Assembly: GCA_030390025.1 (NCBI GenBank)
Contig: CM059432.1
Span: 74,402,001-74,466,000, forward strand
Source: Squalus acanthias
Lineage: Eukaryota
Length of the DNA stretch: 64,000 nucleotides
Direction of reading: 5' to 3'
Made by a program: the position numbers and the translations under genes. Of this stretch, positions 1 to 64,000 are shown one piece after another (the stretch's first letter is position 1; each line of letters opens with the position of its first letter). Below the pieces are notes generated by a model. That model did not search any database and was not told the DNA's origin. It saw nothing but the letters and a program-made list of their open reading frames with translations.

Positions 1-319
1 AATTTAAAACAGAAATAGACAGTTTCCTAGAAGTAAAGGGCATTAAGGGTTACGGGGAGCGGGCAGGAATTTGGACATGAGTCTAGGTTCGGATCGGTCA
101 TGGCCCTGTGGGTAGTGGAGCGGGCCCAGGGACTGTGTAGCCTGATTCTGCTCCTATTTCGTGTGTGCAATTCTGTTAGATGCAGGAGATGGTTCTGTGA
201 TAGATAGTAGATTGGCGGTTAGGATCAGATCAGCCATGATCTTATTGAATGGCGGAGCAGGCTCGAGGGGCCGATTGGCCTACTCCTGCTCCTATTTCTT
301 ATGTTCTTATGTTCTTATG
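1..319 (+). mobile_element. CR1 LINE 3' end (ORF2 C-terminus, tandemly duplicated 3' UTR, (TTCTTATG)n tail)
   Basis: Reverse complement of ~47201-47520 with about 2 mismatches; encodes the same C-terminus FKTEIDSFLEVKGIKGYGERAGIWT*; GGAGCAGG/CCTGCTCC hairpin followed by a microsatellite tail. Confidence 0.93.
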
Positions 320-1518
320 GTGAGTTTCAGAGCAAAGAAAATGTTGGTTACTGCATTTGTAATACATATACAGATTTCTTTAGCTTACAAGTTTTTAAAT
401 CCAACTGTATGTCCAGTGCTACCTCATTGGGAGAACCTCTCTCACCAGTGACAGATCACTTCTGTCATCTTACCTGCAGCTGCCATCTATTCCAGCAACA
501 TCGGAGCCAATGAAACAATCAGACATTGGTCCTCTGAATCCTTCCACAATCATCCCAACACCAACATCACCAACCTCATCACCAACCTTTGCTGCCATCA
601 CCTGATGCTGCACTGGACACAGGGCATCAGCCCCTGACAAAATTGCTGGCCGGGAGGCCAACGATGGCATCACCATGGTCAGACTTTCTTCACTTGATGC
701 TGTAAACCCTGGCTGCCACATGATGTGCCAGGTTGACACCATCCCACACCAGCACTGTGAAGCATCCCTTTAATGTCCAAGCCATTCCATGCACACACAT
801 CACTATAGCGGGGCGGGGGGAGGGGGGGAGTTATGGCTGAACAATCACAGGAACTCAGTAAGACACTTCTCAATGTGTACTCAGATCTGTCCAATAAGGG
901 GCACTTTTTGAAAAAGAGATTTCACTGTATGACAACACATTACCAGAAACTTCACATGGACATTGACTAAACCTCTCAAGTGCCCACCCTTGTGTGTTGT
1001 TAGTTGGTATGCTTGCAGTAGAATGAGGGTGAGTGTGAGAGGTGGCTAGTGAGATGGGGAAGTGATAAAGTAGATAGAGAGGGTTGGGTGGAGGTGCAAG
1101 GTAAGTTGGTGTCCTGGGGATGTCTTTTCCGCCCTTGGAAGGGAAGAGAACCTCCCTGCGTACTGTGACTCCCTCCATAAGCATATGGAGGGAGTCATTG
1201 GAGAGTCTGGTGCAAGAGTTCACCTTTGTGCAGTGATTGTCAGTGTTTTCAGCACCTCAATGCTGTCAAACACTGAAAAATCAACTGTCAAAATAAAATT
1301 GTGCATGGTCCCTTTAAGGAAACCGGCAGATGACACATCATCAAATGACGTCATCAGACCCGCTTCCTGTTAATTGGCCGGTAAACCCGCAGGGCGGGCT
1401 TAACAAGGCCAATCAAGGGAAAATCACATCTGAAGAGCGGAGGCAGCTGGGGGCGGGATTGGAACCCGGAAACCAGCTGACCCGCCCCAATCCCGACACC
1501 GATGAGAAAATCGTGGCC
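320..1518. mobile_element. Internally deleted PIF/Harbinger DNA transposon (left end probably outside the window)
   Basis: Minus-strand Myb/SANT-like exon-1 remnant RLSNDSLHMLMEGVTVRREVLFPS (~1100-1223); 410-500 is homologous to the reverse complement of ~62810-62900; right TIR-like end GAAAATCGTGGCC at 1506-1518 interrupts a CR1. Confidence 0.8.
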
Positions 1519-3545
1519 TGAGTATCTCCGCTTCCACGACTTCTGTCGGTAGTGAATTCCAGGTCATCAGCACTCGCTGCGTAAAAAAGTTTTTCCTCAC
1601 ATCCCCCCTGTATCTCTTGCCCAAAACCTTAAATCTGTGTCCCCTAGTCCTTGTACCATCAACTAGTGGGAACAGTTTTTCCCCGTCTAGGCTATTCAAA
1701 CCTGTCATAATCTTGTACACCTCTATCAAATCACCCCTCAACCTCCTTTGCTCTAATGAAAACAAATCCAGCTTCTCCAATCTTTCCTTGTAGCTAAGAT
1801 CCACCATCCCCGGAACCATTCTGGTAAATCTCCTCTGCACCCTCTCAAGGGCCTTCACATCCTTCCTGAAGTGTGATGACCAGAACTGGACACAATACTC
1901 CAGTTGTGGCCTAACCAGCGCTTTATAAAGGTTCAGCATAACTTCTCTACTTTTGTACTCAATACCTCTAATTATGAAGCCCAAGATCCCATATGCTTTG
2001 CTAACCACTCTCTCAATATGTATGCCACCTTCAGGGACCTATGCACATTAACTCCCAGGTCCCTCTGTCCCTGCACACTCTTTAAAACTGTGCCATTAAG
2101 TGTATATTGCCTCTCCCTGTTCCTTCTGCCAAAATGCATCACCTCACACTTCTCTGTATTAAATTCCATCTGCCACTTGTCTGCCCATTCTGCTAGCCTT
2201 TCTATGTCCTGTTGCAGTCGATTGGTATCATCATCACTGTTTGCCACACCCCCAAGTTTGGTGTCATCGGCAAATTTAGAAATTCTACTCTATATTCCAA
2301 TATCCAGGTCATTTATATATATCAAAAAAAGCAGTGGCCCCAGCACTGACCCTTGGGGAACACCACTGTCTACCATCCTTCAGTCTGAAAAACAGCCATT
2401 TACCACAACTTGCTGTTTTCTGTCCTTAAGCCAATTCCTTATCCAAGCTGCCACTGACCCAGCTATTCCATGAGCCTCAATTTTGTTAACCAGCCTTCTA
2501 TGTGGAACTTTGTCAATCGCCTTCCGAAAATCCATGTAGACAACATCCATTGCATTCCCTTCATCAATCCTCTGTTACTTCATCAAAAAATTCATTTAGA
2601 TTAGTCAAACACGATCTGCCTTTTACAAATCCTTGTTGGCTCTCCTTAATTAGCTTAAACCTCTCCAAGTGCCCGTTAAATTTTTCCTTGATTATTATTT
2701 CTAAAACTTTACCCACCACTGATGTTAAACTGACTGGCCAGTATTTACTAGGATTGTCCTTACACCCTTTCTTGAACAATGGTGTCACATTTGCCACTTT
2801 CCAATCCTCAGGCACCTCCCCCGCATCTAGGGAAGATTGGAAAATTATGGCAAGCCCTTTCGCTATCTCCTCCCCCAATTCCCTTAGCAACCTGGGATGC
2901 AAGCCATCTGGACCAGGCGACTTGTCCAATCTAAGCATACCCAGCCTTTCTAGTACATCCTGTCTATCAATTTTCACCCCTTCCATTGCTTCTACCTTTT
3001 CCACTTCTACCGATATTTTGTCAGCATCCACCTCCTTAGTAAACACCGATACAAAGTGCTCATTGAGTATTCTAGCCTTGCCCTGCGCCTCTAGGCATAT
3101 ATCACCTTCTTTGTCTCTAATAGGCCCCACCCCGCCTCTTACTACCTGCTTACTGTTTACATTAGAAGATTTTTGGGTTCCCTTTTATGTTAACTGCCAT
3201 TCTACTCTCATATTCTCTCTTGCCAATCTTATTTTCATCTTCACATCCCCTCTCAACTTATTGTATTTGGTCTGGTTCTCCCTTGAAGAATTCAACTGAC
3301 ATGCATCATACAACCTCTTTTTTTGTTTCATCATCTTCTCTATCTCCCTTGTCATCAAAGGAGCCCTTGCTTTGGTTCCCTTACTCTTCCCTCTTGTTGG
3401 AATGTACTTAGCCTGTACTTGGAACATCTCCTCCTTAAAGATCACCCATTGTTCCATTACAGTTTTTCCTGTCAGTCTTTGGTTCCATTTTATCCTGTCT
3501 AGATCCATTCGCATCCCATTGAAGTTAGCCCTATTCCAGTTTAGA
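1519..3545 (-). mobile_element. CR1 LINE, 5'-truncated, frameshifted ORF2 (RT and C-terminal region)
   Basis: ORFs 3185-3514, 2564-3130, 1972-2247 and 1424-2008 contain KSPGPDGLHPR, WKVANVTPLFKKG, KWQMEFN and LVRPQLEYCVQFWS; same family as 16008-16922. Confidence 0.95.
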
Positions 3546-5860
3546 AGGTGGTGCGAGAACCAACAGGAGGGAAGAACCTACTTGACCTCGTCCTCACTAA
3601 TCTACCTGTCGCTGATGCATCTGTCCATGACAGTATTGGTAGGAGTGACCACCACACAGTCCTTGTGGAGACGGAGTCCCATCTTCACACTGAGGACATC
3701 CTCCATTGTATTGTGTGGCACTACTACCGTGCTAAATGGGATAGATTCAGAACAGATCTAGCAGCTCAAAACTGGCCATGCATGAGGCGCTGTGGTCCTT
3801 TAGCAGCAACAGTATTGTATTCCACCACAATCTGTAACCTCATGGGCCGGCATATTCCTTACTCTACCATTACCATCAAGCCAGGGGACCAACCCTGGTT
3901 CAAAAATGAGGAGTGTAGAATAGCATGCCAGGGGCAGCACCAAGCATACCTAAAAATTAGGTGCCAACCTGGTGAAGCTACAACACAGGACATGCATGCT
4001 AAACAGAACAAATCATAACTCTGCAGTTCTGGAACATCCAGTTGTGAATGGTGGTGGGCAAGTAAACAACTAATGGGGGGAGGAGGCTCCATGAGCATCC
4101 TCATCTCAATGATGGTGGAGCCCAGCACGTGAGTGCAAAAGACAAGCCTGAAGCATTTGCAACCATCGTCAGCCAGAAGTGCCAAGTGGATGATCCATCT
4201 CGGCCTCCTCCTGAGGTCCCCACCAGCACAGAAAGCAGTCTTCAGCCAATTCAATGCACTCCACTTGATATCAAGAAACGGCTGAGCACACTGGATACAG
4301 CAAAGGCTAAAGACCCCGACAACATCCGGCTGTAGTGCTGAAGACTTGTGCTCCAGAACTAGCCGTGCCACTAGCCAAGCTGTTCCATTACAGCTACAAC
4401 ACTGGCATCTACCTCCCAAAGTTGAAAATTGCCTAGGTATGTCCTGTCCACAAAAAGCAGGACAAATCCAATCCGGCCAATTACCGCCCCATCAGTCTAC
4501 TCTCAATCATCAGCAAAGTGATGGAAGTTGTCATCAACAGTGCTATCAAGCGGCACTTATTCACCAATAACCTGATCATCGATGCACAGTTTGGGTTCTG
4601 CAAGGACCACACAGCTCCAGACCACATTGCAGCCTTGGTCCAAACATGGACAAAAGAGGTGAATTCCAGAGGTGAGGTGAAAGTGACTGCCCTTGACATC
4701 AAGGCAGCATTTGACTGAGTGTGGCATCAAGGAACCCTAGTAAAACTGAAGTCAATGGGAATCAGGAGGAAAACTTTCCACTGGCTGGAGTCATACCTAG
4801 CACAAAGGAAGATGGTTGTGGTTGTTGGAGGCCAATCATCACAGCCCCAGGTGTAGGTGTATCACTGCAGGAGTTCCTCAGGGCAGTGACCCAGGCCCAA
4901 CCATCTTCAGCCACTCTATCAATGATCTTCCCTCCATCATAAGGTCAGAAGTGGGGATGTTCGCTGATGATTGCAGTGTTCAGTTGCATTCGCAACTCCT
5001 CAGATAATGAAACCGTCTATGCCTGCATGTAGCAAGACCTGGACAATATTCAGGCTTGAGCTGACAAATGGCAAGTAATATTTGCGCCACACAAGTGCCA
5101 GGCTATGACCATCTCCAATAAGAGAGCGTCTAACCACCTCCCCATGACATTCAATGGCATTTCCATTGTCGAATCCCCCATCATCAACATCCTGGGGGGT
5201 CACCATTGACCAGAAACTTAACTGGACCAGCCACATAAATACTGTGGCTACAGGAGCAAGTCAGAGGCTGGGTATTCTGCGGCAAGTGACTCACTTCCTG
5301 ACTCCCCAAAGCCTTTCCACCATCTACAAGGCACAAGTAATGAGTGTGATGGAATACTCTCCACTTGCCTGGATGAGTGCAGCTCCAACAACACTCAAGA
5401 AGCTTGACACCATCCAAGACAAAGCAGCCCGCTTGATTGGCACCCCATCCACCACCTTAAACATTTACTCCCTCCACCACCGGTGTACCGTGGCTGCAGT
5501 GTGCACCATCTACAAGATGCACAGCAGCAACTTGCCAAGGCTTCTTCAACAGCACCTCCCAAACCCACGACCTCTTCCACCTAGAAGGACAAGGGCAGCA
5601 GACGAATTGGAATGCCACCACCTCCAAGTTCCCTTCCAAGTCACACACCATCCTGACTTGCGAATATATTGCCGTTCCTTCATCATCGCTGGGCCAAAAT
5701 TCTGGAACTTCCTCCCTAACAGCAGTGTGGGAGTACCATCACCACATGGACTACAGCGGTTCAAGAAGGCAGCTCACCACCACCTTCTCGAGGGCAATTA
5801 GGGATCGGCAATAAATGCTGGCCTTGCCAGCGACGCTCACATCCTGTGAATGCATAAAAA
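3546..5860 (+). mobile_element. Family B LINE (CR1/L2 group), 5'-truncated, degenerate EN-RT ORF with short 3' UTR
   Basis: REPTGGKNLLDLVLTN...SDHH (end of APE domain), ALDIKAAFD, GVPQGS, MFADD, C-terminus FKKAAHHHLLEGN*; 3' end GCAATAAATGCTGGCCTTGCCAGC...A-rich tail. Confidence 0.92.
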
Positions 5861-6110
5861 TAGTGGCAGAACCTTTAGTCACCTTGCCCACTCCCTCGAA
5901 ATGTTTCGCTATACCTCTCCACCTCTCCTCTGTCCACCTTTAAAAATGTTCTTAAACCTCATCTTTTCAACAAAGCATTTGATCATCTCTCATTATCTCG
6001 CCCTCCAGACTTTGGAGTCCGTTCAACTTCAGTTCCTATTTTCCTCCCTCTGTAAAGTGCCTAGGGATGTTTTCAATGTTAAAGATGATATATAAATGCA
6101 AGTTGTTGTT
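5861..6110 (+). mobile_element. L2 LINE 3' remnant
   Basis: Ends in ...TATATAAATGCAAGTTGTTG, like the L2 copies at 44490-44860 and 55100-55910. Confidence 0.7.
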
Positions 6111-7039
6111 TTTGTTGATTGGGGTTAATTGGCATGCTAATCCATGCACACCGTGAATAAGTAGCTCAAATTTCTATTTATAGCAGACTCAGTCTGTTTA
6201 TGGAAACTGCTATCCAGGCATGAACACAGAAGAAAGATGTTGGTAAAAAGATTGAAGTGTAACAGCCCTGTGGAGGAAAAATCTGAGGATATGGCTAAAA
6301 CAAAACCACAGCTGCATGATCCATTACATATGGTATAAAAATACTAAAGATAAGTTGTGTTCTCTTCACGACTTGGTTTTAGCAGCAAACTAGTAAACTA
6401 TTTTATGGTTCTTTAGAAGTGACTTTAGGAGCCATCCATGCAGTAGCTTGATGTCATTATTGGCAGCATAGGTGTCACAATAAATTTTTAGTACAGTAAT
6501 CATATTACTGCCTATTATTCAATTTAATCATCTACCTGATTAAATATGCAGGAAAATGATGAGGCCAAGTTGCATGGATGATTAAAGAAACTAAAGCCGA
6601 TTACTGATACTGTCTAAGATTTCACAGCAATATGAAGAGAATAAACAAATACTACAATTTATAGATTTGGATTTGTGATCTTAAATTATGAATGCACAGA
6701 TCATTGTAATCCTTTTAAAAGCTTCAGCAGTGCACGAAACTTAGGATTCAGGACATCCTTAGCAGCTAACGATTAAGCCTGCGTACAGTCCCAGAGAGAA
6801 TATTGTATGTTGCTAAAAATGTCATTCTGAATTTTTAAAAGTTCTTAAATCTAGTGCTACAATACAGTAAGAAAAAGACACGCAGTGAAAATAAATCAAA
6901 GGATCTGATGGTGTGCTTTATTGCACAAAACATGAGTCAGAAGTAAAAAAAAGTTGAAATAATTCAAAATTGCTGCCAGTGGAGGGAACATAAACAGATT
7001 TAGACATCGGAGTTTATATTGCAATAGTAAGACATTAAA

Positions 7040-7830
7040 ATTGTAGTAATTGCACGAAAAACAACCCTTCCCCTGTGTGTACGCTCAGGTTAAGGCAAAG
7101 TTTGATATCGGGACAGATCAAGTGTAAAGTGGGCACACGAAGTCTTTCACAGCATTGTCGAAGATGGTATAAAGTGCAAGTGAAATTATTGTACATAACA
7201 TGGGAGGCCGGTAAGTACTTGACTTTAAAGTCAGCAGCTCCATTGAGATTCTGGCTGTGAACTGCAGGTCTCTCTGCCTGTTTCCCGGACCAGCTGGATG
7301 TTGCAGTCAGCACGTGCTCTGCTCACGAACACATTTAAACCGGCCGGCGGGGTACAAGCGGCCCCAGAGCTGCCCACGTTAAATCAGCGGCGGGGAGTGT
7401 CAGTGGATCGTGGCAATGGTCACTGCAGCTGACAACACCAAGCATAACCATTGAAGCAAGAGGCTGGGCTTTGCTGGGTCTTGCCTATTCAAACGGAATC
7501 AAGGGGTACAGTTCCGTCCACCGGGAGTGAAGCTGGCCGCATTCCCCGAGAAGGCTTCAGGCGAAGATGTGGCGCCAGCCGACCAGGTCACTGGAGAAAG
7601 AGCCAGTGGTGAACAAACTGTGACCCTTTCAGTGCGGGGCGAGCGGAAGAGTTCGTCCGGCAGCTGCAGCAGCTGCAATGGGTGGGACACAGACTGATCC
7701 CAAGCCCATTGTCAGACCCTGGTGAGAAGAGCGGCAGAAGCTTTGATGCCTCCCTAATCACCATGACACCCAACTGGGCCACTAAATCAGGACATTACAC
7801 ATCAGTCAGTTGAACAGCGGTAGCGAGGAC
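7040..7830. promoter_or_regulatory. CpG-rich, apparently non-repeat segment; candidate CpG island or first exon
   Basis: Many more CpGs than the AT-rich flanks; no recognisable TE motif; AACATGG start context at 7197-7203 followed by donor G|GTAAGT at 7210/7211. Confidence 0.35.
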
Positions 7831-7879
7831 ATTTCTCAAAAGCATTCTCTTATCATGGATAGTAAGCATAGAAACAATA

Positions 7880-8340
7880 AGATTATACTTCACACAGGAA
7901 TTCTTTGAGAGGGTGTTCAAATTAGAGGATGACGAGTATGCGCTGGGTATAATATACTTGATTTACAGAAGGCATTTAATGGTGTTCTGCATTTTGAGGT
8001 TTCAAACAATGATAACGCTGTATAGAATTAAGGGCAAATTAACCCATTGCATTGACAAATGGCTTAGCAATAGAAAGTGTGAGGTAAATCATTAATAGGA
8101 AGACTGGTAGTAAAGATGAGTGAAATTCTATATGAGTGTGTTCTAGGTCCTCTGCAGTGTACATTGTTTATAAACAGCTGGAGAAAGGCAATTTTAGTAA
8201 TATCAAATTGCAGGAGTTGTTGCTGGTTGACCAGATTTATAATAATTACAGGGCTCTGCACAATTTAATTAGATGAGGTGAGCAATGGCAGATGGTTATC
8301 CTTCAATGACACTGGAGAAGGAAAACGATTTAGGTGTGTG
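7880..8340 (+). mobile_element. Very old CR1 RT remnant
   Basis: Degraded matches to the FFE / YLDFQKAF / WLSNRK / VLGPLLF regions. Confidence 0.55.
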
Positions 8341-8476
8341 AATTAACCATTTACTAAAAGACTTGCATTCAAAATTCTGCCCCTGGATTTCATTCCAGGG
8401 TAAAGGAAGTGGAAGAGGTCTGGTAGAGAGGGAAATTGGGTGGGGTGCTGAAATTCCAGGTAGTTGGCAAAGATAT

Positions 8477-9028
8477 TGGCTTGGATTATGCGGTAATAAT
8501 AACGGTGAGGCTATCAGCGATCACTATTAGGGAGTAAATCAGACAGCAACTTCCAGCATCTGCACATGCGCAGTTAAACGCGGAAATCCGGAAGTTGCTG
8601 TCTGATTTGCCATGCTCCTCTGCAAATTTTGCTACACCGGCTCCTCGCCGAGAGACCCGGCATTAAAATACATGAAGGGTGTGAAGTTGCTAGAATTACC
8701 AACCAGATACCCACTAAACACGCCAGAAAAAGTTCGGGCTGATGCATTCAGGTGTAAGTGAATTTTTAATGGCGTGATAAGTCTTAATTACTGACAAACA
8801 ACCTCTCTGGCACTGAAAATTTACTTTTTACAAGTGTGGCGTCTCATCCCTTCAGATTTTAATTATTGTTGGAGATTTAAAAAAATTAATTTGTTTTTTA
8901 CCTTTTCTTTCTGTCTCTTTCATCTCTCTCTCAATCCCATCTTTCTTTCCCTCACTTTTATTTTGCTTTCTGCACATGATTTTACATTGAATGAAATATT
9001 CTAATTTATACTTCCTGGTTTAGAGTCT
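8477..9028. mobile_element. Non-autonomous DNA-transposon-like segment with an internal hairpin
   Basis: Inverted repeat AAATCAGACAGCAACTTCC (~8537) / GGAAGTTGCTGTCTGATTT (~8590-8608); appears to resume after 11931. Confidence 0.45.
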
Positions 9029-9527
9029 GGGGGAAAAACTCATCCCCTTAGCACCTCCCGTCAGCGCCAGTAGATGGGCTAATGGGGCGCTAGACCAATA
9101 TCGCCGGGGCGAGGCAAATCCAGCACTGCATGCCAAATTCGGCCTCCCCCATAGCGCCGCTGGTAAGAGGTATCGCCGGGAACATCAATGCCAGATAGAT
9201 CGTGACGTCAGTGAATGTGCAATGCTCACTGACCACCCAATTTGCAAAATTGATTCTCACCACTTACCTCACTGCCTGGAGTAAACACCAACAGGGAGAG
9301 CTGGCATGAAGCACCAGGAAGCCAGCTCCAGGGATATTATTTAAAGGGATCATCAGTAATCACTCGCAGCTGTCAGGTTAGTGCAGTTTCAGTAGATTTT
9401 TGTTAGTTTCATCCACTGCAACAGTTTCAGTAATTTCAAGGTTCTTTTGTATCAGGAGTCTTCTGGCAACTAAAAAGTAGCTATATTTATTCTTCAAAGA
9501 TTCAAACTGCTACACTTGGTAACATTA

Positions 9528-9806
9528 ATGGGGGCTGTATCTGCATGCCACCTCGCCCTCTAGGATCTGCGGCGGAGGGCGCATAGGCAGTGAGAAATAC
9601 GGGAACTTGTGCACAGAGAGATGAAGAGGGACATCAGGGCTCTCACCAGGAGGCTTTACCCTCTGAGGGTATTCCGAGAGCACTTCTCCTACCTTCAATT
9701 AAGCGAGGAGCATTGTATTAGATGGCTCCGCTTCACCAAGGAGGTGGTCACAGAACTCTGCCACCACCTCCAAACAGACCTCCAACCTCACACCAGGATG
9801 ACTTAA
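9528..9806 (+). pseudogene. Harbinger transposase N-terminal fragment
   Basis: RRLYPLRVFREHFSYLQLSEEHCIRWLRFTKEVVTELCHHLQTDLQP; in-frame stops upstream; DDE domain absent. Confidence 0.85.
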
Positions 9807-9959
9807 ACCCCAGATCCCCATTGCTCACCACATCCCCATCATTCCATCCCTGTCACAGGTCGTATCACAGTGCAAAGCTGAAATGAGACCACAAAAGAAT
9901 GGTAAGTGAAGTAATAAATTTATCAAAAAGTAGTGGACACATATTTACACCAAAAATGT

Positions 9960-11823
9960 TTACTTTTCACCCTTGTGCAATCCCTTCGTGCCTGTTGTTA
10001 CTGTGCCTTTTCGTACTGTAGTGCTCCTACGAAGTGTTGACCCAAATGGCTGCAGCACGACTGGTGGAAGGCTGCTGAGTGTCCGTGCAGGAGACTTCAG
10101 ATAGCCTTGCAGGATGCTCTCGACCAGCTCTGGACCTGGAAGGCACGGCTGTAGACTGCACCTCCTCACCATAGATGGCAGCAGTCTGGGATGGCTGGAT
10201 GACAGGCAGCGACAAGGGCATTGGCGGAGTGGCAGTGGTGAAAGCAGGAATGCTGTCATCCTGAGCAAGGACAGCAGGTTCCTGCTCCACTGACCCACTG
10301 CCACTTCCTCGGGGCAGCACCTCAGCATCCCTGGCAATCTGTTGGAGCACAGATTGCTGACCTGCTGCAACACCGTGAAAGCCCTGGTCAATGGTGGTAG
10401 ACCCAGTCACGATGGCAGCTGTCAGAGCTTGCGTGGCATCAAGCTGAGACTGCATGATAGCAGTCTGAAATTGGATGCCTCCAAGCATAGACTGCATTAC
10501 AGCACTATGATGTTGCTTCGCTTCCGCCTGTGTTGCAATGGAAGCTGCCAGATCGCCCATCACATGCGGCATCAGGTCTGGGTCACCACGGTCTCTCTGG
10601 AGACTGGAAATGATGGGCTCCATGGTGTGCACAGAGCCTTGTGCAATGTTGGAGGCGGACTCCTCCATGCTCCTTACCATTGCCGAGAGGCTCTCAGGCA
10701 CCCTTGCCATTGGACCTATCATCTCCGTGTGCATGCCCATTACCCTTCTTCTAAACGCCTTCCCATCAAGGGCCTCATCTGAGTCCTGTGCAGCAGAACT
10801 CGTTCTCGAACTTGCCCTCCGGGGAGATGGCCCCTGAGCCTTGCTGCAGCCCACTCATCCCTGGTGCATCACTCTGTGCAGATCCCGCTACTATACTAGC
10901 CTCTAAAGAACGCGTAGTGCCAGTATCTGAGCTGGTGCCTGCAGGTGAGACATGCTGTGATGTGGTGTGTTCTTCCTCTTCTCCCGCCTCGCTCTCAATG
11001 GTGCCCTCAGGGACAGGCTGCTCAGGTGCTTGCTGATTATCTGAAAGCATAAAGGCACAAGAGTCTAGTTAAAGTGAAGGGAAGGGGGCAGGAAGGGAGA
11101 AATGCATGCATACAGCATGATTAGCTGGAAAGTGCAAAACGCTTGTGGGGTGAGGGGGAAGTGGGATGTGAGAAGAAGGAGTAGGGATGAACATACTGTT
11201 GTTGTCCCCAAGGGGGTCAACGTCGCCAGTGGCCATGTCGCCCACCACCTGGCGCCCAATAATGTGCAGCACTCGAGTCTCTAGCTCAGGCAGTGGTTGT
11301 GTCAGCTTGTCCCCCGCCTGTGCGCTCCTGCTCCCTCCTGTTGTGTGCCACCTTGGCCTGCAGGAGAAAGGAAAGTGTGTAAGTGTGGAGCAATGTGTTT
11401 GGGTGATGCGCCTGCCATAGTTGAATAGCTATCATTGTATGCAAGGTGTGAGATGTGGGTGTGAGTGTCGGTAGGTAGAGATTGTTGGTGGGTGAGTGCT
11501 GGGGTTGTGGTGCTTTGGGCAGTGTGTGAAGATTGTGATACAGATGGTGGTATGCAGCATTTGTTGAAGCCTTCACTCACCCTGACCACCTGAGTGAGGT
11601 CGTTAAATTTCTTCCTGCACTGTGTGTGGGTCCTGGGGACCACAGTGCTGCCCGAGACGTGCTGCACTATCTCCCTCCACATGGTGTGGAAGACTTGTGG
11701 CGAGGGCCTCCTGCCACTTGCCGGGTAGAGCACCGCCCTCTGTCTCTCCACAGCGAAAACCAATGCCTCCAATGCTTCATCGGAGAATCTGCAGGCTCTC
11801 TCCCTGGGGCGTGAACCTGCCAT
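9960..11823 (-). pseudogene. Harbinger Myb/SANT-like DNA-binding protein, 3 exons (11823-11581, 11357-11197, 11040-~9960), frameshifted
   Basis: RFSDEALEALV...WREI...QCRKKFNDL; GT-AG introns; exon 2 AKVAHNRREQERTGGG. Confidence 0.85.
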
Positions 11824-12369
11824 GAGCACACCTGGTTCAGTCCTTTGGCACCTTGCATTTGCGCCTGGCGCTAATTCTCCAACTTTTCTACTGACACTGC
11901 CCATTCCTTGGCTATAACGAATTTCTAGCCCTGTGTACCTTAGTGAGGATTCTTCAATCTAATTGGTTGAAGAGACACGCTGTTGCTTGTCCTGCTCACA
12001 TATGCCACAGATCCCCTGTAGAGGGCACAGCGCTGAAAGAGATCTCTAGTAACTGTAAGTTGCCACTCAAAAGGCCACGAAAAGTCTGTGGGCAGCTGTA
12101 AGCATAATGAACGGTGAGTGCCATTCCTTCGCCACTAACCGCAGGACTTTGTCCGCCCCAGAAATTGTCTGAGGAGGTGGGATCTGCTGGGATGAGATAA
12201 CCTGTTGGATTTCCCATGACTCTTGCTCAGCGATCTGGACTCCAACAAAATACCAGTGTCGAGGACCATGGTGGAGCGGAAGTAAGGCCCACAGGGGTCT
12301 CCAGGCTGGGGTCATGACCTGGAAGACCAAGAATTGAGCCGTGAATTTGTATTACATTAGCCCTCTTGT

Positions 12370-12560
12370 GAATCATAGAATTGTACAGCACAGAAGGAGG
12401 CCATTCGGCCCATCGCGTCCCAGCCAGCTGAGGCCAATTGTCATGTCCCACTGCCACTCCAAATGAGATCAACTAACTCATCACAGAATGGGAACCAAAC
12501 CTGGGATTTTTCTGGTCTGAATTGCCCAATACCAAATAAGGCTGTGCATTTATTCACAGT
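12370..12560 (-). mobile_element. Short CR1-type 3' tail followed by an old tRNA-SINE-like fragment
   Basis: GAAGGAGGCCATTCGGCCCATC tail motif; 12421-12560 resembles 42180-42310 and 58400-58560. Confidence 0.55.
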
Positions 12561-12705
12561 GGTGAATAAAGTCTCATAGCATTGAAAGAGTTGAATATTA
12601 AGCATCAGCTTGTGACTAGCCGAAACAAGGTTGAATAAACAAGGCACTGAATGAGTTACAGGAAGGTAGAGAATTATATCATGAGAATGCTCTTAAGGCA
12701 ATTTA

Positions 12706-12911
12706 GGGTAAATTTTGCAGGGGCCCTGGGTTCCAATGGGATCTTCCTCATAGCTAATGTGTATCAGATAATCGCAGGTTCACTGACCGCAATATTGCGT
12801 CTACTGATTTTATTGTATTGAAAATCATGAAAAGCAGGGCTGTGAATTTCTGATACATGCTGGCTGTGTGCAAGATCCTGCCAGTGGTGTAGGGCCTTGC
12901 AAAATATACCC
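12706..12911. mobile_element. Palindromic MITE (Harbinger/Tourist-like)
   Basis: GGGTAAATTTTGCAGGGGCCCT ... AGGGCCTTGCAAAATATACCC; flanks TTA / TGA. Confidence 0.7.
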
Positions 12912-15900
12912 TGATATTTCTTAAAGTAGCAGGCACACAGTTTTTCTCTTTTGGAGACTTGACTCAGGATTGAACATCATGGTATGTGGAGAGTAAATGG
13001 ATCCCATCTCTTGGCTTAATATCATTTACTCCAATTATTCTACAGCCATTTAATTTACCTATAGGCACAGATATGCACCAATAATCTCAGCCAACTGCAC
13101 CCTGAAGACTTATTTACCAACTGCAGCATAGAAAAAAAAATGAAAACTGGCTAATATTCTGCAAATATGTCATGTGTGTCACTGGCTCACACACACATTT
13201 ATTGTATTTAGATAATGTTTTCTCAATATACTCAGTAATTTATGTGAAAATCTGGTACTTGAATCCCAAATAGCAACTGCTTAATAGTTAGATTACAAAT
13301 GTCTGTTACTAAACTGCAGCTGTTTAACAAGTTGGAATATTATAGTCTTCATATAACTGGCAAAGGGAGAGCATAGACAATCAGGTTCTATTGAAATTGT
13401 GATTAAATGATCACAGCAAATGCCCATCCATTTCCAAAGGCTAGAAATAAATAGCGACCTTGCAAATGTAGGAATTCACCTTCAGCATAATGGGCTCATG
13501 CCTGTCGGAGACAGAGCACTGGAACAAGACTAGCAGGATGCCAGTTTGTCAATAAAAATTGATTGAAGTATCTGACAACTTTAAATCATGTTAGAGTATT
13601 AACGCTAGAATTTTGTTGTGGGTTCAGCATCACTAGTCCCTCCGTAAGCGGACCTTGTGTCTTCTAAGACCCCGAGTGTGACTTAACTAGTATTTAGGTG
13701 AATTTAATCAGACTCAGGGTTGAACAGAAAACTCTTGTCACTGTATTCAGAATGATTAGAATAGATCACAGGCCCACCATGTTATCTTCTGGTCTTTGGT
13801 AGGTGGAAGAATTTAAAGGTGGATTTTCCTGGGTTTAGTGCTCAAATAGTGCCTGGAAAATAGATACTATACGCACAGGAAAAGTAAAGGCTAAACCCTT
13901 TCCCCTGTTCTGCACCTGTGTAACACTGCTCCCTGAGTTTCCTGCATGGCTTTTCTGGTGACTGCACCTGAAGCCTCCACAGGAATGTAGATAACATGTA
14001 AATGATGTCAGATGGCTCTACACATAGATTTCCTATATAGCACCGGACTGGCCCTATAAAAACCTGGTGCTACCACTTTCAGAACTGACATTTAGGTGGT
14101 AAATGACAGATGGGTATTGTCAAGAAAGGTTTTTATTTTGAGCTTTTTGAATAAAAAATGGTTTTGCTGCTTCAGAATGTTTTACTGAATACTGCTAGTC
14201 TTAGAAATTTTAGTGATAGAGGTCATGTTTAATACAGTTCCACCCCCTCTTTTGTGATCGGGCTGCCAAATAAACATATACTGTAAACAGCCCTACAGGA
14301 TGCTTATAATGGAATGGACTGGTTTGACCCATTGAGCAGTTTCAGATGTTTTGAATGATCTTTGAGAGGTCCCCGTGCAAAGATAATTGCAGTAATTCAT
14401 CCCAGCAAACACAGCCAGGCTGGGATGTGTATTCTCTACAGAAACTGTTGGCAGTAACCAATTAGAATCCTGTATTAGTCGATCTCCCATGGCATGGGGA
14501 TAATTAGACCCTGGTTGGGAAGGGGGTGGAAGCAGACAGGAAAGGGAGGTGAGGGTAGGGGAGAGGAAGAGGGAAGAGATAGGGAGAAGGGGAATGGGAA
14601 AGTGGGGGACAGAAGAAGAGAAGTGGGAGGGACATGGAAGGAGGAGAGGGTAACAGTTAAAAGGGATGGGGACAGAGAGAAGCAAAGGCAGGGAAAGAGG
14701 TGGTGAGAAATTGGCAAACTCTCTTAAGAGGGAGTGGAGCCCCTTTTCTCTCCACCAGGCCTGGATTTTCATCTTAAGAGTGTGTGCAGTGGGGTCTTCC
14801 CTCCTGCAAAGCTAGACCTTCTGCTTGGTGGTGGGAGGCAGCACTCTCCCAGGCTGGTTTTACAGCTCAGTGGGGGAGGGGCGGGCAATAGCTCAAAAAT
14901 ATGTTTTCATTGCTCAGTCTGGGGAGGCGATTCATTATCACAGGGCCAATTTTAATGCTTAGGATGGGGTGGTGGGGGGGGGGGGGGGGGGGGGCGGTGC
15001 GGGTGTGTTCAATCCCAGTGCTAATTTTGCAGTTTAATGGGGGATTACCATCCCAAAGGCTATTTCAATGCTTAGTGGGGGTCGTTTCTATCCCCAGGCT
15101 GATTCTATGCGGTGTGGGTGGGTGGATGGGGTGGGGGTGGGGGTGGGGGTGTGGGGTAATCTAAACCCAAGCTGATTTTGCTGCTCAGTGGGGGGAAGTG
15201 GTATCACTACCAAGACCGTTATATTGATCAATGTTGGGAGGAAAGAAGCTGTGGATGGGCCGGTTTGCCGAGCTGAGGTGGGGATTAACCTCATTGGGCT
15301 GAATTTCCCCTTCAGCAGTTGGGTACAATCTGTAGGAGCCGCAGGGAATCTGCCAACACACAAATAGAAGGGCAAGCACATACTAAATAGTGTCCTACTG
15401 TGGGAAAGTTGAGCAATCCGCTCACTTTATAATAATAATGGGAACATGTGCAGTGGACACACGATCGCTCAGCGCCATTTAAAACAACCTAAGGACCGGA
15501 AAATTTACAGTGATTTTTGAGGCTTGGTAGGAGGATACGGAAGGACCAATGAACAGGAGCTTCAAGGTAGCAATTAAATTATATTTTTTTTAAATGGCAA
15601 TATTAGGGCCAAGGCTGATCCAAAAGTGAAACTGCTTTAGCTGCACGCAACTCAATTGAATCTCAGATTGGGGCCAAAAGGCCCAGGGATTTGGTGGGGG
15701 GATACAAATTGAAAGTGATATATCTTTATAAAATACATATTTGAGTACGAGTGAGAGAAACTGACTGCCAGTGGGGAGCTTGCACAGTTTTTAAATTGAG
15801 CCATTAGTACAAGGAAAGGCTTGGAAGACATGAGAGGAGGCCTGTGAGTGGGAGGAGGAGGAGCCCGAGGAGAGCAGGGCGGTCTGAGGGCCACCAAAGC

Positions 15901-16007
15901 AGGAAGAGCAGCGGCCTTCAGACCAACTGTCATCTGGAAGTATTTAACAGTGAATAAAACACCCAGCTCACTGTTCAGTAAGCCCATTGGCCTTAGTAAA
16001 TGACACC

Positions 16008-16922
16008 TTTGCCGATGACACCAAACTTCGGGGTGTGGCAAACAGTGAGGATGATACCAATCGACTGCAGCAGGACATAGAAAGGCTGGCAGAATGGGCA
16101 GACAAGTGGCAGATGGAATTTAATACAGAGAAGTGTGAGGTGATACATTTTGGCAGAAGGAACAGAGAGAGGCAATATACACTTAATGGCACAGTTTTAA
16201 AGAGTGTGCAGGGACAGAGGGACCTGGGAGTTAATGTGCATAGGTCCCTGAAGGTGGCAGGACATATTGAAAGAGTGGTTAGCAAAGCATATGGGATCTT
16301 GGGCTTCATAAATAGAGGTATTGAGTACAAAAGTAGAGAAGTTATATTGAACCTTTATAAAGCGTTGGTTAGGCCACACTGGAGTATTGCGTCCAGTTCT
16401 GGTCACCACACTTTAGGAAGGATGTGAAGGCCCTTGAGAGCGTGCAGAGGAGATTTACCAGAATGGTTCCGGGGATGGGAGATCTTAGCTACAAGGACAG
16501 GTTGGAGAAGCTGAATTTGTTTTCATTAGAGCAAAGGAGGTTGAGGGGTGATTTGATAGAGGTGTACAAGATTATGACAGGTTTGGATAGGCTAGACGGG
16601 GAAAAACTGTTCCCACTAGTTAATGGTACAAGGACTAGGGGACACAGATTTAAGGTTTTGGGCAAGAGATACAGGGGGGATGTGAGGAAATTTTTTTTTT
16701 AGGGCAGTGAGTGGTGAGGACCTGGAACTCGCTGCCAACGGAAGTGGTGGAAGTGGAGACACTCAATGTTTTCAAGGGGAGACTGGATAGGCAAGTGAGG
16801 GAAATAAGACTTGCAGGGCTACGGGAATAGAGCAGGGGAATGGGACTGACTGGGTTGTTCTACAGAGAGCCGGCACGGACTCGATGAGCCAAATGGCCTC
16901 CTTCTGTGCCGTATGACTCTAT
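16008..16922 (+). mobile_element. CR1 LINE 3' fragment
   Basis: FADDTKL...KWQMEFN...RTRGHRFKV; 3' UTR and ATGACTCT tail, interrupted by the Harbinger at 16923. Confidence 0.93.
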
Positions 16923-17451
16923 GGGCTGGATTTTCATAGGGCCGTGGAGGCGGGTTTGGAGGCGTGTGGGGGTTAAAATAGCGAAAAGTGGCGGGCGGAC
17001 CTGATCCCGACTCCATTCCGCCTCCACGCAATTTTGATAAAATCGTTTGCGGTGTTCCCGACTCCGTCCCGCCTCCAAGAGGTGGGAGAGGCCATTAAAG
17101 CCCTTAACAAGCCCTAAATTAGCTCTGTAATGCCATTTTGAAACTTTTTAGCTAGTTTAACCCTTTTCCCACGTGAAGCACGCCTGTTCTGAAACACGAC
17201 GGTGAAACCTGGCGGGAGCACAAGTGGATTGCTGACTCTAAGCTGCAGCTCAACCTTTAAATAGGAGATTTGATCAGCCATCAATTGCAGGTGGCAGGAC
17301 TTTGTTGTCACAGGTCTGGGGGAACTTTTAGAAGGCATAACCACAGCTCTGGAAGTTTGGAGCCTGACACCCATCTCCAGTGTGACCTCCTGGGAAACCC
17401 CTCTCGCCACCCTCATTGAGCGCTTCCTCAACTGAGACATATACCAGAGGC

Positions 17452-18705
17452 ATGGGAGCCATTTATTTCTTTCCCTCCTGGGCATCCGATGAGGATGAAC
17501 AACAGCCACGGCACCAGCAGAACCATGAACAACAGCAGCACCAACAGCAGCAGCAACAGCAGGAACGCCAAGCTGCTGCTCACCCGCCTGAAGCTGCACA
17601 GGCCAGAAGGTGCCAGCGCATGGAAGGCCGTCGGCACAGGAGATACCCCCCAAACAGGGTCTACAGACAGAGGATCAGCTACCTCAACATGTCTGAGCAG
17701 CAGTGCCAAAGGCGGCTCCGACTTTCGCGAGAGGTAGTGGGTGACATCTGCGCAATGCTGCAACAAGACCTGGAGCCCAGAGGACCAGGTGGACACCCCT
17801 TACCAGTGGCCGTCAAAGCCACCACCGCACTAAACTTTTTTGCCTCAGGCTCATTCCAGGGATCAGCAGCAGACATCAGCGGCATCTCCCAGGCGGCCGC
17901 ACACACCTGCATCACGCAGGTAACCGATGCCCTCTTTGCCATCGCGCACAATCACATCCATTTCACCAAGGATCAAGCAAGTGTCACGGCGCGTGCGGTT
18001 GGATTAGCTAATCTGGCAGGCTTTCCAAGGGTGCAGGGCGTCGTTGACTGCACACATGTGGCCCTTAAGGCACTCCATCGCAATCCAGGTATTTTTGTCA
18101 ACCGCAAGGGCTTCCACTCCCTCAACGTTCAGCTGGTGTGTGACCACAAGAAGGAAGTTCTGCATGCTTGTGCCAAGTACCCTGGCAGTTGCCATGACTC
18201 CTTCATACTGCACCAGTCTAGTGTGCCTCCGCTATTCAGTCCACCAGACTAACTTCACGGATGGCTACTTGAAGACAAGGGCTATCCCCTGAAGACGTGT
18301 CTAATGACGCCGTTGAGGAGCCCATCCAACGCAGCTGAGGAGAGCTACAATTCCAGCCACATTTCCACCAGAGCCATAATCGAGCAAACCATTGGTATGC
18401 CGAAGATGCGCTTCAGATGCCTGGATAGATCAGGTGGAGCCCTGCAATACTCAGCAGCCAGGGTCTCCAGAATCGTCGTGGTTTGCTGTGTACTTCACAA
18501 CATGGCACAGCGTCGTGGCTTACAGATGCCGGAGGACCAAGTGGCTCCTCACATAGCCTCCTCAGATGAGGAGGAGGAGGAGGAGGAGGAGGAGGAGAGA
18601 GAGAACGAACAACTTGCAGAGGCCCCTCAACCAGCGGCAGCATTACGCGAGACCATAGCTGCCCGGAATGCAAGGAACGCACTCATCTTGGCCAGATTTG
18701 CTTAG
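17452..18705 (+). pseudogene. Harbinger (HARBI1-like, DDE_Tnp_4) transposase with one premature stop
   Basis: ORFs 17416-18252 and 18304-18705 are in the same frame, separated by TAA at 18250-18252; motifs FFASGSFQ, VVDCTH, NRKGFHSLNVQLVCD, PGSCHDSFI, EDKGYP, IEQTIG, CCVLHN. Confidence 0.93.
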
Positions 18706-18962
18706 CCTAGACAAGCAAGCACTTTTGCCTCGCAGCTTCTTACCAGAGCTACGACAATGGCCCAGACCCAACGGATCCCTAACAATGTGACCACCATACT
18801 GACAATTGCAAGTTATCATAAGGCCTCATTGTGGAAGTCCCATTAGCGAAATGACAGATGCCACAACTGCAGCTGTAGCCATCAGAGTTTTTATTTACAC
18901 TTTACACCTGATGGCTTTTTCACATTAAACATCAAAATTCACCCAAGTGACTACCCTTGTGA

Positions 18963-20928
18963 CTATTTGTGCAGTTTCTTTCTCTTACGCGTGCTCCTAC
19001 GTGGTGCTTCCCCTGTGGCTTCAGCAGAAGTGGAGGCCCCCTGCTCAGTTTGTTGCTGCTCCTGTCTCGACACCTTTGGTGGGCGTCCTCTGGGGTTGCG
19101 AACCTGCGAGGGCTCAGCAACAGTCTGCTGCTCCTGCGGCTGGGCAGGGGTTGAGACGCCGATCTCAGTTGGGTGCGGACTCTGGTGGGGCTCTGACTGA
19201 GGACTTGTCAGTGGCATGGAAGTGTGAGCGCTTGGAGAGGAGCCCCCACCTCCTTGTTGTCTGCCACCAACATCCCTCTCATGGGTCAGGTCCACCTCAG
19301 CGCTTGCAAGTGGATTGAGAGCACCTTGCTGCACATCAGGGGGGCCATGGGGACCCGTATCTGCACTGGAAGTCCTACTCAGAAGGACTTCCATGAAGGT
19401 CTGGTTTCTCTGTTCAATAGATGACCATCGCTCCTCAAGAGATGCCAGTCTATTCTGAACAATGACCATGTTTTCTACACTCTGGCGACTTATCTCCTCC
19501 ATAGCCATAGCCATCCTCTCCTCTACTGTAGCCATCCTTTCCACGGAGGTTGCCATCCTTTCCGTGGTGATGCGTTCATGTGCCAATGACTCCACAAAGG
19601 CTCTGCTCATGTTCGCTATGGACTCCTCCATTCGCTCCACACTTGCAGCGACCCTGGAGACAAAACCTGTCAGAGACTCCTGCATCTGTTCCTGGAGTCC
19701 CAGCACTGCTGATCTTATGGATGGACCCAGAGGCAGAGGGTCGACATGCAGCTGAGCCGAGCTAGGAGAGTCCTGCGCCCTCCGACTAGGACTCTCCACT
19801 GTTGTCCCTGTCTCCACCATCTGCTGATGCTCACTTGTGAGCTGTGATACACCAGGTGACAACACTATTCTATGTCCCGAGGGTCCCACCGAGGTGTAAG
19901 TGTCTGCGCTGGTGCTGGGTGCACTGAGTTCTGCTGATGCTGCACCCTCAGAGGTTGCAGCTTCCTCTGAGGAGTCTGGCTGCTCAGGCTCTTCCTCCTG
20001 GCTAGTGGGGACGGGTGCTTGCGATGGTCCTGTGGGGGAGTAAAGGAAAGAGTCAGAGATGTGATGCCAAGGTTACATGCACATTGCATATTGCAAATGA
20101 TCATAAATCCATCTGTTAGAGCTTCAGATTCATTATCAGCGACTCATGCAATGTCAATGAGAGAGATGGAACACTATTCTGTCACCAGCTTGCTGTGATG
20201 CACCTGTCTGTCCGTCCCCCACTTGCGTATCCTCCTCTACTCCCACGATCTCCAGGACCGCATCCTCCCAGGGGGTGAGCTGGGCTAATGAGGGTAGCCC
20301 TCCTCCTGTCCTGGCTCTTTCCCTTTTATTGTGAGCTCTGTTTTCCTGCAATGAGGGAGACAAGTGGAGTTTGAGTGAGATTGAAGGAGTGAGTGTAGAG
20401 AATCCATAGCATAGATGCTTAGAAGGAGACAAAGATGGATTGAGGTGGTGAGACTAAGGGCCCTCCCTGTGTGTTGTAAGTTGTTTTCAAAGCATGACAG
20501 TGATAGGTAGTGTGAGGGCTGCATAGTCAAATAGTAAGATGAATGTGACCATAGAGGGAGAGGGAATGGGTAAGGGTGCATGGATGTCAGTGTCAAGTGG
20601 GATATGGAGGAAGAGGTTGCTAAAGCTGAGTGCTGGTGAGGAGAGGCAATGGGGATCAGATTGAGCGTGAAGGGAAAGTCATACTTACTTTAGCAGTACG
20701 TAGAAGGTCATGAAACCTCTTCCTGCACTGGATCCAGGTTCTGCAGGTGAATGATAAGGAGTTGACCTCCTGGGCGACCTGGACCCACACAGCCTTGGTC
20801 TGCTGGGGAGGCTTCTTCCTCCCTGAGGAGGGGAAGAGCACCTCTCTGTTGGCTCTTGCTCCATCCACCAAAGCTTGCAGGGCAACGTCATCGAACCTGG
20901 GAGCAGACCTGGGTCATTGGCTGGCCAT
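18963..20928 (-). pseudogene. Harbinger Myb/SANT-like protein, 3 exons (20928-20689, 20345-20186, 20029-18963), one premature stop
   Basis: MASQ*PRSAPRFDDVALQALVDG...WVQVAQEVN...WIQCRKRFHDL; GT-AG splicing (phases 0 and 1) joins in frame to ORF 18963-19889; basic C-terminus RRSTRKRKKLHK. Confidence 0.9.
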
Positions 20929-22319
20929 TCCTGCTGCAGTTGCCTTTAGAATAGAGGTCTAAATGCTTGGCAGCCTGCAGAAGAAGCAAGGCTTGTTGCA
21001 GACCTTAAATGCAGCAGCAATGATGACATCATCGGAGGCGACTTTCAGACTGGAATAACTCATTGGCCATGGGTTCCCACACGTTGGAACTCAATTGGCC
21101 AATTAAGTTAAAATCGCATCATTCATCCACATTAATCTAGAGTTGGGTGGGCAACACGAAATGCAGATGACACGACCCCAACCCGCCCCAGTATCAAAAT
21201 CCAGCCCAAAGACTCTAGTAAAGTACAAATAATCTGCAACCATGGGTAGTAGTTGGTTAAAATAATAGAATTTTAGGAAGAAGCAGGTCATTTAAAAAAA
21301 AAGGAAATATCTGTAGGGGCAGCACTGACTGCATATGACACCAGCCTGGGCAGATCTGTGACAGGCAAGATGTGACATCCTTAACATTGAAAACTCCTAT
21401 CACAATGCCACCTACAGATGTAACCAGTACTACAGGCAGTATCATGGGTTTTCCCATGGGGGAAGGTTCCCATGAAAATTCTCAATGAAATGCATGGCAC
21501 ACGTACTGTATTTAATATATAAGTCTGCCACCAGAAAAAGAATTATCATAGACTAAAGTGTTTCATTTTTGTCACAATTAGTTTGTTTATAAAAAAGGCA
21601 AATATAATACTGTAGTCACTGACCGGAACATTAAATTGAAATTTCTGAAGAGTGACAGTATTTTAGATGGGCAACACTGAATAATTCCAATGAGGGTTAG
21701 AAATGAGATCTACTGAATCGAGTGGGTTAACCTTAAAGCCCTTGGCTTCCATCTCATACAATGTGCTGAGTAAAGGTCACAGCATTAATGTCACTGATGC
21801 TCTATTGCCTACTATGTAGGTGGAATTGTTTTGTATATTAGTGAAAATTGACTCACCATAGAGAAAAGGAAAACATTAATCATTCATGTGATAGCGCCGT
21901 CAGTTCAATATTATATTCATGTTGTGTTAAAACACTGGTGGTCACTGGTAGCTATGTTCTTTTTAAACTAACCTTCTTCTCAATTTCTAAACATATTTAA
22001 TAACCCAGAAACTAGTTTGACCCATTTTAAGAAACCAATTAAAAACTTACAATTCTGTCCTTTTTTTGTTTAATCCCTTCTGGCTACTTGCCACTGAACC
22101 ACTGTGTTAAAGTTCACTGTTCCATATAGTAGCATGATAAACAACTGGTTAATCCCATCTAATAGCAGCAGGGGATCTCAAATGTCAATCAAGCTTGGAA
22201 TTTAAAGTTACACTTCAGAAGTGACCACATAGACCATCTGACTGACAGTCAGTTGATCATCTTTAAATTATTAAAGGTACCAGTATGATTCAGCATACCA
22301 TTAACATTTAGAAGGATTA

Positions 22320-22556
22320 AAGAAAGAATTTACACTTTTATATATCGCCTTTAATGACCTGAGGCCATCCCAAAGTGTTTCACATCCAATTATAATATAA
22401 TTTTGAAGTGTAGTCACATTTTGTAATGTAGGGAAACATGACAGCCAATTCTAACACAGCAAGGTCCCACAAACAGCAATGAGATAAATGAGCAGATTAG
22501 TGGTGTTTGTTGAGGGATAAATGCTGGCCGGGATATCTCTCCAGCTCTTCTTTAAA
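22320..22556 (-). mobile_element. Deu-domain SINE (SacSINE1/AmnSINE1-like), 3' part
   Basis: CACAGCAAGGTCCCACAAACAGCAATGAG...GTTGAGGGATAAAT is the reverse complement of the Deu core as recalled; homologous to 43270-43585. Confidence 0.75.
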
Positions 22557-22764
22557 CCGTGTTAATTTGGCGGGGCGGTAATTTCCTCACATTTTTGGTG
22601 TATTTCCAGTGCATTATTAGGGTAAGTAACTTTTTTGTGGTAGGAAGATGGGGCAGAAGCTGTTGCTGCCAGTATTACGGGTTAAAATTGCACCACTCCC
22701 TCCAAATTCCCTCGTGCTTTTTGGTCCTTCCTGCAATATCCACCTGTCGTGTTTTGAGTGCCAT

Positions 22765-24150
22765 AGGAATATAGAAAACTAGTAGGCCATTCAGATTCCC
22801 ATGGCTATTCTATTAAATCATGGCTGTTCTGTACCTCAGCTCCATTTACCCACTTTTCCTCCATATCCCTTGATACCTTACCCAACAAAAATCTATTAAT
22901 TTCAGTCTTGAAAATTTCAATTAACACAACCTTTTAGGGGAGGCAGCTCTAGATTTCCATTACCCTTTGTGTGGAAAAAGTGCTTCCTGATTTCATTAGC
23001 CTAGCCCTAATTTTAGGATCATGCTCCCTTGTTTTGGATTCCCCCACCAGAGGAAATAATTTCTCTGTATAATACTCTATCGAATCTCATTATTTTAAAC
23101 ATCTTGATTAGATGACACCCTTAACCTTCTAAAGTAAAGGGTATATAAACCAAGTTTATGCAACCTGTCCTCAATTTAACCCTTTAAGCCCCGCTTTCAT
23201 TCTGGTAAATCTGCGCTGTACCCCTTCTAAGGCCAGTATATCTTTCCTGAGGTGCGCTGCCCAAAATTGAATGCAGTACTCCAGATGGGGTCTGACCAAG
23301 GCTCTGTAAAACTGAAGCATCACTTCCTCATTGTTGTATTCTAATCTCCTTGAGAATAAAGGCCAATATTCAATTATTCAATTAGCCTTTTTGATTACTT
23401 TTTGTATCTGTGCACGAGCTTTTAGCGATTTGTATACATGAACACCCAAATCCTTTTGCTCCTCCACAGGTTCTAGTCTCTTGCCATTAAGAAAATATTC
23501 TGATTTGTCTTTCTCGGATCCAAAGGGATGACGTCCTACTTCCCCACATTGAACTCCAGCTATTATAGTTTGTCCACTCAAGTAATCCGTCTAAATCCCT
23601 TTGTAACTTCCTGCACCCCTCTACATAACTTATTATGCCTCCTAACGTAGTGTTATCTGAAAACTTGGATATACAACTCTATATTCCTTCATCCAAGTCA
23701 ATAATATTTTATGGTGAAAAACTAAAGCTCCAGTACATATTCCTGGGGAACACCACTTGTCACATCCTGCCAATCAGAGAATGTTACTTTTATCTCTATG
23801 CTCTGTCTCTTACCTCCCAACTAATTACCATCCCATGTCACAAGGTCACCTCCAATTCCATGTGCTTTCATTTTTGATAATCTCTTCTACAAAACCTTAT
23901 TAAATGCCTTCTGGAAGTCCATATAAAAAACACCTATAACAGTCCTCTTTCTACCATGCTAGTGACCTCCTCAAAAAATTCAACTAGGTGTCAAATTTCT
24001 TGTCTTACAATACTCCTGTGCAACGCCTTGGGACGTTTTACTACGTTAAAGGCGCTATATAAATACAAGTTGTTGTTGTTGTTATTAGTCAGACATGACC
24101 TACACATCACAAATCTATAATGACTCTCTTTGATCAGGTCATACTTGCCC
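22765..24150 (-). mobile_element. Old CR1 3' fragment containing a ~95-bp L2 tail insertion (~23990-24085, +)
   Basis: Degraded RT C-terminal motifs (YFLNGKRLE, DLGVHVYKSLK); L2 tail AAAGGCGCTATATAAATACAAG(TTG)n. Confidence 0.8.
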
Positions 24151-24529
24151 AAATACTCAGAACAACAAACCCACGTTACAGACATGCCCACTTGCTTCAC
24201 CATCTCCTCCTATCTCTCTGAAGTTAGAGATCCAGTGAACTTTTCTCACATAGGGTTGCTTCTTGAACTGTAGCAGGTCCTCCTCTAGAAGCTATGGCCT
24301 GCTAACTATTAAATGCCACCTTCTCCTCCAGGGACACATAAGACTTCCATGATCCCGTACAACAATAGCAGGGCTGTTTCCCTTTGCATTCAGAAATAGT
24401 TGCAGTTACTGTGAAAATGGTGCCGTTTTACTGATCTTTCATGCAATAGATACTTGTGTGGATTGAGTGTGGCTTGTGACCAGTGAGTCAATCCTTATTA
24501 TGCAGGAAACTGTACTGTCATTACAAGAT

Positions 24530-27423
24530 GTACCGGCAGACAGGAAGATGGCTTGAAGTGTGTCTACTTCAATGCAAGGAGCATCCGGAATAAGGTAGGA
24601 GAACTTGGAGCGTGGATTGGTACTTGGGACTACGATGTGGTGGCCATTACGGAGACATGGTTAGAACAGGGACAGGAATGGTTGTTGGAAGTTCCGGGGT
24701 ATAGATGTTTCAGTAAGAGTAGGGAAGTTGGTAAGAAAGGTGGAGGAGTAGCATTGTTAATCAAGGATAGTTTAACAGCAGCAGAAAGGCAGTTCGAGGG
24801 GGATCTGCCGTCTGAGGTAATATGGGCTGAAGTTAGAAATAGGAAAGGAGCGGTCACGTTGTTAGGAGTTTTCTACAGGCCCCCAAATAGTAATAAAGAT
24901 GTGGAGGAAGAAATTGCAAAGCAGATTATGAATAGGTGTGGAGGTCACAGAGTAGTTGTCATGGGTGACTTCAACTTTCCAAATATTGATTGGAACCTTT
25001 ATAGGTCAAACAGTTCGGATGGGATAGTTTTTGCACAGTGTGTGCAGGAGGGTTTCCTGACACAATATGTGGATAGGCCGACAAGAGGTGGGGCCACGTT
25101 GGATTTGGTACTGGGTAATGAACCGGGCCAAGTGTTTGATTTGTATGTGGGAGAGCACTTTGGAGATAGTGACCACAATTCGGTAACTTTCACTATTGCA
25201 ATGGAGAGGGATAGGGCCATACGGCAGGGCAGGGTTTATAATTGGGGGAGGGGTAATTATGATGCGATTAGGCAAGAATTAGGGAGTATAAGATGGGAAC
25301 AGAAACTATCAGGGAAAGGCACAAACGAAAAGTGGAGCTTTTTCATGGAGCAATTACTGCGTGTCCTTGATAGGTATGTCCCTGTCAGGCAGGGAGGAAA
25401 TGGCCGAGTGAGAGAACCATGGTTCACAAAAGAGGTTGAATGTCTAGTCAAGAGGAAAAAGGAAGCGTATGTAAGGATGAGAAAACAAGGTTCAGTTGGG
25501 TCGATTGAGGGGTACAAGGTAGCAAGGAATGAGCTAAAAAAAGAGCTTAGGAGAGCTAGGAGGGGGCATGAGAAGTCCTTGGCGGGTCGGATCAAGAAAA
25601 ACCCCAAGGCTTTTTACTCTTATGTGAGAAATAAAAGAATGACCAGGGTGAGGGTAGGGCCGGTCAAGGACAGTAGTGGGAACTTGTGCATGGAGTCAGA
25701 AGAGATAGGAGAGGTGATGAATGAATACTTTTCGTCAGTGTTCACCGAGGAGAGGGCCATGTTCTTGAGGATGAGAGTGTGATAAAGGTGGATAGGCTGG
25801 AGGTGGTAGATGTTCTGAGGGAAGATGTTTTAGCAATTTTGAAGAACCTGAGGGTCGATAAGTCCCCTGGGCCAGATGGGATATATCCTAGGATTCTTTG
25901 GGAGGCAAGGGAGGAGATTGCAGAGCCTCTGGCTTTGATCTTTGGGTCCTCACTGTCCACGGGGATGGTACCAGAGGACTGGAGAGTGGCGAATGTTGTT
26001 CCTCTCTTCAAGAAAGGAAATAGGAATGACCCTGGTAATTATAGGCCGGTTAGTCTTACTTCGGTGGTTGGTAAGATAATGGAAAAGGTCCTGAGGGATA
26101 GGATTTATGACCATTTGGAAAGGGGCAACTTAATCAGGGATAGTCAACACGGATTCGTGAAGGGTAAGTCTTGCCTAACAAATTTGATTGAATTCTTTGA
26201 GGAGGTAACTAAGTGTGTAGATGAAGGTAGAGCAGTTGATGTCGTATACATGGATTTTAGTAAGGCGTTTGATAAGGTTCCCCATGGTCGTCTCATGAAG
26301 AAAGTAAGGAGTTGTGGGATAGAGGGAAATTTGGCCGATTGGATAAGTAACTGGCTATCTCATAGAAGGCAGAGGGTGGTGGTGGATGGAACATTTTCGG
26401 ACTGGAGACCAGTTACCAGCGGTGTGCCACAGGGGTCGGTGCTGGGTCCTCTGCTGTTTGTGATTTTTATCAATGACTTGGAGGAGGGGACTGAAGGGTG
26501 GATCAGTAAATTTGCTGATGACACCAAGATTGGTGGAGTAGTGGATGAGGTGGAGGGCAGTTGTAGGCTGCAAAGAGACATTGATAGGATGCAGAGCTGG
26601 GCCGAAAAATGGCAGATGGAATTTAACCCTGATAAGTGCGAGGTGATTCATTTTGGTAGGGCAAATTTGAATAAGGATTACAGGGTCAACGGCAGGGTTC
26701 TGAGGAACGTGGAGGAGCAGAGGGATCTGGGGGTTCATATCCACAGATCTCTGAAGGTTGCCACTCAAGTGGATAGAGCAGTAAAGAAGGCCTATGGTGT
26801 GTTGGCGTTTATTAACAGAGGGTTTGAGTTTAAGAACCGTGAGGTTATGCTGCAACTGTACAGGACCTTGGTGAGACCACATTTGGAATATTGTGTGCAG
26901 TTCTGGTCACCTCACTATAGGAAGGACGTGGAAGCATTGGAAAGAGTGCAAAGGAGATTTACCAGGATGCTGCCTGGTTTGGGGGGGAGGTCTTATGAGG
27001 AAAGATTGAGGGAGTTGGGGCTTTTCTCTTTAGAGCGGAGGAGGATGAGAGGCGACTTAATAGAGGTTTATAAGATGATGAGGGGGATAGATAGAGTGGA
27101 TGTTCAGAGACTATTTCCTCGGGTAGAGGCAGCTGTTACAAGGGGGCATAACTATAAGGTGCATGGGGGGAGATATAGAAGGGATGTCCGAGGTAGATTC
27201 TTTACTCAGAGAGTGGTTGGGGTGTGGAATGGACTGCCTGCTGTGATAGTGGAGTCGGACACTTTAGGAACTTTCAAGCGGTTATTGGATAAGCACATGG
27301 AGCACACCAGAGTGATAGGGAGTGTGATAGCTTGATCTTGGTCTCGGACAATGCTCAGCACAACATCGAGGGCTGAAGGGCCTGTACTGTGCTGTACTGT
27401 TCTATGTTCTATGTTCTATGCTA
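24530..27423 (+). mobile_element. Young CR1 LINE with complete ORF2 region, truncated just upstream of ORF2
   Basis: APE + RT ORFs, 3' UTR and (CTATGTT)n tail at ~27400-27423. Confidence 0.96.
24553..27335 (+). pseudogene. CR1 ORF2 (APE endonuclease + reverse transcriptase) with a single frameshift near 25760
   Basis: YFNARSIRNK, ITETWL, YRPP, GDFN, SDHN (409-aa ORF); KSPGPDG, YMDFSKAFD, GVPQGSVLGP, FADD (518-aa ORF). Confidence 0.95.
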
Positions 27424-27499
27424 TTTTAAGTAGCTCATTACATTGAGTTATATTAGATAGGTGCCATGTATTTCACAAACATTTTTAAAGCTGTGTAAA

Positions 27500-28182
27500 G
27501 GTTCACATTTACACCCCACTCCTGGTGAGACAATAAACATCTTTCAGCGTGGCACCTATGTCCTTGGCACAGTGCTGCTGCTGTTAATAAGTTGTTGCCA
27601 TGCTCTGCATGCTACTGCCTTCATAACCTGTCTTCCATGCTCGGGAAATAGAGATCCCTCCTCTGCTCTACTTCTTGCAATACCTGGTTAGTGGCCTCGT
27701 CATCAAAACGGGGCGTCCTTATGTGGTCAGCCCTCTTTCTGGCATGCTGATGGATTGTATATTTTTTTAAATTATTGTTGCTGCAAAAGCTTTCTCCTTT
27801 GCACTGTCACTTTAAAAATGATCTTCTGGCAAAAGTTAATTCTCAGAAGCACTCCAGGATATTTGTGTGCAAGTTGTAACCTTTAACACTGCTCACCCAG
27901 GCTTGGGCTTCTCCATATTTCCACAGGCTCTATCAAGGCTCCAAGATGCTCCAGCCCCTTTAAGCAATCACAGGACATTAAGGCCTGCAGCAGCACTTCA
28001 GTTTCCTGTGCTCTTATGACTACATGTAACAGGAGCCTTAGCACCCATCCACATAATAGAATGACATGCAAGCTATTCATGACAGGAAATTGGGGTGCAA
28101 AGCAGTGACATCAGGCATAGCACTAATCCAGAGCACTGCCCATGCACAGTGCACATTTCTATGGGGCCCAGGAAAATTGGTC
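27500..28182 (-). mobile_element. Old Harbinger remnant (Myb-like exon 1 and adjacent end)
   Basis: Minus-strand translation RTPRFDDEATNQVLQEVEQRRDLYFP (~27645-27725); TIR-like GAAAATTGGTCC at ~28171-28182. Confidence 0.6.
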
Positions 28183-28589
28183 CTCAAATGTTTTCCTGCT
28201 TTACAAAATATGGAACGAGACGTGAACATGGAAATAATAGTTAGCCCAACTTCCACAGTATTATACAGGATGCCATCAAATTTCATCATCATTCTGGGCC
28301 CTCTCCAGTTCCCACTATTCCTAAATAAATTGGAGAACATTTCTTGTAATACTATTGACATATTAATATGGTAAAATATGTGAACCATTTACGCAGATAG
28401 AAAAAAAAGGAGAAAAGACTTGCATTTATATAGTGTATTTCACAACCTCAGGACATCCCAAAGTGTAGTCACTGTTGTAATGTGGGAAATAAATGGTGGA
28501 AGGATTCTATTGTGGTTAAATATAAGGTGAGCATATTGGAACAGGAACCATGAAATACAAAATAAAGAGGTAATCAAAGGTGTAAAAGA

Positions 28590-30105
28590 TAAGAACATAA
28601 TAAATAGGAGCAGGAGTAGGCCATATGGCCCCTTGAGCCTGCTCTGCCATTCAATAAGATCATGGCTGATCATCGACCTTAACTCCACTTTCCCGCCCGA
28701 TCTCCATATCCCTTGATTCCCCTAGAGTCCAAAAATCTATCTATCTCAGTCTTGAATATAATCAAAGACTCAGCATTCACAGCCATCTGTGGCAGAGAAT
28801 TCCAAAGATTCACAACCCTGACTGAAGAAATTCCTCCTCATCTCGGTCTTAAATGGCCTACCCCTTATCCTGAGACTATTCCCCCTAGTTCTAGACACTC
28901 CAGCCAGGGGAAACAACCTCACAGCATCTACCCTGTCAATCCCCCTTCAGAATCTTATATGTTTCAATGAGGTCACCTCTCATTTTCTAAACTCCAGAGA
29001 GTATAGGCCCATTCTACACAATCTCTCATCATGGGACAGCCCTCTCATCCCAGGAATCAATCTAGTGAACCTTTGTTGCACCGCCTCCAAGGCAAGTATA
29101 TCCTTTCTTAGATAAGGAGACCAAAACTGTGCACAGTACTCCAGGTGTGGTCTCACCAGGGCCCTGTACAATTGTAGCAAGACTTCCTTACTCTTATACT
29201 CCAACCCCTTTGCAATAAAGGCTAACATGCCATTTGCCTTCCTTATTGCTTGCTGTACTTGCATGCTAGCTTTCTGTGTTTCTTGCACAAGGACACCCAA
29301 ATCTCTCTGAACATCAACATTTAAAAGTTTCTCACCATTTAAAAAATATTCTGTTTTTCTATACTTCCTACCAAAGTGAATAACCTCATATTTCCCTACA
29401 TTATACTCCATCTGCCACATTACTGCCCACTCACTTAGTCTATCTATATCCGTTTGCAGACTCTTTGTGTTCTCCTCACAGCTTACTGTCCCACCTAGCT
29501 TTGTATCGTCAGCAAACTTGGATACATTAGACTTGGTCCCTTCATCTAGGTCATTGATTTAAATTGTAAATAGCTGAGGCCCCAACACTGATCCTTGTGG
29601 CACCCCACTAGTTACAGCCTGCCTGAAAAAGATCCATTTATCCCTACTCTCTGTTTTCTGTCCGTTAACCAATCCTCTATCCATGCTACTATTACCCCCA
29701 ACCCCATGAGACCTGATCTTGTGTAATAACTTTTTATGTGGCACCTTATTGAATGCCTTTTGGAAATCCAAATATACTACATCCACTGGTTCCCTTTTAT
29801 CTACCCTGCTAGTTACATCCTCAAAAAACTCTAATAAATTTGTCAAACACGATTTCCCTTTCATAAGACCATGTTGACTCTGCCTAATCATGTTATGATT
29901 TTCTAAGTGCTCTGATACCACTTCCTTAACAATGGATTCCAGCATTTTCCTGACGATTGATGTCAGGCTAACTGGCCTGCAGTTCCCTGTTTTCTCTCTC
30001 CCTCCTTTCTTGAATAGCAGTGTTACATTTGCGACCTTCCAATCCACTGGGACCGTTCTAGAATCTCGGAAATTTTGGAAGATCTAAACCAATGCATCCA
30101 TTCCA
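28590..30105 (-). mobile_element. CR1 LINE 3' fragment
   Basis: ORFs 29559-30047 and 28980-29420 with RT motifs; single GGAGCAGG-type 3' UTR. Confidence 0.93.
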
Positions 30106-32029
30106 TAAAGAGAGACAATTGACCATCCACAAAAAAGTATCTAATTATTGTGAAGTAGTTAATAAAGCTAATCAGATCTAGAGTCCTTCTCAAAGATATT
30201 TGACTATAAGGGACCAAAAATCTGTGGGCTTTTGATTCTGGCATAAATGCCAGGATCGGCTGTTGAGAACTTCAACTGCTGACCCTAACGGACCTTCTGT
30301 GTTCAGGGGCAAGTTCCCTAATTTTAATAATCCAGTCAGGTGCCCTCGCCACTAGTGGGCGAGGCCGCAAAATGAAATGGAGGCTACCCACTCCAGGTGG
30401 GTCCCACTTCTGCCCCACCAGTGGCACACCTCCTGTCGCTGGGTGTATTGGCTGCTGCTGTTCTGCCAAGCTCAGGACATGGAAACTCCCAACCAGGAAG
30501 TCTCCTCCCCCCAGTCATGTCCCCTCTGATGCAGGTGACCTTGTTTCGTTGTAGGTGGAGGCACCACCCTAAATAAGGCCCCATGGAAGCTGACAAGGAG
30601 GCCAGGGCATATCCAGATCCTGGTTTAATTCCCGGATCTTCCACTGCACTCCTACCAGTGGGAGTATGCCTGAGGGGCTGTAAACTTTCAGCTCCCAAGT
30701 CTGTAACAGTGGTTCTGAGTGACTAGTAGAGAGAATGTGTATCTTTTAGCACAGAAAAAGCAAGAGGAAATTCCAGCTCACAGGAATCAACTGAGAGATG
30801 AGCAGGGCCACCGATGGACGTTCATCTTTGTAAACCCAAAAAGACTGAGGAAGACCAGCGTGTAGGAAAACTAAAGGAGGGTGGAATATGTGAAAACCTG
30901 AGGGAAAGGAGAAAAAAGTGAAAGCGAGTGTGGCAAAGGATGATATAAAAAGGGGCAGCAGCAAAATCTGAGGAATTTTTGTAACTAAGAAGTGCAGAAG
31001 AATGTTGGGTGAAGAAAAGTAACTAAGAAACGAGTGCATTCCGGGAAACAAAAGCTGAGTGCAGAAGAGCAGACATCATGTTGAAAGACATGAAGATTAA
31101 GCAGGGAAAGCAAGGCACAATCAAACATATGAAAGACCTGTTTAGTGTCACGTGAGGGGATTAGGGCAATAAGAGTCTGTGATTGTGACTGAGAGTGGGC
31201 TAGAGCATAGTGTGGCAGTGAGAAAGTATGAGTGGAGAAAATGAGTGCACAACAGCATCAGAAGTAGATAGGCAGAACTGCATAGACATACAGAAGGAGG
31301 ATTCTGATAGAGATTGTTGAGTATTAGACTGCCTCAGCCACAGAGAGGTGCCCAGAAGCACAGTGCTGTATGGGGAGTAGCTCAGTAAAGGAAAGAGGAG
31401 AGATCCCTGAGTGTTATCTAGAGAGAGGAAGAGAGCTCCAAGAGTAGCCCTGAAAAAGAGAAAGCCTTTGAGCAGCCTACAGCAGACTCACAGTGAAACT
31501 GAAGGGGTCAGGTTGAACAGGCGCACCAGACTCATTCAAGTTTGAGAAAAACACTGACAACCAACCATGGTTACTGCGTTATTTGACAGTAAGGACAGTC
31601 TATGTACCTGAGATGTGTAGGTACAATTGAGTTAATGTAGGAACTAAGGTACTAGAGGGTACTGAACTTTGTGTACCTTGTAAAGTATAAGGATTAATGA
31701 TATTCTATGAGGTAGTGTACTGTAGTAGGTTGAGAGCTCACCCTCTAATTGTAGTGTGTAGTAAGGTAATCCAGGCCTCTTTACAGACTGTCTGTTAATA
31801 AAGTTATTGTTCTTCAACATTATCACACCATGGTTCTTGACCAGTAAGTATTTAGGAATATTGATAGCTGCAGGGCATGTAAGTGACCCCTGGAAGGTAT
31901 AAATCAAAAGAAGTCATTCTAACTTTCTACAGATTGCTGATGAAGCCATAATTGGAAAATCATGGACTTTCTTTACTTATTGATCCCCACTTTAAAGAAT
32001 GCTAAGTTTCTCCTCCTATTTCCCCATAA

Positions 32030-33430
32030 AAAATCAAGCAGTGCAGACTTCAATCGTCCTTCTGAACAGATATCAATCCAGCTCCCTTTTAAAGGTGTCA
32101 ATTGACCCTGAATGAACTGCCTTCTCTGAGAGTCTGTTCCACGTGTCCACGATCCTGTGGGTGGAAAAAAAGGTTTTTCAAGACTCTAAGCTTGTTCAAG
32201 GCTTCTGAATTTTATTCTTCTAGTCCTATGGTCATTGTCCAAGATAATTAGCTTGCTTATTTTAAACTTATTTGTACCTTTCATTATTTTAGAGGCTTAT
32301 ATCTTATCCCCCTTCAGCCTTTTCTCCATCAAAAATAGCCTTAGTCTCGAAGTTTTCTTCATACCTTAGGCATTTACGGCATGGAATCATCCTGGTAATT
32401 CTTTTCTGAACCCATTCTAATGTATCTATATATTTTTTGAAGTGTGGTGACTAAAATTAGATGCCGTACTCTGGAACTGATATCATCGATATATACAATG
32501 TATAACTTATGACCAATAATCCATTGTCCCCCAGATACACCACATACCCAATTTGCCTTAACGATAACTGTTTCACACTGACCAGATACTTTTGGAGTGT
32601 GAGCAATGCTCATTCCCAAATGCGTTTTCTTTTCAACCTCTGCAAGTGGAAAACCCTTTCATGTTATACACATGTTCACTGACACCTCATCCCATATGCA
32701 TTATGCTACATTTATCCTCATTAGAATCTATCTGCCATCTCTCAGACTATTTACATAATTGATCCAGTCTTTGAAGATAATCTATTCATTACCTGACCAC
32801 AGAGTTTTGTGTCAACAGCAAGGTTAATAATACTACTACAGAAATTCTGTTTCATATCATTCACAAATATTGTGAACAGCAGATCAGACTCCTGTGAAAT
32901 ACTGCTGCTTACTTTTTTCCAGATATTTTTCACTTATCAGTGCCCTTTGTCTTCTGCTGCTAAACTGATTCTCAATCCACCTAGGCAAGTTGTTACTATT
33001 CCACAACCCCTTACCTTACCCACTAGTCTCATATGAGAATTTTTGTCAAATGTCTTTTGAAATCCCAGTAAATTGCATCAAATTGGATTACCCTCACCTA
33101 CTACTTAATTACTTCCTCAAAGGATTCCAGTAGATTTGTAAGACATGGCCTAATACTTCAAAAACCATGTTGATTGCGCCCTATCATACTTGTGTTCTTT
33201 TAGATATTCATTTACAACATCCCAAAGAATGCCCTCAAGCATTTTACCCTACAATGTTAGGCTAACTGACCTGCAATTGCTAGGTTTGTGCCTTTCTCCT
33301 TTTTTGAATATTGAGCTTAAATTTGCAATCCTCCAGCCTTCAGGTTCTACTCAAGTATTTAGGGAGTTTGAGAAATAACAGCCAAAGTATAATTTTTTTC
33401 TCCCACTAGGATTGAAGACTCTGGGATGTA
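32030..33430 (-). mobile_element. Very old CR1 RT remnant
   Basis: LLFTIFVNDM...LAVDTKLCG; VSLT and FQKTFD-like remnants. Confidence 0.7.
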
Positions 33431-33660
33431 TTCATAGAACAACAAAGCTGATTCCAGGATATAGGGATCTGAATTATGAGAAGAAACTTATTTTGTTATT
33501 TGGAAAAATTAAGATTGAAGTGGTTATAATTCAAGTCTTTTCAAAAATCCAAGGGGCCTATATGATGCAAATTATAACATCACGATAATTATTGATGAGG
33601 ATGGACATTTGGCCCATCTTAATTCATGCCTAAGTCATGAAGAGAAGTTCAAGACACTAA

Positions 33661-33816
33661 GGCCCTGAATTTCCTCAGACTTTCTGCCGTTGCATTGTCG
33701 TAACTTTGCTGGAAGTGCGTCTGAATCGCCATTTACACACGTGAACAGGGTTTCCACTACACTTCCGGTGAAGTTATGGCGGCGCAGCGGCATAAGGTCC
33801 GAGGAAATTCAGGGCC
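33661..33816. mobile_element. 156-bp foldback MITE (Harbinger/Tourist-like)
   Basis: Perfect 16-bp TIRs GGCCCTGAATTTCCTC / GAGGAAATTCAGGGCC; complementarity continues internally; flanks TAA / GAA. Confidence 0.85.
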
Positions 33817-34879
33817 GAAGGCTATTTTTGCTGGAGAAAAGACCGAGGGAAGACATGATGCAAGCCTCTAAAATAATGAAAGGTACAAATAAGGTAAAAT
33901 AAGCAAATTATTTAACTTGGACCAATCAGGATTAGATGCCAGATCATACAATCACCTCATTTCAGTATCTAATCGTTTCTTAAATGACATAGCACCTGTA
34001 TTCTTAAAAACTTTATTTCTATATAATATCTTCTTGTATGAAAAAATATGACGTTTCAAAATATAGGTGAAAGTGGAGGGGGCGATGCACATTATCGGGT
34101 GATTAAACTTAATAGACGAAGAAACTCTTCTGTCCACGCATGCATCACTCTAAGACATCAGTTACATTATTCAACACTAGCATGAATGCAGATGGCCTGA
34201 ACCTGCTGGATGCTGATGAATCAAAACTTATACGAGAAATGTTTGGCAAATAGGATCACATTTTTCAAAAGAATGCAGTGTTGCAGTGGGGTTCAACAGC
34301 ACATTTGACTTTGACAGATTACTTTCACTGGTGCAAAAATATATTCAAATTTGAACAAAATGTTCATTGTGGATAGCATTAACCCTTTCTCATTTGAACG
34401 ACTGAAACTACCATTCACATTATTCTCCAACATGAGTGTTGATTTTTGCAGCAGTATCAGATTTTTTTTTGGTCTGATTGAATTTATTTTTCAAGTCTTT
34501 ATCTTATGATGCTGTCTATGTTTCACCATCCATTCCATGTAAAATATATTGGCGGAGAAGGCAGACAGGTGACCTTCTCCCAGCTCACTGTCAAAACCAC
34601 GATAATTGGAGCTGTACACAAGATCACAAGATGAATACAAATAAGGAGAAGCATGTGGCCATCTTAGCTCCTCCGACCAAAAAAGAGAAAAAAAACTACA
34701 GCATGTTTCCAAAAGGGTCTTGAATGACTAAAGTTTTTGCCTCCCCTACTCATCCTGGAAGTCTATTCCACGTGTTGATTTACCCTACACTAGTTTGAAC
34801 CTATGCCCCCTTGTCCTATTGTATTTATTGTCTCACTTTGAAATAATGCTCTGGGTTTATCTTTTCTTTACTATTTAAT

Positions 34880-35478
34880 GGGAATTGTAGAAGGGTATGC
34901 CAGGAGTAGCACCAGGCAGACCTTAGAATGAGGCACCAAGCTAGTGAAACTAAAATACAGAGCTTCTTGCATGCTCAACACAAAAAGCAGAAAGCTATAG
35001 CCAGAGCTAAGCAGTCCCACAACCAATGGATCGGAGCAAAGCTCTATAGCCTTACCAATCCAGTTGAGAATAGCGGTGTACAATCAAACAATTAAGGGGA
35101 GTAGGAGACTCCATGGACATCCCGATCCTCAATTATATGCGCAGGCCAGTATGTGAGTGCAAGAGACAAGGCTGTAGTGTTTGCAAACTTCTTTAGCTAA
35201 AATGTGTCAAGCAGACAATCCCACTTGGCCTCCTCCCACTATCGTAGAGTGTAGAGAATCCAGCCAATTCAGTTCACTCCACGAGGCATTAAGAAGTGGC
35301 TAGGTGCGCTGGACACAGCAAAGGCTATGGGCCCTGACAACATCCAGACTACAGTGTTGAAGATCTGTGTAGCAGGACTAACTGGCACCTTAAGCTATTT
35401 CAGTGCAGCTATGACACTGGTATCTACCTGACAATGTGGAAGATTGCTCTATCCACAAAAAAAAGAACACACCTAAGC
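34880..35478 (+). mobile_element. Older family B LINE, left part (continues at ~41450-42165)
   Basis: Collinear with ~3930-4460 of the 3546-5860 copy. Confidence 0.8.
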
Positions 35479-38400
35479 CTTTTTTTTATATACGTTCCTG
35501 GGATGTGGGCGTCGCTGGCAAGGCCAGCATTTATTGCCCATCCCTAATTGCCCTCGAGAAGATGGTGGTGAGCTGCCTTCTTGAACCGCTGCAGTCCATG
35601 TGGTGAAGGTATTCCCACAGTGCTGTTAGGGAGGGAGTTCCAGTATTATGACCCAGCGACGATGAAGGATTGGCGATATACTTCCAAGTCAGGATGGTGT
35701 GTAACTTGGAAGGGAACTTGGAGGTGGTGGTGTTCCCATGCTCCTGCTGCCCTTGTCCTTCTCGGTGAAAGAGGTCACAGGTTTGGGAAATGCTGCCGAA
35801 GAAGCCTTGGCGAGTTGCTGCTGTACATCTTGTAGATGGTACACACTGCAGCCACGGTACGCTGGTGGTGGAGGGAGTGAATGTTTAAGGTGGTGGATGG
35901 GGTGAAATCAAGTGAACTGCTTTGTCCTGGATGTTGTCGAGCTTCTTCAGTGTTGTTGGAGCTGCACTCATCCAGGCAAGTGGAGAGTATTCCATCACAC
36001 CCCTGACTTGTGCCTTGTAGATGGTGGAAATGCTTTGGGGAGACACTCGCCGCAGAATACCCAGCCTCTGACCTGCTCTTTTGGCCACTTTATTTATGTG
36101 GCTGGTCCAGTTAAGTTTCTGGTCAATGGTGACCCCCAGGATGTTGATGGTGGGAGATTCGACGATGGTATTGCTATTGAATGTCAAGGGGCGGTGGTTA
36201 GAGTCTCACTTGTTGGAGATAGTCATTGCCTGGCACTTGTGTGGCGTGAATGTTACTTGCCGGTTATCAGCCCAAGCCTGAATGTTGTCCAGGTCTCGCT
36301 GCATACGGGCATGGGCTGCTTCATTATCTGAGGAGTTGCAAATGGAACTGAACACTATCATCATTAGTGAACATCCCCACTTCTGACCTTATGATGGATG
36401 GAAGGTAATTGATGAAGCAGCTGAAGATGGTTGGGCCTAAGACACTGCCCTGAGGAACTCCTGCAATGATGTCCTGGGACTGAGATGATTGACCTCCAAC
36501 AACCACAACCATCTTCCTTTGTGCTAGGTATGATCCAGCCAGTGGAGAGTTTACCCCCTGATTCCCATTGACTTTAATTTTACTGGAGCTCCTTGATGCC
36601 ACACTCGGTCAAATGCAGCCTTGATGTCAAAGGCAGTCACTCTCGCCTCACCTGTGGAATTCAACTCTTTTGGACCAAGGCTGTAATGAGGTCTGGAGCT
36701 GAGTGGTTTTGGTGAGTAAGTGCCACTTGATAGCACTGTCGATGACACCTTCCATCACTTTGCTGATGATTGAGAGTAGACTGATGGGGCGGTAATTGGC
36801 CGGATTGGATTTGTCCTGCTTTTTGTGAACAGGACATACCTGGGCAATTTTCCACATTGTCGGGTAGATGCCAGTGTTGTAGCTGTACTGGAATAGCTTG
36901 GCTAGAGGCGCAGCTAGTTCTGGAGCACAAGTCTTCAGCACGACAGCCGGGATGTTGTCGGGCCCAAAGCCAGTGTGCTCAGCTGTTTCTTGATATCACA
37001 CGGAGTGAATCGAATTGGCTGAAGACTGGCTTCTGTGATGGTGGAGACCTCAGGAGGAGGCCGATATGGACCATCCACTTGGCACTTCTGGCTGAAGATG
37101 GTTGCAAAAGCTTCAGGCTTGTCTTTTGCACTCATGTGCTGGACTCCGCTATCATTGTGAATGGGATATTCATGGAGCCTACTCCTCCCGTTAGTTGTTT
37201 AATTGTCCACCACAATTCACAACTGGATGTGGCAGAACTGCAGAGCTTTGATCTGATCCATTGATTGTGCAATCACTTAGCTCTGTCTATAGCACGCTGC
37301 TTCTGCTGTTTAGCATGCATGTAGTCCTGTGTTGCATCTTCACCAGGTTGGCACCTCATTTTTAGGTACCCCTGGTGCTGCTCCTGCTTCTGCACTCATC
37401 ATTGAACCAGGGTTGGTCCCCTGGCTTGATGGTAATAGTAGAGTGAGGGCACAGAATGTACTCTGATATGCCGGGCTATGAGGTTGTAGATTGTGGTGGA
37501 ATACAATTCTGCTGCTGCTGATGGCCCACAGTGCCTCATGGATGCCCAGTTTTGAGCTGCTAGATCTGTTCTGAATTTATCCTATTTAGCACGGTGGTAG
37601 TGCCACACAACACGATGGACGGTGTCCTCAGTGTGAATACAGGACTTCGTCTCCACAAGGACTATGTGGTGGTCACTCCTACCAATGCTGTCATGGACAG
37701 ATGCATCTGCGACAGGTAGATTGGTGAGGGCGAGTTGAAGTAGGTTTTTCCCTCATGTTGGTTCTCTCACCACCTGCCGTAGGCCTAGTCTGGCAGCTAT
37801 GTCCTTCAGGACTTGGCCAGCTCGGTCAGTCGTGGTGTTACCAAGCCACTCTTGGTGATGGACATTGAAGTCCCCCACCCAGAGTACATTCTGTGCCCTT
37901 GCTACCCTCAGTGCTTCTTCCAAGTGGTGTTCAACATGGAGGAGTACTGATTCATCAGCTGAGGGAGGGCGGTAGGTGGTAATCAGCAGGAGGTTTCCTT
38001 GCCCATGCTTGACCTGATGCCATGAGACTTCATGGGGTCCGGAGTCAATGTTGAGGACTCCCAGGGCCACTCCCTCCCGACTATATACCACTGTGCCACC
38101 ACCTCTGGTGGGTCTGTCCTGCCGGTGGGACAAGACATACCCAGGGATGGTGATGGAGGAGTCTGGGACATTGGCTGAATGGTATGATTCCGTGAGTATG
38201 ACTATGTCATAGTCACAGACTAGTCTGTGGGATAGCTCTCCCAATTTTGGCAGAAGTCCACAGATGTTAGTGAGGAGGACTTTGCAAGGTTGTCATGTCC
38301 AAAGCCGGTGCCGAGTCGATGCCGGGAGTTCCATCCAGTTTTACTCTTATTATTGCTTTTTGTAGTGGTTTGTTACAACTGAGTGACTTGCTAGGCCATT

Positions 38401-39133
38401 TTAGAGGGCAGTTAAGAGTCAACCACATTGAATCATAGAAATCATAGAAAGTTACAGCACGGAAGGAGTCCATTTCGGCCCATCGTGTCTGCGCCGGCCA
38501 ACAAAGAGCTATGCAGCCTGATCCCACTTCCCAGCTCCAGGTCCATAGCCCTGCAGATTACAGCATCCCAAGTGCGCATCCAAGTACTTTTTAAATGTGG
38601 TTAGGGTTTCTGCCTCTACCACCCTTTCAGGCAGTGAGTTCCAGACCCCCACAATCCTCTGGGTGAAGAAATTTCCCCTCAAATCCCCTCTAAACCTTCC
38701 ACCAATTACTTTAAATCTGTGCCCCCTGGTTTTTGACCCCTCTGCTAAGGGAAATAGGTCCTTTCTATCCACTTTATCTAGGCCCCTCATAATTTTATAC
38801 ACCTCAATAAGGTCTCCCCTCAGCCTCCTCTGTTCCAAGGAAAACAAACCCAGCCTATCCAGTCTTTCCTCATAGCTAAGATTCTCTACTCCCGGCAACA
38901 TCCTTGTAAATCTTCTCTGTACCCTCTCTAGTGCAATCACATCTTTCCTGTAATGTGGTGACCAGAACTGCACGCAGTACTCTAGCTGAGGCCTAACTAG
39001 TGTTTTATACAGTTGAAGCATAACCCCCCTGCTCTTGTATTCTATGATGCGGAGATGCCGGTGTTGGACTGGGGTGGACAAAAATGAGAAGTCGCACAAC
39101 ACCAGGTTATAGTCCAACAGTTTTATTTAAAAT

Positions 39134-39168
39134 TACGAGCTTTTGGAGCTCCGCTCCTTCTTCAGGTA
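39134..39168 (-). ncRNA. Second hammerhead copy with the core GAAA changed to AAAA
   Basis: Reverse complement reads TACCTGAAGAAGGAGCGGAGCTCCAAAAGCTCGTA. Confidence 0.7.
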
Positions 39169-39395
39169 CAGGTACAGTGAGGGAATACAAATCGATTACA
39201 CAGTATATATATATACAGAGAACAACGTGTCTGCAGAGATACAATCTGTTAGGGAGGCATTACATCAAAGACACATCAGAGTACAGCTAAGACAATGAGG
39301 TGAGTCACAGGGGGTCCAACGTGTCAAATGCTGCCGTCTGCAGTTAAGCTTTTAACTTTTTTTTTAAAACTGGAAAAACAGACAACGATGTCGAG

Positions 39396-39945
39396 TCACG
39401 TTCTGTAGCATGACATGAACCCGAGATCCCTGTTGAGGCCGTCCTCATGAGTGCGGAACTTGGCTATCAGTTTCTGCTCGATGATTTTGCGTTGTCGTGT
39501 GTCTCGAAGGCCGCCTTGGAGAACGCTAACCCGCAGATCTGAGGCTGAATTTCCTTGACTGCTGAAGTGTTCCCCGACTGGGAGGTAACAATCCTGCCTG
39601 GCGATTGTTGCGCGGTGTCCGTTCATACATTGTCTCAGTGTCTGCATGGTCTCGCCGATGTACCATGCCGCGGTGCATTCTTTCCTGCAACGTATGAGGT
39701 AGACAACATTGGCCGAGTCACATGAGTATGTACCATGTACCTGGTGGGTAGTGTCCTCACGTGTGATGATGGTATCTGTGTTGATGATCTGGCATGTCTT
39801 GCAGAGGTTGCCATGGCAGGGTTGTGTGGTGTCGTGGTCGCTGTTCTCCTGACAGCTGGGTAATTTGCTGCGAACGATGGTACTTTTGAGGTTAGGCGGC
39901 TGCTTGAAGGCGAGTAGTGGAGGCGTGGGGATGGCCTTAGCAGGG
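39396..39945 (-). pseudogene. Penelope GIY-YIG endonuclease C-terminal fragment with Cys-rich linker
   Basis: PCHGNLCKTC...YSCDSANVVYLIRC...WYIGET...HR...VGEHF...GLNRD. Confidence 0.9.
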
Positions 39946-40345
39946 AACACTTCAGCAGTCAAGGACGTTCAGCCTCGGATCTGCGGGTTAGCGTTCTCCA
40001 AGGCGGCCTTCGAGACACACGACAACGCAAAATCATCGAGCAGAAACTGATAGCCAAGTTCCGCACCCATGAGGACGGCCTCAACAGGGATCTCGGGTTC
40101 ATGTCACGCTATAGAACGTGACTCGACATCGTTGTCTGTTTTTCCAGTTTAAAAAAAAAGTTAAAAGCTTAACTGCAGACGGCAGCACTTGACACGTTGG
40201 ACCCCCTGTGACCCACCTCATTGTCTTAGCTGTACTCTGATGTGTCTTTGATGTAATGCCTCCCTAACAGATTGTATCTCTGCAGACACATTGTTCTCTG
40301 TATATATATACTGTGTAATCGATTTGTATTCCCTCACTGTACCTG

Positions 40346-40380
40346 TACCTGAAGAAGGAGCGGAGCTCCGAAAGCTCGTA
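40346..40380 (+). ncRNA. Minimal type I hammerhead ribozyme in the Penelope pseudo-LTR
   Basis: TAC-CTGAAGA-A-GGAGC-GGA-GCTCC-GAAA-GC-TC-GTA: conserved cores, stem II, palindromic AGCT stem III, short stem I. Confidence 0.8.
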
Positions 40381-41295
40381 ATTTTAAATAAAACTGTTGG
40401 ACTATAACCTGGTGTTGTGCAACTTCTCATTCTTGTATTCTATGCCACGGCTAATAAAGGCAAGCATTCCGTATGCCTTCTTAACCACCTTATCTACCTG
40501 GCCTGCTACCTTCAGGGATCTGTGGACATGCACTCCAAGGTCCCTTTGTTCCTCTACACTACTCAGTGTCCTACCATTTAATGTGTATTCCCTTTCCTGT
40601 TAGCCCTCCCCAAATGCATTACCTCACACTTCTCCGGATTGAATTCCATTTGGCACTGTTCTGCCCATCTGACCAATTTATTGATATCATCCTGCAGTCT
40701 ACAGCTTCCTTCTTCAGTATCAACCACACAGCCGATTTTAGTATCATCTGCAAACTTCTTAATCATACCCCCTATATTCAAGTCTAGATCATTGATATAT
40801 ACCACAAAAAACAAGGGACCTAATACTGAGCCCTGCGGAACCCCACTGGAAACAGCCTTCCAGTCACAAAAACACCCATCAACCATTACCCTCTGCTTCC
40901 TTCCTCCGAGCCAGTTTTGAATCCAACTTGACACTTTGCCCTGGATCCCATGGGATTTTAACTTCATGACCAGTCTGCCATGTGGAACCTTATCAAAAGC
41001 CTTGCTAAAGTCCATATACACTACATCAAACACACTACCCTCATCTACCCTCCTTGTTCCCTCCTCAAAAAATTCAATCAAGTTTGTCAGACACGACCTT
41101 CCCTTAACAAATGCTGTGTGTCTCGAGTCCAAACCAGGTAAGGATGGCAGATTTTGTTTCCTAAAGGACGTTAGTGACCAGATGGGTTTTTACGACAATC
41201 TGATAATTTCATGACCACCATTACTGTTACTAGCTTTTTATTCCAAATTTTTAAAATTTTATTTAAGTGAATTTAAATTCCCCAGCTGCTGTGGT

Positions 41296-41447
41296 GGGAT
41301 TTGAACTCACATCTCTGGATCATTAGTCCAGGCCTATGGATTACTAATACAAAAGCAAAATACTGCGGATGCTGGAAATCTGAAATAAAAACAGAAAATG
41401 CTGGAAATGCTGGATTACTAGTCCAGTAACATAACCACTATGCTACC
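41296..41447 (-). promoter_or_regulatory. tRNA-derived type 2 Pol III internal promoter (A box and B box)
   Basis: A box TAGCATAGTGG (41445-41435); B box GAGTTCAAATCCC (41308-41296); spacing ~52 nt once the 41347-41410 insert and one TSD copy are removed. Confidence 0.8.
41347..41410. mobile_element. 64-bp insertion, probably the terminus of a second Penelope family
   Basis: 10-bp TSD TGGATTACTA (41337-41346 / 41411-41420); AAAAGCAAAATACTGCGGATGCTGGAAATCTG recalled as a shark Penelope terminal motif. Confidence 0.6.
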
Positions 41448-41449
41448 TT

Positions 41450-42165
41450 TCCTAATCATCAACAATATGATGGAAGGAGTTATCAATAGTACCTTCAAGC
41501 AACACCTACTCACCAAAAACATGCTCACTAATGCTCAACGTGTGCTCTCAGAAAACCATGCATCTCAAAACCTAGTCATAGCCTTGATCGAGACATGGAC
41601 GTAAGAGCTGAATTCTAAAGGAAAGGTGAGAGCAACTGCCCTTGACATCAAGGCAGCATTCAACTGAGTATGGCACCACGGATCCCTAGCAAGACTGAGG
41701 TCAGTGATTGTCAAGCAAAATCTCTCCAGTGGCTAGTCATACCCAGTAAGATGGTAGTGGTTGTTGAAGGGCAATCACTGCAACCTCAGGATATAACTGC
41801 TGGAGATTCTCAGGAATTGTCTTTAGCCCAACAATCTTTAGCTGCTTCGTTAATGACCTTTTCTCCATAATAAGTTCGGAAGTGGGGCTGTTTGCTGATG
41901 ATTCTGCAGTGTTCAGCTACATTCACAACTCCTCCAGTAATGAAGCAGCCCATGCCAGCCTACAGCAGGACTTGGGCAGTATTCAGATGAGCTAACAAGT
42001 GGCGGGTAAAATTTGCATTACATCAGTGCCCAGTAATGACCATCTCCAACAAGAAAAGGCCCAGCACCTACCCCTGACCTTTAATGGCACCATCGTCACC
42101 TGAGTTCCCCATCATCAACATCTTGGGGGTCACCACTGACCAGAAGCTTAATTGGACCAGCCAGT
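41450..42165 (+). mobile_element. Older family B LINE, right part
   Basis: Collinear with ~4500-5235 (ALDIKAAF, LFADD, ILGVTTDQKLNWT). Confidence 0.8.
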
Positions 42166-42529
42166 CAATATGGATCTTGGTGTGAGTAAATCAATTTCCT
42201 GGTGTGGTGCTAAGCCATAAGATCAGGAGAGATCCAGGTTTATGGTGAGTTAGCTGATCTCAGCTAAGGGGGAGCAGGGTCAATACAAGTAACCTCAGCA
42301 TCTCTGGGGATGAGCAGTGATGTAGTGGGTATACTGTAGATCATGTAGAAGATTTCTTCTCATTGTTGGGGTTGGGGGGGTGGTGGTGGTGGTGGTGGTG
42401 GGATCATGAACCCTCTTCCAAGTGCATTTCCCAGTGTTAGAATAGATTTGTTTATACGTACAGAAATACTTCATGACGTGAAAAAACACAGCATACAATT
42501 AAAACACCCAAAGCAGGCTCTCACAACCA

Positions 42530-42910
42530 GCAGCAGTCACTAAAAGCTAGCCAGCCAAACCACAGCCGGCCAACCAACCACAAATAGCCAGCAACCAGTC
42601 TGCAACCAGCCAACCACCAGCAGCCATCAAGACACCACCACCATCAGCCAATCTACAGCCAGACACCAGTAGCCAGCCGTCAGTTCTTGGGTAGTTGACA
42701 CTTCTCAGCCAGTCACCTCCAGCCCATCTACAGTCAGCCTGCAGCCAGCTAACAGGAGCGAGCCAATTGCAGACATCCACCTGCTGTAAGCCAGTCTCCT
42801 GCAGTTAGTCTGCAATTGGTTGCAGCCAATCTGCAGTTGGCCTGCAACCAGCTGCCCAGTCTCAGCCAACTGCCAACACCCAGACCACCCTCAGCAGCCA
42901 ACCACCTGTC
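42530..42910. repeat. Degenerate CAGCCAACC-like minisatellite / low-complexity tract
   Basis: Many CAGCCA and CAACCAG units with strong C/A strand skew. Confidence 0.65.
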
Positions 42911-43269
42911 CCAGGCTACAGGAGCAGTGAGGTCAGAATTGGGGTCAGCAGGAAAGCTGCCAGAATAGGGAGTGAGAATGGAATGGAAGGGGGAAATGGG
43001 GGCTTCCAGACTTGGAAGGGGGAGAGGCAGCAGCACTAGTATATTTACTTGGCTTTTACAGTAAGTGTCTCAGTTAATACAGGAGAGTTGCATTGTTTTT
43101 TCTGTCCACAGGAGACATTCATATTAGCTCAGAAACCTGCTGTAAAAGTTGAGTCACTTGACGATAAAAGTGCCACTGCCCCTCTCCCCTCCATCTCCCT
43201 CTCCTGATTCTGACAGCTCTCTCCCCTGCTACCAATTTTGGTAACAGTGAACAACTGAGTAAACAATTG

Positions 43270-43585
43270 AGTATATCACTCAGGCCTGACAGTTCTACAG
43301 CAGTACTGAAGGAGTTCTGCATTGTTGGAGATCTTTTAGATGAGATGTTAAACCAAAGCCCTGTCTGCCTATTCAGGTGATGGTAAATATATGATTGCAT
43401 TACTTTTTGAAGAAGAGCCTGAAAGTGCCTTGGCCAGCATTCCTCCTTCAACCAACACCACCAAAACCAGATTAACTGGTAATTCATTTTATTTGCTGTT
43501 TGTGAGATCTTGCTGTGGGCCAACAGTAATTACACCTGGAAAGTAATTACTTGGATATGCAGTACTTTGGGACATCCTAAAGACA
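43270..43585 (+). mobile_element. Deu-domain SINE
   Basis: GATGAGATGTTAAACC...TTGCTGTTTGTGAGATCTTGCTGTG...CTTTGGGACATCCT. Confidence 0.75.
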
Positions 43586-44489
43586 TAATTCTTCCTTATT
43601 AAACAACAGTTTAGAATTTCAGGTGCAAACACTTCATCTGCCTTTTCCCTGCCTTAGCTGTTTTCATGCCCTTTTAATTGCTTTTCAGTGCCTCGTTGAT
43701 CTGCCAATTTTCACTTCTTTCCAGTTTTTTAAAATACTTATTTGCTGCTCATTTAACCCATTAACTTCTCTGTGCGACAAGAGTCAGAATCTGACGTGAC
43801 TTTTAATTGTTGCTCTCTCTCTCCGGTTTGATCAGTCTTATTAAAAGGTGCTCTTCTCTTTCAGATACGATTCTAATGAAAAGTCCACATCCAAAACTCT
43901 AACCTGTGCTTTCACGTTAAAAATGCTAATGTACTTACTGTGTTTTTATTAAACAACTGACATAGCGGGATAGTCTACTGGTGGATGTGGATATTTTACA
44001 TGCCGGCACAGTGCTGGATATTAATCTGAGTTTTGAGAGTTAGGGAGTTTGGCTTGAACTGGAGTAAGTCAATGAGTAAATACTAATATCATTTTTGATT
44101 AGTTAGCTGTTAAGTGTTCTTTTTTTGCAAATAGTAACTGAGTTGGTTTGATTGACAAGCTATCTATGAGTTGGGTGTGAAAGTGCTCGTGGCTATTGTG
44201 ATTCTTCATTGATTAGCTGTTTTGAAAATGGTACCGAGATGTTTCTTGGTGCTGACTGTGTAGTTTTGAGAGGATTTGAGCAGCTGGTACAAGCAGGCAG
44301 CAATTGAGGTAGGAGGGGTCAGCGGAATGAAAAGGTAGTTGAGTGAATTTGGCCTGAACTGAAGTTTGATACAGATGTGTATTTGACTTTAAATTAATTT
44401 GTTACAACAGGACAGTGGAAACGACTATTGTGTGAAACTTGCATGATGTGGGAGTTTTTGGAAACTATGAATGCTCAAGACAACCACAT

Positions 44490-44860
44490 GTGTTTTAAAA
44501 ATCTCATCCTTGTTTTCAAATCCCTCCATGACCTTGCCCCTCCCTAATTCTGTAATCTCCTCCAGCCCTACAACTTTCTGAGATATTTGCACTTCTCCAA
44601 TTCTGACCTCTTGCAAATCCCTGATATTCATTGCTCCACCATTGGCGGCCATGCCTTCAGTTACCTAGGCCCCAAGCTCTGGAATTCCCTCCCTAAACCT
44701 CTCTTCCTTTAAGGCGCTGCTTAAAACCTACCTCTTTGACCTATCCTAATACCTCATTGTGTTGCTCGGTGTCAAATTGTGTTTGATAATCATTCCTGTG
44801 AAGCATCTTGGGATGTTTTACCACGTTAAAGGTGCTACATAAATGCAAGTTGTTGTTGTG
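44490..44860 (+). mobile_element. L2 LINE 3' fragment
   Basis: Collinear with 55515-55910; (TTG)n tail. Confidence 0.85.
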
Positions 44861-44902
44861 TAAGAAGTATCTCCAAGTGGCTCATTTGGGCTCAATCTTA
44901 CT

Positions 44903-45455
44903 TTCTGGAATTTTCAGAGGTAAGAACGGGTGGGTTGGAGGTGTGGGGGGAAGTGAAAGTTGTACAAATATAGAACCCGACCCCAACCCGCCCACTTTCA
45001 CCTTTTACTCTGGCGGGATGTGCATCCTCACGACCCCCCAAGCTCCCCTGCCATCAGCCTGCCCCTCCCTGGGGTCAGGATTGAAACCCCCGGGGGTCGT
45101 GACTCAGCTCCAGGGTCGGGGATCAGACCCCCCCCGGGATTGCTCTCACCACCCCTCCACCACCCCCAACCCCCGGGGGATGGGAGCACCCCTCCCGGCC
45201 TTGGACCCCTGCCCCCCCACCATCCTGGGCCCAGCACTTACCTGGTCCTGTGGCCTCCTTGTCCGAGTTCCCAGCACGAATGGAAGCCAGTTTGTCAATC
45301 AGGCTGACTTCCAGGTGGGGAACTTGCCCTTTCCGTCGCACGCACGCTGTGGAATTAAAACTCCATAGCGTGCCGGGAAACCCAAACTTCTGGGTTTCCC
45401 ACCGTCTCCCGGGTCCCTCCACACCGTGCGGGTGGGTCCCGGGAAAATCCAGCCC
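44903..45455. mobile_element. GC-rich non-autonomous Harbinger-type element
   Basis: Right TIR GAAAATCCAGCCC matches that of the 16923-21207 element; degenerate left end; ACT flanks both sides. Confidence 0.7.
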
Positions 45456-47200
45456 ACTGAGCTTGAGAAACAATAGGAGTCAGTGTATAGCAGAAGAAAG
45501 GGTTCCTGGGTTGTATATCTCAGGAGGCTGTCGACTTACAGATAAAGAGGAATATTGGGGCAGAGGAAGCAAATTCTGATACCATCACTGGGAAGACAAG
45601 GGGAATGGAGGACTCAGATGGTGGTGATGCAGGAAACTCCATGGCCTAGTGATTGGATATGGCCACAAAACGGGCGGTGTCATGGCCCAACGATGTTAAG
45701 CTGCACCAGGTCAAAATGGTTTTGGTAGCACACAAAATTCGTGCTCAATCCTCAATAACATGATTATTGTCTTGATCTCAGCACTAAAACCGCTGCTCAT
45801 TGGCTTACTGCTCAACAGGTGGGCCAACATCGGGCCCAGTCTAATTCCCAGTTATGTTTGGCACAGGCTTTATTCAGTACTTAAAGGGGAGGTGCAGTGA
45901 TGCTACAGCACCTCATTGTCAATCCAGTTCCAACTTCACCTGGAAGAAGATGGCAGTGCCTCAGCACAGGGAGAGAGCCCGCAGATTCTCAGACGGGCCA
46001 CTTGAGGCACTGGTGGTGGCCGTGGAGAGGAGGCGGGCTGGAAGCCCTCGCCACATACATCTCAAAGGCTTTGGCAGGTGATAACTGTCTATGTGACGGC
46101 CAGCACTGTGGTCCCCAGGTCGGCGATCCAGTGCCGCAAGATGTTTAGTGACCTCACACGGCAGGTCAAGGTGAGTGAAGGCTTAAGCAAATGCCATATC
46201 CCACCATCTGCACCACAAGTCTCACACACTACACCCCCATCACTCACCTACCAATCTCTACCTCACAATCATAGCTTCACTTCACCCTCACAACCTTACC
46301 ACTGCTGCAACACTCACACCCACATCTCACACCTTGCACACACTGACAGCTTTTAAATATGGCAGGTACATGGCTCAGACAGATTGCACCACACACACAC
46401 TTCCCTTTCTCTTGCAGGCCAAGGTTGCGCATAACAGGAGGGAGCAGTGGCAGACAGGCAGGGGGCAGGCTGCCATCCAGGACCTCAGCCATCTGGAGAA
46501 GCGAGTGCTGGAGATCATTGGGCGACAGATCATACAGGCCATGGCAACTGGCAAGGTTGAAGCCCTTGGGGACAACAACGGTCTGCTCATTCCTAATCCT
46601 TCATCTCACATCCCACTTCCTCCTCATCCCACAATCTCTTCTCACTTTCAAGCTGCTGATGTTGTATGCTTGGATATCTTGCTTCCCCCCACCATTCGCT
46701 CACTGTACTCCGAGTCTTGTGCCTTTCTGCTTATCAAGACCAAGCACCTGAGCAGCTTGTCCCTGAGGCGATGCAGGAGAGGAAGAAGAAGAAGACACCG
46801 CATCTGTCACTCGCAGACACCAGCTCAGAAACTGGCACTACGCCTACTTTAGAGGCAAGTTTAGAAGTGGGATCTGCACAGGGTGAGGCACCGGGTATGA
46901 GTGGGCTGCAGCAAGGCCAGGGGGAAAGGGTAGCTTGGGGGCCAGCTGCCTGGAGGGTGAGTTCGCGGATGAGGACCTCGATGGGGCGGCCTTCAGAAGA
47001 AGGGTGATGGACATGCACACCGAATTGCTAGGTACAGTACAATGGCAAGCCTGCCAGAGAGACTTTCGGCAATGTGAAGGAGCATGGAGGAGTCCGCCTC
47101 CAACATTATTGGGGCTTTGTGCAGAGCTTGGATTTCACAGAATCACAGAATCCCACAATGCAGATAGAGGCCATTTCGGCCCATCGAGCCTGCACCGACA

Positions 47201-49685
47201 CATAAGAACATAAGAACATAAGAAATAGGAGCAGGAGTAGGTCAATCGGCCCCTCGAGCCTGCTCCGCCATTCAATAAGATCATGGCTGATCTGATCCTA
47301 ACCGCCAATCTACTATCTATCACAGAACCATCTCCTGCATCTAACAGAATTGCACACACGAAATAGGAGCAGAATCAGGCTACACGGTCCCTGGGCCCGC
47401 TCCACTACCCACAGGGCCATGACCGATCCGAACCTAGACTCATGTCCAAATTCCTGCCCGCTCCCCGTAACCCTTAATGCCCTTTACTTCTAGGAAACTG
47501 TCTATTTCTGTTTTAAATTTATTTAATGATGTAGCTTCTACAGCTTTTTGTGGCAGCATATTCCATGGACCTACCACCCTCTGAGTGAAGTAGTTCCTCC
47601 TCATCTCAGTTTTGAAAGAGCAGCCCCTTATTCTAAGACTATGTCCCCTAGTTCTAGTCTCACCCGTCATCGGGAACATCCTCCCCGCATCCACCCGATC
47701 CAACCCCTTCACAATCTTATATGTTTCAATAAGATCGCCTCTCATTCTTCTGAACTCCAATGAGTAGAGTCCCAATCCACCCAACCTCTCCTCATATGAC
47801 CACCCCCTCATCCCCGGGATTAACCGAGTGAACCTTTTTTGCACTGCCTCGAGAGCAAGGATGTCTTTCCTTAAGTAAGGACACCAAAACTGTATGCAGT
47901 ATTCCAGGTGCGGTCTCACCAATACCTTGTACAACTGAAGCAATACCTCCCTATTTTTATATTCTATCCCCCTAGCAATGAAAGCCAACATTCCATTTGC
48001 CTTCTTAATCACTTGCTGCACCTGCATACTAACCTTTTGAGTTTCGTGCACCAGGACCCCCAGATCCCTTTGCACTTCAGTACTCTCCAGTTTCTTGCCA
48101 TTAAGATAATAAATTGCTCTAGGATTTTTCCTGCCAAAGTGCATCACCTCACACTTTCCAGTGTTGTATTCCATCTGCCAAATCTCTGCCCACTTACTTA
48201 GCCTGTCTATGTCCCCTTGCAGGTTTTTTATGTCCTCCTCACTCATTACTTTCCCTCCCATCTTAGTATCATCTGCAAATTTTGATATGTTACACTTGGT
48301 CCCTTCCTCCAAATCGTTAATATAGATTGTAAAGAGTTGGGGACCCAGCACTGACCCCTGTGGAACACCACTAGTTACTGATTGCCAGTCTGAGAATGAA
48401 CCATTTATCCCAACTCTTTGCTTTCTGTTAGATAGCCAATCCTCTATCCATGCCAGAATATTACCCCCAATCCCGTGATTTTTTACCTTAAGCAATAATC
48501 TTTTGTGTGGCACCTTGTCAAATGCCTTTTGGAAGTCTAAATACACTACGTCCACTGGTTCCCCTTTATCCACTCTATATGTTACTTCCTCAAAGAACTC
48601 CAGCAAATTTGTCAAACATGACTTCCCCTTCGTAAAACCATGCTGACTTTGTCCTATTAAATTATGATTATCCAAATGTCCTGTTACTGTTTCCTTAATA
48701 ATGGACTCCAAAATTTTACCTACCTCAGATGTTAGGCTAACCGGTCTATAGTTACCAGCCTTCTGTCTACTGCCCTTTTTAAATAAGGGTGTTACATTAG
48801 CAGTTTTCCAGTCTGCCGGGACCTTCGCGGAATCCAGGGAGTTTTGAAAAATTATTACCAATGCATCTACAATCCCTACCGCCACTTCCTTCAAGACTCT
48901 AGGATGTAAGCCATCAGGTCCAGGTGATTTATCCGCCTTGAGTCCCATTATTTTACCGAGTACCACTTCCTTAGTGATTTTGATCGTGTTTAGCTCCTCT
49001 CCCCCTATAGCCCCCTGTTTGTCCAGTGTTGGGATATTCTTAGTGTCCTCTACTGTAAAGACTGATACAAAATATTCATTCAGTGTTTTTGCCATCTCCA
49101 TATTTCCCACCATTAATTTCCCGGTCTCATCCTCTAAGGGACCAACATTTACTTTAGCCACCCTTTTTCTTTTTATATAACTATAAAAACTCTTACTATC
49201 TGTTTTTATATTTTTTGCTAATTTACTTTCATAATCTATCTTCCCTTTCTTAATCAATCTTTTTGTTATTTTTTGCTGCCTTTTAAAGTTTTCCCAATCC
49301 TCTGCCCTCCCACTAGATTTTGCTACCTTATATGCCCTTGTTTTTAGTCGAATACTATCCTTAATTTCTTTACTTAGCCACGGATGACTGTCCTTTCTTT
49401 TACACCCTTTTCTTTTCAGTGGAATATATTTTTTTGGAAGTTGTAAAATAACTCCTTGAATGTACACCACTGATCTTACCCTTTAATCTATTTTCCCAAT
49501 CCACTCTACTCAATTCCGCTCGCATACCTTCATAGTCTCCTTTATTCAAGCTTAGCACGCTTGTTTGAGATCCAACCTTCTCACCCTCTAATTGAATATG
49601 GAATTCAACCATGTTATGGTCACTCATTCCAAGGGGATCCTTTACTAGGACATTTTTAATTAATCCTGTCTCATTACACAGGACA
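47201..49685 (-). mobile_element. Young CR1 LINE, 5'-truncated within the endonuclease
   Basis: 676-aa open RT region; duplicated 3' UTR; (TTCTTATG)n tail. Confidence 0.96.
47440..49470 (-). CDS. CR1 ORF2 reverse transcriptase and C-terminal region (open frame, lacks an intact endonuclease)
   Basis: [43 protein letters not shown]. Confidence 0.85.
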   Translation of the reverse strand: MVYIQGVILQLPKKYIPLKRKGCKRKDSHPWLSKEIKDSIRLKTRAYKVAKSSGRAEDWENFKRQQKITKRLIKKGKIDYESKLAKNIKTDSKSFYSYIKRKRVAKVNVGPLEDETGKLMVGNMEMAKTLNEYFVSVFTVEDTKNIPTLDKQGAIGGEELNTIKITKEVVLGKIMGLKADKSPGPDGLHPRVLKEVAVGIVDALVIIFQNSLDSAKVPADWKTANVTPLFKKGSRQKAGNYRPVSLTSEVGKILESIIKETVTGHLDNHNLIGQSQHGFTKGKSCLTNLLEFFEEVTYRVDKGEPVDVVYLDFQKAFDKVPHKRLLLKVKNHGIGGNILAWIEDWLSNRKQRVGINGSFSDWQSVTSGVPQGSVLGPQLFTIYINDLEEGTKCNISKFADDTKMGGKVMSEEDIKNLQGDIDRLSKWAEIWQMEYNTGKCEVMHFGRKNPRAIYYLNGKKLESTEVQRDLGVLVHETQKVSMQVQQVIKKANGMLAFIARGIEYKNREVLLQLYKVLVRPHLEYCIQFWCPYLRKDILALEAVQKRFTRLIPGMRGWSYEERLGGLGLYSLEFRRMRGDLIETYKIVKGLDRVDAGRMFPMTGETRTRGHSLRIRGCSFKTEMRRNYFTQRVVGPWNMLPQKAVEATSLNKFKTEIDSFLEVKGIKGYGERAGIWT

Positions 49686-50043
49686 TATCCCACCCTATCC
49701 CCATAACCCCACGTATTTAATCCCCCTAACACTAAGGGTCAATTTATCATAGCCAAATCAACCTAACCCGCACATCTTTGGACTGTGGGAGGAAACCGGA
49801 GCACCCGGAGGAAACCCACGCAAACACGGGGAGAATGTGCAAACTCCACACAGACAGTCACCCGAGGCCGGATTCGAACCCGGGTCCCTGGCGCTGTGAG
49901 GTAACAGTGTTAACCACTATGCCACCGTGTTGCCCTAAAGTTTCCAGGCTGGAAAACTCCTGAAGAGACCGTGTTGACCCAGACATGATGGTACATGTGA
50001 GGGGCGATGTCGCGGCTGCCATTGCAGCACAGGCATAAGCGAG

Positions 50044-51630
50044 CAACAACAACTTGTATTTATATAGTGCCTTTAACGTAGTAAAACGTCCCAAGGTGCT
50101 TCACAGGAGTGTTATAGGACAAAACTTTGACACCGATCCACATAAGATGAAATATGGGCAGATGACCAAAAGCTTGGTCAAAGAGGTAGGTTTTAAGGAG
50201 CGTCTTAAAGGAGGAAAGAGAGGTAGAGAGGCAGAGAGGTTTAGGGTGGGAGTTCCAGAGCTTAGGGCCTAGGCAGCTGAAAGCTCGGCCATCAATGGTG
50301 GAGCAATTATAGGTCGCACAACACCAGGTTATAGTCCAACAGTTTTATTTGAAATTTCAAATAAAACTGTTGGACTATAACCTGGTGTTGTGCGACCTCT
50401 CAATTTTGTCCACCCCAGTCCAACACCGGCATCTCCGCATCAGGAGCAATTATAGTCAGGGATGCTCAAGAGGGCAGAATTAGAGGAGCGCAGATATCTC
50501 GGTTGGGGGTGGGGGGTGTGGGCCTGGAGGAGATTACAGAGATAGGGAGGGGCGAGGCCATGGAGGGATTTGAATACAAGGATGAGAATTTTAAAATCGA
50601 GGCGTTGCTTAACTGGGAGCCAATGGAGGTCAGCAAGCACAGGGGTGATGGGTGAACGGGACTTAGTGCGAGTTAGGACACGGGCAGCAGAGTTTTGGAT
50701 GACCTCAAGTTTACATAGGGTAGAATGTGGGATGCCAGCCAGGAGTGCGTTGGAATAGTCAAGTCTAGAGGTAACAAAGGCATGGATGAGGGTTTCAGCA
50801 GCAGATGAGCTGAGGCAGAGGCAGAGATGGGCAATGTTACAGTGGTGGAAATAGGTGGTCTTAGTTATGCCACGGATATGTGGTCGGAAGCTCATTTCAG
50901 GGTCAAATATGACACCAAGGTTGCGAACAGTCTGGTTCAGACTCAGACAGATGTTAAGGAAAGGGATGGAGTCGGTGGCTGGGAATGGAGTTTGTGGCGA
51001 GAACCAAAGACAATGGCTTCGGTCTTCCTAATATTTAATTGGAGAAAATTTCTGCTCATCCAGTACTGGATGTCGGACAAGCAGTCTGACAATTTAGAGA
51101 CCATGGAGGGGTCAAGAGGTAGTGGTGAGGTAGAGCTGGGTGTCGTCAGCGTACATGTGGAAACTGATGCCGTGTTTTCGGATGATGTCGCCAAGGGGCA
51201 GCATGTAGATGAGAAATAGGAGGGGGCCAAGGATAGACCCTTGGGGGACCCCAGAGGTAACGATGCAGGAGTGAGAAGATTAGGTGATTTTCTGGCTACG
51301 ATTAGATAGATAAGAATGGAACCAGGCAAGTACAGTCCCACCCAGCTGGACGATGGTGGAGAGGCATTGGGGGAGGATGGAGTGGTCAACCGTGTCAAAG
51401 GCTGCAGACAGGTCAAGATGGACGAGGAGGGATAGTTAACCTTTGTCACAGACACAAAGGATGTCATTTGTGACTTTGAGAGCTGTTTCGATACTGTGGC
51501 GGGGTGGAAACTGGATTGGAGGGATTCAAACATGGAATTCTGGGAAAGATGGGTACAGATTTGGGAGGCGACAACACATTGAAGGACTTTGGAGAGGAAA
51601 GGGAGGTTGGAGATGGGGTGTTAGTTTGCA
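50044..51630 (-). mobile_element. L2 LINE 3' fragment
   Basis: AETLIHAFVTSRLDYSNALL, LHWLPVKQRLDFK, NFLQLNIRKTE; (TTG)n tail. Confidence 0.92.
50311..50442. mobile_element. Minimal Penelope insertion: 88-bp perfect palindrome plus ~43-bp tail
   Basis: Homologous to 39047-39130; TSD GGAGCAATTAT(AG) at 50300 and 50443. Confidence 0.9.
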
Positions 51631-52100
51631 AGGACTCAACGTCTTAGTGCTGCAGTGGAAACGCAGACCGTTCACATGAAGTCTCAGCTTGATGCCACCC
51701 AAGCTCAGACTGCTGTCATTGTGGCTTGGTTTACCACTGTCGATCGGGGCTTGCAGGGTGTCACAGCAGCCAAGCAATCCCTGGGGGAGTGGCAATGGGT
51801 CTGTGGAGCAGGACCCTGCTGTCCTCTCTCAGAAGACAGCATTTCTGTTCCCACCACTGCCACTCCGCCATTGCCCTTGCCGCTACTTGTCAGCAGCTAG
51901 GCCAGACTGCTGCCACCCATGCCGAGGTGGTGCAGTCTACAGCCGGGCCTCTAGGTCCAGAGTTGCTCGAGGTCATCCTGCAAGGCCATTTGAAGTCTCC
52001 CCCATGGAAACTCAGCAGCCTTCCACCAGCCATGCTGCAGCCACTGGGGGAGCACTTCGTAGGAGCACTAGGCCTGGTAAGCGACCTGAACGACAGGCAC

Positions 52101-52618
52101 TTTTTTTTCATTCATTCATGCGATGTGGGCGTCACTGGCAAGGCCAGCATTTATTGCCATCCCTAATTGCCCTTGAGAAGGTGGTGGTGAGCCGCATTCT
52201 TGAACCGCTGCAGTCCGTGTGGTGAAGGTACTCCCACAGTGCTGTTAGGGAGGGAGTTCCAGGATTTTGACCCAGCGACGATGAAGGAATGGCGATATAT
52301 TTCCAAGTCAGGATGGTGTGTGACTTGGAGGGGAACTTGGAGGTGATGGTGTTCCCATGTGCCTGCTGCCCTTGTCCTTCTAGGTGGTAGAGGTCGCGGG
52401 TTTGGGAGGTGCTGTCGAAGAAGCCTTGGCGAGTTGCTGCAGTGCATCTTGTAGATGATACACACTGCAGCCACGGTACGCCGGTGGTGGAGGGAGTGAA
52501 TTTTCAAGGTGGTGGATGGGGTGCCAATCAAGTGGGCTGCTTTGTCCTGGATGGTGTCGAGCTTCTTGAGTGTTGTTGGAGCTGCACTCATCTCAGCAAG
52601 TGGAGAGTATTCCATCAC
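52101..52618 (-). mobile_element. Family B LINE 3' fragment
   Basis: MEYSPLA...FKNAAHHHLLKGN*, 3' UTR, poly(A). Confidence 0.92.
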
Positions 52619-52809
52619 TAAGAGATTGCACAAGGGTGATCTGTTGATATCGTATGTGTAAAATGATTTTTGATAAATTTATTAATTTTGTTTTGAATCG
52701 TTTGTGGTGGCTCTCATTTCAGCTTTGTGCTGAAGAGGATGCTGTGATATTCTGTGATAGAGGGATGGTATGATGGGGATGTGGTGAGCAACGGAGATCT
52801 GAGCTTTCA

Positions 52810-53735
52810 TTCATTCGAATCATAGTCTGATGAGGTGTTCACGGACAGCGGAACCGTTGCGTCAGTAGCCAGATGATCTGCTCGATGATGTTCCTGGTGG
52901 CAGCTTGGCTCCCATTATATGAGTGCTGGGCACGAGTGTTGGGGTTGCGGAGGGGAGTCATGAGCCAGGTGGACGGTGGATAGCCCTTGTCTCCAAACAG
53001 CCACCCTTGAGTTTGCTATGGTGGCTGGAAGATTGCTGGCACACCAGACTGACACAGGATGTAGGCATCATGGCTGCTGCCAGGTTAGTGGGCATTGACC
53101 ATCAGGAAGCGCTGGGCGTGGTCGCTCACCAACTGCACATTAGGTGAGTGGTAGCCTTTGCAGTTATGGAAAATCTCAGGATTGTTATGCGGCGCCAGCA
53201 AAGCCACGTGGGTGCAGTCGATGGCGCCCTGCACCGTGGGGAAGCCTGCTATCCTGGCAAAGCCACATGCATGCTTGTCCTGCTTCACTCTGCTCAAAGA
53301 AGAAAACGTAATCCCTTCTCCTGGTGGAGAGAGCCTATGTGGCTTCCCGGATGCAGTGATTGTGAGATGTTAGCTATGTCTCCTGCTGCAGACTGGAAGG
53401 ATCCGCTGGTGAAGAAATTGAGGGCCACGGTGACCTTGATGGCCACTGGAAGAGCTGTAGACCCCTGCTCTGAGGCTGCAGGTCTGATTGCAGGAGGTGG
53501 CAGTTCTGTAACCACCTCCTTGGTGAAGTGTAACCTTCTAATACACTGCTCCTCGCTTAAATGGATATAAGAGAAGTGCTCTCCTGAAGACCCTAGGTAG
53601 GTAAGGCCTCCTGTTGAGAGCCCTCCTGGCCCTCCTTCTCCTCCCTCTGCGTGCATCTTCTTGCCGTCTTCGCTGCCTCCGCCCCCTCTCCCTAAGATAC
53701 TCGAGCATGAGGGGGACTGCCAGTAGAGCCCCCAT
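52810..53735 (-). pseudogene. Harbinger transposase, frameshifted
   Basis: LPVAIKVTVALNFFTSGSFQ; AGFPTVQGAIDCTHVAL; CKGYHSPNVQLVSD. Confidence 0.88.
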
Positions 53736-54314
53736 GACTGTGAGCAAGTGTTGTGAGCAGAAGCCTTTAAATATGAATGAAGGCGTTCTCCACTTGCAAC
53801 AACACCCCTGTCACCTTAGGACCTTGAAAGAAGTTAATAAAGCTGCTGGAGTTGCAGAAAGTAGCACAGAGCCAGTCAGAAACATGTCAGGTGCAAGTTA
53901 TTGCTGATGATCCCTTTTAATACCGCTGCTGGAGCCTCCTTCCTGCTTCTCTGTGCTTGCTCAGCTCCTCGCACTTAAGACATGCCGGTAAGCGGAGCGG
54001 CGAAGTCGAAACTCGCAGATCGGGCCTCAAGTGATGTTGCACACTCACTGATGTCACGATCTGCATCATCTATATAATTTTGCCTAGCGCCAACATCGGC
54101 AGCGCTGCTGGCCACCCAAAAATGATGGCTGCCGCAGGACCTGTCGGCATTTGTAAAAAGAGTTTCTGTTGAAGTTACGGCGGTGGAGCAGGAGCTGCTC
54201 AGAGGAAATTCCTGGTCATAGAAATGTTTTGGGCAGGAAGAGATTATTATTCCATCTAGTTTATCTGTCAGATCTCCCATCAGTTTCCTTACCATGATTC
54301 TAGAACTATATAGT

Positions 54315-54580
54315 CAAGTGTCAGACTTGGATTAGTGGTTGCATTCTCACCTCTGAGTCTGAAGGTAGAGTTTTCAAGCACTACTCCAGAACTTGTGCAT
54401 ACATTCTAGGTTGATACTTCAGTGCATACTGAGGGAATGCTGCATTGTTGCATGTGTCATTTGTTGAATGAAATGTTAAACCTTTGAATGAAATGTCTGA
54501 CCTCTAAGCTTGATGTAAATGATCCCATGGCATTATTTGAATAACAATAGGGGAGTTCACCCAGTGTCCTGACTAACATT
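54315..54580 (+). mobile_element. Deu-domain SINE 5' part
   Basis: Degraded tRNA head; CAGTGCATACTGAGGGAATGCTGCATTG...GATCCCATGGCA. Confidence 0.7.
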
Positions 54581-55099
54581 AACATTAATGTCGCTCGCCA
54601 TATTGGTAAAGGCCAGTTGTGTCTTCCAGATCCAAGTAGAAAATACACTTCAACCAGTCTCTATAAAGAAAAGATTATTATCTTCATATGACTATCCAGT
54701 GCTGAGACAAGACTGGAACCACAGGAGTGACTTGTTCTGTTGTTTAGCTGAGCATATTATTATGGGGAAATTTATACTGTGGAGCACAGGATTTGAGGAA
54801 TTGAACTTTTTATACAAAAATCTACAATGGTATGCAGGAATTTCTGCTGGCATTTCTGCAATCTCTTATGCTTACCACAATTACCATTTTATCCCTACAA
54901 TCTATTTAATCATCTACCCCACCTGAATCTAAAATATCAAGGGATAGCTCATACGTTAATTCAAAGAATTTATCATGTTGACGAGTATATTGATCAATGC
55001 AAGATGGAAATTTGCAAGTTAAGACTATTGTTACGTGCGATGCTATAACAATCTTGATTTGACTGATAGTTCCTATTATTTGTGAAGAACATTATTGCA

Positions 55100-55910
55100 C
55101 TAGTCCTGTTCCTATGTACAAACTCTGTTCCCTAGCCACCGACTCCATCCCTCTCCCTGGCAACTGTCTGAGGCTGAACCAGACCGTTCCCAACCTTGGT
55201 GTTGTATTTGATTCTGAGTTGAGCTTCCGACAACATATCCGTGCCATCACCAAGACTGCATACTTCCAGCTCCGTAAATTTGCCTGACTCTGCCCTTGTC
55301 TCAGCTCATCTACTGCTGACACCCTCATCCATGTCTTTGTTACCTCTAAACTTAACCATTCTAACACGTTCCTGTCTGGCCTCCCATCTTCCACCCTCCC
55401 TAAACCTGAGCTCATCCAAACCTCTGCTGGCCGTATCCTATCTCGCACCAAATCCCGTTCACACGTCACCCCTGTGCTCGCTGACCTATATTGGTTCCCG
55501 GTCTGGTAACGCCTCAATTTTAAAATTCTCATCCTTGTTTTCAAATTCCTCCATGGCCTCGCCCCTTCCTATCTCTGCAACCTCCTCCAGCCCCACAACC
55601 CTCCGAGATCTCTGCGCTCCTCCAATTCTGGCCTCTTGCGCATCCCCTATTTTAATCGCTCCACTATTGGTGGCCGTGCTTTCAGCTGCCTAGGCCCTAA
55701 GCTCTGGAATTCCCTCCCTAAACCACTCCGCCTCTCTACCTCTCTCTCCTCTTTTAAGATGCTCCTTAAAACCTACCTCTTTGACCAAGCTTTTGGTAAT
55801 TCTGTCCTAATATCTCCTTATGTGGCTCGGTGTGAAATTTGTTAATGCTCCGTGAAGTGCCTTGGAACGTTTTACTATATTAAAGGCGCTATATAAATAC
55901 AAGTTGTTTT
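55100..55910 (+). mobile_element. L2 LINE 3' fragment
   Basis: Collinear with the reverse complement of ~50044-51000; GGRAFSCLGPKLWNSLP. Confidence 0.92.
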
Positions 55911-57759
55911 TGTTAGTCACAGCTGAATAATATTGGATTAATATTCTGATGTTTGGGGGTTTCAGAGAAACTTAACAGTTTTATGTCTTAAGTGTCACTT
56001 GTGGTTATTCACCTCAGGAGATCAGATAATACGAGGAAGTTCTAGGACAGTATAAATTGTACGTGGTATTTCCACTGAACTGACCTACATTCCTGAGTTG
56101 AGACCCACATCTTAAAATTTTTCTCACCCAGTCAAGTGTCAGGACATTATAGATTAACTTGTGATACTATTTTTTCAGGAACATTGAACAGTGAGTTATC
56201 TCAATAGTGTCCCAGCAAACGAGTGCTACCAAAATAAGTCAGCTCCTCATTGGTACCCATCATCTCCATGTCTCCATACAATTTTATTGGCATGAATGTA
56301 AAAACAACTCCCAGGAGAAAATGTGCCGTATATAGGAAAGGTGAATGGGCTCAGTGGGCTGAACATCCTTTTCTTATTCTATTCTTATGTTCTTGTGATC
56401 TGGGATCACTAAAGCTGTAAATAAAGGATGTTGCAGAAAGGAACAAGTGCTTGCCACAGTGGGCTGTCAATTAAGAGTGACTGAAGACTGAGTAATATAT
56501 ATGCTTGCAAACACTCGGGTGCAGCTGTTAATGTCCTTTAGATGGTATCGCAGTAGTGAAATGTTTTTGCTTACTGCCCAAGTGAGAATTCTGCAAATCT
56601 CCAACAAGCAGCACTTTAACTTAATGATGGCATAGATTAAGGTCAGATCCTCGTGTGACTCTTAACTGACCGAATATGCCACATTACTATTCACAATCAG
56701 CATATGGCTAATTGGCTCAATTGTTTTTATTAATCCATCACCATAAGGGATTTACCACCGTTAAAGCTATATCAGAATTGCAGACAGATATAAATATCAT
56801 CCAACCATCTAACAAACTGTCATTTTTTGCACAGTGATAAGTCATTTTAAAATGACCACCTGGCAGAATACCATCCTCTAACATTTTTTTAAATTAAACG
56901 TTTTATAAGAATGGGGTTACCTTTGTTTTTGAGGGCACAGATTCTATCACATGCTAAAGTACTGCCCAACTAATCATTTGTACTTCTACAGTGAATGAGA
57001 GTCATAAGCCTGCACTCAGAATGGATGTAACTGTCTCCAAGGACCATTATGAAGTTATATGATAAGGCTGCAGTCACACAAACAGGTCAATCATGGAAGA
57101 GAAGGTGGAATGAGAGTGTCAAGGGGCTGAACAATCCTGTCAGTTGTCTCCGGGACTGGGGGTGGGGATGGGGGGGGGGGGGGGCGGATGATGGGAGGGG
57201 ACGGCTGAATTCCTGTCAGCATTCCTATAAAAACTGCACAATAATGGGGAGAAAACAGAGTTTCTATTCTCCATGTTTGATTCATAGGAGGATTCTGGGA
57301 TGAATAATTGTAACAGATAACCATACTCAGTGAAAAAAATCTTTATTTTTAATGAATTGAATTGACAATATCCTGTTGCAACTCTTGAGGGATTTTTTTC
57401 TTTCCATATATATATGTTAGACTGGACATACAGTGCAATACATTTGTGGGAATCAATACCAATTCATAAAGGATAAACTCTTTATTTATCCCCAGAATGT
57501 GGGAACTCAATCTATCTTGAGGCAAGCAGCAATCCTTTTGCAAGACATTTCAGGCACGCAGAATCTATGCGCTGTTAATAGCTGACCAGACAAAGCCCTC
57601 TGCATCTTCATCCCCTCCCCCACACCAATTTGCTTCCCTAGCCATTCCAGTCCTGAAGGCAGTGACTCATGCAGGAATACAGTTCCACAGGTACTGGCAG
57701 TCTTCCAGCAACTCACCAAAGCAGCCACTCTTTGTGTGAGTCCGGAGCATTATTAACCT

Positions 57760-58560
57760 ACTAGGGGAGCACAGCTGAGCCTCATCCTGCCCTTCCCACT
57801 GGCAGGAATTTTCCTTCCCACCCCCAATGCTGCCAAAACTGCAGCAGGGCAGGACGTGCTACTGACCTCAGCCTATTTTCTGGGATGAGCTTTATTTAAA
57901 GAATTTAGGTGGACTAGCCAGTGGGATTCCCCCTTGTTCAGGACCCTGCCTTGGGGTAGAATGGGAAATCGCTGCTGCAGGCCTCTGGTACCTACAGTAG
58001 TGATTTCCGACCTTCGCCCGGGGCAGGCCCCCCAAGGCCCATGGCCGGGTATCTCCATGACAGTTGGAATTTTTTTTTAAGTTTCACCCCACGATCGATC
58101 AACCAACAATTAATTACTGTCCCTTGGGAGGAAGGTGCATTTTAACTCCCGCTCCCCTGTCATAACATCACTGGATGCCAGGAATGCACAGGTGTTCCTA
58201 ATGTCCAGTGTTGGTATGACATTAATGCTGTTATTAACATGATCTTATTAATGGAACGGCTCACTGTCTAATTTTCCTCCCCTCACTTGCTGGAGTTACA
58301 CTGGGAAATCAGCATAACACTAGAGGAAAATCAGCCCCCTGATGTCTACACACATACCCATTCCAGCAAGGGTCACTAGATATTAAACAGGAGTGCGACT
58401 TCAACCAACATTTCCTCCTTACTGGCTCTGGCAGTTTGAGATCAATTGTAACTCCTCCATTGCCACCTCAGTTGAAATTAACTAATTTAGAGCAGACCAG
58501 AGATCAAACTTGGGACTTTCTTATTTTATATGGCTCAGTACATTTATCCACTGCATCATT
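57760..58560 (-). mobile_element. Old SINE-like element interrupted by a Harbinger-type MITE (~57801-58337)
   Basis: GGCAGGAATTTTCCT / AGGAAAATCAGCCC ends; flanks resemble 12421-12560 and 42180-42310. Confidence 0.55.
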
Positions 58561-59879
58561 GGAATGCTCTTTTAACCATCCAGCAAGTACAAGAGTCTCT
58601 CAATAACTGCATGACAGATTTCAAATGAATGATGGAAAATTCCTCCTGTACTGCAGCTTCCTTAAATGCTCTGTTTCAGCATCTACCAGTATCCACTGCC
58701 ATACACCAGGCTGCTGATAAAAGCAAGGACAGATACCTCAGGAAATTGATCCTGATGTTTGCTTTGAGCCGAAGAAAGGCCTGGAGAATTGTGCACAGTT
58801 TGCAGTTAAATATTTCCAAAACTACTTAAAGGAGTTACGTGATTCAAAACTTGGAAATATCAAGCAGGATTTTAAAAATCTTGATGTTTGCAGCTTGAGG
58901 TAAGAATAATACCAACATCAGGAAGATCAGAACCAACACGTTTTGAAAATACAACCCTCTCTCAGAGAGGAATCCTTTTTTCTTTCTTTCAAATTGACAG
59001 TTCACAGCACACTGTGACACTAATCTGCTTTCCAAACTGTGGAACAAAAACAAGCTGTCGTCACCCTGTTCCTTTGCCCTAAGGTTATACTTTCACCTTT
59101 TGACCCCTCAAAGAACCCTTCAACAACCAACTACTTGAGAACGCAATTATTAATAATGCATCTGGCCCTTACTGTGCTGTTGCAGCACTCATAATGCACT
59201 TGTTTTATGGCCCTTGTTTGTGTCGGTCAAAGTCAAAATTTATGACATTAACATTTTCATTGCTGGTTAAAAATTCAGTTGCAGAGTGAGGTTTTTTTTT
59301 CAATAGGAATACAAAGTTATAGTCCTAGACTGTCATACAGGCTTCATGGTCACAGCTGTGGTCTTTGTTCTGTTGAAATTAATCCTAGAGCCACCTCACA
59401 GCTGTTGAAACCTCTCCCCCCCTCCAGTGACAGTAATCCCTGCTTTGTAATATGCACCATTTTGCACAGTTTAGAATTGGGCTGCTTGCTTGAGACCTGT
59501 GATTTTGAATACATTATCACACAATTAATAACAAAGTTTGTATTGCTTTATGATGAATTATAATGCATCATGGGTTAAAGAGCATTTTATATCAAAATTC
59601 ATCTCAAAAGATAAATAAAATGTATTGAGTTACGTGATAATAAACCCTACTTGGATTGTGACTATAGTGCTGTTGGTGTAAAGATTTAAAATGGCAGAAT
59701 TATGTTATTAATTGGATCTGTCTAATATACAAAATTAATGAAATAAAAGAAAAGGGATATTTTTTGTGAATACAATTTTTACAGTAACATTATTTCTAAA
59801 AGTATGCATATATTTTCTATTTGCAAAATTTAGAATAAACTGGCAGTTAATCTCTGGGAGAATCTATTATTAGAAGGTA

Positions 59880-60935
59880 CCGATATAGGGTAACCCTGTG
59901 GATGTTGGCTATTTGGACTTCCAGAAGACATTTGATAAGGTTTCACACAAGAAATTATTAGCGAAAATGAAAGCGCATGGAATTGGAGGTAACCTTGTGA
60001 CATGGGTTAATAATTGGTTGAGAGGTAGGAGACTGAGTGTAGGGATAAAAGGAATTTTCTCTGATTGGCAGGATGTGACAAGTGGTGTTCCCAAGAGATC
60101 TGTACTGGGGCCTCAGCTTTTCACCTTATATATTAATGACTTGGATGAAGGAATAGATTTGTATATTCAAGTTTGCAGATGACACTAAGTTAAGAGGCAC
60201 AGTATGTTGTGTAGATGGGAGCAGGAAGTTACAAAGGGATATAGATAGACTGTAAATGTGCAAAAAAAGTTATTGGAATTTTTTTTTTATTTGTTCATGG
60301 GATGTGGGCATCACTGGCAAGGCCAGCATTTATTGCCCAATCCTTAGTTGCCTTTGAGAAGGTGGTGGTGAACCGCCTTCTTGAACTGCTGCAGTCCATA
60401 TGGTGAAGGTACTCCCACAGTGCTGTTAGGGAGGGAGTTCCAGGATTTTGACCCAGCGACAATGAAGGAACACCGATATACTTCCAAGTCAGGATGGTGT
60501 GTGACTTGGAGGTGGTGGTGTTCCAATGCGCCTGCTGCCCTTGTCCTTCTAGGTGGTAGAGGTCACGGGTTTGGGAGGTGCTGTCGAAGTAGCCTTGGTG
60601 AGTTGCTGCAGTGCATCTTGTAGATGGTACACACTGCAGCCACGGTATGCCGGTGGTGGAGGGAGTGAATGTTTAAGGTAGTGGATGGGGTGCCAATCAA
60701 GTGGGCTGCTTTGTCTTGGATGGAATGTTGGCCTTTATCTCAAGGGGTTGGAATACAAGGATGAAGTAATGCTTCAGTTGTACAGAGCCTTGGTCAGACC
60801 CTATCTGAAGTATTGCATTCAATTTTGGGCACCGATCCTCAGGAAATATATATTGGCTTTGGCGAGGGTACAGCGCAGATTCATCAGAATGATACCCGGT
60901 TTAAAGGGCTAGATTATGAGGATAGGTTGCATAAA
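59880..60935 (+). mobile_element. CR1 RT fragment interrupted by family B
   Basis: YLDFQKTFD, GVPKRSVLGP, then LYRALVRPYLKYC after 60722. Confidence 0.85.
60278..60722 (-). mobile_element. Family B LINE 3' fragment
   Basis: SWNSLPNSTVGVPSP...HHHLLKGN*, poly(A). Confidence 0.9.
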
Positions 60936-61621
60936 CACTACCCAACGGGCAGCTTCACCCCTCAGTCACACATACTGGAAAATCACGCGCGTGCTACACA
61001 TTAATATCTGTGCAGTAAATTAATTGAAATGAAAACAAATGGATGGAAAGTGATGGACAACACATCTGTAATTTCCTGACATGGACGGTTGGCCAAGTGA
61101 TGCTCCCTACCAGTACTGCACATTTGTAAAATTGGCTCTGTGGCGTTGACTCCACCCTCCAGAATATGGTACCAGTTGGTGCTTTTGGGGCTCTTTGTAA
61201 AGCAATCTACCTTCTTTGCCAATTAATGGTTTACTTATATGGTGTGCTGCTTTTCTTCTTTCCATTTTCTTCCCTTCTCTCCTGAAGATCCTTGCCGAGG
61301 CATGGTTCCAACGGTCCCAGTCACAATCAGCCTGCCCCAGCAAAGTGGCCATTATTCACATGTAAATGTCAGCAGGCTATCCGATTGTGGAGAACATCAC
61401 AGTTGCTGCCCACACTCTCCGCACCTGACAACTAAAGCAAAAATACAGCACAGACCAGCTATTTTCCTTGTCTGTTCCCTTCACTCTTCAAGATGCTGAC
61501 TGTGGCTGGGATATGGTTCCATGGGCGTTGGTAACCCTCCTGCATCTTGCTCAAATAACCATTGTTCACGTGTGAGCCTAGAGAGTGAATATTGGCTGAC
61601 TATTTAACCATTGAACACATA

Positions 61622-63330
61622 GGCCGGAATTTTCTGTACCTGGGCGGGTCGGGTGTGGGCGGTCGCCGTGCCAGGTCGCGATCTCGTCCTTCATTCCATC
61701 CCGCTCCTGAGATGGACTTTCTGTTAATGGCGCCTATTAAGCCCACCCTGCGCGTTACCCGGCCCTATTAAATGGTGCGGGACTGATGATGTCATCGATG
61801 ACGCATCTTCAGCCGGGATATTTAAAGGAGCCTCGGCCACATTGCATTTGAAGGTTCATCTAGCAGTGTGCAGGCACTGCACTGGACCATTGGAGTGTTA
61901 CAAAGAGTTTTAAACATGACTGCACAGAGGCAGAGAGCTGCACCCAGGTTCTCAGATGACTCCCTCCATATGCTTGTGGAGGGAGTGAGAGCACGCAGGG
62001 AGGTCCTCTTCCCTTCCGATGGACGGAAGAGACCTCCCCAACAGACCAAAAGAGCCTGGCTCCAAATAGCAGAGGAGGTCAACAGCAGGGATATGGTGAG
62101 GAGGACCTAGGTGCAGTGCCGCAAACGTTTCAATGATCTCATTAGAGCAGGAAAGGTGAGTACAAAGCCACACTCAACTTCAGCCTGCTATGCCTCTCAT
62201 CACAACCCCATCACTCTGCCTTCCCAACCCTACTCCTGCACATCCTTACACCAACATACCTTGCACGTCCACCCATCCCTCTCTCTATCTACATTATCAA
62301 ATCCCCATCTGACTAACCACCCCTCACACTCACCCTCACCCTAGTGCAATCATACCAACTAACAACACACGAGGAGGCCACTTGGCATTGGCACTCCACT
62401 CCATCATAGTCACCTGCTAAAGATGTAACCCATCCATTCCTTACACTCATTCCATCAGTCTCACTCAACCTTCTCTTCTTTCCCTCCTGGAAGGAAAAGA
62501 GAGCCGCTCCTCTGGGCTGCAGGTCTTGCTCCAGTAATCTGCAAATGTCTGCGATGACCTGGCGTGATAGCCTGAGCCTCCTTTGGCACTGCTGCTCCAT
62601 CATGTTGAGGAAGCTCATCCTCTGCCTCTATACACTGTGTTGGGGGTATAGCCTCTGGCGCGGGGCAGTCCTGCGCTGATGCCCTCTGTCCTGTGCAGCA
62701 TCAGGTGGTTGAGGAGAAGGTTGGTGGTGTTGTTGTTGGTGCTGCTGGTGTTGGGGCTCATCGTGGTCCAGTTCTGAGGACCAAGGTGAGACAGTATAAA
62801 CGGCACCCATTATGATGTAATAGATGGCAGGTCAAGTAGAGATGACAGAAGCTATCTGCCAGTGGTGTGATAGGCTCTACCAATGAGGTGACAGTGGATC
62901 CCGACTTTGCTGGAAACACTTGCAACCTCTACAAAGTTAAATCTGTGCTGACAAAGCACTCAGCAACAGCATCTGCTTTAGGAAAGTGACCAGCTGTCAG
63001 GTGAGAGTTTTTATTGTACTTTTCATGCTGTGCACTAATGAGGTGTATCAATGGCCACTGAACTTCCACCTCAGGTTCACAGACGTGGTTCCTGTGCTGC
63101 GTGATTCCAGTGCTCATCCAGTGAAATTTGAAAGGTAGGGTTAAAAAGACGTTGAAGGGTCTGACAAGTACCTCATAATGATCTCAATTACTTTATCCGC
63201 TTTTGCCGTTCGGGTCGCTGGCAAACGCGCCCGAGGGAAAGACGCATGGGGGCAGGATAATGGCGGGTTCCCGACCCGCTCCAAGGTTTTTCAAATTTCC
63301 CTCTCGCACAGACCCCAGAAAATTCCGGCC
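61622..63330. mobile_element. 1.7-kb Harbinger internal-deletion derivative
   Basis: Perfect 15-bp TIRs GGCCGGAATTTTCTG / CAGAAAATTCCGGCC; TSD ATA; Myb exon 1 at 61916-62155 (+, one stop); transposase N-terminus at 62810-~62505 (-). Confidence 0.93.
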
Positions 63331-63450
63331 ATAATCTAGGCTGAAACTTAAATGCAGTATTGAGGGAATGCTACATTATTGGATGTGCCATCTTTCAGAT
63401 GAGAAATTAACCTGAGGCTCCATCTGTCTGTTCCGCTAAATGCAAAATAT
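63331..63450 (+). mobile_element. Deu-domain SINE fragment (target of the Harbinger)
   Basis: ATAATCTAGGCTGA...CAGTATTGAGGGAATGCTACATT...TCTTTCAGATGAGA, homologous to ~54400-54480. Confidence 0.65.
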
Positions 63451-64000
63451 GTACTGGATCTGGATCATTCAACTGTGATTTGTTCCCACCTTGAGAGTCA
63501 CACGTTGTACTTATTGGTTTTAGAAAAAGCTTGCATTTTTCACAATTCTGTAAAATACAGTGATTTGTCTTCCCAATATATTCCTCTGCTCAGTTTAATC
63601 TCTGGTGATTATAGTGGAAAGATAACTAGCTATTGAATTGCAGCTACCTTGAAGCCCCTAATTAAGACCAGACAATACCTGTTATTTACTAAGATGTAAG
63701 GGGTGCTCTTGCTAATAATCCTCCCCTACTTTGCGATACCATAAACTAATTTAATAATGACTGACTTGTGAGTGACACACAAATTGTTAGTAAGAATGTA
63801 TCAATGGCAGAAATGTTTCATTAAGCAATAATAGTCACAGTGGGATGGATATTCAAGGCGATAATATGGGCAAAGCTAAATGCTAAGCCTGAGATAATAC
63901 TTGGCATATAGATATCCTGAGTGCACCTACCCTGCAGTGATTACTGCTTTCTGAAGCTGGTAGAAACACATCTTCCAAAAGCTTGGCCAGTGTATCAGAA

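Follow-up and report, generated by a model that had tools for sequence, protein, structure and literature searches.

LINEs and SINEs are kept apart by a working rule, LINEs being made as messages by Pol II and SINEs, as Pol III products, being unable to code for protein; this is how the available text of PMC5786205 and PMC2666806 presents them, and in the former SINEs are said not to encode protein. Pol III transcripts retrotranspose in human cells with ORF2p alone, as reported in the accessible part of PMC2666806. The Deu-SINEs SacSINE1 and LmeSINE1 of sharks and coelacanth are described, in the portions available, as a tRNA-like head, a conserved central block and a LINE-type tail of about 400-460 bp together (PMC5499810, PMC4824008, PMC3747384). 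Where conserved SINE bodies such as Deu came from and what they do is posed as an open question in the consulted parts of PMC4824008 and PMC5786205. In the literature searched, no tRNA-headed or Pol III-made autonomous LINE was found; subscription journals, Repbase and Dfam lay outside the scope of that search, and could contain a headed consensus that has gone unnoticed. The LINE family presented here, family B, is represented by several pieces in a window of 64,000 nucleotides from Squalus acanthias (GCA_030390025.1 CM059432.1:74402001-74466000), the whole stretch of DNA that was analysed. Family B is a real, unusual element and, judged by its sequence, may be a protein-coding element made by Pol III.

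The family B pieces and the insertion that splits one of them lie in the window as follows (T4+, a run of four or more T).

3546..5860, plus strand: 5'-truncated, decayed copy with end of APE domain, RT domain, C-terminal part, stop, AATAAA and short A-tail; no T4+
5799-5801, plus strand: stop codon of this copy
5810-5815, plus strand: AATAAA of this copy
41130..41452, minus strand: 5' end of the second copy, tRNA-derived head (Rfam tRNA model) and 5' part of the Deu-like block
41445-41435, minus strand: A box of the second copy
41308-41297, minus strand: B box of the second copy
41347..41410, minus strand: T-rich insertion in this head with four T4+ runs, between copies of a 10-bp word
38431..41125, minus strand: CR1 insertion, foreign to family B, splitting head from body of the second copy and itself containing the 39045-40436 element
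38373..38430, minus strand: 3' part of the Deu-like block with helix arm, local hairpin and in-frame TAA
38413-38405, minus strand: 5' arm of a predicted long-range helix
38375-38373, minus strand: in-frame TAA before the ORF
35544..38372, minus strand: single APE+RT frame, disrupted here, of 973 codons in the consensus; one T4 at 37109
35480..35592, minus strand: 3' end of the second copy with helix arms, stop TAG, AATAAA, terminal stem-loop, T and A-tail
35592-35583 and 35555-35544, minus strand: arms complementary to the ORF start region
35535-35530, minus strand: AATAAA of the second copy
52101..52618, minus strand: 3' fragment; no T4+
60278..60722, minus strand: 3' fragment; no T4+
34885..35470, plus strand: old fragment, 75% to consensus; no T4+
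41454..42163, plus strand: old fragment, 76% to consensus; one T4

The copy at 3546-5860 has 92% identity to the first family B consensus, a majority-rule sequence of 31 copies. The consensus was rebuilt from 142 copies (336,397 bases); each place entered once, and three old fragments as well as two head-only loci were set aside. The head of the second copy holds a duplicated anticodon-like arm and scores 25.3 and 22.1 bits with the Rfam tRNA model, both under the gathering score; ARAGORN called no tRNA in the window and one of five family B heads, as tRNA-Ile. The local hairpin in 38373-38430 contains an in-frame two-codon uORF, and the 3' end at 35480-35592 is common to the ORF-less SINE forms described below. 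The insertions in the second copy are nested, with the 39045-40436 element inside the CR1 and the CR1 inside the 5' UTR of family B. The innermost element consists of ~490-bp direct repeats (97% alike) flanking a 190-codon frame with no Pfam match, and presumably resembles a Penelope-type GIY-YIG piece. At four further loci (L170, L258, L259, L387) 5'-truncated family B copies adjoin a CR1 3' tail in the same orientation, comparable to the junction at 38431; either CR1 inserts into family B or family B into CR1 tails. The window also holds a Harbinger-type transposon at 17386-20072 with a DDE_Tnp_4 transposase on the plus strand and a convergent partner frame on the minus strand, further pieces at 10027-11958, 46187-46852 and 53294-53815, a Myb/SANT-like frame being found in another copy, and a perfect 88-bp palindrome (50311-50398) within an L2-like copy.

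The consensus measures 3.3 kb. From 5' to 3' it has a tRNA-derived head with its A box at 9-19 and its B box near 72-83, then a Deu-like block, a single open 973-codon frame, AATAAA, a stem-loop and a terminal A-tail. SacSINE1 and Deu are used here as names for family B sequences on the ground of layout, which is our assumption. Pfam Exo_endo_phos and RVT_1 score above cut-off on one copy (L004), with APE and RT in one frame. By this frame, its truncated copies and its fixed 3' end family B has the make-up of an abundant autonomous APE-type LINE. All 30 head-selected loci, which are the best matches to the LINE-type head and not a census, share a common 5' start, and 28 of them continue past the Deu block into the coding part; since the two bases preceding the start are AC in 11 of the 30 (L031-L060), the true transcript may begin 1-2 nt earlier. 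Longer fetches span head to tail in 16 of 20 cases, and 12 of these 16 copies have no T4. Of 146 body-selected loci 30 ran to the locus edge, leaving 116 copies with room upstream; the head is reached by 26 of them, 14 break off in the 5' UTR and the other 76 within the ORF. Among the 14 ending in the 5' UTR no alternative common 5' sequence was found, and the sequences shared upstream of body-selected copies are solely tails of other repeats, mostly CR1. The 28-nt Deu-ORF junction has 1366 exact matches, the A and B boxes are intact in 46 heads, and subfamily changes avoid the box consensus positions. The tRNA head is a fixed part of family B.

Individual copies show 94-97% identity to their own subfamily consensus, and the longest open frame among 60 loci inspected has 544 codons. 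Of the 16 head-to-tail copies, L238 and L242 have clear target-site duplications, of 13 and 7 bp, L231 has a doubtful one, and in the remaining 13 none could be discerned. A single small contig carries two headed copies (L034 and L045, G000:C1615) that both end at consensus position 391 with similar flanks and are probably a segmental duplication of one cut copy. All 30 bins of a full-length copy are covered by contigs of four other organisms with identical deletion joints, which speaks to presence only, and homologous pieces occur in proteins of Heptranchias perlo (86%) and Heterodontus francisci (70%), which suggests a cartilaginous fish as the source of the window. In-frame family B pieces were also seen in NCBI gene models of two sharks (P0243 and P0231; proteasome assembly chaperone 2 isoform X2 and FERM domain protein 7-like), by either exonisation or annotation error.

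The ORF of family B is under purifying selection. Shared changes comprise 55 of 2052 possible synonymous and 39 of 6535 possible non-synonymous ones (CpG transitions left out), a ratio of about 0.22, and this excess of shared synonymous changes indicates that the copied lineages needed the protein. The protein belongs to a clade of single-ORF invertebrate elements (FastTree support 0.81, 72 rows), in which it groups with P0001 and P0002 at 0.90. Its RT has 34-35% identity to the CR1s of the window, from which it is separated as a distinct branch outside the CR1 clade in a 149-row tree, and 24% to the L2-like copy. The invertebrate APE+RT elements (P0001-P0068, L061, L285, L286), one cluster of which includes Penaeus vannamei proteins, have like family B 930-980 aa, no ORF1 and a basic N-terminal extension. 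The family B consensus leaves no room for an ORF1; the invertebrate relatives lack one too, a point against the Pol III reading. Nothing in PDB matched by sequence at E<=1e-5, scans of viral contigs yielded no relatives that could be used, and searches for an older headed sister family with the old fragments and L364 returned ordinary family B copies, so that none could be built. Whole animal-type LINEs (L285-L341) were found as contigs of GTDB species representatives (symbiont and other MAGs), more than 15 of them in one MAG; these are host contamination.

The initial annotation held that the sense strand of the copy at 3546-5860 has many TTT and several A-runs but avoids TTTT, and a direct count gives 0 T4+ runs beside 9 TTT and 11 A4+ runs at 21.5% T. 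The count likewise reproduces a single T4 in 35480-38430 (minus strand, at 37109), none in 52101-52618, 60278-60722 and 34880-35478, one in 41450-42165 (at 41859) and "many" in a neighbouring CR1 (24553-27335, 12 sense T4+ runs). The T4 at 37109 had been taken as copy-specific; it is absent from every consensus, but a T4 is present at the same site in 7 of 110 covering copies, in both subfamily groups. The 5' piece at 41130-41447 had been credited with one T4 and actually carries five T4+ runs, four of which fall in the ~63-bp T-rich insertion (41347-41410) that is bounded by the two copies of the 10-bp word and absent from the family B consensus. As a control the neighbouring CR1s are a poor match, having 24-26% T and different codon use. 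For the copy at 3546-5860, 3.7 T4 are expected by mononucleotide shuffle (P=0.026), 2.5 by a first-order (P=0.053) and 0.8 by a second-order Markov model (P=0.46), and the shortage in this single copy is marginal.

The consensus from 142 copies contains no T4+ in its 3.3 kb, nor does any of the six subfamily consensuses. Order-0, -1 and -2 nulls give P=0.018, 0.21 and 0.62 for this absence; in the ORF, synonymous codon shuffling expects 1.9 T4 (P=0.11), and a codon model of third-position composition gives P=0.012. The scarcity is largely explained by the low T content (19%) and few Phe codons of the consensus, Phe making up 18 of 973 codons (1.8%), below all 120 homologs (2.1-6.5%). TTTT is truly absent, yet on its own this exceeds chance by only a small margin; in view of the codon shuffle and the Markov nulls the TTTT count was dropped as stand-alone proof. 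The 142 copies carry 48 T4+ runs (0.14/kb) versus 4.5 A4+ runs per kb, 104 of them having no T4+ at all, and the antisense strand of the ORF has 14 T4+. In 52 related metagenome ORFs (at least 450 codons; four rows outside the LINE frame set aside) 5-49 T4 runs were counted, but at 22-37% T. Relatives with low T are mixed, with 4 T4 in 1.3 kb (L130) and 4 in 1.2 kb (L131) and, in five that have 20-27% T and are represented without their 5' ends, 1 in 1.5 kb (L078), 0 in 1.5 kb (L114), 1 in 2.6 kb (L285), 1 in 1.4 kb (L333) and 0 in 1.1 kb (L327), so that TTTT alone does not decide.

According to the accessible part of Orioli et al. (2011, PMC3141230), human Pol III partly terminates at T3VT, TVT3 and T2VT2 and not at isolated T3, and a T4 is given in the available text of PMC5725217 as stopping 75% of Pol III transcripts. 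The terminator class used here comprises T4+ and these non-canonical motifs. By this measure the consensus ORF contains 1 site versus 5.7 expected by codon shuffle (P=0.004), and the whole 3.3 kb holds one terminator-like site, a weak T2CT2. The ratio of observed to expected is 0.18, versus 0.79-1.19 in 81 other ORFs of at least 536 codons (79 related and 2 window CR1s); unlike family B, the single-ORF LINEs of invertebrates have a normal terminator load. L285, the only relative that lies in the clade and is also matched in composition, has a single TTTT and 8 terminator-class sites versus 9.5 expected, in a sequence that lacks its 5' end. In family B the AT-rich 5' UTR has 0 sites versus 2.8 expected (P=0.03), and the two long copies in the window have 4 each versus 11.6 and 14.1. 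For 5-mers with four or more T the count is 1 versus 9.5 expected (P=0.005), while isolated TT (44 versus 43.7) and isolated TTT (5 versus 6.9) are near expectation, pyrimidine tracts number 9 versus 5.1, and the codon-shuffle test of the ORF found no depletion of A, C or G clusters. The deficit of family B is confined to T clusters, in agreement with the published rule as far as the consulted part goes (PMC3141230). After insertion, synonymous changes making T3 have a private rate of 0.019, the same as other changes to T; T-runs thus arise at the ordinary rate, and host mutation bias is not the cause.

Several features of these data restrict how the deficit is to be read. The z-score of family B (-2.46) is not the most extreme of 82 ORFs (L128 -2.59, L090 -2.58), and three T-rich ORFs reach similar z-scores with far smaller deficits. 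A second-order Markov null gives P=0.07 for the terminator class, the motif class was fixed after a first look showing T3NT=0, and several statistics were tried; the 828-nt Harbinger-type ORF in the window has 0 terminator-like sites too (P=0.037). In an underpowered lineage test, 0 of 59 synonymous T3+-making changes are shared (about 1.6 expected) versus 14 of 529 other changes to T, and the subfamilies, differing at 25-87 sites, are not independent trials for T avoidance. The wider terminator class supports the read-through idea as stronger evidence than the TTTT count. Of the selection for Pol III read-through proposed at the outset there stand a depleted terminator class and a head that is a fixed part of the element, but TTTT itself is largely a matter of low T and few Phe.

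None of nine AUGs upstream of or around the ORF start opens the ORF; the frame begins after an in-frame stop, and its first in-frame Met is residue 287. For the invertebrate single-ORF LINEs the frame is taken to open at a Met that lies shortly ahead of the APE domain, whereas family B has no such Met, the Met of the nearest homologs being aligned to about its residue 10. Residue 11 of the N-terminal extension aligns with residue 2 of the nearest homolog P0001, and shared deletions in the extension measure 3, 3 and 12 nt, which makes the extension coding and places initiation within the first ten codons. There, ACG at codon 4 would be the best near-cognate start candidate. Cap-dependent scanning cannot easily reach the ORF start, whichever polymerase makes the RNA. 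Of 50 copies, 33 have an ATG ahead of the APE domain and 16 have ATA there; this ATG was rejected as start because it lies in the wrong frame. The Rfam search for an IRES fold in family B gave no match at E<=10 and the 5' UTR fold has z=-0.97; an IGR-type IRES was discarded, as neither an Rfam match nor a three-pseudoknot fold was found. Pairing of the A box with the first codons has a probability near 1 in one fold and was set aside given this z-score and its rank of 13 among windows. The hairpin that ends the Deu-like block (consensus 303-322, window 38375-38400, minus strand) has a 7-nt loop shaped like an anticodon loop, the centre of which is complementary to ORF codon 3 with 3-4 bp of predicted pairing.

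Among 965 windows, the strongest predicted partner of the 66 nt around the ORF start is the final 60 nt of the ORF, at -20.5 kcal/mol versus a window mean of -6.0 (sd 3.5), and the two helices recur in the predicted fold of the whole RNA; no covariation supporting these helices was found, and one common variant breaks a pair. ORF-less forms are represented by 177 exact matches to one junction pattern and by about half of 30 loci chosen on a tail variant. In the younger ones the deletion joint falls within the outer helix; in many of the older ones, which retain the first four and last dozen codons, it falls within the inner helix. Junctions vary by several bases. This pattern favours an origin of the ORF-less SINEs by repeated deletion from the headed LINE, descent presumably having run in that direction. 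Among the hallmarks of SINE2 elements, a tRNA-derived head with A and B boxes is present in family B, and a short, non-coding body is found only in the deletion forms. At the other end, 89 of 97 LINE 3' ends have an A-tail, directly before which stand 0 to 9 T (one T in 41 ends, four or more in 11); in 4 further ends of the 97 T9-T11 is followed by a shorter A-run of two or three A. The T-run sits 45 nt downstream of AATAAA. Since T-runs beside A-tails also arise passively, as stated in the available text of PMC8466645, this layout is only suggestive of a T+ SINE end.

We propose, with a probability of about 0.62, that in family B an autonomous LINE relies on Pol III for its transcription and needs neither cap nor AUG for its translation. 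From the anatomy, TFIIIC would bind the internal A and B boxes and Pol III would start at or just before the fixed first base. It could then read 3.3 kb since the sense strand has been cleared of T4 and degenerate T-cluster terminators, a depletion that was measured and that read-through would explain. Termination may take place in the T-run of variable length next to the tail, or in the DNA that flanks the element, and the AATAAA 45 nt upstream might direct polyadenylation as in T+ SINEs. Translation of the uncapped RNA would begin internally at a non-AUG codon, one of the first ten that follow the Deu-like block, and the APE+RT protein, observed to be under selection, would copy its own RNA in cis by target-primed reverse transcription without ORF1. 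ORF start and end would pair, and deletion across the helices may have given the ORF-less SINEs of the observed junctions more than once. Transcription by Pol III and a translation of this kind together explain why the element has a head and a fixed start, why T clusters are scarce, why no start codon opens the ORF and why SINEs form easily. Anatomy, counts, ORF selection and junctions are observations, whereas we infer the polymerase, the start codon, the RNA structure and the direction of descent.

A rather unlikely alternative is that the LINE is a Pol II element which took over a SINE for its 5' UTR; the head would be a passenger or a Pol II internal promoter, and the lack of T-runs a product of a T-poor, Phe-poor clade composition and chance. 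LINEs are held to be Pol II transcripts in the consulted part of PMC5786205, and type 3 Pol III promoters can recruit Pol II, which the available text of PMC6023835 does not show for the tRNA type. The composition of close relatives also fits, with low Phe (2.1-2.6%) in eleven or so of the 120 homologs, 20% T and one T4 in L285, and no T4 in L114 and L327; T4 alone has P=0.11. However, the deficit survives codon shuffling, is confined to T clusters and is not seen in L285, the AT-rich 5' UTR is likewise free of terminator sites, and A and B boxes are retained across subfamilies. A capped RNA would be easier to translate, but the cap is no cure here, given nine uAUGs ahead of an AUG-less ORF.

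Less probable still is a division of labour, in which Pol III makes the RNA that is copied and the protein comes in trans from capped Pol II read-through transcripts of host promoters, no uncapped RNA being translated. Thousands of copies could supply such RNA, Pol III transcripts are as a rule untranslated (PMC2666806, in the part available), and head, fixed start and terminator deficit would be explained without translating Pol III RNA. Yet purifying selection of the strength seen is expected only if the RNA gains from its own protein, and supply in trans should let ORF-less forms take over, whereas 28 of the 30 head-selected loci, best matches and not a census, keep the coding part; the start-codon problem persists as well. 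It is highly improbable that U clusters are avoided for another cause, such as splicing or polyadenylation signals, U-rich decay elements or the target of the element's own endonuclease. TA and TT are both low versus codon shuffles (z -4.0 and -4.3) and the ORF has no AATAAA or ATTTA, but neither motif differs in count from the null, and there is an excess of pyrimidine tracts. If an endonuclease target were the cause, both strands should shun it, whereas the antisense strand has many T4; the head, too, would be left unexplained.

If Pol III transcription and translation hold true, family B is a new kind of element. A natural 3.3 kb Pol III coding RNA would break the LINE/SINE rule and provide a vertebrate model for translation without cap and AUG. 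Family B also bears on the Deu question, since the block is located exactly where the LINE needs a translation start and SINE forms appear to arise by deletion. A further reading, which we regard as tentative and more doubtful than the proposal above, is that the element is LINE and SINE at once: in its uncapped 3.3 kb Pol III RNA, Deu block and paired ORF ends would close into a scaffold on which ribosomes are loaded at a non-AUG codon with the ORF looped out, and shark Deu-SINEs would be this scaffold minus the ORF. In that case the Deu domain would be the ribosome-recruiting element of a LINE, explaining its retention in SINEs across animals.

Known systems share single features with family B. 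R2 elements have an AUG-less ORF translated from uncapped RNA after a structured block, but unlike family B they depend on Pol I and a ribozyme. The Dicistrovirus IGR IRES translates an AUG-less ORF without cap directly after a structured block (PMC10275262, in the part available), as proposed for family B; it has three pseudoknots, the PKI codon-anticodon mimic, L1.1 and SL IV/V motifs, none of which was found in family B. The invertebrate relatives for which DNA was at hand showed no tRNA-like or Deu-like head, ARAGORN being a weak test that detects one of five family B heads. The T+ SINEs B2, Dip and Ves have, like family B, a tRNA head, AATAAA and a variable T-run followed by a short A-tail; by the consulted text of PMC8466645 they are non-coding, below 300 bp and reported solely in mammals, with T elongation partly passive, whereas family B is a coding element of 3.3 kb. 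Bov-A/Bov-tA, RIME, NARTc and SINE2-1_ACar consist of LINE 5' and 3' ends joined by internal deletion, as do the ORF-less forms, and in the available part of PMC5786205 such bipartite derivatives are reported from RTE, Ingi, Vingi and R2 only. In these elements, that text has the tRNA head added after the deletion and the LINE taken as Pol II, whereas in family B the autonomous element itself is headed. The ORF-less forms share layout and size with SacSINE1 and LmeSINE1. Deu-SINEs, however, are by their descriptions non-coding and in need of a separate partner, named in the accessible portions of PMC5499810 and PMC3747384 as L2-2_CM (78.6% tail similarity) or 'CR1-4_DR-like', while head and tail of family B enclose a 973-codon ORF.

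Follow-up and report, generated by a model that had tools for sequence, protein, structure and literature searches.

The unit at 35480-41453 of the window (the whole 64,000-nucleotide stretch of Squalus acanthias DNA that was analysed) is a dead copy of an abundant elasmobranch CR1-Zenon LINE. The reading that best fits the data, to which we assign a probability of about 0.6, is that this family is an autonomous LINE transcribed by Pol III and translated from a non-AUG start. The architecture of the element, its family-wide 5' end, the depletion of terminators, the selection on its open reading frame and the lack of an in-frame AUG were observed directly. In the proposed mechanism, the whole 3.3-kb element would be read by Pol III, which the purging of T-run terminators from the sense strand would allow, and the RNA would end near the AAUAAA, T-run or poly(A) end in the fashion of T+ SINEs. 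This uncapped RNA would be translated without an AUG from a conserved 5' UTR block, at or just past an in-frame GCU, and the resulting EN-RT protein would copy its own RNA without ORF1p, while internal deletions of the element would give rise to ready-made SINE-like elements.

Anatomy and family identity of the unit

Read on the minus strand, the unit begins with the 5' half of a tRNA-Ser-like head (41410..41453, the family 5' edge lying at 41453), which carries the A box TAGCATAGTGG at 41445-41435. It is followed by a secondary insert between the A and B boxes (41336..41409, minus strand), which was seen in the window copy only and is missing from other copies; the 64-bp insert reported earlier is thus present, with an extent of 74 bp when a single copy of a 10-bp duplication is counted in. 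In the head's 3' half (41286..41335, minus strand) a variable-arm-like hairpin accompanies the B box, which reads GTTCAAATCC and occupies 41306-41297 on that strand; after removal of the 74-bp insert the gap between the boxes is 54 nt, in good agreement with the pair of boxes about 52 nt apart originally noticed at this 5' end. Next come an AT-rich 5' UTR spacer (41190..41285, minus strand), more variable between species in a by-eye comparison of published 5' ends, and the first part (41114..41189, minus strand; consensus 185-271) of a conserved 5' UTR block of approximately 155 nt. The second part of the block (38361..38430, minus strand) contains a hairpin with the 7-nt loop CTAGCAA (38394-38388, minus strand), an out-of-frame ATG (38428) and the site of an in-frame GCT codon (38366-38364, minus strand; ACT by mutation in the window copy). 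Between the two parts lies a nested canonical CR1 fragment (38431..41113, minus strand), outside the Zenon unit, and, as had been recognised from the sequence alone, this fragment holds a Penelope-type insert (40430-39047) with 497-bp direct repeats and a 14-bp TSD. A single APE-endonuclease plus RT frame (35544..38372, minus strand), broken in the window copy, leads to a short 3' UTR (35480..35543, minus strand) with AATAAA at 35535-35530, a hairpin (z -2.1) and an A8 tail at 35487-35480, which ends the unit. The copy carries 11 frameshifting indels and is 93% identical to the family consensus.

The unit interrupts an older plus-strand relative, whose 5' piece (34886..35478, 74% to the family consensus) and 3' piece (41454..42163, 75%) flank it. 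That such an element had been split by inserted material was proposed in the earlier note and is borne out at ~35478/41452, where about 30 nt were lost and no TSD was found. When full-length members of the older relative were sought, none of the 11 other loci retrieved was one, all 11 belonging to the younger family.

From its sequence, the younger family can be identified as the elasmobranch CR1-Zenon of Stuart et al. 2026 (PMC13343379), whose published set comprises SquAca_Zenon-1/2/3 and the _Zenon-1 sequences of CarCar, RhiTyp, ScyCan and HypSab. The first 400 nt of SquAca_Zenon-1 (length 3314 characters) matched our family consensus near letter for letter by eye. Like the published consensus sequences, the family has a single APE-endonuclease and RT ORF without ORF1, and its copies have a poly(A) tail, a feature described as unique to Zenon among CR1-group elements (PMC13343379). 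The earlier note was right that the unit has no space for ORF1, but this is not unusual, since ORF1 absence is a standard Zenon trait (PMC13343379). Moreover, hagfish and coelacanth Zenon have neither ORF1 nor, in the 5' ends shown in PMC13343379, the head found in elasmobranch Zenon, so that ORF1 loss does not require Pol III. The head, the terminator avoidance and the missing AUG are without description in the text of PMC13343379, where the main text contains neither 'tRNA' nor 'promoter' and 'tRNA' does not occur in the portion of the supplement covered. In a quick RT tree (60 rows, without named references), the family fell on a long branch apart from the canonical CR1s of the window, with which it shares ~31% amino-acid identity. 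A search of the literature, as distinct from Repbase and Dfam, returned no description of a tRNA head on Zenon or of an autonomous LINE driven by Pol III. Repbase may itself include some Ingi-type entries with tRNA-like 5' ends.

The tRNA-like head and its linkage to the element

The resemblance of the head to a tRNA is more than chance, because both of its halves gave Rfam tRNA scores (25.3 and 22.1 bits, each under the 29-bit cut-off) and the same head-body joint recurs in other copies. ARAGORN reported no tRNA gene anywhere in the window, and among 8 host tRNA genes the closest to the head was Ser(GCT), with a z of 6.5. The A-box consensus TRGCNNARYNNG is degenerate at positions 2 and 4-5, and these were the only sites at which the A box changed across the 7 published consensus sequences. 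The B box reads GTTCRAATCC in six of the seven elasmobranch Zenon consensus sequences, and that of the ray has a one-base gap. By our own reading the acceptor stem is unable to form; pairing is poor in the acceptor and T stems, and the head folds with a z of -0.3. Since the boxes are kept and the acceptor stem cannot form, the head looks to have been retained as a DNA promoter.

A different function, in which the head marks an RNase P-type cut and so, as an RNA processing signal, releases the element from read-through transcripts of the host, is highly improbable. At the GGGAACGG edge, support for the consensus climbs from ~0.4 to 0.76-1.0, placing a sharp 5' edge at tRNA position 1 as such a signal would predict, and six LINE clades are known to cleave their own 5' ends, with 5' ribozymes freeing R2, RTE and Ingi elements from read-through transcripts. 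The poorly pairing acceptor and T stems speak against it, however, and it leaves the avoidance of terminators unexplained.

Full-length copies are approximately 3.3 kb long and start sharply at the tRNA-Ser-like head, to which a single EN-RT frame and, at the 3' end, a poly(A) tail are joined. When copies were selected by the head, 28 of 29 extended into the endonuclease part of the ORF. Selection by the body (n=9) gave seven copies with the head, one cut inside the head and one starting within the body, and selection by the RT (n=12) gave two that reached the head and ten that were 5'-truncated; no copy in either set had an alternative 5' end. The head also stands at the start of all seven published elasmobranch Zenon consensus sequences, from five species including a ray (first 400 nt, by eye), and exact motif matches to the same head-body junction number roughly 2,000 or more. 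In the four sequencing runs examined out of 24, all of them contigs from which start, strand and level cannot be read, head-to-tail joints were detected in four organisms. The head is therefore integral to the element and not a separate SINE, as the 28/29 linkage and the 7/7 published sequences demonstrate. The possibility that an independent SINE landed beside a 5'-truncated LINE at this locus, to which the lack of a TSD enclosing the unit had lent some support, is refuted by the recurrence of the junction in the head-selected copies, the motif matches and the five species.

TSDs enclosing head and body, by which the earlier note had proposed to recognise full-length copies, did not rise above the null: the mean best match was 2.9 nt in 24 copies compared to 2.4 nt in 552 mismatched pairs, which is no signal. 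No intact copy was present among the 148 best RT matches, where the longest open frame was 874 aa. Short head-plus-tail derivatives were also present (223 exact junction matches, and copy L014), and their existence implies that trans-mobilisation occurs.

Terminator avoidance and the transcribing polymerase

The sense strand of the 3.3-kb consensus contains no run of four or more T, compared with 14 such runs of A. Counting 5-nt windows with at least four T, we observed one against 11.5 expected (0/150 base shuffles), 6.4 under a dinucleotide null (P 0.013) and 5.6 under a synonymous-codon shuffle (P 0.013). The same test gave no depletion for A and C, and G-rich windows were also mildly low (dinucleotide null, P 0.02). 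The absence of T4 runs taken alone was not significant under first- and second-order Markov nulls (P 0.19 and 0.52) or under the synonymous shuffle (P 0.12). Seventeen of 24 other single copies were T4-free. Five CR1-type pieces in the window had 3.4-6.6 T4/kb, a range that also takes in the 5' piece of the nested CR1 (5.9); three further pieces were low. T4 runs occurred in 79 of 80 metagenome relatives, controls that are far more AT-rich; the metagenome scan reached distant relatives only (24-41% aa), and a head-like sequence was seen in none. Among shared variants changing another base to T, 0 of 96 created a T4, against only about 1.4 expected.

This terminator avoidance gives independent support for Pol III transcription, which we infer from the sequence. 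Like a SINE2, the element opens with a head derived from a tRNA, complete with A and B boxes, and has no internal Pol III terminator; it is, however, neither short (100-700 bp) nor non-coding, being 3.3 kb long with a selected frame of 973 codons. The Pol III LINE interpretation put forward in the earlier note gains from the head linkage and the terminator avoidance, and loses on its ATG, its TSDs and the weight that it gave to the absence of ORF1. SINEs measure 100-700 bp, a size that Kojima 2024 tied to weak Pol III processivity (PMC10886601). Given that size and processivity, the 3.3-kb length counts against a Pol III reading.

An alternative is that the element is a Pol II LINE on which a passenger SINE head was captured once, with transcription driven by Pol II from a promoter within the conserved UTR block or close to it and a T-run depletion produced by codon or composition bias. 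Non-LTR elements are generally assumed to be transcribed by Pol II (PMC10886601), LINE clades differ widely in base composition (10.1101/788562), several nulls for T4 alone are non-significant, and in comparisons between species the head is less well conserved than the UTR block. On the other hand, the depletion of T-rich windows persists when protein and codon usage are held fixed, and the A and B boxes are retained in sharks and ray as the rest of the tRNA decays, and we therefore regard Pol II transcription as unlikely.

The 3' end of the RNA may be formed in a manner similar to that of the T+ SINEs, by analogy with their sequence. A T-run of at least four preceded the A tail in 9 of 35 ends in one set and in 6 of 56 loci in another, and such runs are able to lengthen after insertion (PMC8466645).

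Translation, related retroposons and significance

The EN-RT frame is open for 973 codons in the consensus, and on other copies its domains correspond to PF03372/PF14529 (endonuclease) and PF00078 (RT). In the 25 head-bearing copies, variants common to at least four copies comprised 41 synonymous and 34 non-synonymous changes, compared with 330 and 821 among private variants. These counts demonstrate that the source copies needed their protein; the head-bearing source copies were under purifying selection.

The consensus frame has no in-frame AUG ahead of the endonuclease. The ATG at 38428 (MWLTLN..., consensus 274), earlier taken as the endonuclease start, is out of frame in both the window copy and the consensus and was rejected. 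ATG358, also out of frame in the consensus, is ATA in 40 of the 100 copies listed; combining it with a -1 frameshift fails by our own reading, which found no canonical slippery site ahead of the first EN strand. ACG339 was rejected as a conserved near-cognate start, as the other four species have ACA or AAA there and some of the S. acanthias copies have ACA. By eye, the frame is intact from the GCT onward in four other species, and just 5' of that codon a stop or a 1-nt gap interrupts it in two of five. The EN-RT frame thus seems to begin at the conserved in-frame GCU, and cap-independent initiation near this site would be consistent with the sequence.

Under Pol II transcription, a capped RNA would be translated by reinitiation or stop read-through after a strong-context AUG-GCC-UAG at consensus 303. 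This AUG is in the EN frame and was found in all five species, but its path to the ORF is broken by a second stop in S. acanthias and by a 1-nt gap in RhiTyp. Alternatively, labour may be divided: Pol III would make template RNAs, as from a giant SINE, and a few loci would supply the protein in trans from capped Pol II RNAs, produced by read-through or by splicing. RNAs made by Pol III usually carry no cap and code for no protein, and the short derivatives testify to trans-mobilisation; nevertheless, purifying selection on variants shared by head-bearing full-length copies fits use of the ORF in cis, and a capped mRNA leaves the missing in-frame AUG unexplained, which makes this arrangement unlikely. 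For the preferred reading of a Pol III-transcribed, self-reliant LINE, it is relevant that ORF2p alone suffices for retrotransposition of Pol III-made RNAs (PMC2666806).

The UTR block is near-invariant between sharks and ray by eye. A long helix was predicted in it, yet in a pseudoknot-free model it folds no better than shuffles (z -0.2). Speculatively, the GCU could pair with the upstream anticodon-like loop in the style of a dicistrovirus IGR IRES. Like these type 6 IRESs, especially the 142-154-nt 6e group (PMC10516663, PMC12221177), Zenon has a conserved block of ~150 nt immediately upstream of an ORF that lacks an AUG, a terminal hairpin loop potentially able to pair with an in-frame triplet, and Thr or Lys as the next codon. 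In contrast, the block has no Rfam match and offers only 3-4 possible pairs, and the L1.1/SLIV/SLV motifs were not identified in it. The AGC loop and the GCT are both conserved and a fourth pair varies; no convincing compensatory change between loop and GCT was seen among the 100 copies listed, and length variants after the GCT kept the frame in 95 of these, a figure confounded by an AAT repeat. The likeness is one of resemblance, not membership. A self-sufficient Pol III retrotransposon whose ~155-nt block is a cellular counterpart of the IGR IRES, with the CU-AGC-AA loop pairing the GCU, is a tentative and rather doubtful extension; loop-GCU pairing would then set the EN-RT frame with no need for an AUG, an initiator tRNA or any initiation factor.

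Among known retroposons, the tRNA-derived SINEs constructed from bipartite LINEs (Bov-tA, SINE2-1_ACar, SINE2_Gav, CoeSINE4; Kojima 2015, PMC4494074; Kojima 2018, PMC5786205) combine a head, a LINE 5' UTR and a 3' tail, the same layout as the short, internally deleted Zenon copies; those SINEs are non-coding, whereas in Zenon the head sits on a full-length coding element. The short Zenon forms look to be derived from the full-length element, since their junctions vary. Mammalian T+ SINEs (B2, Dip, Ves; PMC8466645) share with Zenon a tRNA head, AATAAA, a variable T-run and an A tail, but are short, non-coding and L1-dependent, and Pol III polyadenylation was demonstrated for them, Zenon being likened by sequence alone. 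Cassandra, Helenus and Ajax (TRIMp3; PMC10886601) have Pol III promoters derived from small RNAs, as proposed for Zenon, but are non-autonomous LTR elements of <1.3 kb. Persaeus, a SIDE of lepidopteran Zenon (PMC6740152), is an internally deleted derivative like the short copies here, without tRNA similarity or a Pol III promoter. SacSINE1 and the CmiSINEs (PMC5499810), compared by description only, are tRNA-headed shark retroposons that differ from Zenon in their Deu or CORE body and L2-2_CM-type tail, and the literature consulted gave no connection between them and Zenon.

In the textbook division, LINEs are coding and transcribed by Pol II and SINEs are non-coding and transcribed by Pol III (PMC10886601). 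If the preferred reading is true, a SINE promoter on a selected ORF, abundant in sharks and a ray, breaks this division and provides a natural Pol III mRNA, together with a direct route of SINE birth in which a tRNA-headed LINE loses its middle. The missing AUG makes it testable how LINE ORF2-type proteins initiate, and if a non-LTR element did carry an IGR-type IRES, the boundaries of ORF2 would have to be reconsidered (PMC3894237). If the IGR-like version is true, Zenon would be a LINE independent of Pol II, cap, AUG and ORF1p that sheds SINEs by internal deletion. Compact and free of ORF1 and of terminators, the element could also serve as a useful assay system.

Layout of the window copy and the head as part of its family

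The layout proposed in the earlier note was borne out. On the minus strand, the window copy runs from a tRNA-Ser-like head (41453-41114; A box 41445-41435, B box 41306-41297) across a nested CR1 (38431-41113), which holds a Penelope-type insert, into the endonuclease and reverse transcriptase (EN-RT) body; AATAAA and then an A8 tail close the unit at 35480. A minus-strand insert of 74 bp (64 bp plus a 10-bp duplication) splits the A and B boxes. The copy is dead, with 11 frameshifting indels and 93% identity to our family consensus, and the ATG previously taken as the EN start is out of frame with the endonuclease. It interrupts an older plus-strand relative, whose pieces (34886-35478 and 41454-42163), from an older Zenon-like subfamily, show 74-75% identity to the consensus; about 30 nt of this relative are gone at the insertion site, and no target site duplication (TSD) was found there.

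The same Zenon family has three more copies in the window, all truncated at the 5' end, at 3546-5860 (+), 52101-52618 (-) and 60279-60723 (-), with 89-96% identity to the consensus. The Penelope-type insert within the CR1 (40430-39047) has 497-bp direct repeats, its TSD is 14 bp long, and a short fragment of the same end lies inverted at 50305-50442. Two further ORFs face each other and are probably one Harbinger transposon: 17386-18252 (+), whose motif by eye looks like that of a Harbinger/PIF (HARBI1-type) DDE nuclease, and 18966-20072 (-), which gave no Pfam match.

Searches of the 3.7-Gb genome showed that the head is part of the family, as the earlier note had proposed, whether loci were selected by body, head or RT. 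The head lay directly upstream in seven of the nine body-selected loci other than the window copy, with one truncated within the head and one starting inside the body. Similarly, 28 of 29 other head-selected loci ran on into the ORF, the remaining one being a short head-plus-tail derivative. Among 12 RT-selected loci, drawn from the highest-ranking of 148 RT matches, two extended to the head, ten were 5'-truncated and none had an alternative 5' end. Twenty head-selected loci were extended, 17 of which reached the 3' tail; together with seven other family loci (L003-L009) and the window copy, these gave 25 full-length copies, aligned at 92-97% identity to a consensus of approximately 3.3 kb with a sharp 5' edge and a single frame open over 973 codons. 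In other copies, Pfam matches mark both the endonuclease and the RT. Exact motif searches of the genome returned 2,042 and 2,362 matches to the UTR-ORF junction (two motif counts) and 9,056 forward-strand matches to the 3' end, the reverse count being inflated by overlaps. TSDs enclosing head and body, which the earlier note had proposed as a check, were not above null around family copies.

Short head-to-tail junctions gave 223 exact matches with varied breakpoints, and in SINE-like head-plus-tail derivatives (for example at 1460-1855 of family locus L014) the deletion has several independent breakpoints. A UTR stretch beside these breakpoints shows, by eye, 10/11 complementary pairs with the beginning of the 3' tail, hinting at a possible 5'-3' pairing of the RNA.

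Zenon identity and origin of the head

The family is already known. Excerpts of Stuart et al. 2026 (PMC13343379) describe Zenon from elasmobranchs, coelacanth and hagfish as a CR1-group lineage that lacks ORF1 and carries a poly(A) tail; the ORF1-less state is ordinary for it. The first 400 nt of the published SquAca_Zenon-1 are by eye a near-exact match to our consensus. In the supplement rows covered, the head stands at the start of 7/7 elasmobranch Zenon sequences (five species, including a ray), and it was not seen in the first 400 nt of two hagfish rows and one coelacanth row. The architecture is real, family-wide and conserved among sharks and a ray. Neither 'tRNA' nor 'promoter' appears in the main text, and the supplement as examined likewise has no instance of 'tRNA'; in these parts of the paper the head is not remarked on.

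A head-derived pattern found matches in host tRNA-Ser genes, and Ser(GCT) aligned best to the head among eight host tRNA genes (3 Ser, 2 Lys, 3 Cys; z 6.5 vs 2.4-4.5). Rfam tRNA scores of the head were below cut-off. Because the acceptor stem has lost its pairing but both boxes, A and B, persist between species, with changes at degenerate positions and a 1-base gap in the B box of one ray consensus, we infer that the head follows the pattern expected of a DNA promoter, not that of a tRNA mimic. The tRNA-Ser(GCT) genes form long tandem arrays with ~1.62-kb spacing (G000:C26:39.0-41.5 Mb), and similar ~1.78-kb tRNA arrays occur on C29, C2208 and C1516 of the same genome.

Transcribing polymerase and selection on the protein

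Judged from sequence, the family would be an autonomous LINE driven by Pol III and translated from a non-AUG start (probability roughly 0.6). The consensus has no run of four or more T, versus 14 such runs of A. The absence of T4 alone gave P 0.014 (base shuffle), 0.0015 (uniform codons) and 0.12 (synonymous shuffle), and P 0.19 and 0.52 under Markov nulls, in which the TT deficit is already built in. The signal was sharper when near-terminators were counted: one 5-nt window with at least four T was observed against 11.5, 6.4 and 5.6 expected (0/150 shuffles, P 0.013 and P 0.013 under three nulls), and seven T-rich six-nt windows against 22.5 and 15.2. For the same windows A and C were not depleted, and G only mildly under one null. 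T4 was absent from 17/24 other copies and from the 2.3-kb truncated copy at 3546-5860. Five CR1-type pieces of the window had 3.4-6.6 T4/kb, the two pieces of the nested CR1 5.9 and 1.7, another LINE piece 1.7 and a short Penelope piece 0; 79/80 distant metagenome relatives, which are AT-rich, contain T4. The T-run controls were canonical CR1-type LINE pieces carrying EN/RT domains, at 24487-27335 (+), 47440-49482 (-), 1535-3541 (-), 29055-30092 (-) and 16008-16913 (+).

The 3' end, ordered AATAAA, hairpin, variable T-run and A tail, resembles that of T+ SINEs, whose T-runs can lengthen after insertion (PMC8466645, in part). A run of at least four T was present at 9/35 ends, and in 6/56 loci among those listed. 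Against Pol III stands the length of 3.3 kb, far above the SINE range; an excerpt of PMC10886601 puts SINE length down to the low processivity of Pol III. Pol II transcription, with the head as a passenger, seems unlikely beside the T-run deficit and the retained boxes.

A Pol III-made template with protein supplied in trans appears slightly less probable still. No intact copy was seen among the 148 best RT matches, the longest open frame being 874 aa. Variants common to at least four of the 25 head-bearing copies comprised 41 synonymous and 34 non-synonymous changes (non-CpG), against 330 and 821 among private variants; the head-carrying source elements were therefore under selection for their protein. 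PMC2666806 reports that RNAs transcribed by Pol III retrotranspose with no more than ORF2p, and that those transcribed by Pol II depend on ORF1p. This would fit an ORF1-less Pol III element, yet head-less Zenon likewise lacks ORF1.

Translation start

From consensus nt 330 on, the EN-RT frame is open; ATG, CTG, GTG and TTG are all absent from it ahead of the first EN strand. ATG274 and ATG358 were rejected as starts, each being one base out of frame, with ATG358 replaced by ATA in 40 of the 100 listed copies. By eye, the frame from GCT (336-338) on is kept in the published CarCar, ScyCan and HypSab consensus rows (eight codons to a shared Asn-Glu) and in RhiTyp (seven codons), and the stretch after GCT is a basic N-terminus similar to several homologues; in the SquAca-1 and SquAca-2 rows as published, the frame is one base off behind GCT. 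The frame is kept behind GCT in 95 of the 100 listed genomic copies, a count confounded by an AAT repeat. Just 5' of GCT it is closed by TAA in most genomic copies and shifted in RhiTyp. Since the frame is kept from GCT on and broken just upstream, the putative start is bracketed near GCT. A rival start would be the in-frame AUG303-GCC-UAG, followed by read-through or reinitiation; both stops are absent in 3 of the 100 copies listed.

Sharks and the ray share the ~155-nt block before GCT almost unchanged; by eye, RhiTyp has at least one change that is compensatory. A predicted hairpin closes the block. Its loop reads CU-AGC-AA, and the AGC is the complement of that in-frame GCU, which lies 12 nt behind the hairpin. 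The predicted pairing recalls pseudoknot I of the dicistrovirus IGR IRES, in which, from excerpts of PMC10516663 and PMC12221177, an in-frame triplet is paired to a loop and decoding begins at the codon after it. The likeness comprises 3-4 pairs, and the second base of the loop varies; the 100 listed copies showed no convincing covariation, the folding z of the block is near 0 and Rfam gave no match for it. The case for a dicistrovirus-like pseudoknot is weak, and a full IGR-IRES-like version of a Pol III autonomous Zenon is doubtful.

As a LINE lineage Zenon is known; no description of this architecture was found in the literature examined. Homologues P0001-P0120 include many of 900-1,050 aa on 3.1-3.9-kb contigs, and the first EN strand was missing after the predicted start in 11/62 long homologues in a rough motif test. 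AUG-less starts may be more widespread in this lineage.
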